Made by a program: the position numbers and the translations under genes | The notes under the pieces: generated by a model | Told to the model about the DNA's origin: nothing | The model's input: the letters and a program-made list of their open reading frames with translations, nothing else | Databases searched by the model: none | Part shown: positions 1-51,992 of the stretch, in pieces | How positions within the stretch are numbered: the stretch's first letter is position 1 | How the letters are laid out: the number at the start of each line of letters is the position of its first letter | Source of the DNA: a virus | Taxonomy: Duplodnaviria > Caudoviricetes | Length of the DNA: 51,992 nt | Virus record (IMG/VR): IMGVR_UViG_3300048586_000159 | Span: 1-51,992 of that record | Direction: 5' to 3' (one strand)

Positions 1-646
1 GACGTTCGACCGCGCGCGGCGACAGGATGATGACGCCATGCGCGCCCTCGCCGCCGAGAACCTTCTGCCAGGAGAAGGTGACGACATCGAGCTTTGCGAA
101 ATCGAGGTTCTGCGCGAAGGCCGCCGAGGTCGCGTCGCAGATCGTGAGGCCCTTGCGGTCCGCCGGGATGAAATCGGCATTGGCGACGCGCACGCCAGAG
201 GTCGTGCCGTTCCAGGTGAAGACCACGTCACGGTCGAAATCGATCGTGGAAAGGTCGGGAAGAAGGCCGTAGTCGGCGGTGATCTTGCGGGTGTCGGGAA
301 GCTTCAGTTCCTTGACGACATCCGAAACCCAGCCCGAACCGAAGCTTTCCCAGGCTACCATGTCGACGCCGCGCGGGCCGAGCAGCGACCACAGCGCCAT
401 CTCGACGGCGCCGGTATCGGAGGCCGGCACGATGCCGATGCGGTAATCCGCAGGCACTTCCAAGACTTCACGGGTGAGATCGATGGCCTGCTTGAGCTTG
501 GTCTTGCCGATCTTGGCGCGGTGCGAACGACCGAGCGGAGCATCGGAAAGCGCTTCGAGCGACCAGTTGGGGCGCTTCGAGCAAGGGCCAGAAGAAAAAT
601 GGGTATTGTTCGGACGCACGTCCGGCGGTGTGACGGTCTTCGTCAT
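1..646 (-). CDS. serC: Phosphoserine aminotransferase (partial; 3' part lies beyond window start)
   Basis: Minus-strand frame from ATG at 646 reads [33 protein letters not shown]...[10 protein letters not shown]...[20 protein letters not shown], the alphaproteobacterial SerC N-terminus. SD-like GGAAGGA upstream. Absent from the ORF track because it has no stop in the window. Confidence 0.93.
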
Positions 647-702
647 GATCGCTATCCTTCCAGATAGATAGCTCCTCGTTGGGGAGGAGTGTCCCGCCGC
701 CG
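647..702 (-). ncRNA. serC leader cis-regulatory RNA motif (alphaproteobacterial)
   Basis: Immediately 5' of serC. Hairpins CTCCTC-cccaac-GAGGAG and GCTATC...GATAGC, the latter overlapping the SD. Position matches the described serC leader motif. Confidence 0.65.
674..702 (+). repeat. att core, left copy (CCTCGTTGGGGAGGAGTGTCCCGCCGCCG)
   Basis: Exact 29-bp match to 51252-51280. Confidence 0.95.
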
Positions 703-703
703 G

Positions 704-732
704 ATATATGGAAATGCTGGAAATCTGGCAAT
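704..732 (-). promoter_or_regulatory. Phage-derived sigma70-type promoter pointing into serC (ATTGCC-N17-ATATAT)
   Basis: Resembles the rhizobial CTTGAC-N17-CTATAT consensus. Same 1-nt offset from the att core as the candidate native promoter at 51282-51310. Confidence 0.6.
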
Positions 733-773
733 AGGGAAAATGAGATGGTCGCGAGATTATGCAGGTTCATGCA

Positions 774-788
774 GAACGATGCGGGAAC
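774..788. promoter_or_regulatory. Alphaproteobacterial LexA box GAAC-N7-GAAC
   Basis: GAACgatgcggGAAC. Confidence 0.55.
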
Positions 789-801
789 GCCTTCACTGAA
801 G

Positions 802-819
802 TGACACGCGATTGACACA
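802..819 (+). repeat. Putative integrase arm-type site (tandem TGACAC, 11-bp period)
   Basis: TGACACgcgatTGACACA about 100 bp inside the left core. The same motif and spacing occur at 50500-50517 and 51124-51141. Confidence 0.55.
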
Positions 820-824
820 GCAGC

Positions 825-839
825 GTTCTTGATGCGTTC
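825..839. promoter_or_regulatory. Alphaproteobacterial LexA box GTTC-N7-GTTC
   Basis: GTTCttgatgcGTTC, upstream of ORF 878-1180. Confidence 0.6.
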
Positions 840-877
840 GCCCTTGACTCTTCCCATCACTCTGCCACCCTCGCCCC

Positions 878-1180
878 ATGACAGAACCCTACCAGCCCCG
901 CTACCAATGGCGTCAGACACAGCTTGACGAGCACGACCCTCCGACCGATCTCGACTGGTGCGGCTTCGACGACGTGACCTATATCGGCAGGATCAGGAAA
1001 GAGACATCTGGCCCGACAAAGGGGAAGTGGCAGTGGGCGGCGGCGTATCCCCGCGATCTGCGTGACAAGAGGATACTGCCGAACACCGGCTTTGTGGACA
1101 CGGCGAGGATTGCCACGCAGATGGTGGAAGAATTCTGGGATAGGTGCTTGAAGAGAATTGAGGTTAACCGCGCCGACTGA
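878..1180 (+). CDS. Hypothetical protein (100 aa), probably SOS-regulated
   Basis: Trp-rich globular-looking ORF with two LexA boxes upstream. Confidence 0.7.
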   Translation: MTEPYQPRYQWRQTQLDEHDPPTDLDWCGFDDVTYIGRIRKETSGPTKGKWQWAAAYPRDLRDKRILPNTGFVDTARIATQMVEEFWDRCLKRIEVNRAD

Positions 1181-1487
1181 TCTCCCGCTGAATCCGCAGC
1201 TCCTCACGAATTTGACTCAGCTCGATCGCCATATGGCTTTCCGTCTTGGACATTTCCTCTCCCACTTCGACCAGGCTGATCATTACCGCAACGAGCTTCC
1301 CGACTTCATCGGAGAGGCGATTCAGCGCTGACGGATCGACAATGACGGCCGCGACCTGTGCTTTGTCAGAAGACGCTACAGTCTTCTGCCCCGCCCACAG
1401 GCCAAACCGCTGTACGGCGAAGATGACCGCAAGCGTCACGCCAAAGGTGATCAGCACGGTAGGCGGCAGGTCAGCCAGCTTTTCCAT
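1164..1487 (-). CDS. Lysis-cassette membrane protein (1 TM + coiled coil)
   Basis: N-terminal hydrophobic helix; overlaps the end of the holin-like gene. Confidence 0.7.
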   Translation of the reverse strand: MEKLADLPPTVLITFGVTLAVIFAVQRFGLWAGQKTVASSDKAQVAAVIVDPSALNRLSDEVGKLVAVMISLVEVGEEMSKTESHMAIELSQIREELRIQREISRRG

Positions 1488-1926
1488 GGATGCTCTCTCC
1501 CTGATCGCGAGCGGCGCGGTGGATATTGACTAGTTCGCCGACCGCAAACAGCGGATAGATGGCGAGCCAGGTGCTCACGAGATTGGAAGATGCGTATCCG
1601 TAGGTGATGCCAACCCAGATCATGCAGCCGATGCCGGCCGATATTTGCCGAATGTGCGGCGTGACGTCCTTGCGGGCGCCGTTGACCACGAGACCCGCTA
1701 ACCGAAGAAAGCCGAGCATGACCATAATCCAGCCAAGCACGTCCTCGTTCTGGAAAATCTGCCGAAAGCCCGACCAGGCAGGCTGATCGAAGATGCGATC
1801 CGGGATGAGCAGGACCCAACCCCACAAAGCGGTGTGCGCGGCCATGAACCATTCTGTCATTCTTGGGCCAAATCTATGTCTAATCTTGATCCATAAGCCA
1901 GCGCCGGAGTATTCTTCACCAGCCAT
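1471..1926 (-). CDS. Holin-like multi-pass membrane protein
   Basis: About 4 hydrophobic segments, located in the lysis cassette. Start taken as MAGEEYSG at 1926. Confidence 0.65.
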   Translation of the reverse strand: MAGEEYSGAGLWIKIRHRFGPRMTEWFMAAHTALWGWVLLIPDRIFDQPAWSGFRQIFQNEDVLGWIMVMLGFLRLAGLVVNGARKDVTPHIRQISAGIGCMIWVGITYGYASSNLVSTWLAIYPLFAVGELVNIHRAARDQGESIHGKAG

Positions 1927-1955
1927 TGTTTGCGCCCTTTTAAAGGAGAAATCGG

Positions 1956-2504
1956 TTGTCAGAGTTGTCATATTCTCTTGCTTTGCGCGTCCTTAAATAT
2001 GAGGCGGAAACCGGATGTCTTTATTGGCGAGAACGCCCAGCGGAGATGTTCTCGACGCCAGAAGCGGCGCATCTTTGGAATAGCCGTTATGCTGGTGAGA
2101 TGGCCTTCACCCATGTTGACAAGGACGGGTACAAGGTCGGCACGCTTTTCGGGAAATCCTACAAGGCTCATAGGCTGATCTGGCTCATGGAGACAGGAGC
2201 ATGGCCGAAATGGAGAATTGACCACCTAGACGGAAATCGCGCCAACAATCGCATTCCGAACCTTCGAGACGTCCGATGGGGCGTCAATTGCCGAAACCGA
2301 TCAATGGGAAGTAAGAACACAAGCGGTGTCGTCGGGGTACGTTGGGACCCGCAATCCAGCAAATGGCAAGCCTATATCAAGGTAGAACGGAAGCTTGTCC
2401 AATTGGGGAAGTTCACAGAAAAGAACGCTGCGATTGAAGCGCGACAAACTGCTGTTCGCCGCTTCGATTTTACAGAACGTCACGGCATGCCGTCCCGCGT
2501 CTAG
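1956..2504 (+). CDS. HNH endonuclease with C-terminal AP2-like domain
   Basis: AHRLIW...IDHLDGNRANNRIPNLR (HNH) and NTSGVVGV..WQAYI..LGKF (AP2). RBS AAAGGAGA. Opposite strand to the lysis genes. Confidence 0.88.
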   Translation: MSELSYSLALRVLKYEAETGCLYWRERPAEMFSTPEAAHLWNSRYAGEMAFTHVDKDGYKVGTLFGKSYKAHRLIWLMETGAWPKWRIDHLDGNRANNRIPNLRDVRWGVNCRNRSMGSKNTSGVVGVRWDPQSSKWQAYIKVERKLVQLGKFTEKNAAIEARQTAVRRFDFTERHGMPSRV

Positions 2505-2511
2505 CGTCATC

Positions 2512-2562
2512 ACGGTGCGTGATGCGTATCCAGAGGCCGGGTGCGCCTATTTGCTCCGTCAC
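2512..2562 (-). pseudogene. Remnant 5' end (17 codons) of the original holin-like gene
   Basis: Reads VTEQIGAPGLWIRITHR, matching MAGEEYSGAGLWIKIRHR of 1471-1926. Its GTG overlaps the o-spanin stop (GTGA). Confidence 0.7.
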
Positions 2563-2777
2563 TTCGCACACCCTGCCTGCGCCCGGCAGGTCCGATTGTG
2601 CGCTGCAACCCCATCGGCAAACGGCCGGTCGTTCGCGACAATGTATGCGCGCGTCCCCGGCGACGGCCGCAGCATCGCAAAGCCAGCCCCATCAGCGACA
2701 GGCGTTTTCGTCTGGCACCCAGAAGCCCCCAAGCTCAGAACACAAAGAAGCGTCGTCCATTTTGCGAATTTCAGCAT
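2559..2777 (-). CDS. o-spanin (Rz1-like lipoprotein)
   Basis: Lipobox LSLGASGC; overlaps the i-spanin out of frame. Confidence 0.75.
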   Translation of the reverse strand: MLKFAKWTTLLCVLSLGASGCQTKTPVADGAGFAMLRPSPGTRAYIVANDRPFADGVAAHNRTCRAQAGCAK

Positions 2778-2955
2778 CGGTTCCGGCCCTTTCCTGCATG
2801 GCCTCAATTGATCGGGCCATAATGGCCGCACGTTCAGCCGCGGCGCCCTCGTAGCGCGCTTGAGGTTGCCAGACGGCCATGGACATGAGAGAAGCGGCAG
2901 CGAAGCCCAGCGCGGCCCCTGCTGCCATTTTGACGGCGTCGAGGATCCCGATCAT
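2692..2955 (-). CDS. i-spanin (Rz-like)
   Basis: N-terminal TM, helical periplasmic domain and C-terminal Cys; follows the endolysin. Confidence 0.7.
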   Translation of the reverse strand: MIGILDAVKMAAGAALGFAAASLMSMAVWQPQARYEGAAAERAAIMARSIEAMQERAGTDAEIRKMDDASLCSELGGFWVPDENACR

Positions 2956-3608
2956 GATGGCGAAACCCGGCTCTTAATGAAGAGATAGGCGCCGACCGCG
3001 AAGGCAATCACGAGGATCACAGCCAGGGCGTATTGCAGCGGCCCGTCCCCGGTGAAGGCGAAGCCGAGCGACGAAACAATCCCCGCGCCCCAAGAGATGT
3101 TTTCCTTTGTGGCAATGGCCGGGGCGGTTGGCTTGGCCTCGACAAAGTTGGACGAGACGAAATCGCCCTTCGCCCAGAGGCCTGCCTCTGCCGATCGGCG
3201 GTTGACGAGACCCTGCACGCGCTTGCCGCCTGCGTTTACCCACTTCATCAGCTCGACCGGCACAGCATCGTATTGCCGAGCGTTCAGCTTCTTCAGCAGC
3301 GTGGACTTGTGAAGGGCCCCGGTGTTGAAGTCGAACGAGACGAGGGTGGCAAACTGGTTTTCGGTCAGCGGGACTTTCACAAGCCGGTCAACCCGCTCCT
3401 CGAAAACGCGGAGGTCAGCACGCAGAATTTGCTCTGCTTGATCCTCGCTAATAACCATCCCCTTGTAGACTTCAGGGGCTCCTGCTGCAGAAGTATGTCC
3501 GTATCCAATGGTCCACGGCTCACCTGCGAAGTTTCGATAAGCCTTTAGCTTCAGCCCTTCCCACTGCTTGATAAGCTGCAGCTCCGCCGCGTTAATGCGT
3601 CTGGTCAT
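2952..3608 (-). CDS. Endolysin, GH24 lysozyme, with C-terminal TM segments
   Basis: WEGLKLKAY...WTIGYGHT, QFATLVSFDFNTG and GLVNRRSAE motifs; hydrophobic C-terminus. Confidence 0.9.
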   Translation of the reverse strand: MTRRINAAELQLIKQWEGLKLKAYRNFAGEPWTIGYGHTSAAGAPEVYKGMVISEDQAEQILRADLRVFEERVDRLVKVPLTENQFATLVSFDFNTGALHKSTLLKKLNARQYDAVPVELMKWVNAGGKRVQGLVNRRSAEAGLWAKGDFVSSNFVEAKPTAPAIATKENISWGAGIVSSLGFAFTGDGPLQYALAVILVIAFAVGAYLFIKSRVSPS

Positions 3609-3656
3609 TGTCGTTCTCCATGTTCGGGTAATGTTGAAAAGGCAGAGCGATCAGCC

Positions 3657-4670
3657 CTACCCTCGATAGTCAGCACCAATGATGGTCAAGCCTGCGATCT
3701 CCGGCACGGCCTGCTGCAGCCAGGTGTTTCCGTTGGTGCTGTAGGCCAGCCGATCGTTGCCATAAAACGCCAGCGTCTTGTCAGCACCGGCAACCACGCG
3801 GCGGATATCCGCTCGCGCGCCGGATGCCCAATAATCGCTGCTATGCGCGCTCCAGCTTGTCAGTGTGGTCGAGCTAAGCCAGTCAGTAGCGCCGCCGGCA
3901 TACCATCGCCCCGAAACATGAAACACGAAGGTGAGGAACCCTGTCGTGCCGCTCGTGCGTGCCGTCCAGGTCGCGCCATCGGCGGAGCCAGAGACAATGC
4001 GACCATTGGAGCCGACCAGTACAAAGCCGGTCGAGATCGCCGCGACTGCATTGGCGGTGCTGCCGGAAAGCTGTCCGTTGCGCGCCGTAAACGCCGTTCG
4101 CGGATCAACGGAGGACACGACGGCATTGCCGACGACCACGATCGCCGTCGCATTTGCCGCAGCCCCATTCACAACTGTCAGCCCGGTCGCGGCGCCCAGC
4201 TCCCACGTTTCGCCATTGTCGTCGGAAACGATCGTCTCGCCGCTCTCCAGGAAGGCGACCAGGTCATTGCCGAACTCGACGATGGCTGCGAAGCCGCGAT
4301 TGTCAGCCGGCGCATCGAGAGGATGCGCATGCAGCTGGAAGTCCCATCCATCATCCGTCGAGACCAGGATCGCGCGAGAATTGGTGCCATCCGTATCGAA
4401 ATACTTCAGGGCGTAAAACGTCCGGCCGCTTTTCGTCTCGACATGGGCGCCGCCGAGGTTGCGGAAGAAGATGCCTTTCGAGGCAAGCTGCGGCAATGCC
4501 CCCCGCACCTCGCGCACGTCGTAATCGAGACCATTGGCGCTGGTGATGACGACGAGCTGCGACCGCGCATTTGGCACGCTGCCGATGGCGAGCGTCGCGA
4601 ATGCCACATAGGCTCCTGGTTGACGGTCGAGACCGTCACGGCCGAACTGGACAGTGGGAAAGATCGTCAT
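3657..4670 (-). CDS. Putative receptor-binding protein, beta-propeller/BNR-like repeats
   Basis: Repeated SxDxGxTW motifs (SDDNGETW, SADGATW, STNGNTW). Confidence 0.7.
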   Translation of the reverse strand: MTIFPTVQFGRDGLDRQPGAYVAFATLAIGSVPNARSQLVVITSANGLDYDVREVRGALPQLASKGIFFRNLGGAHVETKSGRTFYALKYFDTDGTNSRAILVSTDDGWDFQLHAHPLDAPADNRGFAAIVEFGNDLVAFLESGETIVSDDNGETWELGAATGLTVVNGAAANATAIVVVGNAVVSSVDPRTAFTARNGQLSGSTANAVAAISTGFVLVGSNGRIVSGSADGATWTARTSGTTGFLTFVFHVSGRWYAGGATDWLSSTTLTSWSAHSSDYWASGARADIRRVVAGADKTLAFYGNDRLAYSTNGNTWLQQAVPEIAGLTIIGADYRG

Positions 4671-5296
4671 GCCGAGCTACCGCCAAACTGCAGATGAATT
4701 TTCCCGTCATCGGCTGTGATGTAGCTGATGTATGAGATTGCATTTGCGGTGGTGGGCCAATAGGGCTGCCCGCCAATCCAGACATAGTCACTCCCCCACG
4801 TGGTGATAGTCCTGCCACCCGTCGCGTCCTGAACAACACGCAACAAGCCGCTTTTGCCAGCGATCTTGTTTGTCGGGTTGGCAATTGTGCGCCCTGCCCC
4901 GCCAAGCGTCACACGGAAGTTGATCCCGGCCGCCATGTTCCAGTTGATGGTTGCTGCGTCAGCCAGCGCGACGAACTGGTTTGCCTCGTAGATACGGCGG
5001 ATAGAGAGATACTGCGCCGAGAGTCCTGCTCGAATGTTCTCGATTGCCGATTCAGTTCCAGATCCAGAGGATGCGCTTTCGGCATCCGCTGCCACCTGAA
5101 CCGCCAAAACGTCGAGATACTCGCCTGCGAGCTTGACGAATTGTGCGAGGTCAACAACGGCATCAAGACCAAGCGGGAACAGTGTGCGGTGCCCACCCTG
5201 CCCTAGCCCGTATTGATTTGACTCCGCATCGAAAGGATCGCTGTTCAACGCGGCAGCAAGGGCGGCTTCATCCGCGGGGAATGTAGGCATAGGCAT
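4667..5296 (-). CDS. Tail fibre-like protein B
   Basis: C-terminal ANP...QDATGGRT domain shared with 9103-10119. Confidence 0.7.
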   Translation of the reverse strand: MPMPTFPADEAALAAALNSDPFDAESNQYGLGQGGHRTLFPLGLDAVVDLAQFVKLAGEYLDVLAVQVAADAESASSGSGTESAIENIRAGLSAQYLSIRRIYEANQFVALADAATINWNMAAGINFRVTLGGAGRTIANPTNKIAGKSGLLRVVQDATGGRTITTWGSDYVWIGGQPYWPTTANAISYISYITADDGKIHLQFGGSSA

Positions 5297-6177
5297 CAGC
5301 GGATTTCCTTCAGTTCGACGGCCATCGAGTGATAGTCGGTGTCGTAACCGTACATGACGGTTTCAAGCGGGTTCAGTTGGCGGAGACGGGCGGGAAAATT
5401 GCGTTGGGAGGCATAGAGGACGTCGTCAGGGTCTCCGATGACGAAGATTTCCTTCCAGATGCCGGCGCGGCGAGTAAGCTCCAGCGCTTTAGCGAACCCC
5501 TCTTGATCATTGAGGTACTGGAGCTGGAACCGCATTACGCGTACCGGCTCCCGCGGATCAAAATACTCAGCGCCGGACAGAGCGGTATCAACCCCGGTCG
5601 CATCCTCGTACCCGAGGTCAGAACCATAGGGCGGGTTGTATGTCGGGCGCAGGAAGGTGTCGCCAAGGAACAGGCGACCGATCTGGACAAAGCCAGCGTC
5701 GTTGGAAGGATCGAAGACGGTCACGCGCCAGTACCGGGCGATGATGTTCTGCGGGAACAGTTGGACCGAAATTGGGGTCTGCCCCTGCGTATCTTCGGCC
5801 GTGTAGGAGCCTAGCCAATAATTGTCGTTTTCCCATTCCAGAGCGTTGATGTCCCAATCGCCACCGGCCAAAGCGCCATATGCGTCGTAAGTCTGATCGA
5901 GGACATGAGTGCTAAAATCCTCCGCATTGCTCGCCTCGATCTTGATCCGAGCGGACACCGTGAAGTTATGCGCGATAAATGCAAAGAGCCGGATCGGCCA
6001 GGTGCGACCGAAGTCGATAGTGAACGTGGTGTTTTCCGAGGAAAGCCCAATCGATCTCGCAACCTGGGCGAACGGACGTGTTTTCAGATTGTCCAGCGGC
6101 TGGGCTTCAACCCACGCGCCGCCTGAATACGAAGCCGTGTCGCTCCGGTTCGGATAGATCAGCGTCAGATTACCCAC
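5296..6177 (-). CDS. Minor tail/distal tail protein
   Basis: Position in the tail cluster; ARYWRV..D....GFVQIGRLFLG motif. Confidence 0.7.
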   Translation of the reverse strand: MGNLTLIYPNRSDTASYSGGAWVEAQPLDNLKTRPFAQVARSIGLSSENTTFTIDFGRTWPIRLFAFIAHNFTVSARIKIEASNAEDFSTHVLDQTYDAYGALAGGDWDINALEWENDNYWLGSYTAEDTQGQTPISVQLFPQNIIARYWRVTVFDPSNDAGFVQIGRLFLGDTFLRPTYNPPYGSDLGYEDATGVDTALSGAEYFDPREPVRVMRFQLQYLNDQEGFAKALELTRRAGIWKEIFVIGDPDDVLYASQRNFPARLRQLNPLETVMYGYDTDYHSMAVELKEIR

Positions 6178-6181
6178 TGCG

Positions 6182-8086
6182 TTAACCCCATAGGTCCAGA
6201 GTTGTGATGCCCGTCTGCAGGTTTTCGGTGATGCCGATCACGGTGAAGCTCTTGCCTTCATTGAGGCCGAACCGGTCAACCTGGAGAGCGACCACGTCGC
6301 CGAGGTCCACTTGCTCGACCAGGTAGGACTTCACCGGCACAAGAAAACGATCACGCTTGACGGAGTGCATCGCAAGTCGGCGCTCTGCCTCTGCGGCCGC
6401 GTCCGCCTCGTTAAGGAGGTACGTCTCGAACGTGAGTTCCGGCGACAGCTTATGCACCGCCTTCACGTCCTCGTCTTCAGCAATGGCAGAGCGCCATTCC
6501 TGCTCGGCAAAGGCTTTGAAGGACTCTGGCGCAGAATTATCTAGCTCGCTCCGGCGCATTACCACCCAGTTGCGGCGGTACTTTACTGTTACCTTCCAAG
6601 CCGGGACCCCTTTACCCTCATCGCCAGTTGCCAACAGTTGGAAACCGCGGCCAGACGTCTCGAGGATTTCCGCTCTCGTCAGCGTAATCCGCGGCGGTAC
6701 CATGGGCGTCTCCACGCGGAACATGCGGAAGACACCAAGGCGATCAGGCGAGATAGTTGCCCCGATAGAGCCAAGAACTGCAGCGACAGCATCAAGTGCC
6801 GTCACTTCGTCGGTGCCTGTCCAATAGCCCACGGGAGCCGGGTTGGTTGCATCGAGATCAGAGACGTCTTCAGAGAGGAAAGACGCGCCTTCGACCAATC
6901 CCATTCTGGTCAACATCCGTTTGGCCGTCTGTGCGGCTGTACGGGCTGCTGTGTCGATTCCTTCAAGTGGTGCGGCAGTTACCTGCCCTTCCGGAGTGGA
7001 ACCAAGCCCGATCTGCCCTTTTGCGAGGCAGGTGGCATATTGTCCAGAGGGTATGGAAGCGGCCACAAGCAAGGCCGTGGTTGCGTAGTCGATACCGGAT
7101 GGCGTCAACGCAACGCCCATGTCTCTGACTTCGGCAACCCCCTGAAGCCCGTTCTGCCCCAAGTCATAGATGAGATCGAACTGGTTGCTCATTACCGCCT
7201 CGACGCTCGCAGGAGCGCCCCAGGCAGTGGGCTTCTGCAGCCCCTTCAGATCGTCAGGCGTGCCCTCTGCCTCATCCATGCCGCCCGCTGTCGTGGTTCC
7301 GGCATAGGTGACGGTCTGGATCGGCTTAGAGATCTCAGCCAACCTGTCGCGGATGCGGATGGTGGCCTTCTCCCACGAAAGCTCCACCTGTTCCGTCGTG
7401 CCTGTAAAGACAAGCTCGGCATCTTCGAGTTTCGGGTTGATACGCGGGACAGACTTCACCCTTAACTCGTAGCCGTCGAAGGCATAGTTTCGAAGGTAAT
7501 CGAGCGACCCGTCCATGTTGACGAGCTCAATCAGGCCGGCGCCGACAGATACTTCCCCGGAGGTGGTGCCGGTGGAAAATAGGGACCGTTCGTAGTTCCC
7601 GGGCACCTTCACCCGCTCGGCATAGTGAGCATTGGAGGGAGTATCGGCTGGCAATGAATTGAAGCCGTGGGTGCTGAAATAGAATGATACCGGATCGCCG
7701 GTCACAGGGTCTGCGCCGTTCAACTCCACTAGGTAGGAAATGCCTGCCGACAAATCCCGTGGGATGATAACGATTGTGCCTTCGCTGTTACCAGACCCTG
7801 AGAACGCGTCCGAGCCGCTTTCTCGAGCGACAAGCTGACCGCGAGCGCCTTGGCCGGTAAAGACATCCGCGCCGCTTTCCTGTGCCGCAAAACTGCCTGA
7901 GACAACACTCGACAGGCTGAAGCTTGCAACATCAGTCCCGGCCTCAATTGCGGCAAGAGCGGCGAGAGCGATAGGCGAGCCGCTCCCGTAGAAGCCGTCG
8001 CTGCCCGTCTCGATCGCCCTTAGCCGATTGCTGTCGCCCGCGACCTGGAAGCCGGGCGATTGAAACGCGCCGCGTTGAAAGGCCAT
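6182..8086 (-). CDS. Tail tip/hub-like protein with N-terminal AxExGxD repeats
   Basis: 634 aa in the tail cluster, ending VDLGDVV...ITENLQTGITTLDLWG. Four AxExGxD repeats near the N-terminus. Confidence 0.7.
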   Translation of the reverse strand: MAFQRGAFQSPGFQVAGDSNRLRAIETGSDGFYGSGSPIALAALAAIEAGTDVASFSLSSVVSGSFAAQESGADVFTGQGARGQLVARESGSDAFSGSGNSEGTIVIIPRDLSAGISYLVELNGADPVTGDPVSFYFSTHGFNSLPADTPSNAHYAERVKVPGNYERSLFSTGTTSGEVSVGAGLIELVNMDGSLDYLRNYAFDGYELRVKSVPRINPKLEDAELVFTGTTEQVELSWEKATIRIRDRLAEISKPIQTVTYAGTTTAGGMDEAEGTPDDLKGLQKPTAWGAPASVEAVMSNQFDLIYDLGQNGLQGVAEVRDMGVALTPSGIDYATTALLVAASIPSGQYATCLAKGQIGLGSTPEGQVTAAPLEGIDTAARTAAQTAKRMLTRMGLVEGASFLSEDVSDLDATNPAPVGYWTGTDEVTALDAVAAVLGSIGATISPDRLGVFRMFRVETPMVPPRITLTRAEILETSGRGFQLLATGDEGKGVPAWKVTVKYRRNWVVMRRSELDNSAPESFKAFAEQEWRSAIAEDEDVKAVHKLSPELTFETYLLNEADAAAEAERRLAMHSVKRDRFLVPVKSYLVEQVDLGDVVALQVDRFGLNEGKSFTVIGITENLQTGITTLDLWG

Positions 8087-8094
8087 GATTGATC

Positions 8095-8574
8095 CTAGAG
8101 TTCAGAGGCCCAGATCCAGAGCGCATCGACTTGAGCGGATGGCAGCGAGAATGCCGCAGCTATGGCCTCGACAAGAGGATGATCGCGACGATAGCCATTG
8201 GCATAGCGCCACTCGATCAGCGCCATCGCGCCGTCTTCCTCGGCTGCGAGCAAGGTCTCGACGTCAACTTCCGAGATGTCAATCGAGGCCAGCGCCAGCC
8301 GGATCTGTCGGGCTGTCAGCGTGGGAAGCTCGACTGTGGCGGGCTCCAGGTCCTGCACGAAGCGAACGACGCCCTCCACACGCTCGACACGGGTCGCAGT
8401 GACAGCCATGTCGTCAGGGACCGGACCAGCAGATGCTGGACGACAAAGATCGAGAGCTGCCAGTTCGGGATCGGAGAGCCTCTGCGCGTCAAAGGGATTG
8501 AGCAGGCTGCCATTGGCCAGACGCTCTCCGTTCCAGCGCTCGAAAACGCCGGGTGATGTCTCGCGATAGATCAT
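8095..8574 (-). CDS. Tail fibre-associated/assembly protein
   Basis: LTARQIRLAL...IEWRYA...RDHPLV...QVDALW, a motif common beside tail fibre genes. Confidence 0.6.
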   Translation of the reverse strand: MIYRETSPGVFERWNGERLANGSLLNPFDAQRLSDPELAALDLCRPASAGPVPDDMAVTATRVERVEGVVRFVQDLEPATVELPTLTARQIRLALASIDISEVDVETLLAAEEDGAMALIEWRYANGYRRDHPLVEAIAAAFSLPSAQVDALWIWASEL

Positions 8575-8581
8575 AGCTTCC

Positions 8582-9103
8582 TCACGCTAGTAGCAATCGG
8601 CGCACCGGCCATACCTGATATGCATTGGTCTTTCCGACATTGCCGCTCTCGTCGATGTCCAGCCTCTGGAAATAGGCATTGGTGGAGCTAACCTGTTCCG
8701 AAGTCCAGAAACGCTGCAGACCGGAGGGCGATCCAGGACTGCCAGCAATGTATCCGTCGTAAACAAGCTCTGCCTCCACCCTGGACGGCATAAACCAGTC
8801 GGTGAAACCCTCGGCGCTTAGCCCCCGAACGTATTCTGCCGCTGGATGACTGCTATTGTTCATCGCCTCGGTATTCGCAAAGCCATTACTCGAAGAAATG
8901 CCACTGGTTGATGTGCCGCTCGTCTTCCATGCCTTTTTCGTCACATAAGCCAGCGGTGACATGAACAAGGCATAAGTTTCAGCGCCGAGAGAGAAAGTGC
9001 CCGCGAAATATCCGCCTTGAGATCCGACATAAGTGCCGACCGGTGTCGATGGATCAAACTTACTTTCGCGACCAAGCAGCATGGATCCTGAAACTATCGA
9101 CAT
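8582..9103 (-). CDS. DUF1566/Lcl-like C-type-lectin-fold protein, putative adhesin
   Basis: GGYFAG, NGFANT, GFTDWFMPSRVEAE, FWTS and terminal VWPVRR motifs. Confidence 0.7.
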   Translation of the reverse strand: MSIVSGSMLLGRESKFDPSTPVGTYVGSQGGYFAGTFSLGAETYALFMSPLAYVTKKAWKTSGTSTSGISSSNGFANTEAMNNSSHPAAEYVRGLSAEGFTDWFMPSRVEAELVYDGYIAGSPGSPSGLQRFWTSEQVSSTNAYFQRLDIDESGNVGKTNAYQVWPVRRLLLA

Positions 9104-10119
9104 CAGACCCCCACTGACGAAAGCGCGAAATCAATTTCGGTGGCTGACCTCACATCGAAATCGATCCTGAACAAGGCGTTGGCGCCTGCCGGAACAGAGG
9201 GCGCAACAGCCGCCCCGATTGGCTTCCAGGCCGAACCAAAGGCAAGAGTTCTACCGCCCGTCGCATCTTGCTTGCAGAGCAGCTTACCCGTGAAGCCGAC
9301 CATGCTCGCTATGTCAGATGGATTGGCGAGCGTGGCGTTATGCCCGAGCGTCAGGGTTGCGCGGTTCCCTTCCCAGTTGCCAAGGGTCGGCGTGATCGTC
9401 GTACCGCTCGTCAGCACTGTTCCGGTTCCGGAAAGCTGCGCTCCGGTCCAGCTTTGATCAGCATTCAGCTTTGCCGTCGCCGCATCATAGGCCTGAACAT
9501 TTGTCCCGATCACCAGGCCAAGCAGGACCCGCATCGCAGCATAATCAGCAGCATTGACCAGCGATCGACCGTTGGCCGTGAAGCCAGAAATATCGGTAGT
9601 GGCGATGGCAAGCGCCGTTTTCAGTGCGGCTGCTGTAATCGTGCCGGTCAGTCCCGCCACAGCCAGCACGACGTCGGTCGGCGTGCGCAGCTCTTTCCAG
9701 TTGCCGAGCGTGGATGCCGGCGACGCCGCAAGCACGAAAGTCTTGTTCAAATCCGTCCGGATCGCGATATCGCCGGGCTGCGCAGTCAGCGCCAGCATGG
9801 CCGACTGGCTGGCCACCTCGAACGCCTCGGTCAATGCCAGGGCCGGGATCACAGACGTATCGAGCTTGCCGCCGCCATCGAGAACCGGGATGTTGCCGGC
9901 AGCCGTCCCTTTGATAAGGTCAAGGAAGGTTGCGACCTGAGACGCCGTCAATTCCTCGACAGCGCCGGCACCTGAAGACACCCGACCGAGCAGCCGCGCC
10001 GTCGCCATGGTCAGGTCATGGTCGTCATTCCAGTCGCTCGGCAGGATTTCGCCGGCAGCAGCCGCCGCCGGATCGTCCGGAATGCTGGAAACCTTCTGAT
10101 GCTTGAACGCGATCGCCAT
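9103..10119 (-). CDS. Tail fibre-like protein A
   Basis: PSDWNDDH N-terminus, LDGGGKL and AQPGDIAIRTD segments, C-terminal QDATGGRT domain. Confidence 0.75.
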   Translation of the reverse strand: MAIAFKHQKVSSIPDDPAAAAAGEILPSDWNDDHDLTMATARLLGRVSSGAGAVEELTASQVATFLDLIKGTAAGNIPVLDGGGKLDTSVIPALALTEAFEVASQSAMLALTAQPGDIAIRTDLNKTFVLAASPASTLGNWKELRTPTDVVLAVAGLTGTITAAALKTALAIATTDISGFTANGRSLVNAADYAAMRVLLGLVIGTNVQAYDAATAKLNADQSWTGAQLSGTGTVLTSGTTITPTLGNWEGNRATLTLGHNATLANPSDIASMVGFTGKLLCKQDATGGRTLAFGSAWKPIGAAVAPSVPAGANALFRIDFDVRSATEIDFALSSVGV

Positions 10120-10130
10120 GGGATGTCACC

Positions 10131-10520
10131 TCAGCTCGGATCAGGCGCGTGCTGGAAGGTCGCGCTGTCGATCACGACAGGCTGCCCGTTCGAAATCGAC
10201 GTGTTGATCAGTTCGAGATCAGCCCCTGAGTCCGGCAGGCCGACCGTCAGCCCGGAGATCCGCACCGTGCCGCCGCTGTCCTTGATCCGTGCCTTGGTCG
10301 CGGTCGTGCCGGAGCCTGACGCGACAAGTCCATTCACCGTGTCGCTATCGAACACAAGCGTCCAGACATCAGCGGATACGGTCCCGCCATCCGCGGAAAG
10401 CCCAAAGATGGCAAGCACGACGTTCGACGCTGACTGCAGTTCCAAGGTGCCATTGGCAACAGCATCGCGCGTGGCGGTCATGCGAGCGGTTTTCACCGTC
10501 GCGTCGTAGATGACAGGCAT
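10131..10520 (-). CDS. Virion structural protein (hypothetical)
   Basis: Follows the tape measure gene; beta-rich, SGTTATKARIKDSGG motif. Confidence 0.65.
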   Translation of the reverse strand: MPVIYDATVKTARMTATRDAVANGTLELQSASNVVLAIFGLSADGGTVSADVWTLVFDSDTVNGLVASGSGTTATKARIKDSGGTVRISGLTVGLPDSGADLELINTSISNGQPVVIDSATFQHAPDPS

Positions 10521-10535
10521 GTCTAATTTCTCCGA

Positions 10536-13500
10536 TTACCGGGCATTGGCCCGCTTCAACTCACCGCCGACGTCGGCAAGGTTGGCATTGGTCTTTTTCT
10601 GCTCTTCGATCTGCTGAGAGCCGGCCATCGCGACGGTCTGCTTGAGGCTGCGCAATTCGGCACGCATCTCGGCATTGTCCTGACGAAGCCCTTTCACCTC
10701 GGCGAGCAGGTCGCTGTTCCCATTCGCAGGCTGGAGCATCGCCCGCGTCTGGCTGGCACTCCAGATCCGAGACGGGCCCGTTGCCTCAAGCTCTGGCCCA
10801 CGCTCACCAACAATACGGAGACCGCCGCTGTGAAGCCCGCCATTGGCGAAAGCACCAACAGACTTGGCATAGGCGAGATCTGCCTCGATCTGCTCCATCG
10901 ATTTGCCCGTAGACCGCCAATATTGAGCGGATGCGGTATCGACACCACGACCGAATATCTTCCGGTAAAGCGGATCCAGCTCCATCGTGTATTTCTGGAG
11001 CTTGAAGTCTTCCTCGATCGCAGACACCGGCTTGCCACTCTTCACAAGAGCCTGGACGCTTGCCTGCGTCGGAGTGATGCCGAGGATCTGCTTATATGCC
11101 GAGACGATCTGAGCTTCCCGGCTGTTACCAATGCCAGCAATCACATTGTCGAGGCTTACACCGCTGTTCAGCTGCGACTGCCAATAGGCCATGCCGGCAG
11201 CTTCAGGATCGCGACCGAGCGAGTTCTGATATGCTGCCGTGATGCTCTCCCGACCATTTGCCGCCATCGCTGCCAGCTGGACGCGCAGGGCCTCCATCGT
11301 CGTGCCGTTGATTGCGTTGTACTGATCGAGCGCATCCTTCACCGACAGAACGCTATCGTTGACGGAAATGATGCCATCAACTGAGGCGTTCAGCGCCTTC
11401 AACTGCTGTTCGGCAGTGTTCATGTTCTCCTGGCTGAGCCCCTGGGTTTTCTCAAGTGTGCGGTCTACCTCTTTCCAGATTTCGAAGTAGGCTTCCGAGG
11501 ACGCATAGTAGGATCGGGCCTCATCGAGATAAGCCTGGCTGATCTGTGTCAGCTGGCCCATAGCCTCTTCGTCGCCGGCACCAGCCTTCGCAGCGAGATC
11601 GCGAAACTGCTTTGCAGCCTCGTCCAGACGCTCCTTCGGACCCAATGGCGACGTGTCGTTGATCTTCATCGCCTCGCGGAACTGCTTGATCGAGGTGATG
11701 AAGTTCTTCGTCCGGTCAATCACCTCATTGATCGCCGCAGCTTCCTTATCGTAAGCCGCCTGCAGCTGCGAGGTCGCCTCAGTTAAAGTGAGAGCATCTG
11801 CGGCGATCCCATTGAACATGAAACGAAGTTCAGGGAATGCATCCGAGAGAAGGGCAAGCTCCTCCTTGCTCAAGTTTGCGGTGCTGGCGATATCCTTGAT
11901 GCTGAGAGACAGCTCTCGCAGCGCCAGTGACCCATCCATACCGAGAGCAGACGCATCACGCAGGCGCTCTTGATAGACAGCCTGGGCGTCTGCAATCTCA
12001 TTCAGATAACCGAAGTCCGAGAGGTCATTGATCGAGGAATTCAGCGTCTTGCTGAATGTGTCACGCAGCTTCGCCATCGCAACGCCGAGCGCACCATCAA
12101 TCGCATCAGCGGCCATCTTCGCGGACATACCCAACTCTTCAAGAGTTTGCTGAAGGGTCGCCGATAGCCCGTCAAGCCGGAGCATTTCCTCCTGCATGGC
12201 CGAAAGCTTCTCAGTCCCAGATACGGTTGCCAAGGCCATCTTCTGAGCCGCACGCTCGGCCTCTGCAACGCGCTCTGCAAGCATCTGCGGCGTCAAGGCG
12301 CGGTTGTGCTTCAGCTGAAGGTCGCCGAAGTCCTGGACGTCCGCGATGAAGTCCTTCAGCTCCTGGCGCAGTTCCTCCATCTCGCGCTTGCCCTGCACGA
12401 ATGCACTGTCAGACCCAAAGCCGGCGCTGTAAGCCTCCAGCATGCCGGGCAGTACAGCGATGAAATCGCGCTCCACGATCAGGAAGAACTTATTGAAGTT
12501 GTCCTGCAGCTTCCTGATCAGATCGTTATCGTCAGCCTTCTTTGCCAGGTCGGACAGCTTGTGGGTTTCATCTTGGAACTCATAAACGCTGCGAGTTACA
12601 TCGCCATAGCCTCTACCCTCGCCGATCGCGAACATCTGGTTGATCGCGGCTTGGTTCTCTGCAAGCGTCTGCTTCGCCGCATCTCGGGCCTTCTGCTCTT
12701 CCTTCTTCTTCTGCTTGTTGCCGAAAATCCCTCCGATAACCCCGGCGATGCCGCCGATGACAGCGCCAATGGGACCACCTGCCATAAATCCAGAGATGGC
12801 TCCCCCGATCCCGCCCATAATAGGGCTCTGCGTCTGCTGACCGATCCCGAAACCGCCAAGAGCGGCGCCAATCCCTTGCTGCAGCGTTCCAGTCGACATG
12901 CCGGCCTGAGGCGCAGCGGGGCTGGCTGGAGGCGCGCTCAGGTTCGCAGTGGCAGCTTTCTTAAGGCCTTCCGAGACGCCTACCTCGGCTCCGACAGAAA
13001 CATCGGTCTTGATGTTGCCGAGCGCATTGGTGGCCTTTTGGACATACTGCTCGGTAGTGTTGAACCCATCGCTCCGGTTCCTTGCAACCGACAGAGGCTG
13101 ACCGGAAAACCAGACAGACGCTGCATCCGAAAAGTTGCCGAACTTGTCCAGCGACTTGCCGAACTGTTGATAGAACACGCGGTCCTGAAGGCCCTTGTCC
13201 TGAAGGAAGTCCTTCACCGACACAGACTGTCCAAGCAGTTCCTTCGTCCACGATGGGATGTTGTTGCCCATGACCTGATAAGCGCCGTATGCACGGTCGC
13301 CGCTCTTGGTTACCGGCCCCATCGCACCGTAGTTACCTTGATAGGAACCACTCTCGATTTTGCGAATAGCAGCAGCATAGTTGCCGATGGAAGACGCAAC
13401 CGTCCCTGTCGTTTTGGTGACCGCTCCTCCGACCTTTTCCATCGCCTGGACAAGCGGCTCTGCAGGGATCTTCGCCGCAGCCGTATCGATCGCCTTGTTC

Positions 13501-15923
13501 TGCTGTTGGGTCATTTTCCGGCTGGTGAAGATATCGCCGACGAAGTCGCCGATCTGGTCGAGGAAGCCAGAGCCGCCCGTAGATTTCCCGATGCCGCCGG
13601 ACAGAAGACCTTCGAACGCCTTCTGGATATTGGCCTCACCAATCTTTGCGAACCCGTTGAGCAGACGGTTGAAGAAGTCATCGGCGCCCTTTATCGGGCT
13701 GGAAAAAAGGCCAGCGAAAATTCCCGCGAGTTCCGTCGCAAGCTTCTTCTGCTCCTCAAGCTGCTCATTAATTCGGATGCCGTCAGCAATGCGCTGCCCC
13801 TCAGACGAGTTTATGTCGAGACCCAGGCGGCGGATGGTCGAGTAGACTTCCTGCTCTTCCCTGGTGCGGCCCATCTGTTCGCGCTCGAACAAGATGTCAT
13901 CCATGGCGCGAGCAGCGGCGATCTGCTCAGCGTAGCGGCCCATCTCCTCCGACTTCTGACGGATGGCGTCAATCTCCTGTTGATCAATGTCACGACCGGT
14001 GCGGGCTGACTCCTCGCGCAGCTTGGCCAGCTCAGCGTATTCGAACTGAAGCTTCGCTACTTCGCCAGCGGTCTTGCCGATAAGCTCCATCTCTTCCTGG
14101 GCGCCGCGGATAGCTTCCTCACGCTCGCGCGCCCGATCGATCGCGGATTCCCTCGCCTGCTGGTCGAGCCGCTCGCGCTCCTGCCGTTCCGCAACAGCAA
14201 TCTCGCGGCGGCGCTCTTCCCCCTCAACAGGGTTCCGGGCGCGCGCTACATCGCCAGCGGCGGCAATGCGCTCCTGATCCGTGAGAGCCTGAACCTGCTT
14301 GGTCTGCGCATCAAGAATGCGGTTCTCCAGTTCCCACTGGCGTTCGCGCTCCTGATAGTAGGACTGGCCGGTATCGTTGCGCTCCGAGGCCAGGCGGTCG
14401 CGAACCTGCTCAGTCGCGCGGAAGCGCGCGCGCTCCATTTCCTTGAGTGCCTCGGTGACCTTGTTGATGTTCTGGCCGAGGACGATTGCCTCGTCGGCGA
14501 TCTTCTGCAGGCTGGGATCCTGTGCCCCGATGCGGGAGACCTCGCGATTAAACTCGACAACGCCATTCTTGCCTTCGGAAAATTCCAGCATCAGCTTGTT
14601 GATCGCGTCGCTGAAGGGCGCAAATTTCCCGCTGACGGTGGTGGCAGATTCACCGATCGCCAGCACGGCGTCGGCCGTGGCACGCAACTCCGTCGGGTTC
14701 TCGCTCGTGTTGAGCAGAGTGGAGAAGATCGTCTCGACGTTTTGCCGGAAGCTATCGAGGTCGCCGTCGCCCCGGCGCACGCTCTCCAGGAAGGAATCCA
14801 CCGCGGCCTTGAACTTGATCTGGTCGCCGGTGAGATTGCGCAGCATGTCGAGGCTCGCACCGGTCCCGCCGAGCATATTGCTCAGCCAGCCGTCGCCCGA
14901 AAGGCTCTGCGCCATAACCTGCTGCTGCATCTTCAGGACGTTGCGGAGCGTCTCGGCATCGTTCCGGATCGAGGCGAAAGAGAATGCTTCTCCCCCGGCA
15001 CTGGCCAGGTTCTCGGCCGCCGCGGCTGCTTCGCCATAGAGTTTCGTTAGGTGCCCGACCGTCTTGGTGTGGTTCTCCAGAGCGTCGTCGAGCTTGTCCG
15101 CATCGTCCTTGGCCGAGAAGAGCCACTGCAGTGCAGCCGCACCCACGGCAATGAGCGCGATGGTGAGGAGCGACGTCATGCTGAGGAGCGAACCGAAGCC
15201 GCCAATCAGGCCAGCCAGCGGCCGATCCATGCTGTTCAGCACGGAAGCAAGCTGCGTGCCCTGCTGGAGCGCAATCTGCAACGGGTTCATGCCCATGGCG
15301 GCGGTGACGCCGATGTCCTGGAACTGCGCGGCGATATTCGCGGTCTCGAAGCCCCGGGCGCCGGCTACGCTGCGTTCGGCGGCGGCAACCTGGCGTAGGG
15401 AGGTAGCGCGACCCTTGAGCGAGGCAATGGACGCAAGGGTGGCCTGCCGCTCTCGGCGGATCGCTGCCGTCATCTCGCTTGCGCTGATTGCGCCGACAGA
15501 GTGCGCCTCACGGATTTCCGCCTGCGCCGTCTTGTACTGCTGGATGGTCGCGAACAGCGGGTTGAACTTCCCGCGCAGCCGGTCAAGCTCGGCGCCGTAG
15601 GCAGCGATGTCCTGTCCACGGCCGAATGAGGAGGAGAGCCGGCGCTCTGCTTCGGTCAGCTTGTTGATCGCGGCGACATGCCGATTGATGGCGCCCACAG
15701 CATTATCGTTGGCATGCACCGTGCCGTTGATCGCGGCTTCCATCTGCTTCGTGGCAGAGGATACCGCGGCCATCTTCTTCCCGGCGCGGTCAGCGGCATT
15801 GCCCGTTTCATTGACGGCGCGCTCTACCTTGACCGCAGACGCGGTAAGACGGTCGAGATCAGAGGCGGCTTGCGCAGCTGGGCTGCTGTCGATCGCCAGA
15901 CCGAGCGTTGCGAGATCCGTCAT
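10536..15923 (-). CDS. Tape measure protein with lysozyme-like (SLT) domain and C-terminal DUF4214-like repeats
   Basis: Start MTDLATLGLAIDS. Lambda-type NIAAQFQDIGV..AMGMNPLQIALQQGTQL motif, AIRKIESGSY..GAYQVM, and YQNSLGRDPEAAGMAYW. Confidence 0.92.
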   Translation of the reverse strand: MTDLATLGLAIDSSPAAQAASDLDRLTASAVKVERAVNETGNAADRAGKKMAAVSSATKQMEAAINGTVHANDNAVGAINRHVAAINKLTEAERRLSSSFGRGQDIAAYGAELDRLRGKFNPLFATIQQYKTAQAEIREAHSVGAISASEMTAAIRRERQATLASIASLKGRATSLRQVAAAERSVAGARGFETANIAAQFQDIGVTAAMGMNPLQIALQQGTQLASVLNSMDRPLAGLIGGFGSLLSMTSLLTIALIAVGAAALQWLFSAKDDADKLDDALENHTKTVGHLTKLYGEAAAAAENLASAGGEAFSFASIRNDAETLRNVLKMQQQVMAQSLSGDGWLSNMLGGTGASLDMLRNLTGDQIKFKAAVDSFLESVRRGDGDLDSFRQNVETIFSTLLNTSENPTELRATADAVLAIGESATTVSGKFAPFSDAINKLMLEFSEGKNGVVEFNREVSRIGAQDPSLQKIADEAIVLGQNINKVTEALKEMERARFRATEQVRDRLASERNDTGQSYYQERERQWELENRILDAQTKQVQALTDQERIAAAGDVARARNPVEGEERRREIAVAERQERERLDQQARESAIDRAREREEAIRGAQEEMELIGKTAGEVAKLQFEYAELAKLREESARTGRDIDQQEIDAIRQKSEEMGRYAEQIAAARAMDDILFEREQMGRTREEQEVYSTIRRLGLDINSSEGQRIADGIRINEQLEEQKKLATELAGIFAGLFSSPIKGADDFFNRLLNGFAKIGEANIQKAFEGLLSGGIGKSTGGSGFLDQIGDFVGDIFTSRKMTQQQNKAIDTAAAKIPAEPLVQAMEKVGGAVTKTTGTVASSIGNYAAAIRKIESGSYQGNYGAMGPVTKSGDRAYGAYQVMGNNIPSWTKELLGQSVSVKDFLQDKGLQDRVFYQQFGKSLDKFGNFSDAASVWFSGQPLSVARNRSDGFNTTEQYVQKATNALGNIKTDVSVGAEVGVSEGLKKAATANLSAPPASPAAPQAGMSTGTLQQGIGAALGGFGIGQQTQSPIMGGIGGAISGFMAGGPIGAVIGGIAGVIGGIFGNKQKKKEEQKARDAAKQTLAENQAAINQMFAIGEGRGYGDVTRSVYEFQDETHKLSDLAKKADDNDLIRKLQDNFNKFFLIVERDFIAVLPGMLEAYSAGFGSDSAFVQGKREMEELRQELKDFIADVQDFGDLQLKHNRALTPQMLAERVAEAERAAQKMALATVSGTEKLSAMQEEMLRLDGLSATLQQTLEELGMSAKMAADAIDGALGVAMAKLRDTFSKTLNSSINDLSDFGYLNEIADAQAVYQERLRDASALGMDGSLALRELSLSIKDIASTANLSKEELALLSDAFPELRFMFNGIAADALTLTEATSQLQAAYDKEAAAINEVIDRTKNFITSIKQFREAMKINDTSPLGPKERLDEAAKQFRDLAAKAGAGDEEAMGQLTQISQAYLDEARSYYASSEAYFEIWKEVDRTLEKTQGLSQENMNTAEQQLKALNASVDGIISVNDSVLSVKDALDQYNAINGTTMEALRVQLAAMAANGRESITAAYQNSLGRDPEAAGMAYWQSQLNSGVSLDNVIAGIGNSREAQIVSAYKQILGITPTQASVQALVKSGKPVSAIEEDFKLQKYTMELDPLYRKIFGRGVDTASAQYWRSTGKSMEQIEADLAYAKSVGAFANGGLHSGGLRIVGERGPELEATGPSRIWSASQTRAMLQPANGNSDLLAEVKGLRQDNAEMRAELRSLKQTVAMAGSQQIEEQKKTNANLADVGGELKRANAR

Positions 15924-15985
15924 GGGTGGCTTTACCTTTTGAGGCGGCGTGGGATATCGTCGCGACCGATCAGATGGAGGACACG

Positions 15986-16294
15986 ATGAAAAAGATGGTT
16001 GCTGGTGCGCTGGCGCTTGGAATGCTTGCCGGATGCACAACAACAAGCCCTGAAGCCGAAGCGGTGCAGGTAGTCGGCAGCCCTCAGGCAGTGGCCGGAT
16101 GCCAATTCATCAAGAGCGTTCGTGGCGATCAGAACATGATGGGTGGCTATATGCTGCAGGGAGCCGCCTACCATGACGCCATGAACCAGTTGAAGCGCCG
16201 GACGGTCGAAGCCGGCGGCAACCGCGTCTACATGGTCAATTCGAACACGGGAATGGCTGGTTCGAATGTGATCGGTGACGCCTACAAGTGCTGA
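15986..16294 (+). CDS. Small lipoprotein (DUF4156-like), moron on the opposite strand
   Basis: Lipobox MLAGC; GCQFI..V, A...GGN.V and GDAYKC motifs; GGAGG RBS. Confidence 0.75.
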   Translation: MKKMVAGALALGMLAGCTTTSPEAEAVQVVGSPQAVAGCQFIKSVRGDQNMMGGYMLQGAAYHDAMNQLKRRTVEAGGNRVYMVNSNTGMAGSNVIGDAYKC

Positions 16295-16303
16295 GGAAGG
16301 CGA

Positions 16304-16717
16304 TCAACCCGCCTTCTTCTTCGGCGCTTTCGCAGCCAACCCCTTCAGGAGACCGGACACCCCGGCTCCATCCTTGGCACTGACCAGCACATCCGGATCT
16401 CGCTCTTTCGCCCCCTTGCCGCCCTTAGGCCGCTTGGTGCTCAAAGCAATGTCATCCAACCTTCGGATGGCCCTTGCCTCCCACGGCGCAATCTCAGCCC
16501 CTGTCAGCCGGGCGTAGGCTTCGATCTCCTGGTAGCTGATGGGATTGGCTTGCATTCCCACCTGTCGCGTCCGGTCGAGGTCCATGAACCAGTTCCAGAC
16601 GTCGACGGCTTCCGGGGGAACATCTAGATCGATGGTTGCCCTCTTTGGGCCGAAGGCGACCCCCGCATAAGCGCAGAGGTCGTCCACGATGTCCTCGATC
16701 AGTCCTTCAGAAAATTT
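16304..16717 (-). CDS. Tail assembly chaperone, GT frame (reached by -1 frameshift)
   Basis: WNWFMDLDRTR...PISYQEIEAY...PWEARAIRRLD. The frame is open back to the slippery site. Confidence 0.8.
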   Translation of the reverse strand, partial: KFSEGLIEDIVDDLCAYAGVAFGPKRATIDLDVPPEAVDVWNWFMDLDRTRQVGMQANPISYQEIEAYARLTGAEIAPWEARAIRRLDDIALSTKRPKGGKGAKERDPDVLVSAKDGAGVSGLLKGLAAKAPKKKAG

Positions 16718-17100
16718 GCGCGGTCACCCACGAATGCGTCCACCTGCTCCTTCATCCAGGGAAGGCGCTGATAGACAATCACTGCGTTCGCGGCGTTGCA
16801 GTCCAGATCCTGACCATCGAGCTTGATGCCCGACCAGGACAGGGTGCAGAAGGCGAGCAGCTGGAGGCCCTGCTCTTCCAGTTCCTCGGCGGTCATGGTC
16901 TGGCGACGGCCACCCTTGAGCCGCTTGTTCATTTCCACGCGCTGGCGCTTCTTCACCTTTTCCGAGTCTTGCCCGATCAGCGTGATCGTGATCGGCTTGC
17001 CGGCATCATCCTTCAGGACGGTGCCTTCCACGGGGTGAAGCACTTCCATAACCGCGCCTTCGTTGGCGGCCTTGGTAATATCGAGAGTTGCGAGATCCAT
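16699..17100 (-). CDS. Tail assembly chaperone G
   Basis: Lies between tail tube and tape measure genes; ends DRANFLKD. Confidence 0.85.
   Translation of the reverse strand: MDLATLDITKAANEGAVMEVLHPVEGTVLKDDAGKPITITLIGQDSEKVKKRQRVEMNKRLKGGRRQTMTAEELEEQGLQLLAFCTLSWSGIKLDGQDLDCNAANAVIVYQRLPWMKEQVDAFVGDRANFLKD
16711..16717 (-). other. -1 ribosomal frameshift heptamer A AAT TTT
   Basis: X XXY YYZ in the correct frame. A -1 slip gives SEGLIEDIVDDLCAY, continuous with the GT ORF. Confidence 0.8.
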
Positions 17101-17208
17101 TGTCGTTTCCTTTGTCGGTAGGTCGCGGCGGGGAAAGCCGACAATCCTCCCCCGCCGCTAGGCCATGGCTGTTCGTTCCGGTTGTCGGGCCGGATATCAA
17201 CGGCGAGG

Positions 17209-17796
17209 CTAGTCCAGCCAAGCCCAGCATTCTCTTCGTTGCGTTCGAGTGATCGTGGAATGGGAAACACCAAAACGCTCCGCCATCTGACGGGTACTAA
17301 GGCTCTGCGAAGACCTGCGGATTTCCCGCACGTCATCTTCAGTAAGTTTGGAGTGCTTCAACGCCGTGCCGCGCAGGAGCGTACCGTGCTCCACTTTGTC
17401 GGCGTGGTTTTCAATCGTGGTCGCCCATCGCAAGTGCTTTGGGTTCACACATCCTTCGTCGCCTTTCCCACAGGAATGCGCTGCTTCGTGCTTGGGCGAC
17501 GGCGCTGGACCGTGAGCCATCTCGCACATCATTCTGGCTGCTGTAGTGGACTGACCATTGGGCTTCTTTAACGCCCCGTAGCCGCTGACCGTTCTACCAA
17601 ACGGCCATTGAAGGCAACCATCGCCATGGTAAGAAACGTTTTCCTCAAGCCACTTTACCAAAGTGCCATTGGCTGGCTTGTGCACAATGTTGCAGTCTCC
17701 GTATCGCTGCCAGCGACGGTAGTGCATCCCGCACCATCCGCGCTTTTCAGCGGGCTTGCAGCAATTGTGAATCGAGCATAGACGGGCATTAGCCAT
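17209..17796 (-). CDS. HNH endonuclease (Zn-binding N-terminus, C-terminal HTH)
   Basis: CSIHNC...WCGMHY, CLQWPF and AAHSCG...CVNPKHLRWAT..EN motifs. Confidence 0.88.
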   Translation of the reverse strand: MANARLCSIHNCCKPAEKRGWCGMHYRRWQRYGDCNIVHKPANGTLVKWLEENVSYHGDGCLQWPFGRTVSGYGALKKPNGQSTTAARMMCEMAHGPAPSPKHEAAHSCGKGDEGCVNPKHLRWATTIENHADKVEHGTLLRGTALKHSKLTEDDVREIRRSSQSLSTRQMAERFGVSHSTITRTQRRECWAWLD

Positions 17797-17870
17797 TTCG
17801 ACCTCCACAACAGGTTGGCTTGGTTAGAGCCCGTCGAGAGGTGAGATGCTCGACGGGCTTGCTTTTTATA
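17791..17870 (+). ncRNA. Putative SymR-like cis-antisense RNA, copy 1
   Basis: AGCCAT..ACCTCC..CAGGTTGGCTTGGTTAG, then a GC hairpin and T-tract. Upstream CTTGCA-N17-ATAGAC at 17755-17783. Confidence 0.6.
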
Positions 17871-17896
17871 CCTGATGGGTGGAAGTAGAGGAAGCC

Positions 17897-18382
17897 TTAC
17901 GGCGTAAGATCAGCCGAAGGAGCCTCAATAATTGCGGTATCGATCCCCAAATTGAAAGTAGATTTTACCACATTATCCACACTCCCGTAGTTGTCGCGGG
18001 CCGACATGATTTTGGCGCCGAAGTAGTAGACGCTGTCGGAGTAGTCGGCGGATGGAGCGTCAGCCGCCTCGATCTTGATCGGGTAGCTGAACTTCGTCTT
18101 CTCCGCTGCCTTGAGAGCAACCTGACCAGCATCGAGCGGATCACGGCCGCATACAAGCGAGAGAGTGCCAGCGTCACGGACGCCCTTCAGGTGGCGTGTG
18201 CGACCGTCGCCGACAGACGAGAACGTGACGTCAGAGCTTTCGTCCCCGAACTCCCCCATGTCTTCCACTTCGCCGACTTCAATCCAAGTCAGCGCAGCGT
18301 ATTCAGAGGCAGTGTCGAGGGTCGAAACCCAAGGAGTGGAGCAGATAAAGACCTTGCTCTCAGATGCAGTTGTGATTGCCAT
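17897..18382 (-). CDS. Major tail (tube) protein
   Basis: WIEVGEVEDMGEFGD...RHLKGVRDAG...DAGQ motif; located upstream of the chaperones. Confidence 0.85.
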   Translation of the reverse strand: MAITTASESKVFICSTPWVSTLDTASEYAALTWIEVGEVEDMGEFGDESSDVTFSSVGDGRTRHLKGVRDAGTLSLVCGRDPLDAGQVALKAAEKTKFSYPIKIEAADAPSADYSDSVYYFGAKIMSARDNYGSVDNVVKSTFNLGIDTAIIEAPSADLTP

Positions 18383-18394
18383 GTGGGGTTCTCC

Positions 18395-18679
18395 TTAATG
18401 GCTGTTTGAAGAAGAGCCCTCATCGGGCGGGTTAACCGGGTTCACCGGATCTTTTGCTGCCTCTTTCGGCTTCGCTTTGCCGGGTAGAGCGCGCATTTCG
18501 GAAATGTCCGCGACTGGCACCCCGAGAGCCTCGTAGGCCTTGGCGATGTGCGGGTAATGGCCCTCGATGAAGACCTTCGATGCCCCCTCCTCGGGTTTGA
18601 GGAAGTGCCGAGGGTTCCGCACGGTTCTGCCTTCCGCATTGGCCGGAACCGAGCGGGCATAGACGATCTGCTTAGACAT
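18395..18679 (-). CDS. Hypothetical virion-associated protein
   Basis: 94-aa ORF with RBS, collinear in the structural operon. Confidence 0.65.
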   Translation of the reverse strand: MSKQIVYARSVPANAEGRTVRNPRHFLKPEEGASKVFIEGHYPHIAKAYEALGVPVADISEMRALPGKAKPKEAAKDPVNPVNPPDEGSSSNSH

Positions 18680-18686
18680 GATGTCC

Positions 18687-19109
18687 TCACTGGTTAAAGG
18701 ATACGTATTCGACGGACACGGGCACCTGGACGTAGCCCACGTCCTGCAGCGGTGATGCTACGTATGGCTTGCGGCCGATCTTCACCTTGATGCCCTGTCC
18801 TTGGAGGACGGTGCCCTTGGCGAAATGCTTGATGATGCGGTCGGCCACGTCGAGCGGCTTCGTGATCCCGGCCCCGGCCTTCCACCAGACCGAAATCTGT
18901 AGGATGCCTATGTGCTGCTGATGCCCCGAGCCCACTGTCCGCGTGATTGTGCGGTTGGGAACGAAAGTGGCTTGCAGGTAGCTATCCGGCTTCGTGCCGC
19001 CATTGGGAGGGAAGTTTACCCCAGGATATGCGATCGGAAGTGCCGGAGTGAGCGCCGCCAGCTTGCCGAGGAGCAAATCCATGATGATTGCGTCCGTGCC
19101 TACGGCCAT
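18687..19109 (-). CDS. Tail terminator-like protein (DUF4128-like)
   Basis: IAYPGVNF.P, GILQISV and VPVSVEY motifs; position before the tail tube gene. Confidence 0.75.
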   Translation of the reverse strand: MAVGTDAIIMDLLLGKLAALTPALPIAYPGVNFPPNGGTKPDSYLQATFVPNRTITRTVGSGHQQHIGILQISVWWKAGAGITKPLDVADRIIKHFAKGTVLQGQGIKVKIGRKPYVASPLQDVGYVQVPVSVEYVSFNQ

Positions 19110-19122
19110 GCTACCGGTTCCT

Positions 19123-19320
19123 ATGCCTTCAAAGCCGCCGCTCACACGCAACGAGGTTTACGATCTCATCCACGATCTGTGGGTGAGAGCCGCACGCGAG
19201 CGAGGGGCTGATGAATACAGCGAGAACACCCTGAAGGCGGTCCGCGTGTCGTTGTTTATGCTAAGCGCTGCATTGCTCAAGAAGACCGATGACGACGCTA
19301 CAGCCCAAACCGAGCTTTGA
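19123..19320 (+). CDS. Small hypothetical protein (65 aa), opposite strand
   Basis: MPSKPPLTRNEVYDLIHDLW... fills the intergenic gap; no clear SD. Confidence 0.5.
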   Translation: MPSKPPLTRNEVYDLIHDLWVRAARERGADEYSENTLKAVRVSLFMLSAALLKKTDDDATAQTEL

Positions 19321-19351
19321 CCTCTGCGGCCTTAGCCGAGACGATCTGCGA
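19298..19351 (-). pseudogene. Remnant 3' end of the gp10-like gene (SQIVSAKAAEVKARFGL*)
   Basis: Matches the current C-terminus QQIVSAQAASVKQRFGL* of 20374-20829 and begins directly after the HNH stop codon. Confidence 0.8.
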
Positions 19352-20284
19352 CTAAATCAACCAACCCCACCGCCGCCCTCTTGCAATGTCAGATACAGTT
19401 ACGCGGCTAACACCAAATCGATTTGCGATCTTACGCTGCGTCTCATGTCCAAGAAGCTTACGAATGGCGATAACATCGTCCTCGGTGAGTTTAGCCTGAC
19501 CATTTCGGGATCCTTTGTTTTCCGTACCATGAATTACTCGGTCATCCGCGTTTCCTTGAGTGGTATCCCACCGCAAATGATGTGGGTTAACGCACCCTAA
19601 ATGACCTTGCCCGCAGTTATGCGCCGCTTGATGCGTTGGCGATGGTGGATCCCCGTGCACCAGTTCGCACATCACTCTGTGAGCATAGCGCTCGCCACCG
19701 TCTGACCCACGAAGCTTTCCATACCCGCGACCGCCGCGCTTGGGTTCGTGCCTTGCGAATGGCCAGATCAAACAATCATCAGTATCCGCGTGATCAGCAT
19801 GACTCCTGAGCCATAAATCAGGCTCTCCTTTCGACGTTGCCCCCGCAGTTGCGTCACCGTACCGCAGCCACCGTTCATAATGATCACGACAGTAGCCTCG
19901 CACATGCGCTGGCGCATTGCAGGCGTCGATGCTGCACAGGCCGGAATTCTCGGCGTAATATTTCCCGCCTAGTGGATTGCCGTGATTTCTGAAGCGCTGG
20001 TAGTGCGGGTTGCAAAATCCCTTATGCTTGACCGGACGCTCACACCCGTCAACGGCGCAAGGAACGTCTTTTGGTTGATAATGCGCTCCTCCATTAGGCG
20101 AACCGTGCCTTAGAAGCCGCAGATAGTGCGCGTGGCAAAGACCCTTAGTTCTGGCCTTTTCTAGGCAACCATCTGTCGAACATAAGGGCATTTCACGAAG
20201 GGCATGATAGTGCGTAACGCACCACCCTCGGGCTAAAACAGGCTTGCAGCAACCATCAATTTTACATAGGGAATTAGTAGCCAT
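19352..20284 (-). CDS. HNH endonuclease with four tandem CxxxxC...CxxHY repeats and C-terminal HTH
   Basis: Repeats CKIDGC, CSTDGC, CAVDGC and CSIDAC; AAHNCG..GCVNPHHLRWDT..N. Confidence 0.88.
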   Translation of the reverse strand: MATNSLCKIDGCCKPVLARGWCVTHYHALREMPLCSTDGCLEKARTKGLCHAHYLRLLRHGSPNGGAHYQPKDVPCAVDGCERPVKHKGFCNPHYQRFRNHGNPLGGKYYAENSGLCSIDACNAPAHVRGYCRDHYERWLRYGDATAGATSKGEPDLWLRSHADHADTDDCLIWPFARHEPKRGGRGYGKLRGSDGGERYAHRVMCELVHGDPPSPTHQAAHNCGQGHLGCVNPHHLRWDTTQGNADDRVIHGTENKGSRNGQAKLTEDDVIAIRKLLGHETQRKIANRFGVSRVTVSDIARGRRWGWLI

Positions 20285-20357
20285 TTCGACCTCCGAACAG
20301 GTTGGCTTGGTTAGGGCCTCGCGGTGTTGACGCACCGTTTGAGGCCCGTTTATTTTA
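20279..20357 (+). ncRNA. Putative SymR-like cis-antisense RNA, copy 2
   Basis: AGCCATTTCGACCTCC..CAGGTTGGCTTGGTTAG, hairpin with GGTGTTGACGCACC, then a T-tract. CTTGCA-N17-ATAGGG at 20243-20271. Confidence 0.62.
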
Positions 20358-20373
20358 CGAAACAATCCCCTTA

Positions 20374-20829
20374 TTACAAGCCGAAACGCTGCTTCACACT
20401 AGCGGCCTGAGCCGAAACTATTTGCTGCCATCTCTGCGCAACGAGCGTCACCCACGGTCGCGGTGCCATATCCTGGGTGCCGAAGTGGACGTAGGCCCCA
20501 TATTCGGCCGTGTAGCCGAGATAAATCGTATCCCCCAGCTCAGCATCGCTGATGATCAATTCGGTCTGGCTGAAGTCCGGAGTGACTGTCACGCCCGGGT
20601 TAGACCGGTTCAAGGTGGGCATGCTGGCATTCGAAGCCATGATCGAGTCCCGGAGGAACTGGGTTCGCTTGTAGTTCGGGCTCTCCGGTGTCTCGTAGAT
20701 CATGCTCCCGAGCTGCTCATCCAGTTGCTTCACAAGCTCCTGAAGGCTCTCCTGAAAGACCGCCTCTTCGGCTTCCTTCACTCGATTGACGAAATTCCCG
20801 ATGGTTGCGGAGAACGAGAGCTTAGCCAT
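20374..20829 (-). CDS. HK97 gp10-like neck/tail-completion protein
   Basis: RTQFLRDSI and YTAEYGAYVHFGT..MAPRPW motifs. Confidence 0.8.
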   Translation of the reverse strand: MAKLSFSATIGNFVNRVKEAEEAVFQESLQELVKQLDEQLGSMIYETPESPNYKRTQFLRDSIMASNASMPTLNRSNPGVTVTPDFSQTELIISDAELGDTIYLGYTAEYGAYVHFGTQDMAPRPWVTLVAQRWQQIVSAQAASVKQRFGL

Positions 20830-21872
20830 CAGGTCGATGTCCTAGCCCGATATCGCCGCAAACCAGCCGCGATATAGTTGATTGTATAGATCGCCTGGCA
20901 TTTGCAGCCGATCTTATGGGCAGCTGGCGCGTTCGGATCATGAGGATGCATGAGCATGGTCCCATCCGGCGCGATGAACGGCTGATCCATCCTGACCGAC
21001 TGTCCTGCCATTGCGATATGCTGGATGCGCGGGTTTTCCGAACCGTTGTGCTTCCATGTCTTCGTCACGTCCTGAACAGCAATCTTGCCCGCCTCGATCT
21101 GCTGCCGGATTGCGTTGTCCCGAGCCGAGAACAGTGCGGTACGGGTTTCCTGAAGGCCGATGGTGTCGCCCCGCAGCTTCAGGTTCTTGTCGGACAGGCG
21201 GCCGATGATCTTCGAGGCCATAGCCTCATCAACCGGCGTCCCTTCCCGAATGGCCTTCAAGACAGTGCGGTCGTAGCGCTTGTCGCGCATCTTCATCGCG
21301 AGGTAGCGCTGCATTCCCTCGACGTTGCCCTCTAGGAGGCTTCCGCGTGCTCGTTCGATAAACTCCACCTGCCGAGCAGTAAGGCCGATCACGCCGCCTT
21401 CTCTGCGTCCGGTTACCCTGTTGACCCTGCCCACCACATCAAGGGCAGTCTTCGTCGGGTTCTGCCCGCGCGACAGGCCGCTCTCGAACGCGATGCGCAG
21501 CGCCTCGCGCTGATCCTCGACAATGTTCGTGACTAGCGTGGCTGCCTGGGTCCGCAGGATGCTCTCAGCGATCAGGTTGCGGACGCCGAACTGAAACAGC
21601 ACCCGCGTCCCGTCTGGAGCAACCAACTGAGGCAGGCTCTGCACCATGTTGATGCCGCCAGCGTTGAACGCTTCCTGCAATGCCAACTCAAGGGCCGCGA
21701 AAGCCTCCGGTTCAAACTGGATTGCCCGAACTGCGGCGGCAACGTCTCCGCGATCCAGCGCGGTAACAACCGTCTTGAGCACGATGTTGCTCTTGATCGC
21801 CTCGATGCTATCCAGAAAGGCAGCGGCCACGATAGGATCGTATTTGGCAAGCAGTTCGTCAAAGGTCATCAA
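20829..21872 (-). CDS. Minor head/head morphogenesis protein (Mu F/SPP1 gp7-like)
   Basis: KTWKH...PRIQH..MAGQ.V...PF...MHPHDP..IGCKC motif. Confidence 0.8.
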   Translation of the reverse strand: MMTFDELLAKYDPIVAAAFLDSIEAIKSNIVLKTVVTALDRGDVAAAVRAIQFEPEAFAALELALQEAFNAGGINMVQSLPQLVAPDGTRVLFQFGVRNLIAESILRTQAATLVTNIVEDQREALRIAFESGLSRGQNPTKTALDVVGRVNRVTGRREGGVIGLTARQVEFIERARGSLLEGNVEGMQRYLAMKMRDKRYDRTVLKAIREGTPVDEAMASKIIGRLSDKNLKLRGDTIGLQETRTALFSARDNAIRQQIEAGKIAVQDVTKTWKHNGSENPRIQHIAMAGQSVRMDQPFIAPDGTMLMHPHDPNAPAAHKIGCKCQAIYTINYIAAGLRRYRARTST

Positions 21873-21995
21873 TCACCCAATCAGCCAGCCTGCAGTTTTC
21901 CACCCGAGATGCGCGAACAGTCCCATAACGAAAGCAATCATCGCCCCGCGCACCATGAGGCGGGCCGATGTGCGGGGATGGAGGTTGTCGTTCAT
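21873..21995 (-). CDS. Small hydrophobic peptide (40 aa)
   Basis: MNDNLHPRTSARLMVRGAMIAFVMGLFAHLGWKTAGWLIG; abuts the next gene; below the ORF-track length cutoff. Confidence 0.4.
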   Translation of the reverse strand: MNDNLHPRTSARLMVRGAMIAFVMGLFAHLGWKTAGWLIG

Positions 21996-22008
21996 GCTGA
22001 TCCCATAA

Positions 22009-22032
22009 GAAAAGGCCCACCGAAGCGAGCCT
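22009..22032 (-). terminator. Intrinsic terminator after the HNH pseudogene
   Basis: AGGCTCGC-TTCG-GTGGGCCT followed by a T-run on the minus strand. Confidence 0.6.
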
Positions 22033-22057
22033 GACTAGTGTTCGATGACGAAGGCGG

Positions 22058-22711
22058 CTACCCAAGCCACCTCCATGTCTTCTGGTTAGCAACGACAAAG
22101 GCCGTCTGATAATGGATGCCAAACCGCTGAGCCATTTCAGCGTAAGGTACTCGTCCCTTATTCTCCCGCATCCATCGGACGTCATCCTCTGAGAGCTTCG
22201 AGCAATGGATGCCATCACCTTTAGGCATCGTCCCATGGTCATACTTGTCCATGTGGTTGGGCGACCTCTAAGGCTGCATCTGGAGCGCAGCCATGCGCCA
22301 ACTCGCACATAACGCGATGAGCGCCCGTCTGCCTGCCTTGGTAGGTGACTGCTCCATACCCGCCGACTGCCCCGCCATAAGGCCACAGCAAGCAGTCATC
22401 GCCATCGTGGGTGACGTGGTCCTCTATCCAAGCAATCAATGCCCCCGGTGAGGCCCGCCCACCAAGTGGCTCCCCATGGGCGCGTAGGCGCTGATAATGC
22501 CGACTGCGGCATGCCTCCCGTTGCCTACTGCGACCTTAACCGTGAACGTGCGGCTTTTTTGCTTACGCGCTGTTAGGATCTTCGGAACTTTGGGTCTTGG
22601 CCTGTTGGGACCGGAAGGCCGCCAGCTTCTTATCCGGCCGAGACTGCTGGCCTCATACCCATCATAACCCTCTACAGGGCGCCATTCTTCTGCTAGAGCG
22701 TGATCAGCCAT
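22058..22711 (-). pseudogene. Disrupted NUMOD4-HNH endonuclease
   Basis: NUMOD4 (EEWRPVEGYDGYEASSLGRIRS), then a frame change to HYQRLRAHG...CLLWPY...AHRVMCELAHG, then loss of the HSC..CVNP.HLRW core with a second frame change to NHMDKYDHGT. Confidence 0.75.
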
Positions 22712-22785
22712 CTCTACCTCCTTACAGGTGGGGCTTGGTGAGAACCCGTCGAGAGGTGAGATGCTCGGCGGGTTCGCTTTTTATA
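22706..22785 (+). ncRNA. Putative SymR-like cis-antisense RNA, copy 3
   Basis: AGCCATCTCTACCTCCTTACAGGTGGGGCTTGGT, then a hairpin nearly identical to copy 1 and a T-tract. Confidence 0.58.
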
Positions 22786-22791
22786 GCCGAT

Positions 22792-23196
22792 CTACGAAAT
22801 CAAATCCAACTCATAAAGCACCGGAACCCCTGCGGGACTCAACGGCTTTACATTGAGCAGCTCCACCCACGCGCTACTCTCGCTGGCTTCCTCAGCAGTG
22901 ATGCCAAGCGCAACCTTGTAGCTCTTGAGCGGGACGGCATCAGGATCGGCCGTCACGGTCAGCATGTGCTTGGTCTGCCCTATCAGCGTGCCGGACTGAT
23001 CCCGAATCTCTTGGTAGCCCTCCACGCAATGGAGTGTCTTGTATGTCGGCGGCTCCTCAACCGGGTCATAGGGCGGCCCGGTGATCGCGCCGGGGATGCG
23101 CAGCGTCACGGGGTAGCCATCAGCCTGAGATACGTCGCCGATGGAGCGGATTGCCTCGTCAACCTCGGCAGCTATGGCGCGCCAGTCTTCCATCAC
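22792..23196 (-). CDS. Head closure/head-tail adaptor protein
   Basis: Position; VKPLSPAGVPVLYEL C-terminus. Confidence 0.7.
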   Translation of the reverse strand: MMEDWRAIAAEVDEAIRSIGDVSQADGYPVTLRIPGAITGPPYDPVEEPPTYKTLHCVEGYQEIRDQSGTLIGQTKHMLTVTADPDAVPLKSYKVALGITAEEASESSAWVELLNVKPLSPAGVPVLYELDLIS

Positions 23197-23690
23197 GCCC
23201 TCGCGAGGAACTGAGTTGCACCGCGTGCACTGATCAGCCCCGACAGGACGCGCTCTACTTCGGTCAGCGTCGGCGCCATGTCCTCGGTGGTGGCAAACGA
23301 CCGCAGGGGCGTCCAGACGATGCCCTTGACGGCGGTGAGCACCTTCGACTGGCCAAGGACGATATCCGGCGACAGGCTGCCGGGCTTCACGAGTTCGCGG
23401 AGTGCGGCGGCATAGGTGGCGCGCTCGACTTCGTCTGGCACATCTTCCGAAGCGATTGCATTGCCCTCAGCGTCGAATGCATCAATGCGGGGCCAATCTC
23501 GGGCCTGCGAGCGCCCTCCCGTTCTCTGGCCCGGCCAGCGGCTGCGGTAGACGCCATCCAGCCATTCGGAGGAGCGTAGAAGAGCCGCCTCGCGCTTTTC
23601 GTCATCAACGCCGGCAGCGGACCAAGCCGCATTCCCGCGAGCTTCGTGATAGACGAGCGCCGCAGCGAGAGACCCGTAAATGTCCGCCAT
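23193..23690 (-). CDS. Head-tail connector (DnaT-like phage family)
   Basis: YHEARGNAAW...EAALLR...WPGQR...Q.RDWPR...VPDEV..ATY motif. Confidence 0.8.
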   Translation of the reverse strand: MADIYGSLAAALVYHEARGNAAWSAAGVDDEKREAALLRSSEWLDGVYRSRWPGQRTGGRSQARDWPRIDAFDAEGNAIASEDVPDEVERATYAAALRELVKPGSLSPDIVLGQSKVLTAVKGIVWTPLRSFATTEDMAPTLTEVERVLSGLISARGATQFLARA

Positions 23691-23920
23691 CAGCCTTCGT
23701 CTCCCGCATAGTCGCCGTTCAGCAGCTTGCGCTTGAAGGTCTCTAGCAGCCAGAGAACATCGCCGCCGTCTTTCAACCCGAGGGTCGCGCGGGCATCAAG
23801 GTTCCCGTCCTTGTCCCAGCCGATGAGGATTACCTGATCGTAGGTGCCGATTGCCTGTTCGAGCACGTTGTCCGCGCTTTTGGCTGCATCAGCAGGATAG
23901 AACATCACGATATCCGCCAC
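23690..23920 (-). CDS. Hypothetical protein
   Basis: GTG start with GAGGA RBS; stop abuts the next start. Confidence 0.6.
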   Translation of the reverse strand: MADIVMFYPADAAKSADNVLEQAIGTYDQVILIGWDKDGNLDARATLGLKDGGDVLWLLETFKRKLLNGDYAGDEG

Positions 23921-23930
23921 GGCTGGTTCC

Positions 23931-24371
23931 TCAGTTCTGGTTCTGCTCGCGGTGAAGGTCGCGCAGCGCCGCAAGGTCTTCCAGCGGTTCGCGCGGGTCG
24001 AATTCGACGTTCATGGCGGTCAGGTCGGCCTCGATCTCTCGGCGGGTTGCGCCATTGCCCGCCGTCTCGTCCTGGCGGGCGTTATGCTCAGCGTTCAGCT
24101 TGTTGAACTGCTCGACGAGCTTTTCGCGGCCGAGCTTGTGGTGAGGTGCCTTGCCGGTCGCTGCTTCGATGGCGGCACGAAGCTGCTCATCGGAGAATTG
24201 ATCGCCGCTTTCCGTTCCGAGGCAACTGGCCGCCGTCTCGGTTACCACGGCCGGCTGCCCGTCCGGATCGAACCGCGCGTCGAGGATCTTGTAGCCGGCG
24301 GCCCGCAGTTCAGCCTTCCGTTTCGGCGACACCGGATGCGGCTCGTAGGCGATCTTTCGTTCATTCGTCAT
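23931..24371 (-). CDS. Hypothetical head-associated protein
   Basis: YEPHPVSPKRKAELRAAGYKILDARF, a motif typical downstream of this capsid type. Confidence 0.7.
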   Translation of the reverse strand: MTNERKIAYEPHPVSPKRKAELRAAGYKILDARFDPDGQPAVVTETAASCLGTESGDQFSDEQLRAAIEAATGKAPHHKLGREKLVEQFNKLNAEHNARQDETAGNGATRREIEADLTAMNVEFDPREPLEDLAALRDLHREQNQN

Positions 24372-24387
24372 GGGATTTGCTCCATAG

Positions 24388-24411
24388 AAAAAGCCGCCTT
24401 GGAGGGCGGCT
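24388..24411 (-). terminator. Intrinsic terminator downstream of capsid/HNH
   Basis: AGCCGCC-CTCCAA-GGCGGCT followed by TTTT. Confidence 0.65.
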
Positions 24412-24436
24412 AAAGAATGATGTTTTCCTGTTCCGG

Positions 24437-24958
24437 TTATGCTGGGCGGAAGAACTGCCCGTGGTGCTTGACTGCGAAAGCATCTCTCGCACGGGCCGCC
24501 TCTTCGGCTGTGTCAAAAAGTCCGAGGTTCACTCGTCTTCCGCCCGCCCTTGCTCTGGCCAACCATTTCCCTGATCGGCGGTCGAAATTGACGCCCTTGA
24601 ACCCGCTGGTGTTGCTGCTCTTTAGGGGGAGGTTCGCGTTATTCTCGCGCGGTGTGGCTAAGCGAAGGTTCGCGAACCTGTTGTCCCGCTTGTTGAGATT
24701 GACGTGGTCGATCTGCTGTTTCGGCCATTTGCCTGTCATGTAAAACCATGCAAGCCGATGCGCATAATATCGATGCCCGTAAACGCTTACGCGCCAATAC
24801 CCATGGACGCCAAAGCCGCCTGCATCTGTACCGGCAACTCGCCTATGTGAATTTGTTATCAGCCACCGAAACTCGCCGCCAATTGGATCGTACTCAAGAG
24901 CTTCTTTCAGCTTCGATTGCGTAAGATCGCGCGGGGCGATAATCTCGCATTCAGCCAT
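24437..24958 (-). CDS. HNH endonuclease with AP2-like domain
   Basis: AHRLAWFY..IDHVNLNKRDNRFANLRLAT; NTSGFKGV..KWLAR..LGLFDTAEEAA. Confidence 0.9.
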   Translation of the reverse strand: MAECEIIAPRDLTQSKLKEALEYDPIGGEFRWLITNSHRRVAGTDAGGFGVHGYWRVSVYGHRYYAHRLAWFYMTGKWPKQQIDHVNLNKRDNRFANLRLATPRENNANLPLKSSNTSGFKGVNFDRRSGKWLARARAGGRRVNLGLFDTAEEAARARDAFAVKHHGQFFRPA

Positions 24959-25034
24959 CTCGACCTCCTTACAGGTGGGGCTTGGTAAGAATGGCCGGAT
25001 GTGTTGGTAGCACTCCGGCCATTCGTTATTTCTA
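24953..25034 (+). ncRNA. Putative SymR-like cis-antisense RNA, copy 4
   Basis: AGCCATCTCGACCTCCTTACAGGTGGGGCTTGGT, then hairpin GAATGGCCGGA..GTGTTGGTAGCAC..TCCGGCCATTC. TTGCGT-N17-TAATCT at 24917-24945. Confidence 0.62.
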
Positions 25035-25038
25035 CAGC

Positions 25039-26007
25039 TTATTTGGTGACATCGCCAATCGTAATCACCCCAGCCGAATGTTTAATAGAACTTGCTACGA
25101 GGTCCCAGTTGGCCCCCGTAGCAAGCTCCGCGTCGGTCGGCGACTTGCCACCGGAACCTTCATCCCATGTGAAGCCCTTGAGGCCGAGGCCGAAGGTGTA
25201 GTCCACCTGCAGGGTCGTCTCGATGCGGGTCTGACCGTTCTTCGTCTCTATGTTCGAGATGATGTCACGGCTGTCCGAGACGGTGGCGGCGTTCGCCACC
25301 AGCGACAGCACCTTGAGCTTGTTCGGCGTGCCGGCCTCGTACAGGGCGGGCGCGTCGGTGACGACGACCATCTTGCCGAGGATATCGACCACGCGAACGT
25401 TGGCGGCCTGGAACAGGGTCTGCGCATTGGCGAGGTTCAGGCCGATCAGCTTGTGATAGGCCGTACCATTCATCACCTGCGTGATGAGATTGCCGGAATG
25501 GTCGCCGAACTTGGCGTGGGCATCGTTCATGGTGATGTAGCTGACGCCGGCCGTGGCCGACACGTCATTCGTGGCCGCGGCCTGATTGCTGATCGCGGCC
25601 ACCAGCGCGGCAATGGCGCTGTTGAGCTGATCGCGAAGCAGCGCCTCGGCGAAATTGCGGGAGGCAACCTCGACGCCCTCGGCCGTCGGCTTGTCCAGCC
25701 AGGTCATCTGCGAAGGCTCATAGCGCACCGGGCCGAAGCCGCCCGCGACCTTGACCGAGGAGTGCTTGAGCTGCGTCAGGTCGGTTGCCGAAGCGCTGGC
25801 CTGAGCAGCATAGCGGTCAACGCGACGCTGAGCCGAGTGGATGGCGGCGTAGAACGATTCCTGGAGGAAGTCGCCTTCGAAACCTTCCGTGGTCAGGCGG
25901 ATCGCGCCGCCGGATGCCGCGTTGAACTTGTCGACCATCTGCGCAAGCGTCTCGATGGTGGCGGGCATGAAGTACTTGTTGAAGACCTGCATCTGCGAAA
26001 GAGACAT
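25039..26007 (-). CDS. Major capsid protein
   Basis: 322 aa after the scaffold gene; FNAASGGAIRL and GLGLKGFTWD...KSPTDAELATGANW motifs. Confidence 0.88.
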   Translation of the reverse strand: MSLSQMQVFNKYFMPATIETLAQMVDKFNAASGGAIRLTTEGFEGDFLQESFYAAIHSAQRRVDRYAAQASASATDLTQLKHSSVKVAGGFGPVRYEPSQMTWLDKPTAEGVEVASRNFAEALLRDQLNSAIAALVAAISNQAAATNDVSATAGVSYITMNDAHAKFGDHSGNLITQVMNGTAYHKLIGLNLANAQTLFQAANVRVVDILGKMVVVTDAPALYEAGTPNKLKVLSLVANAATVSDSRDIISNIETKNGQTRIETTLQVDYTFGLGLKGFTWDEGSGGKSPTDAELATGANWDLVASSIKHSAGVITIGDVTK

Positions 26008-26127
26008 GGTCGGTTCCTTTCCGTTTTCCGTGATGGGTGGGGTGTGGTTGCGGGCATTGCCCAGATGCCCGTCACCTCGTTGAGATCACGGGAGGTCGCG
26101 CCGCGCGGCGCGGGTGGTCAGGAGCAG

Positions 26128-26850
26128 TTATGCCCCGGCGCTGAGTTCGGGGAACTTCGCCGAGATGGCGGCGGCGCGGGCCTTGGCGTCTCCGCCGAAG
26201 TCACCCTTCACCGCTTGCTGCTGATGGCCGTTGTCGTTGCCCTTGGCGTTGTCGCCCTTGGCCGGTGCGACGAAGGGTTTGCCCTCGTCACCTGCGGCCC
26301 AGCGTTTGACAGCTTCCGCGATACCCATGGGCCCGAGGCCGATATCCATGGAGGCTTCGTCCGTATCCATGGCAACACGCGGCTCCAGAAGAGCGCGAGC
26401 GGCCTTGACGAACGATGGCTCCTTGATGCCAGAGGCGGAAAGAGCGTCGGTGAGCGCGGCATTGACCGCGGCCTTCTTGCCCTTGGTGACCTCGCCCTCG
26501 TACTTGCCCTTCCAGTCGTCGCGCTCGCCTTCGAGGGTTTTGCGAAGCTCGACCAGCTGGCGCTGGTGCGCCGCGTCGTCGGTCTTGCCTTCCTTCAGCT
26601 TCTTCCACGTCTCCTGGTCGAAGTCCTCGGGAGCGGCCTTCTTCTTCGCGTCGGCCAGATCGTTCTTGGCGGTCGCGAGATCGGCCTTGGTGCGGTCATA
26701 AGCGTTGGCGAGGGGGAGAACATCGCGATGGCCGCGAACGCTATCGGCGTCGGTATCCAGATGGAACTTGCCATCCGTGTGTTCGACATAGAGGGATTTC
26801 AGGGCCTCGTCGACATTGTAGATCGAGTCCAGAACGAGCTTCAGGGCCAT
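26128..26850 (-). CDS. Capsid scaffolding protein
   Basis: MALK..LDS...LY.E..DGKF.LD N-terminus and coiled coil; lies between portal and capsid genes. Confidence 0.75.
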   Translation of the reverse strand: MALKLVLDSIYNVDEALKSLYVEHTDGKFHLDTDADSVRGHRDVLPLANAYDRTKADLATAKNDLADAKKKAAPEDFDQETWKKLKEGKTDDAAHQRQLVELRKTLEGERDDWKGKYEGEVTKGKKAAVNAALTDALSASGIKEPSFVKAARALLEPRVAMDTDEASMDIGLGPMGIAEAVKRWAAGDEGKPFVAPAKGDNAKGNDNGHQQQAVKGDFGGDAKARAAAISAKFPELSAGA

Positions 26851-26897
26851 TGGCCTTATCTCCTGTTGGTGGTGGGTAGGTCGGGTTCCGACCGGGC

Positions 26898-28250
26898 TTA
26901 GACGAGCGCCGCAGCGGCTTCGTCTTCTCCGCCCTCAGGGTCGATGAGGGCGTATTCCTGTTCCGCGTCACGCTCGGGCGAGAATATCCCGCCGGCCTGT
27001 CCGCGTTCGTAGAAGGTCTCCCAGGACATGCCGTTCTGGCTGTAGACGCTGAAGAGCTGCGCGAAGTCCGCCGGCGACATGGTGCTGTCGAGCAGATCCT
27101 TTGGCGGGACCACGACGATATCGTTCTCGTCGAGCCCCTTCATTCGGGCCGCCGCCTTCAATCCGCGCTCAAGCAGCGCGGCCGAGACCTGCGATACGCT
27201 CATGAGGTTGGCTGTCTCGCTCGCGAACCGAAGCTTGCGGGCCTCCCCGCTCTCCTGCGTGGACTTCTCCTGTTCGAACATTCGGGCGCCGGCCATGACG
27301 GCGGCTTCCTTCTGCTTTTCGATTGCCGCCTCGTGAGCTTCGATGCCAGAGCATGTCGGCGAGACGTATTTCAGATCAGGCGTAACAGTGTCGTTGCCCA
27401 TCATCTGGTGCACGACGCCAGCGCCAACGGTCTTAGGTGCCTCGCCGTTGATGGCGACAAGGGTCTCCTGCCCACTCATGAAGAGCTGCCAGCGCCAATC
27501 GGCTGAAAGCTGGTAGGAGTTGATGATGGCGTTCGCGATGCCGATCAACGGCGGGGTTTCGACCGCCGGCACCACATCACGAGCATTGCCGACATAGAAC
27601 GGCACGAAGTTGAGCCGGCCGTCACCCAGAGCGACGGGCTCGGTCTTGGTGATGGTGCCGAGGTCTTCGCCCTCATAGACGGACGAGACATAGAAGCCGT
27701 CAATCAGTTCCAGCACGCGGAACTTCGGATTATCCTTCCACTCGAATCCGACTCGGCGTTTGCCGCTCTCATCAAGGACGAAGAAGTCTCGGTCCCAGTT
27801 GATGATGCTGTCGCCGGCATAGCCCGCGAGATACGGTTCGCCACCGCCAACCGGAGCCGTCGTCAAAACGCCGTAGCGGCCCAGCCAGAGCAGATATCGC
27901 GTAATGCGGCGGTGAAAGGCCTCAAGGCTCATGCCATCGCCGTCGGCATTCTCCCAGATCGACGCCAGACCATCTGGAATGGTGATCTGCGTCTCCTTGG
28001 AGTGGATGATGCCGATCATCGCCGCGACCGACGGCGAAAGCAGTTCCGGCACAATGGCGCGAAGCTTGTACGCCTTTTCGTACGCCTCCTGGCCGCCGTC
28101 GGGCATACCCTTGAAGCCAGAGGGCATCGGCAGATAGGCCACGCCCTTCTGCTTCACTGCACGCTGACCCTGCATGGCGTCCCGCATGAGACACCAGTCG
28201 GCAAGGCGATCCGCCGTCAAATCCGGGTGCTTTGTCTTCACATCGAACAT
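26898..28250 (-). CDS. Portal protein (DUF4055-like)
   Basis: Follows TerL with TAATG overlap; YLPMPSG, PPL..IA..I..YQLSAD and ESGEA motifs. Confidence 0.85.
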   Translation of the reverse strand: MFDVKTKHPDLTADRLADWCLMRDAMQGQRAVKQKGVAYLPMPSGFKGMPDGGQEAYEKAYKLRAIVPELLSPSVAAMIGIIHSKETQITIPDGLASIWENADGDGMSLEAFHRRITRYLLWLGRYGVLTTAPVGGGEPYLAGYAGDSIINWDRDFFVLDESGKRRVGFEWKDNPKFRVLELIDGFYVSSVYEGEDLGTITKTEPVALGDGRLNFVPFYVGNARDVVPAVETPPLIGIANAIINSYQLSADWRWQLFMSGQETLVAINGEAPKTVGAGVVHQMMGNDTVTPDLKYVSPTCSGIEAHEAAIEKQKEAAVMAGARMFEQEKSTQESGEARKLRFASETANLMSVSQVSAALLERGLKAAARMKGLDENDIVVVPPKDLLDSTMSPADFAQLFSVYSQNGMSWETFYERGQAGGIFSPERDAEQEYALIDPEGGEDEAAAALV

Positions 28251-29725
28251 TAATAAAGACCCGTAACTGCCGTCGTTGCCGTTGATGGTTGCCGTTTCGT
28301 CGTCAGTTCCGTGAACGCGCGCGATGCAGCGTCGATCTGGTCCTTCCACTTGCCCATCGGGAAGCCCTCAGCCTCGGAAAGGAATGCCTCGTTCCATTTG
28401 CCTTCGAGCAGGAAGACGTTCCCGGCTTCAGCCTGCGCAGCGAGTGGGAGGGCTCTCGTTTCCTTGTCGCCCGTCTCTGGGCTGAAATGGTAATCGAAGC
28501 CGACGAGCACATGGCGCAGGATGTGTTGCGCCTGCGCCTTACCGGCTTGCCCTGGGTCTTGCGGGTACGAGCCGCGCACCTGACCGTGAGTTGCCTTGTC
28601 TTGCTCCGCCGTGGCTTTCAGCAGCCGCTCGACACCCATAGGGCCAAGCTGCTCACGGACGGCGTTTGCGATGATGAACCGGCCATCAGGCGCCAGAGCC
28701 ATCAATATGCCGGCAGTTGCCGCGGCTTCCTCGTCCTCGGTCGCTGCCAAGTCCCAGCCCCGAACGAACCGGCAGCCGGTTGGTAGCGCCCTGACAGTTC
28801 CGAACCACGACCGCTTGAACAGGCCGCCGCCGCGCGGGACCGGCCGCTGTTGCAACTGACCGGCCGAGGCGTAGCTTCCAAGCGTTCGCTCCAGAAGCTC
28901 GACCTGGGATTTCGGGAAGCGCTCTGGGAAGAGCAATTCCCCATCGGTCTGCCGCGGGTCCTTGAAGTATGGCGTCACGCACCGACGCTCGGCTTCAAAG
29001 CGCATCGGCAACATGAGGTGGACGTAAGGCAGGCCCTTCGTGATGATCAGTCCCGACGTGTCTCGCTCATGCAGGCGCTGCATGATGACGACAATCGCAG
29101 AATCCTCATTGTTCACTCGGGTCGGAAGCGCCTCAAGAAAGGTACGCTCCGCCGCCAGAAGTTCGGCCTCGCTGTTCGCATCGTCTGCAGACAGCGGGTC
29201 GTCGAGGATAACCCGATCTCCGCGCGAGCCGGTCATGCTCTGGAAGGCCATCGCCTCGCGAAAGCCGGTCTTGTCGTTCTCGAACTTCGTCTTTGCGTTC
29301 TGGTCTGTCGTCAGCGCCGTTGGCCAGCGCGTCTGATACCATTCCGATTGGATGAGGCGCCGGCACTTCAGGTTGTCGCGGATCGCGAGGTCCTGCTTGT
29401 GCGCCGTCGAAAGGAACCGCTTTTCCGGCTGCCCGAGCGGACCCCACTCCCATGCCGGCCAGATGACGCCCGTCAAAAGCGACTTCATGGTGCCAGGCGG
29501 CACGTTCATGAGGAGGTGCTTGACCTCCCCGCGGCTCACGGCCTCGAGGTGATGGCAGATCGCATCAAGCGCCCATCCCCACTTCAGGGGTGTCGCAGGT
29601 TCAAGGATATGCCATGCACGCTTGGCGAACTCTGCAAGGGACCTTTTGCAGGCTCGCCGCTCAATTTCCCTTTCTATTTCGCTCAGCGGCGGCAGCGAGA
29701 GTTCGATACGCTTCGATTTCATCAT
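28250..29725 (-). CDS. terL: Terminase large subunit
   Basis: NVPPGTMKS (Walker A), GSRGDRVILDDP, IMQRLHERD and KDQIDA motifs. Confidence 0.93.
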   Translation of the reverse strand: MMKSKRIELSLPPLSEIEREIERRACKRSLAEFAKRAWHILEPATPLKWGWALDAICHHLEAVSRGEVKHLLMNVPPGTMKSLLTGVIWPAWEWGPLGQPEKRFLSTAHKQDLAIRDNLKCRRLIQSEWYQTRWPTALTTDQNAKTKFENDKTGFREAMAFQSMTGSRGDRVILDDPLSADDANSEAELLAAERTFLEALPTRVNNEDSAIVVIMQRLHERDTSGLIITKGLPYVHLMLPMRFEAERRCVTPYFKDPRQTDGELLFPERFPKSQVELLERTLGSYASAGQLQQRPVPRGGGLFKRSWFGTVRALPTGCRFVRGWDLAATEDEEAAATAGILMALAPDGRFIIANAVREQLGPMGVERLLKATAEQDKATHGQVRGSYPQDPGQAGKAQAQHILRHVLVGFDYHFSPETGDKETRALPLAAQAEAGNVFLLEGKWNEAFLSEAEGFPMGKWKDQIDAASRAFTELTTKRQPSTATTAVTGLY

Positions 29726-30176
29726 CGCTCATCGCCGCCAAATCGAAAGCCGCCGGCTTCGGGCTCATGCTCCCATCGCTTGAGGTGTGATCATGCTTTT
29801 GCCGGTTGGTGTAGCTATCACCTACCTCTTTCGCAGCCTGCTCCAGAAGGTTGGAGGCCAGCACCATGTTCCCCTGCGTCTCCGCCTTGTCTGCCATGCG
29901 CTGGAGAGCGCGAAGACGAACGGCGCGGTGACTGATGGCGATGGTGGACGTGTCTTCCAGAAACGACTTGCGTGTTTCGTCGAACAGCACCCGCCAGCGC
30001 TCGCCCAACTTGGCGCCGGCCTTCTTGGTCGGATCGTGGCTCTCGCACAGCTGCTTGCTGATCTCGATGCCATACTCGCGCTTGACCGCAGCCACGACGA
30101 CAGCGAGCCCGTCAAAGCAGGCAAGGCTCTGGATGATGAAGGCCTTCACCTCATCGGATAGCTTCGGACCTGCCAT
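29661..30176 (-). CDS. terS: Terminase small subunit (DUF2280-like)
   Basis: LSDEVKAFIIQSLACFD...LLEQAAKEVG..YTNR; directly upstream of terL. Confidence 0.82.
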   Translation of the reverse strand: MAGPKLSDEVKAFIIQSLACFDGLAVVVAAVKREYGIEISKQLCESHDPTKKAGAKLGERWRVLFDETRKSFLEDTSTIAISHRAVRLRALQRMADKAETQGNMVLASNLLEQAAKEVGDSYTNRQKHDHTSSDGSMSPKPAAFDLAAMSDDEIEAYRTLAAAAERNRKGN

Positions 30177-30203
30177 GGATTGCGTCTAACCTCGTCTAGA
30201 CGT

Positions 30204-30833
30204 TCACGCCGCCTTTGAGAGGCAGACCCCGCATGCATGGGCGATGCTGGCGTGGCCGATCTCCGGCTTACCCTTGGCAGCATCGACGAACTCGCGAACG
30301 TGCGCGGCATCGGCACCATAGCGGCGGACGATGCTGGTGAATTCCTGAACGTCATGCCCCCGGATGCACCACACCGGGCGGCCGGTTGAGGCGTTGAACT
30401 TCGGCGCGCCGTAGATATCCCTGTCCTGGGCGGCGTGGAGCAATTCATGCTCAACAAGCGCGCACCACTCGATATCGCTGCACTGCTCGGCATATCCAGC
30501 ATCGAAGGTCAGGATGAAATCGGGTATGGACCCGAACCACTGCTCGACCTGAATGCGAGCCTTTGCCTTCGACCACTTGCCCATTGCCATGGGATCGCCG
30601 GTCTCGCATTGCCCGACGATGGCTCTCCCGTTCTTGCTGTTCGAGACGTTGGTCCACAGGGCGCCAATGTTGGCTTGCTCGAGGTGCCCGTGCTCCGAGT
30701 TCCAAAGTGGTGCGCCTTCCCGCACGAATGTTGCCATCGCCCATTCGACGACTTCGGGAGCCGGGATGAACTGGTCGCCATGCTCGACATCGAAGATGAT
30801 TCCCGGCGGTCGAGGGCGCTCAATTTCGGCCAT
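30204..30833 (-). CDS. Putative phage metallopeptidase
   Basis: LVEHELLH (HEXXH) and GHDVQEF motifs. Confidence 0.78.
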   Translation of the reverse strand: MAEIERPRPPGIIFDVEHGDQFIPAPEVVEWAMATFVREGAPLWNSEHGHLEQANIGALWTNVSNSKNGRAIVGQCETGDPMAMGKWSKAKARIQVEQWFGSIPDFILTFDAGYAEQCSDIEWCALVEHELLHAAQDRDIYGAPKFNASTGRPVWCIRGHDVQEFTSIVRRYGADAAHVREFVDAAKGKPEIGHASIAHACGVCLSKAA

Positions 30834-31016
30834 TTCAATCTCCGGTGGGTAGAAACCCCGTGTCAAAGGCCATTTTTGACCGCGCTTACCATGTATGGTT
30901 CAACCTGCGGTCATCATGGATAGCGGATGTTCCTATCTCTGGCCTCAGCTGAGGACACAGATCGGAGCATCTGAGAAGCCGGACCTAAGCCCGGCTCTCG
31001 TTTCAGGCATGCGGGA

Positions 31017-31325
31017 TCAGCAGCGACTTCGGACCTCGATGAGGTTCAGGCGGGTGCCGGACGCATCGGCGATGTTCACGCGCGCATCGGTCGGGAACGA
31101 ACTTCGCCCGGTGGCGACGGCGCTGATGATGGCGGCCGGGGCTTCGCAGGTCAGCGCGACGTGATCGTCATAGACCTGCAGGATGGTCGGGGCATCGAGG
31201 CTGGCCTTGACGGCTTCATAGATGCCGGGATCGGTCGGCGTGGCCGCGGTCGCGGGCGCCGAGATCGTGAAGGCCATGGCCGCAAGGGCGAGGCCCGCAT
31301 AGATCAGACTTCGGATCATGCGCAT
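31017..31325 (-). CDS. Hypothetical exported protein
   Basis: Signal-peptide-like N-terminus; AAAGGA RBS. Confidence 0.6.
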   Translation of the reverse strand: MRMIRSLIYAGLALAAMAFTISAPATAATPTDPGIYEAVKASLDAPTILQVYDDHVALTCEAPAAIISAVATGRSSFPTDARVNIADASGTRLNLIEVRSRC

Positions 31326-31355
31326 GCTGGTTCCTTTCTGCTGGGGTGGAGGTGT

Positions 31356-31517
31356 TCAGCGGAGTGGACTACCCATGAGATTTTTCCTCACCAAGTAGTC
31401 CAGCGCTTTCTCTCGTGTTTCCTGACGCTTAGGCAGTTGCCGGCACAGCATGCGGACAAGCATGGCTAAATCGTCCACCGTGCGTTCGACTTCTGTCTTG
31501 GGCTCAAGGTCGATCAT
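31356..31517 (-). CDS. Small hypothetical protein (53 aa)
   Basis: MIDLEPKTEVERTVDDLAMLVRMLCRQL...ALDYLVRKNLMGSPLR; abuts the upstream stop. Confidence 0.55.
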   Translation of the reverse strand: MIDLEPKTEVERTVDDLAMLVRMLCRQLPKRQETREKALDYLVRKNLMGSPLR

Positions 31518-31745
31518 TCAGGTCGCCGGCGTGAAGTCGAGATAGTATTCACCGCCGACGACGAAGCCCTTGGCGGCCTCCGGGTTGATGGTGCCGATCT
31601 CGACCTTGCCCCACGGCGTCCACTTGAAGAACTCGTCGTTCTCCTTGCTGCCGGTGGTGACAGGCTCGAACGAAAGGCTGAACCCTGCCGAATTCTCGTT
31701 CCGCTGGGTCAGCTTGAACTTTGCTCTGCATACGGGTGCGCTCAT
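31518..31745 (-). CDS. Conserved phage hypothetical protein (75 aa)
   Basis: RAKF...ENDEFFKWTPWG...EYYLDFTPA; AAGGAG RBS. Confidence 0.75.
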   Translation of the reverse strand: MSAPVCRAKFKLTQRNENSAGFSLSFEPVTTGSKENDEFFKWTPWGKVEIGTINPEAAKGFVVGGEYYLDFTPAT

Positions 31746-32275
31746 GCGTCTTCTCCTTGTTGAGCCCGGATACCGCCGGGCGCGGATAGCTTTGCCGCCA
31801 CAGGAGCGTCACTGTTCCTGTCTTCCAAGCGCCGGTGCCATTGTCCTGCTTATCCGGGGCGGACTTCCTGAATGCGAAAGCCCGCCACCAGTGAAGGCGA
31901 CGGGCTATTATCGGCTGGCGAAACTATAAAGCTGGCGTGCAGATTATAGTAACGGGTGCCTTTGGTTTAAAGTTGACGGCTCCAGCGATATCGCCCGCCA
32001 CGGTCTTGCCGCGTATGGGGTCGGGAAGGATACCAGCATTTGAGGCATATCTGCCTGCGGGTGTTTGCATGCGCCGCGAAGGTCATGAGCCAGTGGCGCA
32101 AGCGGTATCCCGAACCAGCTTCCCGATGGGCTTTGGAATGGCAGAGGTTCGGATCACGGTTCCGATCCTCCTCAGCGTGACATGAGCCTTTGGCGCCATT
32201 CCAAACTGTTGAGGCTATGCCTCGGAATCAAAAAAAGCAGGAATGTGCGAACACGTCCCGACTTTGATATTTCGG

Positions 32276-32304
32276 AAGATACATCACGCCGCTGATTTGC
32301 GCAA
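32276..32304 (-). promoter_or_regulatory. Putative late promoter (TTGCGC-N17-TATCTT)
   Basis: Overlaps the end of the putative late regulator gene and points into the structural operon, as lambda pR' does. Confidence 0.55.
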
Positions 32305-32877
32305 GTGCTTAGCAACGTGGAGCGCGTCCAATCCCCTGCGAAGCCACAACATTTGGAGTTCCGGCATAAGACGGAGCGTTTCTATGTCAAGGAGACAGAC
32401 ATTGCGGACGGTTGTCTTGACCTGTGGCCCGTCTTCGCAACGGAGCAAGACGCCCTCAAGCTCCATCATGCGGTTGGACGCGCGCCGGGCGGCATCCGCC
32501 CTGGATTGCGTCACGTCACCTTCGGATCCACGAACGCCGCCGACAGACTGCGCCCGGGCTGATGGGAACGGGATGCCGGTCAGCCGATAATAACGCGCCA
32601 TGTCCTCGGCGTATTCGTTGCCCGCCTCAAGCTGGTGCTGGGTAATGTTCCCGTCGAGGAAGATCCGCCCGAGGGTGTAGCCCGCCAGGGCGTTGTTCTC
32701 GTTGAGGCCGTGAATTCTCCCTCGGGCGATGATTGCGACGGACGTGGCGTCCTGCTCGCTTTCCCGCTGCGACCAATCCTGCTTGATCTTGCCGCAGGGA
32801 TGACGCTCCGCGCCGGCCTTGCGTGGCCGACCTCTGGAAATTCGCTTCTTCTTCAGTTTCGCCGCCTTACTTGCCAT
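32284..32877 (-). CDS. Putative late-gene regulator (Q-position protein)
   Basis: Last early gene; basic N-terminus, ITQHQLEAG..Y and C-terminal LRRGLDALH motifs. Confidence 0.6.
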   Translation of the reverse strand: MASKAAKLKKKRISRGRPRKAGAERHPCGKIKQDWSQRESEQDATSVAIIARGRIHGLNENNALAGYTLGRIFLDGNITQHQLEAGNEYAEDMARYYRLTGIPFPSARAQSVGGVRGSEGDVTQSRADAARRASNRMMELEGVLLRCEDGPQVKTTVRNVCLLDIETLRLMPELQMLWLRRGLDALHVAKHLRKSAA

Positions 32878-32902
32878 TGTGGTGTTCCTCGTGTTGCCGC
32901 CA

Positions 32903-33136
32903 TTACGTCCGCAGCGCCTTGAGCGCCGCCAGTTCATTTTCCAGCTCCTCGATCCTGCACTCGACCTGAGGTTTCGCCGTCTTGAAGCAATCGCCGTCGA
33001 AGTGGCAGACACCATCTTCGGCGCAGTGGCCGCCGGCGTGCTGGCACTTCATCATCGCCTTCGCAAAACGCTCGTGGTGCAGTTCGGTGTCTGCAATTGG
33101 CCGCAACCATTCCTCGCGCGCCCATGCCATCCTCAC
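32903..33136 (-). CDS. Hypothetical Cys-rich protein
   Basis: Coupled to the upstream gene; CQH..GHC..DGVC..DGDC. Confidence 0.55.
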   Translation of the reverse strand: MRMAWAREEWLRPIADTELHHERFAKAMMKCQHAGGHCAEDGVCHFDGDCFKTAKPQVECRIEELENELAALKALRT

Positions 33137-33471
33137 CCCTCCTTGCCGTTGAGGATCGAGACGCGGGGCATGGAATGCACCTCGCCCGATACGTGGTGGC
33201 GCTCGACGGAGCGGATGCCGAAGCTATGGACACGCTTGCTAGGTGGCCGCTGGACCGGCTCGACGGCGCGCGGCTCCTCCTTGATGGTGATTGCCTGCTC
33301 CCTCGCCCACACCCGCGCCGGGAAAAGATCACGATGCATGCTGGCCGTGCCCGACATGCTTCCCCTGGTGACGCCGACCAGTTCAGCAATTTTCGAAGCA
33401 GACAGCCCCTGATCCCAAAGCCTGGATGCTTCGTTCAATCTTTCCTCGGTCCATATGATGCGGTTAGCCAA
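33133..33471 (-). CDS. GcrA-like HTH protein
   Basis: WTEERLNEASRLWDQGLSASKIAELVGVTRGS matches the GcrA N-terminal HTH pattern. TTG start inferred. Confidence 0.7.
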   Translation of the reverse strand: MANRIIWTEERLNEASRLWDQGLSASKIAELVGVTRGSMSGTASMHRDLFPARVWAREQAITIKEEPRAVEPVQRPPSKRVHSFGIRSVERHHVSGEVHSMPRVSILNGKEG

Positions 33472-33985
33472 GGCGGGCCTCCATCTTTCGGACCGCGAAA
33501 AGGATGGTCGTATGATCGCGGCCGCCGAAGATTGCGCCGAGCTGCGGGAAAGATAGATCGGGCCGCGCCCTGTGGACGGCCAAGATGCAGGTATGCCGCG
33601 CCTCGACGATCGGGATAGACCGGCCCGGCCCCATGACCTGCGCATACGTGATGCCTGGGAAGTCCCGCAGAACATCGGTGATGATTTCCTTCGTCGGGCG
33701 ACGGGAACCGGAAACATCGTTGCCGGCGGTAAGGCCGTTGATGGCCTGCTCATGGGCGCGGATGATGCTATCTTTCTCATCAAGCCGCTCCTGCAAGGAT
33801 CGTGTTTCGGCCCGGAGTGCGATTACCTGTGCTGACAGGCGGGTGATTTCGTCTTGGAGACTTTTGCGCTCGGCGGCGTTGACGAAGTTCCGTCCGCCTC
33901 CCATGAGGGCTTCCCGGCGCGCCTTTCCCTCCGCGAGATATGCCGCTACGTCAGCGACCGGCTTAGCTGAAATCTGGATGTTCAT
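33464..33985 (-). CDS. Protein with coiled coil and DnaA C-terminal (domain IV)-like HTH
   Basis: IVEARH...LSFPQLGAIFGGRDHTTILFAVRK. Confidence 0.8.
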   Translation of the reverse strand: MNIQISAKPVADVAAYLAEGKARREALMGGGRNFVNAAERKSLQDEITRLSAQVIALRAETRSLQERLDEKDSIIRAHEQAINGLTAGNDVSGSRRPTKEIITDVLRDFPGITYAQVMGPGRSIPIVEARHTCILAVHRARPDLSFPQLGAIFGGRDHTTILFAVRKMEARLG

Positions 33986-34629
33986 GACCGTTTCCCCTTC
34001 ACGAGCCGGGTTTCTGGGAGCTTCGAGACGTGCGGACGGCGAACGCGCAGCTTGTCCATCTCTGCTTGGGTCTCGGGCGATGTGCCGATATGGGCGCGGC
34101 CTGTGACCGGCAGAGGCGCGCCGGCCTTTGCCGCGGCGAGCAGGACGCAAACCCGAGCTCGAACAGCAGGATCGGCGCGTTCCACGACGATTGCAGCTCG
34201 GCGTGCCTCGTCCTCGGCACGCTCGAAGAGCCGCTCCGCCTCGTTGCGAAGGCTGTTCTTCTCGCCAATGAACGGCGCGATGATAGACCTGGCATGGCGC
34301 GCAAACTCGGCGCACGTTGGCATGAACTGGCCGGTATGGTTCTCGACGCGGCCGGCAAGGAAATCGTTGGTCGCTTCGGAGACAGCCCATTCCGGCAGAT
34401 CGGCGCAAGCCGTCCTGAATTCCTTGGCGAAGTCGGCCATCTCCACGTCGGGCTGAGGACGCAACTGGCCGCGGAGCCGAACCGCCGCATCGCGCAGTGC
34501 CCCGGTATCGCAGCGGCGCAAGAGAGCGTCGATCTCGGAAACCCGGATGCTGATTTCCCGCGCTCTGCGACGGTAACGTTCGGGAAGGCGCTCGAAGATA
34601 TCGGCAGGGACTAGATCACCCATTGGCAA
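33982..34629 (-). CDS. Replication-associated protein (helicase-loader position)
   Basis: Follows the initiator; DLPEWAV.EA...F.AG...FMPTCAEF motif. Confidence 0.6.
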   Translation of the reverse strand: MPMGDLVPADIFERLPERYRRRAREISIRVSEIDALLRRCDTGALRDAAVRLRGQLRPQPDVEMADFAKEFRTACADLPEWAVSEATNDFLAGRVENHTGQFMPTCAEFARHARSIIAPFIGEKNSLRNEAERLFERAEDEARRAAIVVERADPAVRARVCVLLAAAKAGAPLPVTGRAHIGTSPETQAEMDKLRVRRPHVSKLPETRLVKGKRS

Positions 34630-35143
34630 ATGCCTCCTTCAATTCGCAAATGTCAGATTTTTTTTGCGCTTTAGCGCGGGGAGAAAAAACGTTAGTTTTT
34701 TCGTTCTGGCTTCTAGCTTCTGGCTTCTGGGGTTTATCTGGACCGTTATCCGGTAGGTTATCCGAACCAGAATTTCCCTTTCCATTTGAAAGGGTTGGAT
34801 TGCCGCCCTTACCGCCATTTCTTCGAGCAATCGCGCTCTTCTTCTCGTCACGGATCATTCGCCGCGAGTAGATCACTCCATCTTTCGTGCGGGAGAAGAC
34901 CCCGGCCGTCTCCAGTTCGCCGAGCAAGTCGGTGATCTGATCGGACGGGGCTCCTGCCAACACGGCGATCTGCGTGTCTGTCGGGGATTTGCCGTTGACG
35001 AGAAGGTGGCCGTAGGGGGCTGCCTCATGCATCAGCGCGAGGAGTTCGATCCAAAGGCCGCGAGCGGCCATGGAGCACATGCGCAGCTTCGGGTCGCCGC
35101 GCCAATCAAGAGGATAAAACTTGAGCCAGGGGTTCTTGCTCAC
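34616..35143 (-). CDS. Phage replication initiator-like protein
   Basis: PWLKFYPLDWRGDPKLR.CS.AARGLWI...IYSRRMIRD; GTGA coupling to the upstream gene. Confidence 0.75.
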   Translation of the reverse strand: MSKNPWLKFYPLDWRGDPKLRMCSMAARGLWIELLALMHEAAPYGHLLVNGKSPTDTQIAVLAGAPSDQITDLLGELETAGVFSRTKDGVIYSRRMIRDEKKSAIARRNGGKGGNPTLSNGKGNSGSDNLPDNGPDKPQKPEARSQNEKTNVFSPRAKAQKKSDICELKEAFANG

Positions 35144-35712
35144 TTTCGCAAGCCCCTCTGAGCCCATTCGTGAACCTGAGAGGCGCATCCCCAAGGATCA
35201 CGCCAAAGCTCAGAACCAGTGAATCTGAATACATCGAACCCAAGGGCTGATAACTCCCTGTCGCGCGACCTATCCTTAGCCGCCTGCTCCTTGGTCCTCT
35301 CGTGGAAGTCGTGTCCATCACACTCTATGACGAGCCGCCGCCATCGGGGCTGCCCAACGACCGGCTCGGCAAGTTCCGAATAGACAGTGCCCTCGCTATA
35401 TGCGCTAAGGACGAAATCAACTCGATAGCGGCCTATTTGGACCTGACGTTCAAGAATCGGCTGAAGCTCGTTAAAGAATTTGTTCCCTATTTCCTTCAGC
35501 CTAATCTTTTCCGCGAGGTCCGAAGGCAGCAATATCGGATCGTAATAAGTCGACGGACCGTAAGAAAATCGGCAGGCAAGCGCGGCATGCAAAAGCCGCT
35601 CGATCTCGCTGTCACCTTGAGCCCAATATAGATCAGCAAAGCGGTCTTCGATAAACTCGATCGTCTGACGACGCAGGAGCTCGAAGCCCATAGCAGGCAA
35701 TGGCTTCCTCAT
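35140..35712 (-). CDS. DUF559/Vsr-like endonuclease
   Basis: QVQIGRYRVDF...LVIECDGHDFH...DRSRDREL..LGFDVFRFTGSE. Confidence 0.8.
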   Translation of the reverse strand: MRKPLPAMGFELLRRQTIEFIEDRFADLYWAQGDSEIERLLHAALACRFSYGPSTYYDPILLPSDLAEKIRLKEIGNKFFNELQPILERQVQIGRYRVDFVLSAYSEGTVYSELAEPVVGQPRWRRLVIECDGHDFHERTKEQAAKDRSRDRELSALGFDVFRFTGSELWRDPWGCASQVHEWAQRGLRK

Positions 35713-36083
35713 TTCACCACCTCAACATTAATTCCGTACAGCGCCTTGACGTGCTTCTTCGCCCGCCTGAATTCCCGTGTTTCAACGCCCTTCACGTCGA
35801 TGACGCGGAAGCGATCTTCACGGGCATCCCAGAAGGCGAAATCGGCTGTGTATTTGCCGATGAACTCTCCATTGACGATCAGAGGGAATTCCGGCTGGCA
35901 GGCGAGCGCATAGATTTCGCCGGCACGGAGGCGGATGCGGAGACTGGCGAGATACTTCCTCTCCGCCTTGCTATCGATCCGCTTGCCGTCCTCTACCGAG
36001 GCAACCGCCCCGAACTTGTTTTCGCGGGAATGGGCACCGGATCGCATCCGGCGGAATTCGGCGGCTGACATACGGTCACTCAT
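35709..36083 (-). CDS. DUF1064-family nuclease-like protein
   Basis: NKFGA...DG..IDSKAE...QPEFPL...YTADF...DVKG..T. Confidence 0.82.
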   Translation of the reverse strand: MSDRMSAAEFRRMRSGAHSRENKFGAVASVEDGKRIDSKAERKYLASLRIRLRAGEIYALACQPEFPLIVNGEFIGKYTADFAFWDAREDRFRVIDVKGVETREFRRAKKHVKALYGINVEVVK

Positions 36084-36295
36084 GCCGCCACCCCACTCTT
36101 GTCACGAACGGACTGCTGGTGCTCCCGATGCCAAGCCTTGTGGGCCTCGTAGGCTGCGCGAGCGTCACTCAGGGCGTTGTAGACCTCGCCCTCGGTGCAT
36201 CCCATGATCTGGGCAATCTCTGCCGTGTCGTGCTGGCGGTCTCTGCCGTTGAACAACTGGCCGATCTTGATGAGGGCTTCCTGTCCGAAGGTCAT
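36080..36295 (-). CDS. Small HTH-like hypothetical protein
   Basis: DTAEIAQIMGCTEGEVYNAL; overlaps both neighbours by 4 nt. Confidence 0.65.
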   Translation of the reverse strand: MTFGQEALIKIGQLFNGRDRQHDTAEIAQIMGCTEGEVYNALSDARAAYEAHKAWHREHQQSVRDKSGVAA

Positions 36296-37662
36296 AGGCC
36301 TAGCTCCCCCTGCCGCGCGTCCTTACGGTCGAGCATGCGGAGAACGGTTTCGCCGCTCCATGCCTTGTCCCAAACAAAGAACCCGTTGAGCATCGGCGGC
36401 GCGCCCTGCCCTGTGAAATCGATCTTCCAGCGCAGCAGATAGACGCGGGCCGGCGGGAACTTCGCCCAGAACGGAGCGAGACCTCCAGCGCCGGGGAAGC
36501 TCCAGTTCATCAGCAGCGCCATGTATTCGACGCCGAGCGTGTCGAGGGCGTGGTAAAGCCAGCGGGCCTTACCGTTGCCCCATCCGCATTCCTGAAACGG
36601 TGGGTTTGTCACGATGGCGCCACAAGGAGCGACGGGGAAATCATAGAAGGACCGGATATCAGCGCCGCAACCTCGGTCGACAAGATCGGAGGCGCGGACG
36701 GTCAGCCCGACCGATTCCATTTCCCGCACCATTGCGCCATCGCCGGCCGCCGGTTCCCAGATAGCCTTGCAGTCGAATGCGATAAAGGTCTCGACTTCGA
36801 AGTCTTGGCGTTGACCATGGGCCGTCAGGGCCGTCAGGGCCGTCGAAACGTCGATCGCTCCGCTCGTGTTGCCGCCGCCAAATGCGAGCAAACCGCCATC
36901 TAGGTCGAAGTCGGTTCCGAGCCCACCACCGCCTGAAGGGCGGCTTGCAATTGTTGGGGCAACTCTTTTCCCCGGTTCCCGGCGCGGCGCAGGATCCCCG
37001 CGCATGCCTTGGGGCTCAAGTAGTACTGCTGCGGCACGTCGCCAGTCTCCAAGATATCCGACAACGAACACACGCCGTCGTCTCTGAGGGACAGCCCGTC
37101 CAAAGCCGTCCACTCGGACATATTGAGCGTCAAGAACTCGGTAGGCGAACCCATACCCGCATTCCCGAACGAATGAGAGAAAGGTCGCAAAATCGCTTTC
37201 TTCAATCCATTCGTCTCCGGCTTCTCTTCCTTCAAGACCGGGTCGAACACCGCCTTCACCGTCCTCTTCATCCGTGACAGAGGAAACGACACCGGGGACG
37301 TTTTCCCAGACGATCCAGCGGGCGCGCAAGCGCCTAGCCAGGCTGAGATACTCAAGGGCGAGGTTACCGCGCGGGTCATCCAGTCCGAGACGCTTTCCTG
37401 CGACCGAGAAAGACTGGCAGGGTGTTCCTCCCACAAGAAGGTCGATTGGGCCTGCATCTGCGCCGATCTGCGTGAAGTCGCCATGGTTAGGAATTCCATT
37501 CTTCGCCAGCGGTTCGCCGGGCATGTTTGATCCGTAGTGATGGGCGAGCACCGCAGAGGGAAACGCCTCAATCTCGCTAAAGAATGCCGGCGTCCATCCA
37601 AGCGGATGCCAAGCCATGGTCGCAGCCTCGATGCCAGAGCAGACGGAACCGTATCGCATCAC
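36292..37662 (-). CDS. Chimeric DNA methyltransferase: C5-cytosine motifs I-VIII fused to an amino (N6A/N4C) MTase domain
   Basis: SVCSGIEA, GGTPCQSFS, WENVPG and QRRRRVF, then IWEPAAGDG and IVTNPPF. C5 motifs IX/X not seen. Confidence 0.75.
   Translation of the reverse strand: MMRYGSVCSGIEAATMAWHPLGWTPAFFSEIEAFPSAVLAHHYGSNMPGEPLAKNGIPNHGDFTQIGADAGPIDLLVGGTPCQSFSVAGKRLGLDDPRGNLALEYLSLARRLRARWIVWENVPGVVSSVTDEEDGEGGVRPGLEGREAGDEWIEESDFATFLSFVRECGYGFAYRVLDAQYVRVDGFGRAVPQRRRRVFVVGYLGDWRRAAAVLLEPQGMRGDPAPRREPGKRVAPTIASRPSGGGGLGTDFDLDGGLLAFGGGNTSGAIDVSTALTALTAHGQRQDFEVETFIAFDCKAIWEPAAGDGAMVREMESVGLTVRASDLVDRGCGADIRSFYDFPVAPCGAIVTNPPFQECGWGNGKARWLYHALDTLGVEYMALLMNWSFPGAGGLAPFWAKFPPARVYLLRWKIDFTGQGAPPMLNGFFVWDKAWSGETVLRMLDRKDARQGELGL
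36900..37457 (-). CDS. Nested out-of-frame ORF, putative MTase beta-subunit-like polypeptide
   Basis: Long open frame inside the C5-MTase region with CSLSDILETGDVPQQYYLSPKACAGILRRAGNRGKELP. Start uncertain. Confidence 0.5.
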   Translation of the reverse strand: MQAQSTFLWEEHPASLSRSQESVSDWMTRAVTSPLSISAWLGACAPAGSSGKTSPVSFPLSRMKRTVKAVFDPVLKEEKPETNGLKKAILRPFSHSFGNAGMGSPTEFLTLNMSEWTALDGLSLRDDGVCSLSDILETGDVPQQYYLSPKACAGILRRAGNRGKELPQQLQAALQAVVGSEPTST

Positions 37663-37677
37663 TCGCCCTCCCCGACT

Positions 37678-38067
37678 TCAGTTTTGGCTTCTGGTTCGCG
37701 CGGCTTCTGCCTTTTCAGCAGACGACGAACCCATGCTTTGAACCGGCTGAGGCCGCTCGCCAGCAACAAAATCAGCAAGGCGAACAAGCGCCGAATTGCT
37801 CTCGCCATGGCGCGAACGCTCCTCTTCGTACAGCGCATCGATACGTCCGCCCGCGCGCTGGAATGCTTCAAGAATTGAGGCCCATGTGCTGAGCTTCATG
37901 TCAGGGATTTCGCGGTGACGAAGACGAAGAAGGGTAGTCGCCGGAGCGCCCCACTTGGTCTGGGCGCGTCTGGCAGCAGCTTCTTGCGTGTCTCCAAGGC
38001 CGCGATACTCGCGGCGCAGGAGCCATTCGCTCATCGCTTTTGCATCTTTGACGTACGCGACACTCAT
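37678..38067 (-). CDS. Hypothetical regulator (CII-like position)
   Basis: MSVAYVKDAKAM...GDTQEAAARRAQTKWG; located in the early-right operon. Confidence 0.6.
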   Translation of the reverse strand: MSVAYVKDAKAMSEWLLRREYRGLGDTQEAAARRAQTKWGAPATTLLRLRHREIPDMKLSTWASILEAFQRAGGRIDALYEEERSRHGESNSALVRLADFVAGERPQPVQSMGSSSAEKAEAARTRSQN

Positions 38068-38150
38068 TTTGTCTTCCACGACATTAGTTTTGTTCCGCAA
38101 GACGTTCGCTCCATGTCAGTTTCGACTTGCTACAGACGAAGGGAGACACA

Positions 38151-38480
38151 GTGAAACGACCTTCAAAATTCAGTGGGAACGACGGGGATCAGGGGCTACA
38201 TGCGGTTCCCGATCACCCCGCCGTTCCGCCCGCCGCATCCGGCGAGACGATAATTCCATTCCCTCGCAGCGCCGCCGCATTGTCTGCTGAGGGTTCAGAG
38301 GGCGCCGGGGTATCCTCGGCTTCGGCGTCCTCGTTCGTTCAAATCGGCATTCCCGCGCGCGCAGTCGTGATGCGCATCAAGCAAGGGCTTCCGAGAATTC
38401 GAGTGGAGCGCGCGGCCGAGGGGGACTTCGCCGCGCGCTCCGATCAGTCAGCGGCTTGGGAGGATGAGGAGCGGCGCTGA
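38151..38480 (+). CDS. Hypothetical protein, opposite strand
   Basis: GTG start with GGGAGA RBS; fills an otherwise empty gap. Confidence 0.45.
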   Translation: MKRPSKFSGNDGDQGLHAVPDHPAVPPAASGETIIPFPRSAAALSAEGSEGAGVSSASASSFVQIGIPARAVVMRIKQGLPRIRVERAAEGDFAARSDQSAAWEDEERR

Positions 38481-38493
38481 CCGATTCCGTTGA

Positions 38494-38616
38494 TCACTGA
38501 TCCCTCCACCAGTCGGGAGCCATGCGGTCTTCACCTCGGCGCAGGAGTGCGTATGCCAAGGCCGTTACGCCGCAGAGGATCGTGAAGCCGATGATGCCGT
38601 AGATGAGCAAAGTCAT
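38494..38616 (-). CDS. Small membrane peptide (40 aa)
   Basis: MTLLIYGIIGFTILCGVTALAYALLRR...; GAGGAAGG RBS. Confidence 0.5.
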   Translation of the reverse strand: MTLLIYGIIGFTILCGVTALAYALLRRGEDRMAPDWWRDQ

Positions 38617-38743
38617 GCTGCCTTCCTCCTCGGACGGGATTGATGGGAACGGACGAACGGAAGCGCGCCGGGAGTTGCCTCGACGGCGAACTGCGCCTGC
38701 AGGTCCTCTTCGTGGGTGTGTTCCGTTTCGGGGCCGCGCGTCA

Positions 38744-39997
38744 TCACTCCGCAGCCTCCAAAGCTTCGGCCAGCCCGAAAGCAGCCATGATGTCGTCGGC
38801 ACGGTGCGGGATTTCCTTCGCCAGATCGGCGGCGATCTTCTTTTCCTGTGCCGGGGTGAAATTCCGGGCGGTGCGCTGCCACTCGATCACGTCGAGGAGT
38901 TCGTCGTCGCCGTCGTATTCCATGACGGGGTAGTTCTGGCCGAGAGACCGGGCGATGGTGTACCGAGCCCATCCGTCGAGGATGACGTTGCCCTGCCGGA
39001 TTATCGGGACCTGCACGCGGTTGTCGATGATGTTCCGCTCCAGCGCGGCCCGCTGATCCTTCGAAGGCTCAGGGAAGCAATGGGCGAACGACGAACGCTT
39101 CACGCCGGTCGGCGGGCAGTATTCCATCGTGACGGCATTGGCGGGGAGAGCCGCAAATGCATCGCCCTCCCCGGTGTTCGGGTTCCTGTCGAATTCGACC
39201 TCGCGCTTCGCGATGCTCGTTACATGATCGCCTCCTGCGTTGGCGGCGGCGCGATCCTCGCGCTCGGCGCTGGGGAATCCTTCCTCTGCCTCTTCGGGCG
39301 AAATTGTTGCGGTCTCTCCCGCCGTCACGGTTTCGATCCCGTCCGTCTGGCTCTCAGGGGTGCGGCCAGCTGCCTGCCCGTGGCTCCTACCATGCTCGCT
39401 CGAGGCGATAGCCTGATGCTCACCACGGGTTGGTTCCAGAGCATCAGACAGTTCAGTTGCCGTTCCCGGCTGATCGGTATCCGGGCGCGAAGCGTCACCG
39501 CCGAGGCGGTCGGTTTCACGGGGCGCACCCCCTTCCCGGATAATTTGACCCTGTTCCGCAGCAACAGGTTCGCGCAAATCATTCCCGGCGACCTCTGCGG
39601 CTGCCTCCGGTTCAGCTTCTTCCGCCGTTACCGGCGCTGTTCTGATGTCTTCGTGCTTGGTGAGGATGGAAAGGCCACCGTCGGAACGGCGATTTTCCTC
39701 AATGTTTTCTCGTGCGTATGCGCAGGATGCGCGCGGGGCTTCCAGCGCTGCGAGATAGGTATCGACGAGAGCTTCATGCTCGGCGTCGGCCGGGTCGGCC
39801 TCGTCCATCTTCACCTTGAGGCGGAACGCGGCGCGCATCGCCTTCGTGTCGTGGCCGAATGCCTTCTGCTCGGCGAACAATTCCTTGAGGTCGTCGCCGA
39901 TGCGAGCCTTTTCCTCTTCGAGGTTCTTCCAGCGCTGGAAAGCGGATCGGATCTGATCGTCGGGGATGGTGTTGGTAGTCATGCGGCCGGAGGTCAT
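38744..39997 (-). CDS. GapR (DUF2312)-like N-terminus, acidic linker and ParB/Srx-like C-terminal domain
   Basis: QIRSAFQRWKNLEEEKARIGDDLKELFAEQKAFGHDTKAMR...TYLAAL; PII..GNVILDGWARY. Confidence 0.75.
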   Translation of the reverse strand: MTSGRMTTNTIPDDQIRSAFQRWKNLEEEKARIGDDLKELFAEQKAFGHDTKAMRAAFRLKVKMDEADPADAEHEALVDTYLAALEAPRASCAYARENIEENRRSDGGLSILTKHEDIRTAPVTAEEAEPEAAAEVAGNDLREPVAAEQGQIIREGGAPRETDRLGGDASRPDTDQPGTATELSDALEPTRGEHQAIASSEHGRSHGQAAGRTPESQTDGIETVTAGETATISPEEAEEGFPSAEREDRAAANAGGDHVTSIAKREVEFDRNPNTGEGDAFAALPANAVTMEYCPPTGVKRSSFAHCFPEPSKDQRAALERNIIDNRVQVPIIRQGNVILDGWARYTIARSLGQNYPVMEYDGDDELLDVIEWQRTARNFTPAQEKKIAADLAKEIPHRADDIMAAFGLAEALEAAE

Positions 39998-41007
39998 GGA
40001 TGAACCTCCGCAACTTCTTCCACAGCATCAGCCGTCAGATCGGTGAAAATTGCAGCAGGTGCAGCTTGAAGGAAAAGCAATTTTGCCTCCCTACTCGCGT
40101 GGTTCCAGGCCCGACAAAGCCGGTCAATCTTCTGGCGCCTCACCTTCGGATTTGTGGAGCTGATCTTGCGGTTTTCGTTCTTGTGCTCAGTGGCATATTC
40201 CGGGAATCCAAGGGCCTCCAACTGGCGGACGCGTTCGCGAGAGATACGGAAAAGCTTGCCAACCTCAGAGAGGTTGAGACCCTTCTCGCGAAGAGTTTTC
40301 ATTTTTTCGTTTCGAGGAAGGTCGCCGGACATGATTGCTGCGATGCAGGACGCCCGTTCCGTTGCCTTGCGGTCCTTTGCCACGGCTTCACGAATTTCCT
40401 CGGTGGCAATCTTAGAATTGATCGCCTCGAGGAAGGCGCTCTCGCCGCGCTCAACCAGGATTGGATGAAGCTCCGTATGCTTCCTCACCAGCCTCGTCAT
40501 AAACCCCTTGCGATGGAGATTGCAGGCATGGATCCGCAATCGGATCGTCTGCACCGTTCTGTCGAGAACGGAAGAGATCGCCTCAACCGGGTAATAGCCG
40601 AGGTACATACGGCGAAGTGTGTCGATATCAGCGTCAGTCCACGCCGCGACACCATAGCCACGGTTTCGCACCTGCTCAGATGGCGTTGCCCACCGGCAGT
40701 TTCCCGGCTCGTAATTCCCATCGTTGTCGATCCGGTCAATGGAGTGACGGCCCGAAGGGCGGGGGCCAACATCGCGATAGAAATTTTCGAAGTCGGCTTT
40801 CCAGCTATCGCAGACTCGAATGCCGCGACCACCGTAACGCGGGTAAGACTTTTGGTTGGCGTTGCTGCACCGCGCAATCATCGAGGTCCAGATGCGGTAC
40901 TCCGGCATCTTGGATCGGCGCTCGCCCTCAATGAGCTTCTTCGCCGACACCCGGCGACGGCGATAAACTGTCTCGTACTTCTCAACTTGATCAACATGGA
41001 TAGTCAT
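39994..41007 (-). CDS. HNH-type endonuclease (YGGRGI subfamily) with C-terminal HTH domains
   Basis: YRIWTSMIARC...YGGRGIRVC...SIDRIDNDGNYEPGNCRWAT; LSEVGKLFRISRERVRQLE. Confidence 0.8.
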   Translation of the reverse strand: MTIHVDQVEKYETVYRRRRVSAKKLIEGERRSKMPEYRIWTSMIARCSNANQKSYPRYGGRGIRVCDSWKADFENFYRDVGPRPSGRHSIDRIDNDGNYEPGNCRWATPSEQVRNRGYGVAAWTDADIDTLRRMYLGYYPVEAISSVLDRTVQTIRLRIHACNLHRKGFMTRLVRKHTELHPILVERGESAFLEAINSKIATEEIREAVAKDRKATERASCIAAIMSGDLPRNEKMKTLREKGLNLSEVGKLFRISRERVRQLEALGFPEYATEHKNENRKISSTNPKVRRQKIDRLCRAWNHASREAKLLFLQAAPAAIFTDLTADAVEEVAEVHP

Positions 41008-41222
41008 TGGGCGGCCTCCGAGAGAGGGCGTGCGCCGAAAATGTCAGGCCGAAGCAAATGGCGCGACACGCCTGTGATTTTTTCGACCTCCAGCACCCGC
41101 CTCGGCGGAACCTTGTCCCACTGGAGAACGGCGGACGGGGTTACTTTGAGCTTGCGCGCCAATTCGCTGGCGCTGCCTGCCTGCTTGAAAACGAGTGTCA
41201 TGGGGAGGGCTTCGGTGCTCAT
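41004..41222 (-). CDS. cro: Cro-like (YdaS/Cro family) repressor
   Basis: GSASELARKLKVTPSAVLQW..VP..RV..VE..TGVSRHLLRPDIFG; divergent from cI. Confidence 0.85.
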   Translation of the reverse strand: MSTEALPMTLVFKQAGSASELARKLKVTPSAVLQWDKVPPRRVLEVEKITGVSRHLLRPDIFGARPLSEAAQ

Positions 41223-41228
41223 AGCAGA

Positions 41229-41271
41229 TTATAAGCACACCTAGAAAATCCATTCAAGCAAAACTTTTATA
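41229..41271. promoter_or_regulatory. OR/pR region: two AAGCA-N3-CT operator-like sites and a leftward promoter
   Basis: Minus-strand TTTGCTTGAA-tgga-TTTTCTAG-gtg-TGCTTATA is nearly identical to plus-strand 42348-42380. Confidence 0.7.
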
Positions 41272-41275
41272 GACC

Positions 41276-41998
41276 ATGAAGGCCCCGATAATTCACATGC
41301 TCGCCATGGACAAAGAGGAAAAAGCCAAGCTCGTCGGTGACGCTATTCGGCGGGCTCGCAAGCAGCGCGGCAAAGTTTTGCGCGAGGTCGCCGCCTATCT
41401 GGGCGTTCACACCGCAGCGATCGGCAACTACGAGAGCGGCAAGAACCTCCCCTCGACCGCAAACCTCTTGAAACTTTCTGAGTTCTTTTCAATCGACCCG
41501 TCTGCGCTGAGCAGAGGGGAAGTTGTAAGCGTGAGCGAGGAGCCGCTTGCGGACGCCGAGAAGGTAACCGACCTCGCCCCCATTCCCGTTGGGCCGAACG
41601 ATGTCGAATTGCTAGGCACCACGGCCGGCGGCGACGATGGTGATTTCCGGTTCAACGGTGAAAATCAGGGCTACGTCCGCCGGCCGCCAGGCTTGGCTAA
41701 TATTCGCAAGGCCTTTGCGCTTCACGTCATCAGCGAGAGCATGGTACCCAGATACATGCCGGGCGAACTGATCTATGTCGGCGGCCGCGAACCAGTGCCC
41801 GGAGATCATGTCGTAATCGACCTTTTCCCTGAAAACGAGGGAGAAGTGGGCAAATCCTATATCAAGTATTTTGTACGGCGCACCGGCTCCGACTTGATCG
41901 TCAGCCAATACAATCCACCGAAAGAGCTTACGTTCAACCGCTACGCCGTAAAGGCGCTATGGCGCGTGATACCTCTGGCAGAACTTCTCGGCTATTGA
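41276..41998 (+). CDS. cI: CI-like repressor (XRE HTH + S24 peptidase)
   Basis: HTH (IGNYESGKNLP), Ala-Gly site (TAGG), SESM and downstream Lys. Start may be a few codons later. Confidence 0.9.
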   Translation: MKAPIIHMLAMDKEEKAKLVGDAIRRARKQRGKVLREVAAYLGVHTAAIGNYESGKNLPSTANLLKLSEFFSIDPSALSRGEVVSVSEEPLADAEKVTDLAPIPVGPNDVELLGTTAGGDDGDFRFNGENQGYVRRPPGLANIRKAFALHVISESMVPRYMPGELIYVGGREPVPGDHVVIDLFPENEGEVGKSYIKYFVRRTGSDLIVSQYNPPKELTFNRYAVKALWRVIPLAELLGY

Positions 41999-42260
41999 GG
42001 ACGTGCGCCTCAGCCCGCAGGCGAACGCCTTCACTGACGAACATCGCCTGTACCGAGATATTTTTTCCCGGTAAACCGTCTTCCTGACACGACGAGCACG
42101 TGAGACGCGCGGACAACGCCGGCAATGGCGTCCGAGCCGTAACGCCAGAGAAACGCGTCAAGTCGCCCGCTTTCCACCAGCGGGACCGGCCACAATCCGA
42201 ACACTCTACAGAAACGGACGCCACGTCTCCCAATAGTGACTCATGCGTCGGCAACGCCAT
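41934..42260 (-). CDS. Small zinc-binding protein (CxxC...CxxC), candidate SOS-induced regulator
   Basis: CSDC and CSSC; AAGGAG RBS; LexA box directly upstream; 3' end overlaps cI. Confidence 0.7.
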   Translation of the reverse strand: MALPTHESLLGDVASVSVECSDCGRSRWWKAGDLTRFSGVTARTPLPALSARLTCSSCQEDGLPGKNISVQAMFVSEGVRLRAEAHVLNSREVLPEVSRAIAPLRRSG

Positions 42261-42272
42261 CGCTTTCTCCTT

Positions 42273-42287
42273 GTTCACGTCTTGTTC
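42273..42287. promoter_or_regulatory. Alphaproteobacterial LexA box GTTC-N7-GTTC
   Basis: GTTCacgtcttGTTC, just 5' of the RBS of 41934-42260. Confidence 0.72.
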
Positions 42288-42325
42288 TCATAATTGATTC
42301 TTTTTCCGAAAGAGTCGAGTCGCAT

Positions 42326-42381
42326 TTTTCTAGCTTGGCTTTAAAGATTTGCTTGAAAGCGTTTTCTAGCTATGCTTATAT
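42326..42381 (+). promoter_or_regulatory. OL/pL region: three operator-like sites and a rightward promoter
   Basis: TTCTAGcttGGCTT, TAAAGattTGCTTGA and TTCTAGctaTGCTTAT; CTTGAA-N17-CTTATA. Confidence 0.7.
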
Positions 42382-42427
42382 CTCCTCATCACCTCCCGAC
42401 CACCGGGAAAGACGAGGAGCAAGGGAA

Positions 42428-42601
42428 ATGGACCATCTCGATCACCAGCGCGCAGTCCTGAAACTCAAGTACGTGCCGTTCAATCACCCGGCCATCGACT
42501 GGCACTGCCGCGAAGGCAATCGGAAGGTCAACGAGCGTTTTGCTCGCGAGGGCTATCCGGGCCGCGACACCGGTTACGACCCCATCATGTCCGACGCCTG
42601 A
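42428..42601 (+). CDS. First early-left small protein (57 aa)
   Basis: RBS-like AAGGGA; first ORF after pL. Confidence 0.55.
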   Translation: MDHLDHQRAVLKLKYVPFNHPAIDWHCREGNRKVNERFAREGYPGRDTGYDPIMSDA

Positions 42602-42699
42602 TCCCCTTCGGCATCCCGCACACAGCGGCGGGATATCGAAATGGATCCTCCCAGCACGCAAGACGGTTCGCCTGATCTGCTGGGTTTCCAATCAAGGGG

Positions 42700-43041
42700 A
42701 TGAAGCCAATGCCCACATTCAGCATGGAATACGACTTCGATGAATTCGAGCTTTGCCCCGGCATCTTCGCGGCGGGCACGGCGACCTTCGTCGAGGACGG
42801 CGACGGCGAGTTCTACGTCTCGCAGATCGTCATCGGCGGGAAGCGGTTCACCCGCAACGGCTATGGCTCGGAACGGTTCTTCACCACCACGAACAAGAAC
42901 ATCTTCCTGCTGATAGCGGAGCACTTCGAGAACGATGCTCGGGCGCAGCTCGCGTTTGCCGAGGCTCTGGCCGAAGGCTCTGGCGGTAACCCCGATCGCG
43001 CGTTCGACATTCGCCGCGATGAGCAGATGGCGGTGCTGTGA
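42700..43041 (+). CDS. Acidic hypothetical protein
   Basis: 113 aa, D/E-rich, coupled to the next gene. Confidence 0.65.
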   Translation: MKPMPTFSMEYDFDEFELCPGIFAAGTATFVEDGDGEFYVSQIVIGGKRFTRNGYGSERFFTTTNKNIFLLIAEHFENDARAQLAFAEALAEGSGGNPDRAFDIRRDEQMAVL

Positions 43042-43376
43042 TGGGGAGCACATTTCGCACAGAGCAGGACATCGCCATCAGTGGTTGGGAATGCGGCACT
43101 GAGATCGAACTCAAGATGGTTGTCGTCTTCACCGTTCACCCCAGCCGAAAGGCCACTGAGATCGACCCACCAGAAGAAGCCACTGTCGAGATCGACAAGG
43201 TCCGGTTCTTCGATGGCAAGGACGAACTCACCCTGCCGTGGTCGATCGAAGACCGCTTCACCAGCGCCGAAGGCTTCAAGGACTGGCTTATGGGCGAGGC
43301 CCGTGACCAGCACGAGGCAGCGCTTGATCAGAAGGCGGAAGCTCGACGCGAGCAGATTATGGAGGATCGCGCATGA
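43038..43376 (+). CDS. Acidic hypothetical protein, paralog 1
   Basis: Shares AISGWECGTEIEL and FDGKDELTLPWSI with 46889-47218. Confidence 0.75.
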   Translation: MMGSTFRTEQDIAISGWECGTEIELKMVVVFTVHPSRKATEIDPPEEATVEIDKVRFFDGKDELTLPWSIEDRFTSAEGFKDWLMGEARDQHEAALDQKAEARREQIMEDRA

Positions 43377-43633
43377 GCACCGTTCTACCGACCAAGCCCG
43401 GATACTACTGGGCGAAGTGGCAGATCGCCACCGACGAGACCCATGAGGGTAACGACCTGACCCCGGCCGCATGCTGGGAGATTGTTCAGGTGAACGACAA
43501 CAACGGTGAAGGGGTCGAGGCACTGAGCGTGTCCGTTCCCAGCGTCCGTGAAGTGCAGTGGCCCGACTGCTTTGTCTGGGGCGCTTTCGTTGCCGAGCTT
43601 AATCGTCCGGTGAAGGTGCAAGCCCATGCGTGA
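43373..43633 (+). CDS. Hypothetical protein
   Basis: PTKPGYYWAKW motif; ATGA coupling. Confidence 0.65.
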   Translation: MSTVLPTKPGYYWAKWQIATDETHEGNDLTPAACWEIVQVNDNNGEGVEALSVSVPSVREVQWPDCFVWGAFVAELNRPVKVQAHA

Positions 43634-43832
43634 TCGCTGCGACCTCAACACCCACGCCGAATGCTCCTGCATCGCCTCCAACGTCCCCTGCAAGGTTCAG
43701 ACGTACCAGATCCTTGAGGAAGCGAACACTGGCGCTGCCAAGCACGGCAGCGCCTGCCTGATCCTCCTCTCCATCATTGTTTTCGCAATTGTCGTCGGCC
43801 TCGGCGCGCAGGTCGCGCCCGCCGCTATCTAA
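43626..43832 (+). CDS. Small Cys-containing membrane protein
   Basis: C-terminal TM segment; coupled start. Confidence 0.5.
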   Translation: MRDRCDLNTHAECSCIASNVPCKVQTYQILEEANTGAAKHGSACLILLSIIVFAIVVGLGAQVAPAAI

Positions 43833-43842
43833 GGGGAATGTC

Positions 43843-44913
43843 GTGTCCGAATCCACCGATCTGATCATCTCTCTGCCTTCGGTCCCGAGCGTTGCGACGT
43901 TCACCGACGAGGCTGAGTTCGACAAGCTCTATGATGCGATCCTGAAAAAGGTCGATGAGCATAAACCTGACGTGTCAACGAAGAAGGGCCGCGACGAAAT
44001 CAAGTCGCTCGCCTTCAAGATCGCGAAAACGAAGGTGGCGCTGGACAAGCAGGGCCTCGCTCTCACCGGCGAGTGGCGCGAGAACACCAAGAAGGTGAAC
44101 GCAACCCGCACGAAGATCGAAGAGCGCCTTGAAGCCCTCCAGACGACCGTACGCAAGCCGCTTACCGAGTGGGAGGCCGCGGAGAACGCGCGCATCGACA
44201 AACATAAGGATGCGCTCGACATTCTCCTGTCCCATATCACAACGTCGCTAGGCCAACCTTCGGCCAACTTGAAGGCCGCACTCGCGAGCGTCGAGGAAAC
44301 CGTCGTCGATGCTTCATGGGAGGAGTTCGAAGACCGCGCCGCCCTTGCGAAGCAGGACGCAATCGTTGCCCTCCAGAGGTTGATCGAGACCGCCGAGAAG
44401 CAGGAGGCAGACGCCGCCGAGCTGGCCGCGCTGCGCGCCGCTCAGGCCGAACGCGACAGGCAGGACGCCGAGCGCCGCGCCGCCGAGGAAGCCGCCCGAG
44501 CCGAAGCCGAACGCGCCGAGCAGGAACGCCGTGCGGAGGAACAGCGAAAAGCGGACATTGCGAAGGCTGCCACCGAAGCGGCGGAACGCGCCGAGCGTGA
44601 TGCAGCTGAACGCGTGGCGGCCGCCGAGCGGGAAGCAGCAGAGGCCAAGGAGCGCGCAGAACGTGAGATCGAGGAGGCCAAAGCCAAGGCGCTTGCCGAT
44701 GCTCAGGCCCGTGAACAGGCAGAAGCAGCGGCTCGCGCCGCCGAAGAGGCTGAACAGCGCCGCCGCGAAGCCGACAAGGAACATCGCAAGACGGTCAACA
44801 ACGCCATCGTCGCCGAACTCGTCGAATGCTCCGGCATCACGGCCGAGCAGGCGCAGGCCATCGTCGGTCACCTCGTCCGTGGCCTCGTCCCCAACGTCAC
44901 GCTGAACTACTGA
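43843..44913 (+). CDS. Long coiled-coil phage protein (often labelled TolA-like)
   Basis: PDVSTKKGRDEIKSLAFKIAKTK...VRKPLTEWE; C-terminal READKEHRK..N...VPNVTLNY. Confidence 0.8.
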   Translation: MSESTDLIISLPSVPSVATFTDEAEFDKLYDAILKKVDEHKPDVSTKKGRDEIKSLAFKIAKTKVALDKQGLALTGEWRENTKKVNATRTKIEERLEALQTTVRKPLTEWEAAENARIDKHKDALDILLSHITTSLGQPSANLKAALASVEETVVDASWEEFEDRAALAKQDAIVALQRLIETAEKQEADAAELAALRAAQAERDRQDAERRAAEEAARAEAERAEQERRAEEQRKADIAKAATEAAERAERDAAERVAAAEREAAEAKERAEREIEEAKAKALADAQAREQAEAAARAAEEAEQRRREADKEHRKTVNNAIVAELVECSGITAEQAQAIVGHLVRGLVPNVTLNY

Positions 44914-44926
44914 GGAGAAAATCGCC

Positions 44927-45718
44927 ATGGCGCAGGCTCTTGAAATTCAGGCAGCATCCGAAATTCCGATGGTCGCCGACCGGCCCGACCGTGAGGCCAT
45001 CACGCCCATGATCATGCTTGATCAGGCCATCGCGCGCGGCGCTGATATCAACGTCCTTGAGAAGTTGATGGGGCTGCAAGAGCGCTGGGAGGCCAATCAG
45101 GCGCGCAAAGCGTTCGATGCGGCAATGGCGGATGCCAAGGCGAAAATCCCGCCGATCCTGAAAAACCGCAAGGTCGATTTCACGTCACAGAAGGGCCGGA
45201 CGAACTATCGACATGAAGACCTCGGTGAGATCGCCAAGACAGTTGACCCGATCCTTGCCGAGTTCGGCCTTTCCTACCGTTTCAACACCGAGACGGTAGG
45301 CGGAACGGTCAGCGTGACGTGCATCGTATCGCACCGTGACGGACACTCCGAGCGCAACACCCTTTCGGGCGCGCACGACCAGTCCGGAAACAAGAACAGC
45401 ATCCAGGCGGTCGGATCCACAATCACCTATTTGCAGCGCTACACGCTGAAAGCCGCGCTCGGCCTTGCCGCATCGAATGACGATGACGGCGCAAAGGCCG
45501 ACAATACCGCCAAGGATGACGAGGTCATCACGGAAGCCCAAGCTTCTGTCGTTCGGGAGCTTGTCGAAAAGGCACAGCTCGAAATCGATCAGTTCTGCGG
45601 GCACTGGAAAATCGAGGCTTTGCCCGACATCCCCATGAGCAAATTCAACGACGTTGTCGCGTCACTTCGCCGCCGCATCGCGTACCTCGCAGAGCAGGAG
45701 GCCAAGAACAATGGATAA
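44927..45718 (+). CDS. erf: ERF-family single-strand annealing recombinase
   Basis: QAVGSTITYLQRYTLKAALGLAASNDDDG signature. Confidence 0.88.
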   Translation: MAQALEIQAASEIPMVADRPDREAITPMIMLDQAIARGADINVLEKLMGLQERWEANQARKAFDAAMADAKAKIPPILKNRKVDFTSQKGRTNYRHEDLGEIAKTVDPILAEFGLSYRFNTETVGGTVSVTCIVSHRDGHSERNTLSGAHDQSGNKNSIQAVGSTITYLQRYTLKAALGLAASNDDDGAKADNTAKDDEVITEAQASVVRELVEKAQLEIDQFCGHWKIEALPDIPMSKFNDVVASLRRRIAYLAEQEAKNNG

Positions 45719-46373
45719 CATCGAGCAAGGCAGCATCGAATGGCTGAAACTTCGGGCCGGCAAGGTTACGGCCTCCCGCGTTGCCGATGTGATCGCCAAG
45801 ACCAAGACTGGCGTATCCGCCTCCCGCGCCAAGTACGCGGGTGAGTTGATAGCTGAGCGTCTTACTGGCGCTCCGGCAGAGCGCTACAGCAATGCCGCAA
45901 TGGCTTGGGGCACTGAGATGGAGCCCGAAGCCCGAAGCGCCTACGAGTATAACCGAGTCGCTGCTGTCGAGCAGGTCGCGTTCGTCCTGCACCCGACCAT
46001 CGGCGACAGCGGCGCATCCCCTGACGGCCTCGTCGGCGATGACGGCCTTGTCGAGATCAAGTGCCCCGAGACCCACACCCATATCGAAACGCTCCTCGGC
46101 CAAGCCGTGCCGGCCAAGTACGTCACGCAGATGCAGTGGCAAATGGCATGCACCGGCCGGGCGTGGTGCGATTTCGTCTCCTACGATCCTCGCCTGCCCG
46201 AGCCGATGCGGTTCTTCTGCAAGCGTGTCATGCGCGACGATGCTCTTATCGCCGAACTGGAAACCGAAGTCATCGCCTTCCTGAACGATGTTCGCGGAAC
46301 TGTCGCGAAATTGCAGCGTATCTATGATCCTCAGCCGATCGATGCGACCGCTGCGCTTTTAATGGCGGGATGA
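45711..46373 (+). CDS. YqaJ/lambda-exonuclease-family nuclease
   Basis: QGSIEWLKLRAGKVTAS, GASPDGLV, EIKCP and QMQWQM motifs. Confidence 0.9.
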   Translation: MDNIEQGSIEWLKLRAGKVTASRVADVIAKTKTGVSASRAKYAGELIAERLTGAPAERYSNAAMAWGTEMEPEARSAYEYNRVAAVEQVAFVLHPTIGDSGASPDGLVGDDGLVEIKCPETHTHIETLLGQAVPAKYVTQMQWQMACTGRAWCDFVSYDPRLPEPMRFFCKRVMRDDALIAELETEVIAFLNDVRGTVAKLQRIYDPQPIDATAALLMAG

Positions 46374-46376
46374 CCG

Positions 46377-46892
46377 ATGACGACCGCACCTCTCCCGCTC
46401 AGATACGAAGGCGATGGCGAATTCCGCGTCATGTCCAACTACTGGATGGCGAAGGCTGATAAAGTTTTTGTCGTCGGCGAGACCTATCGCATGGTGGAGC
46501 ATCACGACCGCTCCACCAACAGCCACAACCACTATTTCGCATCGCTCAAGAACGGCTTCGACAGCCTGCCGGATCATCTGCGCGATGAGTATCCGACAGT
46601 AGAGCATTTGCGCAAAAAGGCGCTGATCCGCAAAGGCTATTGCAGCCACAATGACCATGTTTGCGCCAGTAAGGCCGAGGCGCAGAGGCTACGAGCCTTC
46701 ATAAAGCCCATGGACGAATACGCGATTGTCGAGGCGGTGGAGTGCGTTGTCCGCGTCTACACCGCGAAAAGCCAGTCCATGAAGGCCATGGGCAATCGAG
46801 ATTTCCAGCAATCCAAGAGCGATGTGCTCGATTTTGTTGACGACCTTCTCGGCGTTGAGCGCGGCGCGACCGCGAGATCGGAGGCAGCATGA
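46377..46892 (+). CDS. Recombination-module protein (NinB-like, tentative)
   Basis: RSTNSHNHYFA...EHLRK.ALI...S..AM...DF; located after the exonuclease. Confidence 0.6.
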   Translation: MTTAPLPLRYEGDGEFRVMSNYWMAKADKVFVVGETYRMVEHHDRSTNSHNHYFASLKNGFDSLPDHLRDEYPTVEHLRKKALIRKGYCSHNDHVCASKAEAQRLRAFIKPMDEYAIVEAVECVVRVYTAKSQSMKAMGNRDFQQSKSDVLDFVDDLLGVERGATARSEAA

Positions 46893-47218
46893 CCCGCCAG
46901 TATTGTGCAGAGCAAGTTGTCGCAATCTCTGGATGGGAATGCGGCACCGAAATCGAACTGACGATGGTCGTCACCTTCACGGTCCACCCGTACCGCCCGG
47001 CGACTGAAATCGACCCGCCGGAAGAGGCGAGCGCGGAAGTCGTCCGCATTCGATGGTTTGACGGCAAGGATGAATTGACCCTGCCATGGTCGATTGGCGA
47101 CCGCTTTGCCAGCGAAGACGGTTTCAAGGAATGGCTTCTGGCCGAGGCGAGCGATCAGATTGTTGCCGCCGAGGAAGATGCGGCCGATGCGAAGCGGGAA
47201 AAGCGAGGTGGAGCATGA
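46889..47218 (+). CDS. Acidic hypothetical protein, paralog 2
   Basis: Paralog of 43038-43376. Confidence 0.75.
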   Translation: MTRQYCAEQVVAISGWECGTEIELTMVVTFTVHPYRPATEIDPPEEASAEVVRIRWFDGKDELTLPWSIGDRFASEDGFKEWLLAEASDQIVAAEEDAADAKREKRGGA

Positions 47219-47433
47219 CAAAACCTGTCACCGTCAAGGGCTATACCCGAAACGCCGAGAAGACGCCTGATCCGTTTGCCGACGTGGCCGATCTTGTTGA
47301 TTCCGAAACAGAAGGTGTTGCGGATAGCGACGAGTTTCAAATGCATTTCCACGATTACCTCATGGCCTCGTGGAAGCTCTCCATATTCCGCCGCGCCCGC
47401 GCACTCCTCGGAGGTGAAAATGCAGGTAACTGA
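47215..47433 (+). CDS. Hypothetical protein
   Basis: ATGA coupling; starts MTKPVTVKGYTR. Confidence 0.55.
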   Translation: MTKPVTVKGYTRNAEKTPDPFADVADLVDSETEGVADSDEFQMHFHDYLMASWKLSIFRRARALLGGENAGN

Positions 47434-48226
47434 CGAAATGGTGGAAGAGGGAGCAAAAGCCCTTGGCGGGGGAGATTGGCAATCATGCGTAAACGATCGC
47501 CCGATGTGGCGCGAAGATGCACGTCGTGTCCTCACCGCAGCCCTTTCAGATAAGCAGGCGGGAGAGGTGAAGGACGAAGATGCTTGGCTCGGGCTATCGA
47601 CCGTTTCGAGCGAGGATCTTCAGGAGGCGCTTGACCTTCTTCCGTCAGTGTTGCGCCCCTCGATGAGCAACCGCATTGTTGCTGCCATCACAGAGCAGGC
47701 CAGCATTATTGATCGTTTCAAGCGAACGTCGCGCGCTCGCCGGCTTTCTTTTGAAGCCGCCCGCTCCGCCCTTGTCGATGTGCCGGTGGTAGAGCCGGTG
47801 GCGTGGCTCCCGGCCGATGATGCCCCCCGCGGCGTCTATGCGTTGATCAAGCATCGTTCGGGGCAACTCGACCTTTGCTACAAGACCGACAACGGCGAGC
47901 CGTTCCTTGAGACGTGGCGATATGCCGGAACCGCCAAGCGCGGGGAGCAAGCACCTTGGCCGGAGAGCTACATTCCGGTTTCGGAATTGCGCACCTCCCC
48001 ACCCCTCTACCGAGAAGGAGAGGACAGCGCGGAGGTGATGTACGCTGAGCGCTTGGCGACAGCCCTTCATGAAAAACACTATGCGGCGTCTGCACCGGAT
48101 TGGAAGCCGCTTCATGGTGACCTAATCGGCCTTCTCACCCAGATTGACAACATGACTGCCGGCCTATCGCTCGCCGCCACGCGCAGCGGTTCCGCCACTA
48201 CATCTTCCGGAGGCGAACATGAATGA
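47420..48226 (+). CDS. Mosaic hypothetical protein (EPVAW-type phage accessory)
   Basis: GGAGG RBS; VTDEMV and EPVAW motifs. Confidence 0.65.
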   Translation: MQVTDEMVEEGAKALGGGDWQSCVNDRPMWREDARRVLTAALSDKQAGEVKDEDAWLGLSTVSSEDLQEALDLLPSVLRPSMSNRIVAAITEQASIIDRFKRTSRARRLSFEAARSALVDVPVVEPVAWLPADDAPRGVYALIKHRSGQLDLCYKTDNGEPFLETWRYAGTAKRGEQAPWPESYIPVSELRTSPPLYREGEDSAEVMYAERLATALHEKHYAASAPDWKPLHGDLIGLLTQIDNMTAGLSLAATRSGSATTSSGGEHE

Positions 48227-48740
48227 TCTTCCGCGCGGCATCATCAAGCATACGCAACTCCTGCTGCACGATCCCGACAATGGGGTATACGGCGACTGCT
48301 GGCGCGCGACCGTGGCTTCTCTGCTGCGCTTGCCCATAGAGGCCGTACCCCATGTGTGCAATGGCCCTGACGACGGGAAAGCCAGCGATCGCATGCGCGC
48401 TTTCCTCGACAGCCAGAATTGTGCGCTCATCCAGATACCGTTCAACGGTGAAATGTCGCTGGAACAGGTCTTGGAATACGTCGGATCTGTCTCGGTATCC
48501 GGCGGCATGCACTGGTGCCTCATGGGCACGAGCCGCACCGGCTGCAACCACGTCGTCATCTGTAAGGGCGGGGAGATCGTGCACGACCCGTCGATAACGC
48601 AGAGCGGCATCATCGGCCCGGCCAATGACGGCCTGTGGTGGGCCGAGTGGGTCGTGCAGCGGGCCGCGTGCGACGCGCTCTCCACCCCCACGGAAGCATC
48701 TGGAACCTCCGCTATCCGCCAGAGAGGAGAGAGCGAATGA
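48219..48740 (+). CDS. Putative papain-fold (C39-like) protein
   Basis: Q...GDCWRATVASLL, NHVVI and HDPS pattern. Confidence 0.55.
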   Translation: MNDLPRGIIKHTQLLLHDPDNGVYGDCWRATVASLLRLPIEAVPHVCNGPDDGKASDRMRAFLDSQNCALIQIPFNGEMSLEQVLEYVGSVSVSGGMHWCLMGTSRTGCNHVVICKGGEIVHDPSITQSGIIGPANDGLWWAEWVVQRAACDALSTPTEASGTSAIRQRGESE

Positions 48741-49072
48741 GGGTTGAGCGCGAGAACCGGAATCCAGAGATTACTTCGCACATGGCGACCTTTATCAAGC
48801 AGCGGCGCAAGGAGCTTCGGCTGTCACTCGATGATGTCGCAAAGCGCATGGGTGGCTCCAAGGCTCACATCTGGCAGCTTGAGACCGGAGGGTCAAAGAA
48901 TCCGTCTCTCTGGATGATCCTTGGCATCTGCGAGGCCTTGCACTGTTCTCTGAACGCGCTGATCGGCCGGGACATTGCCCAGCCCATCTACACCGAATCC
49001 GAAATGGCCTTGATAGACGCCCACCGTGAGATATTCGGCCTCAACGCACTGGATAAGGAGCGGGGAGAATGA
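48737..49072 (+). CDS. XRE-family HTH protein
   Basis: IKQRRKELRLSLDDVAKRMGGSKAHIWQLETG..NPSL. Confidence 0.8.
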   Translation: MRVERENRNPEITSHMATFIKQRRKELRLSLDDVAKRMGGSKAHIWQLETGGSKNPSLWMILGICEALHCSLNALIGRDIAQPIYTESEMALIDAHREIFGLNALDKERGE

Positions 49073-49386
49073 GCCCGGCAACCTTCACCGGATACATCAT
49101 CGCCGCGCAAGATTGGCCCGATGACGTGAAACTCGCGATGGGCAAGAGTACCCTTGCAACAACCACGGCCGATGCTTGGCGGCGGCATGTCGGGCACGAG
49201 AAGGCAGCGAGCCGCGATTTCCCGGCCTACGTCCAGCGCTGGAGCGACATGGGTTACAAGCCCTTCCGCGTCACGCTGGCACTCGACAACTTACCAGACC
49301 AGTCGGAAGCTGTGGCCGAAATTCTGCGCAAGCAGGCATCCCGTTCGGCCCTTCGCCCCGCACGAAGGAAGGAGTCGCGAGAATGA
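49069..49386 (+). CDS. Hypothetical protein
   Basis: ATGA coupling at both ends. Confidence 0.6.
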   Translation: MSPATFTGYIIAAQDWPDDVKLAMGKSTLATTTADAWRRHVGHEKAASRDFPAYVQRWSDMGYKPFRVTLALDNLPDQSEAVAEILRKQASRSALRPARRKESRE

Positions 49387-49733
49387 CGGCGCTACCGAAT
49401 GTTTTCACACCTGAACAGGTTGCCTCTCACGTCGGCTGGTCTCCCCGCAAGCTGAGGGAGTTTGCCAGAGAGATTGGAGCGTGTAGGATTTTGGGAAACC
49501 GTATGGTTCTCACGCAGTCCGACATTGACGCAATTCTGGAAGCCAGCAGACCATGCCCCTCACCCTCTACAAGCGCCCCGGCGGGAAAATCTACCACTAT
49601 CGCGGCACTATCAACGGGCAAAGGCTACGCGGGTCTACTGGAACTGCGAAGAAAGCAGTCGCAGAGCGCTTCATCAGTCAGCTCGAAGAAAAGCAGTGGA
49701 AAGGTGATCTTGATGGGCCGGGAGCCATCCTGA
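49383..49733 (+). CDS. Excisionase-like HTH protein (3' part overlaps int)
   Basis: FTPEQVASHVGWSPRKLRE...DIDAILEA, directly before int. Confidence 0.65.
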   Translation: MTALPNVFTPEQVASHVGWSPRKLREFAREIGACRILGNRMVLTQSDIDAILEASRPCPSPSTSAPAGKSTTIAALSTGKGYAGLLELRRKQSQSASSVSSKKSSGKVILMGREPS

Positions 49734-50563
49734 GATTTTCCGACGCCGCGATGCATTATCGACAGGCGCAACGATCTCATCGGTTTTTACCGCTTGTCGA
49801 GGACTACTGGAAAGACACCCTCGTCAAGGAAATATCATCTGGCGCAGTCCGCAAGGCCGCAATGGCGCTGTATCCCAACGCATCTGGCGCAACACGCAAT
49901 CGGCATGTCATCGTCCCCACGCAGGCCGTCATAAATCACGCCGCATCCCTTGAGTTGTGCCAGCGTCTGAAGGTCGAGAGGTTCCCCGAAAATTACAAGG
50001 TCAAAACTCCCGTCACATGGGAATGGGTATGCGCATTTATGGCGGCGTCGAATCCACACTTGGGGGCCTTGGCATGCTTCATGTTCCTAACGGGGGCAAG
50101 GATTAGCGAAGCACTGGATCTTCAATGGGCCGATGTCGATCTCGCCAAAAGACGGTCCATCATCCGGCAAACCAAGATTGGCAGCGAGAGAAACGCTCAC
50201 CTGCCTGTCGCCCTGGTTACGGCCATAGCGAACATAGAAGGCGACAGAAACCCCGCGGCATCTGTCTTCAAATATTCAACACGCAACACATGCGCGCCTC
50301 AATGGAAGAAGGCATGCAAGCGCGCCGGAATACCGTTTCGCAGCTTTCATTGCTGCCGGCACGGCTTCGCTACCGCGCTTCTTCACAAGGGCGTGGACCC
50401 GATTACCGTGGCAAAACTTGGGGGGTGGAAATCTGCGCAGCACGTCTTCGAGACCTATGGTCACGCTATGACTGACGACACCCTGGCAGATAAGATTGCT
50501 GACACGCTACAGACACAGGCCAGCGAAGAAATAATAGATTATGATAGGGAATCAAAAGCTTAG
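49553..50563 (+). CDS. int: Tyrosine recombinase (integrase)
   Basis: TGARISEAL, TK, FHCCRHGFAT, LGGW and YGH catalytic motifs. Confidence 0.93.
   Translation: MPLTLYKRPGGKIYHYRGTINGQRLRGSTGTAKKAVAERFISQLEEKQWKGDLDGPGAILRFSDAAMHYRQAQRSHRFLPLVEDYWKDTLVKEISSGAVRKAAMALYPNASGATRNRHVIVPTQAVINHAASLELCQRLKVERFPENYKVKTPVTWEWVCAFMAASNPHLGALACFMFLTGARISEALDLQWADVDLAKRRSIIRQTKIGSERNAHLPVALVTAIANIEGDRNPAASVFKYSTRNTCAPQWKKACKRAGIPFRSFHCCRHGFATALLHKGVDPITVAKLGGWKSAQHVFETYGHAMTDDTLADKIADTLQTQASEEIIDYDRESKA
50500..50517 (+). repeat. Arm-type site copy within the int 3' end
   Basis: TGACACgctacAGACACA. Confidence 0.5.
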
Positions 50564-50566
50564 GGG

Positions 50567-51244
50567 TTGCAGATGCACCGCGAAACGATCAAATCACTAA
50601 AAGCAAGGTCTGTTGATCTACGGTCGCTATCTCTACTGCTTGACTGCGCGGAAGATCATGTTTCCGGCCTCTTGTCCGGGTCTGTTTCTCCATCATCTAG
50701 AGAACGGGCCATACTGCGGCTTTGTGCCAATGTTGTAGATACGAGGCTGAAAAACATCCTCTCAGAGTTCGAGGAAGAGAACGGGTGGAGGATAATCCCA
50801 GGGTTTTCCGCCTACGAAATAAGCCGCAGTGCACAAGTGCGTAGGAGAAAGTCGGGCCATGGGTCTCTGCCAGGACTTGTCCTGAAGCCCCGCTTCAGAG
50901 GAAAGCATCTAGTCGTAAACCTTGCGTCAGATGATCGGGGAATACGATCAGTCTTCGTGCATCAGCTTATGTGCGCAACGTTTCACGGCCCGCAACCAAG
51001 CCCTAGGCACATGGTCTGCCACAAGAACGATGTCGGCGACGATAACAGGCCAGAGAACCTTTATTGGGGAACGGCTGCTGATAACCGGCGCGACATGGAG
51101 AGAAACGGGCTTGTTGCGTTTATTGACACACAGGAGACACAAAGGGCGATAAGAGAGGGTGGAAAACCCCTCCAGGAACTTAGGAAAAGAAAAAAGAAAT
51201 CAATGCTTTATAGGCTTGATAGGATGGCAAAAATGGGGACTTAA
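50567..51244 (+). CDS. NUMOD4-HNH endonuclease between int and att
   Basis: WRIIPGFSAYEIS; VHQLMCATFHGP..VCHKNDVGDDNRPENLYWGT..N. Confidence 0.82.
   Translation: MQMHRETIKSLKARSVDLRSLSLLLDCAEDHVSGLLSGSVSPSSRERAILRLCANVVDTRLKNILSEFEEENGWRIIPGFSAYEISRSAQVRRRKSGHGSLPGLVLKPRFRGKHLVVNLASDDRGIRSVFVHQLMCATFHGPQPSPRHMVCHKNDVGDDNRPENLYWGTAADNRRDMERNGLVAFIDTQETQRAIREGGKPLQELRKRKKKSMLYRLDRMAKMGT
51124..51141 (+). repeat. Arm-type site copy near the right att core
   Basis: TGACACacaggAGACACA, about 110 bp from the core. Confidence 0.55.
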
Positions 51245-51251
51245 AATGCAC

Positions 51252-51280
51252 CCTCGTTGGGGAGGAGTGTCCCGCCGCCG
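51252..51280 (+). repeat. att core, right copy
   Basis: Exact 29-bp match to 674-702. Confidence 0.95.
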
Positions 51281-51281
51281 T

Positions 51282-51310
51282 GAATATGGGAGAGGCCTTC
51301 TCCAGTCAAG
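51282..51310 (-). promoter_or_regulatory. Candidate native serC sigma70 promoter (CTTGAC-N17-ATATTC), now separated from serC
   Basis: Consensus rhizobial -35 with a 17-bp spacer, 1 nt from the att core. Confidence 0.7.
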
Positions 51311-51401
51311 AAGAATATGTCGCTATCGAAAAATAATCCGGCGCAATGGAAACGGCGCGCCGGTTGCCCGACGCGCCGTGAAAGAACCCGATAGCGCGCC
51401 C

Positions 51402-51992
51402 CTACCAGAGCGGGACACGCAGGCCGACGCGGAATTCGTGCTTCTGGATGCCGCGGTCGCGGACATCCATGCCACCCGCCCCCGAGCGGAAGGCGTCGCC
51501 GCCGGCAATGTCGGAGAAACGGTAGCCAAAGTCGAGCTTGATGTTGGAGGCAAGGTCCATGGACGCACCGGCCATCAGGGCATAGGTGAAGCGCAGGCCA
51601 TCCTGCCCCGCAAGCCGCACTCCGGGGCAACCCGCCCCGCCGCAGGCGGCGTCGCGCCAGTCGAGATAGGTCGCCCCCAGCCCCACGCCGACATAGGGCG
51701 TGAAGCCGGCGAGCGTGCCGAGATCGACATAGCCATTGGCCATCACGCCGGCGGCGGAATAATCGGCCTTGAAGGCGCAAGGCCCGCCGGCACAGGCGGC
51801 GCTGCCGCGAAAATCGTCCTTGGAATAATCGACGGTTACGTCGGCGCGCGCCAGATCGTTGAACTGGTAGCCGAGGCCAAGGCCATAGGAGAGCGGCCGG
51901 GAGAAACGGCGCTCGTCGAATTCCTGCGTTGCGCCGGCTTGCGTGATGCGCGGCCGCCCGCCCTTGATCCAGCCGGAATAGCCGAGGTCGCC
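51402..51992 (-). CDS. Host outer-membrane beta-barrel protein (partial; 5' part lies beyond window end)
   Basis: GDLGYS..GLGLGYQFN..RADVT..MANGYVDLG...TPYVGVGLG...HEFRVGLR. The frame is open to the window end. Confidence 0.85.
   Translation of the reverse strand, partial: GDLGYSGWIKGGRPRITQAGATQEFDERRFSRPLSYGLGLGYQFNDLARADVTVDYSKDDFRGSAACAGGPCAFKADYSAAGVMANGYVDLGTLAGFTPYVGVGLGATYLDWRDAACGGAGCPGVRLAGQDGLRFTYALMAGASMDLASNIKLDFGYRFSDIAGGDAFRSGAGGMDVRDRGIQKHEFRVGLRVPLW

Follow-up and report, generated by a model that had tools for sequence, protein, structure and literature searches.

Our analysis of the lysis region of this prophage indicates, with a probability of roughly 85%, that a free-standing HNH-AP2 homing-endonuclease cassette equipped with a spare start occupies a membrane-protein gene and has left the old start of this gene behind as a stub. 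The original prediction, according to which the HNH gene split the 5′ end of a holin-like gene and supplied a new start, is supported by the relatives of the gene, by the alignment of the stub and by a junction in contigs from public sequencing runs. The window, i.e. the whole stretch of DNA that was analysed, is a 51,992-bp virus record with an overall GC content of 0.595. Its first ~711 bases are host DNA with a phosphoserine-aminotransferase-like gene; this segment is 98% identical to a genome which shares its genus with locus L006 (Shinella), and the prophage is Shinella-type. The final prophage genes are carried on the minus strand and comprise the endolysin, the spanins, the HNH region, the membrane protein and a 107-aa protein. 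From high to low coordinates, the features of this region are as follows.

2952 to 3608, minus strand: endolysin, with a lysozyme domain and a hydrophobic C-terminal tail (Pfam Phage_lysozyme, E 2.6e-43)
2692 to 2955, minus strand: putative i-spanin (phrog_12535, E 5e-10)
2559 to 2831, minus strand: putative o-spanin, with a lipobox-like LGASGC after an internal ATG
2512 to 2562, minus strand: dead native 5′ end (the stub), GTG plus 16 codons, VTEQIGAPGLWIRITHR, which matches the N-terminus of homologues
2470 to 2511, minus strand: tail of the stub frame, DDARRGTACRDVL-stop, without family likeness and running antisense into the cassette and the 3′ end of the HNH gene
1873 to 2511, no strand: inserted block of 639 bp, a low-GC island, its left edge given by HNH-free contigs and its right edge by the end of the stub homology
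1956 to 2504, plus strand: HNH-AP2 endonuclease gene, 182 aa with a TTG start (Pfam HNH_3, phrog_99, I-HmuI likeness)
1927 to 1955, no strand: divergent start region of 29 bp, CCCTTTTAAAGGAG, with AAGGAG (plus strand, for the HNH gene) and AAAAGGG (minus strand, 8 nt before ATG 1926)
1873 to 1926, minus strand: substitute 5′ end, ATG plus 17 codons, MAGEEYSGAGLWIKIRHR, with a GC3 of 0.44 and the family motif kept
1471 to 1872, minus strand: native body of the membrane-protein gene, codons 19-151 plus stop, 97% identical to the homologue P0002 and matched by near-identical contigs from four runs
1164 to 1487, minus strand: downstream 107-aa gene with an N-terminal hydrophobic segment, overlapping the end of the membrane-protein gene

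Read from high to low coordinates, the block consists of 7 bp, the HNH-AP2 gene, a 29-bp spacer and the substitute 5′ end. It interrupts a conserved membrane-protein gene, located after the spanins, between codons 17 and 18 and separates the codons for two invariant residues, Arg and Phe, in the motif W-I-R-I-Q-H-R/F-G-P-R (the slash marks the insertion point). The residues W, R, F, G and R at this site are invariant in 118 of 118 homologues. The insertion point lies in the most conserved stretch of the protein, and at the DNA level, too, no part of the region is better conserved. Sites of this kind are the usual targets of homing endonucleases.

The stub was present in the sequence as the original prediction had described it. 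Its GTG (2562-2560) overlaps the stop codon of the o-spanin (TGA 2561-2559, minus strand, after a C-terminus ...AQAGCAK) in a GTGA, and its coding similarity breaks off at 2512, at the 3′ end of the HNH gene. The frame stays open for 30 codons from GTG 2562, to a stop at 2472-2470. If the GTG is counted as Met, the stub is identical to the N-terminus of the homologue P0024 at 16/17 residues and to that of P0017, which its source attributes to Shinella oryzae, at 15/17, and it had indeed been expected to align to the gene start of relatives. At the DNA level it agrees with the 5′ end of an HNH-free contig allele at 24/30 nt (counted by eye) and with the family consensus at 24/33 nt; after the junction, the tail of its frame matches the consensus at 6/24 nt. 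When the first 24 residues of P0024 were compared with the window, the stub (E 4.7e-8) and the new start (E 1.7e-7) gave the two best matches, followed by a next best of E 0.19. Moreover, a scan of the six frames of the 51,992 bp for the motif G[LIVM]W[IV]x[IVM]x[HERS]R gave exactly two matches, one in the stub and one in the new start. The repeat of the gene start is well beyond chance.

With 284 proteins at E ≤1e-5, the membrane-protein family is frequent among alphaproteobacterial phages and prophages, including those of Rhizobiaceae, and is present in 26 of 401 Rhizobiaceae genomes. No HNH gene was found in the 48 homologue-bearing loci, corresponding to ~45 distinct places, in which one was sought. 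HNH-free relatives had been predicted to have a single copy of the gene start, and two copies were looked for and found in none of 26 loci: the N-terminal motif was present once in 23 of them and absent by pattern in three. L004/L045, which represent one place, and L044 gave no match by the first pattern and a single copy by another. The expectation that the spanin stop leads into an uninterrupted gene in such relatives was likewise confirmed, as in 10/10 examined cases the start either overlaps the upstream stop or is no more than 4 nt away from it (ATGA, TGATG, TAATG, TTGA), and the upstream gene is the o-spanin where it is recognisable. The best HNH-free locus compared at the DNA level, L047, is about 82% identical.

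Contigs from public runs allowed us to place the left edge of the block. Four runs with near-identical DNA (X1-X4) were aligned to positions 700-3700, and a contig was counted as bridging a junction if it extended over at least 31 letters on both sides. Contigs from X1-X3, which represent three runs of three studies, diverge from the window exactly between 1872 and 1873: record 5 of X1 covers 1663-1872 with 2 differing letters, record 9 of X2 covers 700-1872 with 29 differing letters and record 17 of X3 covers 1821-1872. Past 1872, the first 30 letters of the contig continuation encode, on the minus strand, PGLWIRIQHR joined to Phe19. These contigs are the uninterrupted allele. They break between codons 18 and 19 of the new gene, which is the same place in the protein where the stub ends (after HR). 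Since the HNH-free contigs break between 1872 and 1873 and the stub homology ends at 2512, the foreign block corresponds to 1873-2511.

Its left edge, originally put at 1855, is therefore corrected to 1873, since the codons TTT GGC CCA AGA ATG ACA GAA (1872-1852) are common to HNH-free alleles and are thus native. Similarly, of the AT-rich codons which had been noted at the new start, those from the TTT at 1872 onward are native, because HNH-free alleles have these as well. The AT-rich codons at 1872-1846 were also considered as a co-conversion tract; this was rejected, as they are present in HNH-free alleles and AGA is found at that Arg in 5/23 relatives.

Contigs with the HNH gene were found at high identity in all four runs (2117-2474 in X1, 2211-2533 in X2, 1870-2120 and 2187-2437 in X3, and 2152-2535 in X4). 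By the 31-letter rule, no contig of the four runs bridges either cassette junction, and the HNH-bearing arrangement therefore rests on the assembly of the window itself together with contigs which stop at or near the junctions. At a likeness of at least 90%, the four runs gave no cover over about 2540-3120. Alleles with and without the cassette co-occur in public wastewater runs, which provides a handle for homing assays.

The composition of the block sets it apart from its surroundings. GC3 dips at the new 18 codons (0.44) compared to the stub (0.71) and the gene body (0.73), in line with the AT-rich start described earlier, and amounts to 0.57 in the HNH gene. The latter is intact, with an AAGGAG at 1943-1948, 7 nt upstream of its TTG, and a stop codon at 2502-2504 (plus strand) that is separated from the stub end by 7 nt. 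Its product scored 51.1 bits with Pfam HNH_3 (cutoff 24.8) and 24.1 bits (E 4.6e-5) with Pfam AP2, the latter below the cutoff of 33.3, and phrog_99 covers residues 3-177 with E 7.6e-55. The protein is full length against its phage homologues. Its best solved relative is I-HmuI (1U3E; E 1.4e-5, residues 47-123), which we take to be a nicking HNH endonuclease, and the catalytic motif HRL...DHxDGNxxNN...NLR aligns with I-HmuI, the window reading AHRL...IDHLDGNRANNRIPNLR.

Relatives of the HNH gene are sporadic, with 24 of the 401 Rhizobiaceae genomes carrying one at no more than 47% identity, and none of these lies beside a member of the membrane-protein gene family. A search for the donor covered viral contigs (up to 37% identity), phage records (up to 47%) and the 401 Rhizobiaceae genomes (up to 47%), and none was found among them. 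The two closest phage HNH genes are surrounded by hypothetical genes. The window contains a second HNH gene, near which a remnant of the capsid-gene end was sought and none was found.

The intact gene opens at ATG 1926 on the minus strand as MAGEEYSGAGLWIKIRHRFGPRM... (MAGEEYSGAGLWIKIRHRFGPRMTEWF), 29 bases to the left of the HNH start, and the restart at this position, a further part of the original prediction, is present in the sequence. Ten residues precede the hydrophobic residue before the W, which is the modal length among homologues (55/113). The variant LWIKIRHRF of the new start is unique (1 of 113 homologues), and a search for the source of the new 18 codons found none, with WIKIRHRF matching nothing else. 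On either side of the endonuclease ORF stands a copy of the same gene end, of which one is used and the other is a remnant; the two have diverged and are alike at 18/36 nt over their last 12 codons (by eye). Of the two, the remnant is nearer to the relatives than the copy in use, which matches the HNH-free contig allele at 15/30 nt (by eye; 24/30 for the stub) and the family consensus at 21/33 nt (24/33 for the stub), the latter value being tied with that of the lowest natural relative. The purine stretches of the divergent start region may act as ribosome binding sites, of which the one before ATG 1926 is weak. For genome annotation, short stubs and odd low-GC gene starts beside HNH genes are features which are prone to mis-calling.

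In the membrane protein itself (P0001; 151 aa, 1926-1471, minus strand), residues 61-85 and 115-135 are strongly hydrophobic, and two further stretches are weakly hydrophobic. The protein is small and encoded in the lysis cluster after the endolysin and the spanins. Phages Nsp-JY10 and Kharn encode a homologue after a lysozyme gene, and in R16L the homologue and a GH19 endolysin gene are three genes apart. One protein catalogue contains the membrane protein only from residue 23. The protein matches phrog_8980, a PHROG without assigned function; searches of Pfam and NCBIfam returned no family, and the Atlas returned unnamed viral clusters only. Therefore, what stands of the description as a holin-like gene is that it encodes a small membrane protein in the lysis cluster, while no described holin family was matched; that it is a holin is a fair guess.

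The assignments of the neighbouring genes are of different strength. The endolysin reached 261.5 bits with the NCBIfam model for the BaGTA endolysin BgtA, which is under the cutoff of 315, and the putative i-spanin gave, in addition, a weak Rz-like spanin match (phrog_1026, E 0.0083). Since the o-spanin ORF matched no family in Pfam, PHROG or NCBIfam, its name rests on its position and its lipoprotein-like signal; homologues of this ORF lie upstream of the membrane-protein gene in relatives. The 107-aa gene is a conserved partner of the membrane-protein gene: the pair was read in L004, L006 and L007 and is annotated in phage Nsp-JY10. A promoter and terminator scan of positions 1100-3700 revealed nothing over shuffled expectation.

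A second locus with a comparable anatomy was identified in a flank-against-flank screen of 28 related HNH-AP2 loci. The control, i.e. the window discussed here, was recovered with E 1.9e-4; low-complexity frames in other loci gave similar E values, and the number of confirmed cases is a lower bound. Among the 28 loci, L075 alone was confirmed by reading the sequence. Here, the upstream stop overlaps (TGATG) an ATG which opens MTRILTFESKTSN, and after 13 codons of a RuvC-like gene, which form the stub, the frame continues into an HNH-AP2 gene that lacks its own start codon and whose protein is 39% identical to that of the window. The stop of the HNH gene in turn overlaps (ATGA) a second MTRILSFDQSTKN, which continues as the RuvC-like gene, and all elements lie on one strand. 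The two 13-codon copies are identical at 24/39 nt (by eye), and in HNH-free relatives the RuvC-like gene starts at or no more than 3 nt from the upstream stop in 6/6 cases. Judging from its reading frame, the L075 endonuclease uses the old start of its host gene. Based on this anatomy, the duplicated-start design recurs in another gene and genome.

The history of the locus in our window involves more than an insertion. The present protein is 97% identical to P0002, which is HNH-free, and 76% identical to P0024. The N-terminus of P0002 reads MTGSPGLWIRVQHR, and the stub is instead of the P0024 type. Moreover, the window and the HNH-free contigs have dissimilar spanin modules. Judged by these identities, the stub derives from one allele lineage and the body from another, and the locus joins the spanins and the start of the first to the body of the second. 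This mismatch excludes a simple insertion into the present allele and requires at least one further exchange, and it places the HNH gene on a recombination boundary. The endonuclease thereby marks the joint between two allele lineages of the lysis cluster.

Such a boundary could also have been generated without a self-contained cassette, if the HNH gene of a donor and a free-starting copy of the membrane-protein gene were moved together by one recombination, perhaps reaching to the prophage end. The upstream crossover would then have been illegitimate and would have fallen by chance after codon 17 of the recipient gene. We consider this explanation unlikely, but it is the strongest of the alternatives. 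The combination of a P0024-like stub with a P0002-like body (76% versus 97% identity) speaks for it, as does a spanin module to which the HNH-free contigs offer no cover of at least 90% likeness over about 2540-3120, and nuclease genes at exchange boundaries are described in passages of a previous study (PMC10448857). As far as those passages go, either homing with one-sided co-conversion or ordinary recombination fits such a position (PMC10448857). However, HNH-free alleles with the same body leave the window at the exact codon where the stub ends. The two sides thus break at the same homologous position, which is what a discrete insert with a fixed site would produce. Furthermore, L075 has the same design in another gene. 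A single recombination of this kind overlaps with homing that involves long one-sided co-conversion, and does not exclude the main reading.

The other alternatives are considerably less probable. The retention of the start in its coupled position and the 30 open codons could mean that the 30-aa ORF opened by GTG 2562 still serves a purpose, either by encoding a small protein or by giving the spanin operon a translational landing pad, yet its tail is without family likeness and overlaps the 3′ end of the HNH gene in antisense, and there are no relatives in which conservation could show; we regard a retained function as improbable. It is more doubtful still that the two-start arrangement is ancestral and that the uninterrupted alleles later lost the HNH block by deletion. 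Recombination between the two copies is conceivable, and nothing positive speaks for this order of events otherwise, but the block is absent from 48/48 homologue loci, its composition is foreign, and the uninterrupted alleles keep the overlap of start and upstream stop, like the stub. Moreover, since the copies are only about half identical in DNA (18/36 nt), they would be a poor substrate for precise deletion. Finally, a chance resemblance of the stub or an assembly artefact, to which the cassette junctions without a bridging contig by the 31-letter rule might point, can practically be dismissed, as the stub scores E 4.7e-8 against a next best of 0.19 in the window and occupies the ancestral GTGA position, the HNH gene is covered in all four runs by contigs that extend as far as 2533-2535 and 1870, and the two copies are too dissimilar to mislead an assembler.

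In the reading that we prefer, the cassette carries the endonuclease on the opposite strand together with an 18-codon copy of the displaced coding segment with its own ATG. Since the cassette brings this substitute start, the host gene is rebuilt as new start plus native body. As is assumed from other HNH homing endonucleases, the enzyme would nick or cut uninterrupted alleles at or near the HR/F site, the break would be repaired from a cassette-bearing genome, and flanking DNA would be converted along. The mosaic of a P0024-like stub and a P0002-like body may have resulted from such homing or from ordinary recombination at this position. One possible route would lead from a cassette-bearing P0002-type donor to a P0024-type recipient, long co-conversion being confined to the downstream side. 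The divergence of the spare start at the DNA level weakly suggests that it may protect the rebuilt gene from re-cutting.

With respect to expression, the gene would be translated from ATG 1926 via the AAAAGGG 8 nt upstream, independently of the spanin, from a transcript which would have to pass the HNH gene in antisense; the 30-residue stub may still be translated by ribosomes that come off the o-spanin. The loss of the overlap with the spanin stop can be read directly from the letters, as had been pointed out before: the membrane-protein gene now lies 636 nt downstream of its ancestral overlapped position and behind an antisense gene. One might speculate that the lost coupling altered lysis timing, and the uncoupled gene represents a natural experiment on lysis-gene dosage and timing.

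In a wider and more tentative view, to which we would give somewhat less than even odds, phage HNH-AP2 endonucleases could form a class of end-replacing cassettes, each with DNA-diverged spare first codons of its target gene. The class would comprise two forms, its spare copy would serve as immunity, and its homing would drag neighbouring alleles along. If this holds true, such cassettes can settle in the most conserved coding sequence without an intron or intein, the two forms correspond to a borrowed host start (L075) and a divergent two-way start region (this window), and homing events create mosaic boundaries in lysis and recombination modules.

Several known systems share individual features with the cassette. 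As in the HNH-AP2 endonucleases of Barth et al. 2023, insofar as passages of that study describe them, an N-terminal HNH part is combined with what is here a putative C-terminal AP2 part, the distribution is sporadic and a mosaic boundary is present (PMC10448857). The passages of that study which were searched contained no duplicated host-gene end or substitute start (PMC10448857). I-HmuI of Bacillus phage SPO1 is intron-encoded and without the AP2-like C-terminal part, whereas the HNH gene of the window is free-standing. A literature search, which was not exhaustive, for a phage endonuclease cassette with a duplicated gene end returned none.

Gene-splitting phage endonucleases include mobE in nrdA of Aeh1, mobA in gene 60/39 of T4 and a seg gene in gene 43 of phage 25, as described in parts of a previous report (PMC2988022). 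Like the cassette, these are endonuclease genes which lie inside a conserved phage coding region without an intron or intein, and according to the same parts of that report the interrupted gene is still functional there (PMC2988022). However, as presented there, the gene is cut into two reassembling polypeptides and nothing is duplicated (PMC2988022), whereas in the window one piece has been given up and a spare copy takes its place. A duplicated gene end is not mentioned for gene-splitting endonucleases in that report, in which the string "duplicat" has 0 occurrences (PMC2988022).

By analogy of design, the closest known counterpart is the endonuclease mobile ORF (mORF) of fungal mitochondria, reported for atp6 of Allomyces macrogynus and for atp6, atp9, cox2 and nad3 of Glomus (passages of PMC3630166, citing Paquin et al. 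1994). In the mORFs, as far as these passages describe them, the endonuclease ORF displaces a gene end and brings a foreign copy of that end along, and the native end persists beside the element and is closer to relatives than the inserted copy, as in our window (PMC3630166). The hybrid gene stays functional there (PMC3630166), and is known here from the sequence. In contrast, the mORFs of these passages replace the 3′ ends of organelle genes, while here the 5′ end and start codon of a prophage gene are affected (PMC3630166). Their enzymes are of the LAGLIDADG or GIY-YIG type and mostly in phase with the host gene, whereas the window has an HNH-AP2 enzyme on the opposite strand (PMC3630166, same passages); the L075 enzyme lies on the same strand and is fused to the stub. 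Besides introns or inteins and gene splitting, a spare gene end would represent a third way for a homing endonuclease to reside inside a phage gene.

The following locus of another genome holds a second case of an HNH-AP2 insertion duplicating the end of a gene:

L075:920-2136, minus strand: HNH-AP2 insertion with duplicated gene end

Here, the HNH ORF lacks a start codon of its own and continues in frame from 13 codons left as the stub of a RuvC-like gene; that gene restarts at the HNH stop by means of a second copy of these 13 codons. The window also carries another gene of the HNH-AP2 type:

24437-24958, minus strand: second HNH-AP2 gene of the window, 40% identical over residues 57-165
25039-26007, minus strand: major-capsid-like gene, directly followed by the second HNH-AP2 gene

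The final codons of the major-capsid-like gene are AT-rich (GC 0.45 at 25000-25099), and a search near the second HNH-AP2 gene for a remnant of the capsid gene's end did not find one. Moreover, one contig of genome G392 contains two equal-scoring HNH-AP2 matches about 46 kb apart (loci L077 and L099), which points to a prophage region present more than once or to a recent copying event.

The public protein catalogue entry for the window's membrane protein begins only at residue 23, read as Met (window 1860-1926), and therefore the substitute start carried by the cassette was missed by automated gene calling. A protein of 136 aa, P0047, is encoded on a contig of 517 nt. From DRIFDQPAW on it matches the window's membrane protein with 100% identity, and its 27 preceding residues are unrelated; the gene could have a further junction here, or the frame could have been mis-called. 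At a further locus, the homologue of the membrane-protein gene matches twice, overlapping and in different frames (L074:1398-1833), probably due to a frameshift or sequencing error. In addition, a 7-bp inverted repeat (CATCACG, 3-nt loop, CGTGATG; window 2508-2524) spans the junction between the cassette and the displaced native 5' stub just past the HNH stop, and could reflect chance, a trace of microhomology or a small hairpin.

The lysis cluster lies close to the end of the prophage, with these features:

878-1180, plus strand: phrog_12188, the single gene between the prophage edge and the last lysis-cluster gene
2952-3608, minus strand: endolysin with a hydrophobic C-terminal tail

Host DNA occupies the start of the window (1-712): similarity to three genomes of the Shinella-type genus is lost at about 711-713. 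The last lysis-cluster gene is therefore separated from the prophage edge by about 450 bp. The top NCBIfam match of the endolysin is BgtA, the endolysin of the Bartonella gene-transfer agent, whose score of 261.5 bits falls short of the cutoff (315).

What the first reader, a model, noticed from the sequence alone, without database searches (positions are those of the whole stretch)
17755..25034. Four HNH endonuclease genes each carry a SymR-like cis-antisense RNA cassette over their start codon
Seen: a conserved ~80-nt element at 17791-17870, 20279-20357, 22706-22785 and 24953-25034, each within about 5-25 nt of the stop of a structural gene (tail tube, gp10-like, head closure, capsid). On the + strand each begins AGCCAT (antisense to ATG GCT) and folds AGCC/GGCT and ACCT/AGGT stems around an anti-SD ACCTCC. 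A GGCTTGGT linker follows, then a strong hairpin and T-tract oriented as a + strand terminator. Sigma70-like -35/N17/-10 pairs lie inside the first HNH codons at nearly constant distance (17755-17783, 20243-20271, 22670-22698, 24917-24945). The downstream HNH proteins belong to different subfamilies (Zn-repeat, NUMOD4, AP2). Established: E. coli SymR represses symE from this geometry. As I recall it (unchecked), SymR starts AGUCAU and has a GUGUUGGCGCAC-capped hairpin like copies 2 and 4. Inference: a portable type-I-antitoxin-like module that silences toxic homing endonucleases in the lysogen until late transcription overrides it. I do not know of this pairing being described.
Basis: partly seen in the sequence, partly recalled or inferred. 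Interest (0 to 1): 0.88.

Follow-up and report, generated by a model that had tools for sequence, protein, structure and literature searches.

The report
Antisense RNA module on homing endonucleases
Four mobile DNA-cutting enzyme genes in this prophage each carry the same ~85-base module, which looks like a small antisense RNA gene lying over the enzyme gene's start; this control device does not seem to have been described for such selfish genes.

Summary
Four ~85-nt elements lie over the starts of four homing endonuclease genes (HEGs), each inserted just after a phage structural gene.

The module is a family. Pattern scans and a covariance model found it in about 60 distinct viral and genomic loci, mostly alphaproteobacterial. 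It precedes HNH, AP2-HNH, NUMOD4 and GIY-YIG genes.

- The two-hairpin fold is 95% paired on that strand, and 17 of 25 pairs show compensatory changes.
- About 17% of paired cells are G·U, which would be mismatches on the mRNA strand.
- A TA sits 11-13 nt before AGCCAT in 56 of 60 members (controls 30 of 367). A TTG lies 16-18 nt further up in 45 of 60.
- This holds across unrelated N-termini. It is enforced by rare NTA codons and by reduced synonymous change in codons 1-16.

The two promoters therefore face each other, as in IS10 RNA-IN/RNA-OUT or symE/SymR.

No Rfam family matches, SymR included, so the likeness is in geometry only. No transcript data could be obtained, so function remains inferred.

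The parts
17756..17784 (+). Copy 1 predicted antisense promoter: TTGCAG (17756-17761), 17-nt spacer, TAGACG (17779-17784). It lies inside codons 5-14 of HNH1.
   Evidence: Sequence. Family-wide conservation of TTG/TA at this register. Not listed by the generic scan.
17791..17872 (+). Copy 1 predicted antisense RNA: 5' stem-loop with anti-SD 17791-17825, terminator-like hairpin 17827-17860, T-rich tail 17861-17872.
   Evidence: strand folding gave -34.7 kcal/mol, z -4.69, against -29.0 for the - strand. CM R1 scored 83.2 bits.
17866..17871 (-). Copy 1 sense-strand -10 box TATAAA. It is the reverse complement of part of the + strand T-rich tail. The -35 here is weak (TTCCTC).
17209..17796 (-). 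HNH1: homing endonuclease, N-terminal Zn-ribbon type, with HNH_3 and a C-terminal HTH. Codon 6 is CTA.
   Evidence: Pfam; codon table.
20244..20272 (+). Copy 2 predicted antisense promoter: TTGCAG (20244-20249), 17-nt spacer, TAGGGA (20267-20272).
20279..20359 (+). Copy 2 predicted antisense RNA: 5' stem-loop 20279-20312, hairpin 20314-20347, T-rich tail.
   Evidence: strand folding gave -38.6 kcal/mol, z -5.09, against -32.0 for the - strand. R1 scored 75.3 bits.
20352..20379 (-). Copy 2 sense promoter: TTGTAA, 16-nt spacer, TAAAAT.
   Evidence: Listed by the promoter scan.
19352..20284 (-). HNH2: homing endonuclease with repeated Zn-finger motifs and HNH_3.
   Evidence: Pfam.
22671..22699 (+). 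Copy 3 predicted antisense promoter: TCTACA (22671-22676), 17-nt spacer, TAGAGC (22694-22699).
   Evidence: Copy 3 was not in the 60-member set because of the regex used; the hexamers were read by eye.
22706..22787 (+). Copy 3 predicted antisense RNA. The sense -10 box TATAAA lies at 22780-22785 (- strand).
   Evidence: strand folding gave -37.6 kcal/mol, z -4.00, against -27.4 for the - strand. R1 scored 74.6 bits.
22058..22711 (-). HNH3 remnant, a broken and chimeric HEG. A NUMOD4-type N-terminus (about 30 aa) is followed, in other reading frames, by the core and C-terminus of a Zn-ribbon-type HNH gene.
   Evidence: Pfam NUMOD4. tblastn pieces in frames 1, 3 and 1.
22013..22032 (-). Sense-strand terminator-like hairpin after the HNH3 remnant.
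24917..24945 (+). Copy 4 predicted antisense promoter: TTGCGT (24917-24922), 17-nt spacer, TAATCT (24940-24945).
   Evidence: Synonymous sites of codons 1-16 are conserved: 75/87 identical codons against 38-54% elsewhere.
24953..25034 (+). Copy 4 predicted antisense RNA.
   Evidence: strand folding gave -39.3 kcal/mol, z -5.10, against -31.2 for the - strand. R1 scored 70.8 bits.
25029..25058 (-). Copy 4 sense promoter: TTGGCG (25058-25053, inside the last capsid codons), 18-nt spacer, TAGAAA (25034-25029).
24437..24958 (-). HNH4: HNH_3 plus AP2-domain homing endonuclease.
   Evidence: Pfam.
24385..25038 (-). Extent of cassette 4 relative to empty sites. It includes a sense terminator-like hairpin at 24411-24392.
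   Evidence: Relatives L078, L079, L081 and L083 go from the capsid stop straight to the next gene. L080 and L082 have the same flanks with a different HEG. Terminator.
17198..17896 (-). Approximate extent of cassette 1. It is absent from relative L078.

Best explanation
Each element is a compact regulatory module that travels with a free-standing homing endonuclease gene (HEG).

On the HEG (window -) strand it supplies three things: a sigma70-type promoter (TTG-N16-18-TAnAAA/T), a leader, and a Shine-Dalgarno site followed by ATG GCT.

On the opposite (window +) strand it encodes a small RNA of about 80-85 nt. This RNA is predicted to start at the A of AGCCAT, which is ORF position +6. Its promoter lies inside HEG codons 5-14.

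The RNA folds into two parts:
- a 5' stem-loop that carries the anti-SD CCUCC;
- a GC-rich terminator-like hairpin whose T-rich tail is the complement of the sense -10 box.

The two promoters therefore face each other, and the two transcripts overlap over the whole HEG leader, SD and start codon.

Inferred mechanism. The antisense RNA pairs with HEG mRNA, whether that mRNA comes from the HEG's own promoter or from read-through of the structural operon. Pairing would block ribosome binding and perhaps trigger duplex cleavage. Convergent transcription may also interfere with the sense promoter. Together these would keep a potentially harmful nuclease low.

Cross-talk. The first ~35 nt are nearly the same among cassettes, so the RNAs of the four copies could act on each other's mRNAs. 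That would be copy-number control of the kind shown for IS10.

Shown here: the repeats, the family, the strand of the structure, the covariation, and the nucleotide-level constraint at the promoter positions.

Inferred: that the RNA is transcribed, where it ends, and that it represses.
For: 1. Family. The first viral scan gave 29 stretches (30 matches). All show hairpin, leader and (A/G)TGGCT followed by an endonuclease-like ORF. A looser scan gave 93 stretches. The genome scan gave 44 stretches: 11 with full anatomy, 1 variant, and the rest chance matches.

2. Strand of the terminal hairpin. It is more stable on the antisense strand in 64 of 72 members, with G·U pairs 120/988 against 24/872. 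In the 60-member set the figure is 56 of 60, with a mean difference of 6.2 kcal/mol. In 496 control windows inside the same ORFs the difference is 0.0 (248 against 241).

3. Strand of the 5' domain. It is more stable on the antisense strand in 42 of 42 distinct leaders, with G·U 122/467 against 22/398.

4. Covariation on the antisense alignment A4. 95.1% of cells are paired, against 82.3% in shuffles (0 of 500 reach the observed value). Compensatory changes occur in 17 of 25 pairs. Slid controls reach at most 51%. By my addition of the pair types in that table, 252 of 1472 cells are G·U.

5. Antisense promoter signal. TA lies 11-13 nt before AGCCAT in 56 of 60 members, against 30 of 367 control ORF starts from the same loci. 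The full TTG-N19-21-TA motif occurs in 45 of 60 against 5 of 367. For the non-Zn-ribbon ORFs alone the counts are 21/24 and 11/24 (Fisher 6e-18 and 1e-11). Taking one member per ORF 5' cluster gives 34/36 and 26/36.

6. Nucleotide-level constraint. Codon 6 of the Zn-ribbon class is NTA in 35 of 36 (ATA, CTA, TTA, GTA), against 18.5% NTA among Ile/Leu/Val codons elsewhere. Four homologues without the element have no NTA at that position. Identical codons given identical residues: codons 1-16 75/87 against 38-54% elsewhere (AP2 type); codons 2-15 69% against 31-43% (Zn-ribbon type).

7. The four window copies fold at -34.7 to -39.3 kcal/mol on the + strand (z -4.0 to -5.1), against -27.4 to -32.0 on the - strand.

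8. Sense promoter. The TA peak is at -46 to -43. TTG lies at -68 in 18 of 59, and within -70 to -66 in 34 of 59. Taking one member per upstream-flank cluster, the full motif occurs in 33 of 58. One case is listed by the generic scan.

9. Portability. Empty sites exist in relatives, and a different HEG sits between the same flanks in L080/L082. Twelve of 80 capsid relatives carry one copy, nine of them right after the capsid gene.
Against: - No transcript evidence. No RNA holder was usable, and the contigs that were laid give no strand or ends.
- The antisense hexamers are weak against the E. coli consensus. None of the four passes the generic scan, which found 3 promoter-like sites against 3.2 expected by chance in the region. 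Most Zn-ribbon members lack a T at the last -10 position.
- The T-rich tail is interrupted. The longest T run is usually 3-4, and the tail begins G-C/T. Termination there is therefore not assured. The generic scan did not call the four hairpins as terminators.
- In the Zn-ribbon class the TTG comes from a conserved Cys-x-Lys/Asn protein motif, so part of that signal may be protein-driven.
- The excess identity of the first 15 codons could partly reflect recent exchange of the 5' module by recombination (the HNH3 chimera). It could also reflect constraints on translation initiation.
- The sequences are related to one another, so the Fisher tests overstate independence.
- In Rhizobium phage RHph_N3_2 the HEG lies opposite to its neighbours. 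A strong + strand terminator there would sit inside the flanking operon.
Confidence: 0.62

Rival explanations
1. Sense-only module. The element is just the HEG's own promoter, a 5'-terminal stabilising stem-loop and an SD-presenting or SD-sequestering mini-hairpin. No functional antisense RNA exists. The T-rich box is only a -10 element.
For: A sense TTG-N17-TAnAAA promoter is supported. The small ACCU/AGGU helix around the SD covaries: CGAAC/GUUCG, ACAC/GUGU, ACCC/GGGU, GACU/AGUC. Watson-Crick covariation fits either strand. T4-type HEGs are known to be controlled by RBS hairpins (PMC2988022, passages read).
Against: It does not explain the G·U excess on the other strand. About 17% of paired cells would be A·C or C·A mismatches in the mRNA. 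It also does not explain the position-specific TA/TTG and rare NTA codons inside unrelated ORFs, or the synonymous-site constraint in codons 1-16.
Confidence: 0.12
2. Recombination or insulation module. The conserved block serves mainly as a shared homology patch for swapping HEG cassettes (PeSL-like). The + strand hairpin merely stops stray antisense transcription from running into the structural genes. Any small RNA made has no regulatory role.
For: The same 5' element and 3' flank hold different HEGs at one site (window against L080/L082). HNH3 is a chimera joined near codon 30. Metagenome contigs show joints between parts of different copies. PeSLs are described as composite promoter/terminator motifs that mediate exchange between unrelated sequences (PMC4122927, abstract read).
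Against: Homology patches do not need a conserved RNA fold with compensatory changes and G·U pairs on one strand. They also do not need a promoter-like TA/TTG kept through synonymous rare codons. A mere insulator would not need a promoter of its own just upstream.
Confidence: 0.13
3. A small RNA with another job. The + strand RNA is real, but it acts mainly in trans on other targets through its anti-SD loop. Candidates are HEG mRNAs of co-infecting phages, or host or phage mRNAs. Alternatively it takes part in the homing reaction itself.
For: The 5' stem-loop is nearly invariant across loci while the terminator stem varies. Antisense RNA of IS10 acts in trans and matters chiefly at high copy number (PMC5006887, passages read).
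Against: The RNA is perfectly complementary to the adjacent HEG leader and is always placed over its start. No other target was sought or found here.
Confidence: 0.1

Closest known systems
symE/SymR type I toxin-antitoxin pair of E. coli
   Same: The antisense RNA comes from a reverse promoter inside the target gene. Its 5' part covers the SD of the target mRNA, and translation is blocked (PMC3874152, passages read). The predicted geometry here is the same.
   Different: There is no sequence or structure match to any Rfam family, SymR included. The targets are His-Me/HNH and GIY-YIG homing endonucleases, not SymE. The module is mobile and phage-borne. Toxicity and repression were not tested.
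IS10/Tn10 RNA-IN / RNA-OUT
   Same: A mobile element limits its own DNA-cleaving enzyme with a ~69-nt cis-encoded antisense stem-loop RNA. The first 35 nt of that RNA pair with the translation initiation region. pIN and pOUT face each other. Changes in the pIN region affect RNA-OUT stability. The RNA acts in trans, giving multi-copy inhibition (PMC5006887, passages read).
   Different: There is no homology (no Rfam hit of any family). The protected gene is a homing endonuclease in a phage, not a transposase. The overlap here is about 80 nt and includes a separate terminator-like hairpin.
Reverse promoters and antisense RNAs of the EcoRI and Eco29kI restriction-modification systems
   Same: Convergent promoters inside an endonuclease gene give antisense RNAs that lower endonuclease expression (PMC3874152, passages read).
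   Different: In those systems the promoters lie deeper in the gene and belong to R-M operons. No conserved portable structured RNA family is described there.
RBS-sequestering hairpins of T4-type homing endonuclease genes (I-TevI, segB, mobE)
   Same: HEG expression is restrained at the translation initiation region by RNA structure, combined with promoter choice (PMC2988022, passages read).
   Different: That control is cis structure in the mRNA, with a late promoter inside the hairpin. In the passages read, antisense transcripts are mentioned only as a possible side effect of insertion. Here the better structure is on the opposite strand, and the sense promoter lies upstream of both helices.
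PeSL promoter/stem-loop cassettes of T4-like phages
   Same: Small conserved promoter-plus-stem-loop motifs flank variable genes and mark points of exchange (PMC4122927, abstract read; PMC2839356, seen in the search listing only).
   Different: PeSLs occur in T4-like myoviruses, in hyperplastic regions, and are not tied to HEGs. No antisense RNA is proposed for them. Here the module overlaps the gene start and shows strand-specific RNA covariation.

Membership tests
Rfam SymR (and any other Rfam 15 family) | Match to the family covariance model at or near its gathering score. | tested here: not met
   The gathering scan of the whole window gave only the serC leader. An E<=10 scan of 17600-25200 gave 5 hits. 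At the elements these were Plasmid_R1162 at 20.4 and 19.8 bits (gathering 55) and ctRNA_pGA1 at 17.8 bits (gathering 45). SymR did not appear.
symE/SymR-type cis-antisense control | A reverse promoter inside the target ORF, with the antisense 5' part covering the SD and start. | tested here: met
   This is met at the level of sequence signals only. TTG-N17-TA sits in codons 5-14, 6-7 nt before AGCCAT, in all four copies and in 45 of 60 family members.
symE/SymR-type cis-antisense control | The antisense transcript is actually made and represses the target. | not testable with these tools
   No RNA holder was listed. The contigs laid are probably DNA and give no strand or ends.
Type I toxin-antitoxin system | The protein is toxic when de-repressed, and the RNA neutralises it. 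| not testable with these tools
   The products are site-specific endonuclease families. Toxicity was not assessed.
IS10 RNA-OUT-like antisense control | Face-to-face promoters with overlapping 5' regions, and a stable stem-loop antisense RNA. | tested here: met
   Met in silico. The sense promoter is supported, the antisense promoter, and the fold and covariation.
Intrinsic terminator (for the + strand hairpin) | A GC-rich stem-loop followed at once by a U-tract. | tested here: inconclusive
   The stem is strong and covaries. The tail has a mean of 5 T in 10 nt against 2.3 in controls, but it starts G-C/T and its T runs are mostly 3-4 long. The generic scan called none of the four full hairpins.
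Sigma70-type promoter (antisense) | -35 and -10 hexamers near consensus, with a 16-18 nt spacer. | tested here: inconclusive
   The spacing and the TTG/TA cores are conserved. The hexamers match the E. coli consensus poorly and fail the thresholds.
PeSL cassettes | A composite promoter/stem-loop motif at exchange points between unrelated genes. | tested here: met
   The same element and 3' flank hold different HEGs. HNH3 is a chimera.
PeSL cassettes | Resident in hyperplastic regions of T4-like myoviruses, with an early promoter. | tested here: not met
   The element lies in a prophage structural module with a Gp13-like capsid and in alphaproteobacterial hosts.
T4-type HEG RBS-hairpin control | A stable mRNA hairpin sequesters the RBS, and a promoter inside the hairpin frees it. 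| tested here: not met
   The sense helix around the SD has only about 4 bp, and the sense leader folds at -5.8 to -10.9 kcal/mol. The sense promoter lies upstream of both helices.

The most novel reading that the evidence does not exclude
This is a widespread, undescribed family of cis-antisense small RNAs that is an integral, portable part of homing endonuclease gene cassettes in alphaproteobacterial phages.

The family spans at least HNH_3/Zn-ribbon, AP2-HNH, NUMOD4 and GIY-YIG genes.

Its design is unusually economical. The two promoters face each other. The antisense promoter is written into the first 15 codons of whichever nuclease is attached. The antisense terminator tail doubles as the sense -10 box.

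The 5' stem-loop is nearly identical between cassettes. The RNAs would therefore cross-repress, giving HEGs a copy-number-sensing brake like IS10 multi-copy inhibition. That could explain how one prophage tolerates four such nucleases.
Probability: 0.5. Interest if true: 0.82.

Novelty: new variant of a known kind. Interest (0 to 1): 0.75.

Why it matters
Homing endonuclease genes are selfish DNA cutters. How their hosts tolerate them is known mainly from T4, where the controls are mRNA hairpins, promoter choice and autorepression.

A portable antisense-RNA brake shared by several unrelated nuclease families would be a new layer of control for this class of mobile element. It would link HEG biology to the logic of type I toxin-antitoxin pairs and of IS10.

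It would also add a new structured RNA family to phage genomes, one with clear covariation. Finally, it offers a compact natural example of two promoters, a terminator and a translation start packed into about 130 bp. That packing is directly testable in a cultured Rhizobium phage.

Tried and rejected
Expression data.
- The look-up of sequencing runs listed no RNA holder. It gave seven wastewater runs with small shares, kept as contigs.
- Read laying on X1-X4 showed contigs marked 'probably DNA', with no strand or end information. It showed only that other members of the family occur in those samples, as joints and loose ends at the conserved core. This counts neither for nor against expression.

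Early reading, later dropped. I first read the element as a sense-only promoter plus 5' UTR. I dropped that as the whole story after the strand tests.

Searches with little or no result.
- Megablast of 16000-27000 against cultured phages gave no match.
- The search for related loci with HNH1 alone gave only 3 loci.
- The weak CM hit at 38292-38347 (17.6 bits, E 0.006) lacks the leader. I took it as chance.
- A simple search for a sense terminator after each HEG found one in only 15 of 60. Those hairpins showed no clear strand bias (6 against 8). That control is therefore weak.
- I considered an integron attC-like reading of the hairpin by eye and dropped it without a test. There is no array and no adjacent integrase.

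Literature. Searches for an antisense RNA on homing endonuclease genes gave no such description in the listings. A search for the 11-nt core motifs returned only unrelated primers. Supplementary files were not consulted.

Rows left out.
- The regex required xAxCCA or xTxCCA before GCC. It therefore missed members whose linker reads CTCACC or CTGACC: window copy 3, L005, L006, L013, L026 and L029.
- It also dropped hits within 130 nt upstream or 100 nt downstream of a contig end, and hits without a hairpin of -14 kcal/mol or better.
- Of 85 rows, 13 lacked a hairpin and were set aside. Some, such as L165/L174/L178 and L171/L181/L197, share only the 10-nt core and an SD helix.
- Alignment A4 holds 58 of the 59 references (L021 was left out) plus window copy 3.

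Full report
What is there.

All genes between 16 and 28 kb lie on the - strand. Four elements of about 85 nt sit at 17791-17875, 20279-20362, 22706-22790 and 24953-25039. They share an almost invariant core and a variable GC-rich hairpin.

Each begins 4-26 nt after the stop of a structural gene:
- major tail protein;
- tail completion/Neck1;
- head closure Hc1;
- Gp13-like major capsid.

Each overlaps the start of an endonuclease gene:
- HNH1: Zn-ribbon N-terminus, HNH_3, HTH;
- HNH2: repeated Zn fingers, HNH_3;
- HNH3: NUMOD4 N-terminus;
- HNH4: HNH_3 plus AP2.

HNH3 is broken and chimeric. About 30 NUMOD4-type residues are followed, in other frames, by the core and tail of a Zn-ribbon-type gene.

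The window is a virus record of 51,992 bases, a prophage with host flanks.

The cassettes are insertions.

Eighty loci with a related capsid gene were fetched. In L078, L079, L081 and L083 the capsid stop is followed by a short hairpin and then the next gene. Cassette 4 (24385-25038) is therefore an insertion. Cassettes 1 and 3 are likewise absent from L078.

L080 and L082 carry the same 5' element and the same 3' terminator at the same site, but with a different (Zn-ribbon) endonuclease gene. L084 carries a homologue of HNH4.

With the covariance model, 12 of the 80 loci have one copy. Nine of those lie directly after the capsid gene. None has more than one copy within the fetched flanks.

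It is a family.

- A gapped pattern from the core found 29 viral stretches (30 matches). All have the same anatomy.
- A looser pattern found 93 stretches.
- In one genome per species the pattern gave 44 stretches. Eleven have the full anatomy and one (Polaromonas) is a variant. The other 32 lack the flanks.
- The named hosts are Rhizobium, Shinella, Pseudaminobacter, Rhizorhabdus, Henriciella and one Stutzerimonas.
- Five of these genomes hold 1-4 copies each, clustered together.
- One cultured phage, Rhizobium phage RHph_N3_2, has a canonical copy (70.6 bits) over the start of its annotated HNH endonuclease gene.

Of 60 ORFs that follow the element, Pfam gives HNH_3 in 36, AP2 in 6, and GIY-YIG, NUMOD4 and Phage_integrase in 1 each, at E<=0.001. 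A divergent copy precedes an 80-residue ORF of unknown kind.

Which strand carries the structure.

I first read the element on the gene's strand as promoter, 5' hairpin, leader and SD. The strand tests changed that reading.

- Terminal hairpin. It is more stable on the opposite strand in 64 of 72 members, with 120 G·U pairs against 24. In the 60-member set the figure is 56 of 60, with a mean difference of 6.2 kcal/mol.
- Control. In 496 windows inside the same ORFs there is no bias (0.0; 248 against 241).
- 5' domain. It is more stable on the opposite strand in 42 of 42 distinct leaders.
- Covariation. On the antisense alignment A4, a two-domain structure is 95.1% paired, against 82.3% in shuffles (0 of 500 reach it). 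Seventeen of 25 pairs show compensatory changes. Slid controls reach at most 51%.
- G·U content. Adding up the pair types in that table, 252 of 1472 cells are G·U. These include an invariant G·U, and U·G and G·U pairs that alternate between members. All of them would be mismatches in the mRNA.
- The four window copies. They fold at -34.7 to -39.3 kcal/mol on the + strand, against -27.4 to -32.0 on the - strand.

A promoter inside the coding sequence.

Anchored on AGCCAT, a TA dinucleotide lies 11-13 nt upstream in 56 of 60 members, and almost nowhere else within 30 nt. Among 367 other ORF starts from the same loci it occurs in 30.

The full TTG-N19-21-TA arrangement occurs in 45 of 60 members against 5 of 367 controls. 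In the 24 members whose N-termini are not of the Zn-ribbon kind the counts are 21 and 11. Taking one member per ORF 5' cluster gives 34 and 26 of 36.

Several observations point to a constraint on nucleotides rather than on the protein:
- In the Zn-ribbon class the residue at codon 6 varies (Ile, Leu, Val), but the codon is NTA in 35 of 36. NTA makes up 18.5% of such codons elsewhere in these genes.
- Four homologues that lack the element have no NTA at that position.
- Synonymous sites are unusually conserved in the first 15-16 codons. In the AP2 type, 75 of 87 codons are identical, against 38-54% elsewhere. In the Zn-ribbon type the figure is 69% against 31-43%.

The caveats are real:
- The hexamers are poor by the E. 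coli consensus, and none passes the generic scan.
- In the Zn-ribbon class the TTG coincides with a conserved protein motif.
- Exchange of the 5' module by recombination could inflate identity.
- The sequences are not independent.

A second promoter, on the gene's strand.

A TTG lies 16-18 nt upstream of it, in flanks that are otherwise unrelated.

- The TA peak is at -46 to -43.
- TTG lies at -68 in 18 of 59, and within -70 to -66 in 34 of 59.
- Taking one member per upstream-flank cluster, the full motif occurs in 33 of 58.
- Copy 2's promoter is listed by the generic scan.
- At the capsid site the -10 box sits at the very edge of the insertion, and the -35 falls in the last capsid codons. 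There, three occupied alleles read ATT where three empty ones read ATC.

The box thus seems to serve twice: as the sense -10 and as the T-rich tail of the antisense hairpin.

That tail is T-rich (mean 5 of 10 nt, against 2.3 in controls) but interrupted. Termination there is plausible, not shown.

How it most likely works.

The two promoters face each other about 110 bp apart. The two transcripts overlap across the whole leader, the SD and the first two codons.

By analogy with systems that have been tested, the antisense RNA would block ribosome binding on HEG mRNA. It might also expose the duplex to cleavage, and convergent transcription might interfere with the sense promoter. The analogues are symE/SymR and the EcoRI reverse promoters (PMC3874152, passages) and IS10 RNA-OUT (PMC5006887, passages).

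The first ~35 nt are nearly the same between copies 1 and 2 and between copies 3 and 4. Cross-repression between cassettes is therefore conceivable, as in IS10 multi-copy inhibition.

Whether late read-through from the structural operon overrides the brake is speculation.

Comparison with what is known.

No Rfam 15 family matches. The only hits at the elements are chance-level ones to two plasmid antisense RNA families. 'SymR-like' therefore holds for geometry only.

Known HEG control in T4-type phages uses mRNA hairpins, promoter choice and autorepression (PMC2988022, passages). PeSL cassettes share the idea of a portable promoter/stem-loop at exchange points (PMC4122927, abstract). They are not tied to HEGs or to an antisense RNA.

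My searches found no description of an antisense RNA on homing endonuclease genes.

Verdict.

The core of the interpretation, an antisense RNA unit that travels with HEGs, is well supported by comparative evidence but lacks any transcript data.

The SymR kinship is not supported. A facing sense promoter must be added to the picture.

I rate it a new variant of a known kind of control and of high interest.

Noticed in passing
window 674-711 and 51252-51289; 647-699 (-): A 38-nt direct repeat (92% identical) lies near both ends of the window. One copy overlaps a serC leader (RF00517, 68.4 bits). These look like attL/attR of the prophage, which would then be integrated at the serC leader.
   Followed up: no
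window 21873-21995 (-): The insertion that holds cassette 3 also carries a 40-residue hydrophobic ORF (MNDNL...GWLIG), between the cassette's terminator and the next gene. Relative L078 lacks it. Its function is unknown.
   Followed up: partly
window about 19100-19320 (+): A small ORF lies on the opposite strand between the tail-completion and tail-terminator genes. It is also present at the same place in relative L078, so it is not part of cassette 2.
   Followed up: partly
window 25053-25060; L078-L084 about 6950-6960: At the capsid C-terminus the three occupied alleles (window, L080, L084) read ATT, which creates the TTG of the sense -35. Three empty alleles (L078, L079, L081) read ATC. This could be co-conversion with the cassette or selection for the -35.
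   Followed up: partly
window 43060-43310 and 46908-47158: A 251-nt direct repeat at 74% identity, with copies 3.8 kb apart.
   Followed up: no
L165, L174, L178, L227; L171, L181, L197: The 10-nt core TAACCAAGCC, followed by a covarying SD helix, occurs without the terminal hairpin in two other groups of viral contigs. One group is AT-rich and has a TAGAAT/TATAAT box just upstream. These may be distant relatives or chance matches.
   Followed up: no
L235 (G002:C22:780625-780700): A solitary terminator-type hairpin with the T-rich tail but without the 5' stem-loop or an adjacent ORF start. It is possibly a remnant of a lost cassette.
   Followed up: no
L248 (MN988526.1 18234-18912): In Rhizobium phage RHph_N3_2 the HEG with its element lies opposite to the flanking lysis and downstream genes. 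The predicted small RNA therefore runs with the neighbouring operon there.
   Followed up: partly

Follow-up and report, generated by a model that had tools for sequence, protein, structure and literature searches.

The locus lies in a prophage of an alphaproteobacterium, in a window of 51,992 nucleotides (positions 1-51,992 of IMG/VR record IMGVR_UViG_3300048586_000159). On the minus strand, between a Mu F-like gene and a tail terminator gene, the window carries a gp10-like tail-completion gene (20374..20829) that matches phrog_169 ('tail completion or Neck1') with an E-value of 5.6e-15. The gene has no Pfam match and scores 23.2 bits against TIGR01725 (HK97-gp10), under the cut-off of 30.8; its relatives are annotated at source as 'HK97 gp10 family phage protein'. 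The body of the gene is codons 1-134 (20428..20829), and an end-to-end alignment was obtained with 98 relatives. The remaining 17 codons, QQIVSAQAASVKQRFGL, and their TAA (20374..20427) form the current end of the gene. By their likeness to a second phage locus, L043, we regard them as a putative replacement 3' end linked to the cassette that follows.

The cassette is on the same strand. It opens with a promoter-like site found by a consensus scan (20352..20379; -35 TTGTAA, -10 TAAAAT), followed by a leader hairpin, GGGCCTC...GAGGCCC, identified by folding and from 19 leaders (20314..20347). Then come the conserved leader core CCCTAACCAAGCCAAC, the Shine-Dalgarno sequence GGAGG (20290..20294) and the ATG (20282..20284), which together occupy 20282..20316, and an HNH nuclease gene of 310 aa (19352..20284). 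In frame after the nuclease stop stands a further gene end, SQIVSAKAAEVKARFGL plus TAG (19298..19351, minus strand), which we call the remnant and read as the displaced original 3' end. A convergent small gene of 65 aa on the plus strand (19123..19320; phrog_20321, E 1.1e-5) overlaps the remnant with its final 23 bases. The tail terminator (18687..19109, minus strand; PF13554, E 1.9e-30) is the next structural gene downstream.

The nuclease gene and its leader

The nuclease starts at the ATG at 20284, not at the TTG at 20365 given by the mechanical list of open reading frames. Its protein has four CxxxGC..GxCxxH fingers, an HNH_3-like domain and a C-terminal helix-turn-helix. It matches phrog_5351 'HNH endonuclease' (E 5.1e-42) and phrog_3593 (E 9.5e-24), and reaches 19.3 bits against Pfam HNH_3 (E 8.9e-4), under the gathering score of 24.8. 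A tblastn search returns 250 phage records, and the matches listed lie under genes annotated as HNH endonuclease. HNH endonucleases annotated in Rhizobium and Sinorhizobium phages are 41-47% identical to it, and a second HNH protein in the window is 47% identical. By eye, the stretch CVNPHHLRWDTTQGNADDR aligns with CVNPKHLRWATTIENHADK of this second copy, and the histidine and asparagine of the alignment are putative catalytic residues. A search of PDB sequences matched only the C-terminal helix-turn-helix and gave no structure for the nuclease domain.

The gp10-like gene ends TAA TAA and the nuclease reading frame begins 89 bases on, behind its own leader, so the two are not fused in phase; the nuclease is a separate reading frame after the stop of the host gene, with its own ribosome-binding site and ATG. 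No intron or intein was found, and in 19000..20900 no Rfam intron family appears and nothing reaches gathering level. The sequence-only reading, in which the unit entered a coding target without splicing, holds on this point.

The window's structural module has four leader-bearing nuclease genes at gene boundaries, one of them frameshifted, and we read the nuclease as a selfish element for that reason. Some HNH proteins are known to act in the packaging of phage DNA, and one might propose that these genes are domesticated phage functions, such as packaging-associated nucleases, and that the duplication described below is a by-product of ordinary mosaic recombination. We find this unlikely. The four copies stand at different gene boundaries within the head-tail module, one of them is broken by frameshifts, and none is shown to lie beside a terminase gene, for which no position in the window was established. 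In addition, none of the 25 empty relatives that we analysed has the gene, and the nuclease of L043 sits at a recombination breakpoint.

The -35 box of the promoter-like site consists of the last codon and stop of the gp10-like gene. The site has 9/12 consensus matches, and such sites are not enriched over shuffles (2 found vs 1.4 expected). In the alignment of 19 leaders, a TAnAAT-like box stands equally far ahead of the hairpin. Copies of the leader come from viral contigs, a single metagenome contig and the window itself. Across the 19 leaders, 7 of the 13 predicted pairs of the hairpin keep pairing by changes on both sides. The 16-mer of the leader core is found exactly in 36 viral contigs, most of them with the same leader. 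In 17-19 of the 19 leaders, a leader AGCCA is complementary to UGGCU in the start region; these pairs are nearly invariant, so that no covariation test is possible for them. Our covariance model R1 scores 79.3 bits at 20282..20316. The leader occurs four times in the window, and of 151 genomes sampled from the bacterial family 25 have a match to the model. The leader also precedes a reading frame that looks integrase-like (L124) and one to which no function is assigned (L127), and it is therefore not specific to nucleases. It may represent a so far undescribed RNA module that regulates selfish genes.

The strand opposite the leader has a match to symR (RF01809) that spans the ribosome-binding site and start codon and ends in a hairpin and then a U-rich tract. 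The match scores 22.8 bits (E 0.19) against a gathering score of 61, and inspection by eye found no convincing antisense promoter at the leader; on these grounds we rejected an antisense RNA and membership of the SymR family. The sequence-only reading had the mobile unit consist of a replacement 3' end, an antisense cassette and the HNH gene. The link between the 3' end and the cassette stands, from L043 and the other relatives (see below). The antisense part, for which the sub-threshold symR match and the hairpin with its U-rich tract are the whole case, does not; the 'antisense cassette' is better read as a sense-strand promoter-like site and a conserved 5' leader of a kind that precedes many nuclease genes.

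A gene end in two copies

The gp10-like gene ends TGG CAG CAA ATA GTT TCG GCT CAG GCC GCT AGT GTG AAG CAG CGT TTC GGC TTG TAA. The nuclease gene stops at the TAG at 19352..19354, and the remnant continues in the nuclease frame with TCG CAG ATC GTC TCG GCT AAG GCC GCA GAG GTC AAA GCT CGG TTT GGG CTG TAG. Compared codon by codon, the current end and the remnant agree at 13/17 residues and at 32/51 bases (36/57 bases with the preceding codon and the stop added). The last 17 codons are duplicated in protein and diverged in DNA, just as had been noticed from the letters, and chance is excluded. The match is only 17 codons long, which is the one point in favour of a chance similarity of short peptides, but when the 243 bases behind the nuclease stop were shuffled 2000 times by mononucleotide, its local score of 59 was never reached (maximum 47), and the runner-up site in a scan of all six frames of the window scores 28. 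We consider chance refuted, with a probability close to nil. Of the three HNH genes tested in the window, only this one has the end of its upstream gene repeated downstream (score 62 vs at most 22 for the others). At 14 other leader-bearing nuclease loci, no gene-end copy follows the nuclease stop (best scores 25-47).

The two ends also differ in composition, with GC3 0.59 and GC 0.55 in the current end and GC3 0.71 and GC 0.61 in the remnant; for reference, GC3 is 0.75 in core genes and 0.56 in nuclease genes. The contrast of a GC-rich remnant with an AT-rich current end was thus rightly seen, and its size is modest. In codon usage, the current end falls at the 4th percentile of 17-codon core windows; we set codon usage aside as a discriminator between the ends, the contrast (4th vs 17th percentile) being too weak. 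To call the new end 'recoded', as was done at first, overstates design. It resembles a diverged homologue, and looks like one from another phage lineage.

Occupied and empty alleles

L043 is the only other occupied allele that we found, and a regex scan of 60 relative loci detects a leader and nuclease gene in L043 only. The window and L043 have in common the last 21 bases of the current end, the rare ATA codon, the position of the hairpin, the leader core, the ribosome-binding site and ATGGCT. The two agree at 244/402 bases of the body (61%), 39/51 of the last 17 codons and 23/24 of the last 8 codons; over the first 9 of the 17 replaced codons they agree at 16/27, no better than the gene-wide 61%. 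The end of the window gene has its nearest match in L043 and the body does not, and the two nucleases share only the N-terminal finger. L043 has its own sharp breakpoint when compared to the empty allele L009. In alignment codons 101-130 the two agree at 29/30, 30/30 and 29/30 bases (88/90), and beyond codon 130 at 22/30, 12/30 and 8/12, which is 49% over the last 17 codons vs 83% in the body. This breakpoint is in the same place as the junction in the window, a mosaic boundary at the nuclease gene. No remnant is left after the L043 nuclease gene, and in L043-type phages the tail terminator follows directly. The comparison of these sequences supports a foreign 3' end that would travel with the nuclease cassette.

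The same data bear on a tandem duplication of the gene end that arose in situ and then diverged, with the nuclease arriving between the copies later and without a foreign end. In its favour, both copies are open in frame and of equal length. Against it, 19/51 bases differ although the adjoining nuclease reading frame is intact, the upstream copy is specifically L043-like and contiguous with the shared leader, and L043 is a replacement without duplication. Near-identical tandem ends without a nuclease gene were not seen in the relatives examined. We judge a tandem origin to be very improbable.

The tally of empty alleles at the DNA level includes 25 alleles with 16 distinct DNA sequences. It leaves out L016, L050 and L052, which are cut, L017-L022, L029, L030, L049 and L051, which have 35-39% identity and another tail type, L046, with an unrelated tail, and the occupied L043. 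In all 25 empty alleles, either the tail terminator or the convergent gene follows the gp10-like gene directly. With two occupied alleles (the window and L043) vs these 25, the presence of the nuclease at the site is sporadic. Two DNA blocks of the gene are the best conserved among the empty alleles, and the junction falls in one of them, at codons 129-137. The isoleucine codon is ATA in both occupied alleles, ATC or ATT in 16/16 distinct empty alleles, and ATC in the remnant.

If the remnant is the native end, relatives lacking the HNH gene should end like it, as the sequence-only reading had anticipated, and the protein tails favour this. The seven closest protein relatives (body identity 69-79%) all have tails closer to the remnant (13-15/16) than to the current end (11-12/16); P0002, with 79% body identity, has 15/16 vs 12/16, and the tail of P0019 is identical to the remnant (16/16). 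P0027, P0029 and P0037 have tails of the L043 type. Of all 98 protein relatives, which are sequences without genomic context, 75 are nearer the remnant, 11 nearer the current end and 12 tie. At the DNA level, the 16 distinct empty alleles, all of them distant, divide into 10 nearer the remnant, 5 nearer the current end and 1 tie, a weak trend vs the protein-level 7/7 and 75/98. These comparisons support the downstream copy as the probable displaced native end and the current end as foreign to the gene body.

Closer DNA relatives, with more than 66% protein identity to the window, were found neither in viral, genome and metagenome contigs or in a scan with P0003, nor in samples of 401 genomes each at the order and family level. 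The exact 21-mer of the current end and a degenerate pattern encoding the remnant peptide have no match in viral contigs, and neither the region nor the leader has a blastn match in isolate phages. Seven sequencing runs contain 5-9% of sampled words. Assembly of four runs gave few contigs, of 118-224 bases and depth 2-3, none of which spans the junction between nuclease and remnant. One contig in X3 (20289..20406) is identical over the leader and the current end, and two further contigs have 30-36 bases of the leader core in common before diverging.

The convergent small gene is conserved in L006/L038 and L101, and it overlaps the intact gp10-like end by 32 bases in L006 and by 47 bases in L101. 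In the window, the last 23 bases of the remnant are the end of this gene, which places the remnant in its native context; the first 31 bases of the remnant are outside the gene. The remnant may have survived because the convergent gene overlaps the old end.

The polarity could in principle be reversed, with a native current end and an insertion, just past its stop, of the leader, the HNH gene and a donor pseudo 3' end. The mosaic junction alone cannot tell which side is native, and besides the 5 of 16 distinct empty alleles that are nearer the current end in DNA, KQRFGL tails are present in empty alleles such as L012, L040 and L041. We nevertheless hold this polarity to be quite improbable. 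The seven nearest relatives in protein all have remnant-type tails, the current end has the leader, the ATA codon and 21 identical bases in common with L043, and the remnant runs on into the convergent gene just as the intact ends do in L006 and L101. The absence of a gene-end copy after the stop at the 14 other leader-bearing nuclease loci also speaks against it.

Proposed origin and known systems

The reading that we favour, with a probability of a little under four in five, is that an HNH homing cassette with a donor 3' end entered the gp10-like gene, and that the native end was displaced as the remnant. The free-standing cassette would consist of a donor copy of the last ~17 codons, the promoter-like site, the structured leader and the nuclease reading frame, and it would have entered ~17 codons ahead of the gp10-like stop. 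The donor copy would have been joined in frame to the resident body, so that the gene stays full length. The resident last 17 codons would have been pushed downstream of the nuclease stop, to persist as an untranslated remnant. As possible steps, the nuclease would have cut or nicked the empty allele within ...GCN CAG CGN TGG CAG CAR ATC GTN..., and in its repair a homologous crossover within the gene body would have begun a tract copied from the donor that takes in the nuclease gene. The right-hand join would have been illegitimate and at or near the break, which would be why the remnant starts there. In L043-type phages, a similar end would have replaced the old one cleanly. The donor end may resist cleavage, since it differs from the empty alleles in the conserved block (ATA vs ATC/ATT). 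Remnant-type and current-type alleles would be a natural target pair for tests of cleavage specificity and immunity.

More tentatively, and with doubt about the whole, the parts could be joined in a single element. The ~17 host-end codons, promoter, leader and nuclease reading frame would then be a self-contained homing element able to invade a phage structural coding region. The carried end would repair the gene and block re-cleavage by the ATA and neighbouring differences, and the start of the remnant would be the cut site. The leader would be a portable regulatory RNA that masks the start codon (AAGCCA/UGGCU), possibly with a cis-antisense partner, and in prophages of the bacterial family it would serve HNH genes of several unrelated architectures as well as other selfish genes.

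The closest precedent in the published accounts, as far as available to us, is that of the mORFs with a foreign C-terminal end in fungal mitochondria (PMC3630166), found in atp6 of Allomyces macrogynus, in atp6, atp9, cox2 and nad3 of Glomus sp., in atp9 of Rhizopus oryzae and in cox2 of Mortierella verticillata. As described there, the endonuclease gene has entered a protein gene close to its 3' end, the C-terminal codons that it brings are in phase and complete the gene, and the native C-terminus is duplicated downstream, all as in our reading of the phage locus. The two copies are likewise far apart in DNA (63.5% in Glomus atp6, 63% at the phage locus) and close in protein, and the native copy matches relatives without the endonuclease, at the phage locus at the protein level (7/7 closest, 75/98). 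Unlike the mORFs, the phage case has an alphaproteobacterial prophage as its host and not a mitochondrion, its nuclease is HNH and not LAGLIDADG or GIY-YIG, and the remnant is shared with a convergent gene. The phage nuclease reading frame is also unfused, with its own promoter-like site, leader and ribosome-binding site, although the fusion seen in atp6 is not universal among mORFs in that account.

Intronless homing is described for the free-standing T4-type endonucleases SegB, SegE, SegF, SegG and MobE (PMC2988022, PMC2790892, PMC2330249). Going by the portion of PMC2988022 available to us, the phage locus resembles these in its free-standing nuclease gene, in the co-conversion of flanking DNA (compare the L043 breakpoint), in a cleavage site expected in the neighbouring conserved gene and not at the insertion point, and in expression control by RNA structure around the ribosome-binding site, here predicted. 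The T4-type genes differ in being intergenic, and that portion describes no retained duplicate of a host-gene end; cleavage and preferential inheritance are demonstrated for them, whereas the phage locus is known from sequence alone. In Aeromonas phage Aeh1, the account of PMC3045599, so far as available, has the HNH homing endonuclease gene mobE within the protein-coding gene nrdA, and the phage locus is similar in having an HNH gene inside a phage coding gene without an intron or intein. At our locus, the gp10-like gene stays in one piece, with the cassette supplying its new end. The nrdA gene of Aeh1, unlike it, is reportedly split by mobE, and its two polypeptides reassemble. For other phages, PMC10448857 (in the part available) describes nuclease genes at the boundaries of exchange between phages, and here too the nuclease is exactly at the switch in relatedness, for L043 vs L009 and for the body vs the end of the window gene. 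The leader is like SymR (RF01809) in its weak opposite-strand match, and unlike a member of that family in being below the gathering score.

The accounts of a spare-end arrangement that our literature searches turned up concern fungal mitochondria only, not phages. To our knowledge, free-standing homing endonucleases of phages are regarded as restricted to sites between genes, unless an intron or intein lets them sit inside one. A displaced in-frame gene end after a nuclease stop would be a readable footprint by which such elements can be found. The phage locus would represent a third solution, in which the element brings a spare gene end, and with it a wider set of sites would be open to such elements.

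The gp10-like gene end and its copy

The IMG/VR record has 51,992 bases with an estimated completeness of 96%. The minus strand encodes its head-tail genes, and we annotate a Mu F-like gene (20829..21872), the gp10-like gene (20374..20829; phrog_169 tail completion/Neck1, E 5.6e-15), the HNH gene (19352..20284) and the tail terminator (18687..19109; PF13554, E 1.9e-30), with the tail tube gene next in the local order. A small gene at 19123..19320 matching phrog_20321 is on the plus strand, placed between the gp10-like gene and the tail terminator. An integrase sits close to the right end of the window. By eye, 49553..51244 and 51402..51992 hold a tyrosine-integrase-like gene, then a fifth HNH-like gene without a leader, and then an open frame resembling an outer-membrane beta-barrel protein that runs off the window end; the integrase-like gene and the beta-barrel-like frame suggest a prophage boundary inside the record.

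The gp10-like gene ends in QQIVSAQAASVKQRFGL and a stop codon (the current end). Directly after the HNH stop codon, and in frame with the HNH gene, 19298..19351 encodes SQIVSAKAAEVKARFGL and a stop codon (the remnant). The sequence-only reading described the last 17 codons as duplicated in protein and diverged in DNA, and this description holds: 13 of the 17 residues and 32 of the 51 bases are identical. The remnant has a local score of 59, reached by none of 2000 shuffles of the 243 bases downstream, and when all six frames of the window are scanned the second-best site scores 28. An upstream gene-end copy after the nuclease stop is absent at two other HNH genes of the window and at 14 further nuclease loci that carry this leader; among the loci compared, only the HNH gene at 19352..20284 shows the duplication.

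Occupied and empty alleles

Scans with the gp10-like protein produced 17 viral, 8 genomic and 15 metagenomic loci. Wherever the 3' end can be read, the gp10-like gene directly abuts the tail terminator or a convergent small gene, except in L043, a locus on a 244,750-base metagenome contig, which is also the only one of 60 relative loci in a pattern scan to carry the leader and a nuclease gene. Two occupied alleles were found in all, with different nuclease bodies that have only an N-terminal CxxxGC..GxCxxH finger in common. The L043 gp10-like gene ends in VKQRFGL, and its last 21 bases equal those of the current end in the window. Beyond it come a hairpin placed as in the window, the 16-mer CCCTAACCAAGCCAAC without a change, a ribosome-binding site, ATGGCT and an HNH protein of 333 aa. 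One base past the stop of this protein the tail terminator starts, and there is no remnant.

Over the first 134 codons the window and L043 are 61% identical, a tie for the second-lowest value in a set of ten relatives; over the last 17 codons they share 39 of 51 bases, the highest of the ten, and over the last 8 codons 23 of 24. Similarity in the first nine replaced codons is not above the gene average. In the QIV motif both occupied alleles encode Ile with ATA, a codon that accounts for 4 of the 94 Ile codons in the window's core genes; the remnant has ATC there, and of 16 distinct empty alleles (gp10-like genes without the cassette) 14 have ATC and 2 have ATT.

The empty relative of L043 is L009, of the same prophage type as L025 of Aquamicrobium terrae, and its end, QQIVAQKAAEVKARFGL, closely resembles the remnant. 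Over alignment codons 101-130, L043 and L009 agree at 29/30, 30/30 and 29/30 bases, and past codon 130 the identity drops to 22/30, 12/30 and 8/12 (83% for the body and 49% for the last 17 codons overall). A base-by-base alignment places the switch soon after ...CCTTGGGT, a few codons ahead of the point where the window's remnant starts. Because identity with L009 collapses there, the end of the L043 gene, beside its nuclease gene, can be shown to be foreign to the gene body. At 4550..4700 of L043 the first ~23 tail-terminator bases look, by eye, like those of the homologous loci L009 and L041 and the later bases like those of L007, and the L043 nuclease gene may lie between two exchange boundaries.

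The best DNA relatives of the window's gp10-like gene have at most 66% protein identity. Among 5.8 billion proteins searched, 98 gp10-like relatives were found, which come without genomic context and may or may not lie beside a nuclease gene. The tails of the seven top relatives (0.69-0.79 identity to the first 135 residues of the gp10-like protein in the window) match the remnant at 13-15 of 16 residues vs 11-12 of 16 for the current end. The closest, P0002, ends QIVSAKAVEVKARFGL, and the tail of another of the 98, P0019, is identical to the remnant. Among all 98, 75 are nearer the remnant, 11 nearer the current end (four of these with the L043-type tail) and 12 tie; the window's current tail is found in none. 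The protein-level comparison favours the expectation that relatives lacking the HNH gene would end like the remnant, in all seven closest relatives and in 75 of 98. At the DNA level, 16 distinct empty alleles (25 examined; cut, distant different-tailed, unrelated-tailed and occupied loci set aside) split into 10 nearer the remnant, 5 nearer the current end and 1 tie, a trend favouring the remnant and not a decision. The L043-type tail (EIVSTVAARVKQRFGL) occurs in four protein clusters (P0027, P0029, P0037 and P0045), one of them named Aquamicrobium terrae; the same species has an empty allele (P0025/L025), and these may form a natural occupied/empty pair.

The leader of the nuclease gene

The gp10-like gene and the nuclease ORF are separated by 89 bases. 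A promoter-like site on the sense strand, whose count alone is not significant, has as its -35 element TTGTAA, the last codon and stop of the gp10-like gene, and as its -10 element TAAAAT; it is followed by a GC-rich hairpin, a conserved core, a Shine-Dalgarno sequence and ATGGCT. The 89 bases do not demonstrably form the "antisense cassette" proposed earlier and read better as this sense-strand site and conserved leader. The leader has no Rfam family, and its sole match is a sub-threshold SymR antisense RNA (20279..20350 plus; 22.8 bits, E 0.19) opposite the leader, ribosome-binding site and start codon. The plus strand opposite the leader reads as a hairpin and then GTTTATTTTAC, with a fold z-score of -4.2 vs -2.2 for the sense strand.

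A covariance model finds four leaders in the window (61.9-79.3 bits), all on the minus strand and each with a nuclease gene behind it: 24950..25046, after the capsid gene and before a nuclease gene at 24437..24958 (HNH-AP2-like by eye); 22703..22797, after the head closure gene and before a broken nuclease gene at 22058..22711; 20276..20369, after the gp10-like gene and before the HNH gene; and 17788..17882, after the tail tube gene and before a nuclease gene at 17209..17796. Each copy consists of the promoter-like site, the hairpin, a core with ACCAAGCC, the Shine-Dalgarno sequence and ATGGCT. The broken gene, with a NUMOD4 motif, is split into three frames (22436..22711, 22239..22439 and 22058..22252) behind an intact leader, and looks like a decaying homing endonuclease. 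Just beyond it, on the opposite strand, is a weak match to the leader model (22005..22090 plus; 16.1 bits, E 0.0026).

In 19 distinct aligned leaders, changes on both sides preserve 7 of the 13 predicted hairpin pairs. Within the core, AGCCA is nearly invariant and complementary to a nearly invariant UGGCU at the start codon region, a pairing that would mask the AUG; since these bases barely vary, it is outside the reach of a covariation test. RNA structures are known to restrict homing endonuclease translation in T4-type phages (PMC2988022). The last gp10-like codons (20374..20385) also include CGGCTTG, complementary to CAAGCC of the core (20303..20308), and the minimum-energy fold of the window pairs them; L043 has the same complementarity (3445..3456 with its core). 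Read-through and cassette-promoter transcripts might therefore fold differently.

Several HNH architectures, labelled by eye, stand behind the leader: finger + HNH_3 + HTH, HNH-AP2 and classical HNH. The leader is not exclusive to nuclease genes: the ORFs behind 12 genomic leaders (L120-L131) are nuclease-like in 4 cases, integrase-like in one (L124) and of no assigned function in one (L127), all by eye, with 6 unresolved by pattern. Of 151 genomes sampled from the family to which Aquamicrobium sp. LC103 belongs, 25 give a covariance-model match to the leader. Thirty-six viral contigs contain the 16-mer, a number near a rough chance estimate for a 16-mer in such a collection, and most of these contigs have the whole leader. 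In the metagenome run X3, two short contigs share 30-36 bases of leader core with window 20279..20318 and diverge on both sides, consistent with further leader copies in other contexts of the sample.

Proposed insertion route and known systems

The current end is linked to the cassette, the remnant is of the native type, and the junction falls within codons 129-137, which form one of the gp10-like gene's two best-conserved blocks at the DNA level. We propose that the nuclease cuts or nicks this block in empty alleles, and that repair would begin copying the donor at a crossover in the gene body and run on through the nuclease gene. In the window's lineage the right-hand join would have been illegitimate, at the break, so that the remnant would start there. 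Differences in the donor end would shield occupied genomes.

The plus-strand gene at 19123..19320 is conserved in the homologous loci L006/L038 and L101, where it runs into the intact gp10-like gene end, with 3' overlaps of 32 and 47 bases respectively; in the window the overlap is with the remnant and takes in 23 of the remnant's 54 bases. A clean end replacement in the style of L043 would rewrite the end of this gene in the window, and insertion upstream of the overlap with a spare end would keep both genes whole. The convergent gene may explain why the window has a remnant and L043 has none, an explanation that covers only 23 of the 54 remnant bases. The small gene opposes the whole structural module and also overlaps the tail terminator start; phrog_20321 is of unknown function.

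In the literature searched we found no phage example of the spare-end arrangement, which does not disprove its existence elsewhere. The arrangement resembles mobile endonuclease ORFs of fungal mitochondria, which bring in a C-terminus of foreign origin and push the native one aside (PMC3630166; related remarks appear in PMC7487136). It differs from them in host and nuclease family, and in that the nuclease ORF of the window is unfused and separately controlled. A second parallel is the intronless homing of T4-type phages, with its co-conversion (PMC2988022), but here the cassette lies inside a coding region and a duplicate is left behind.
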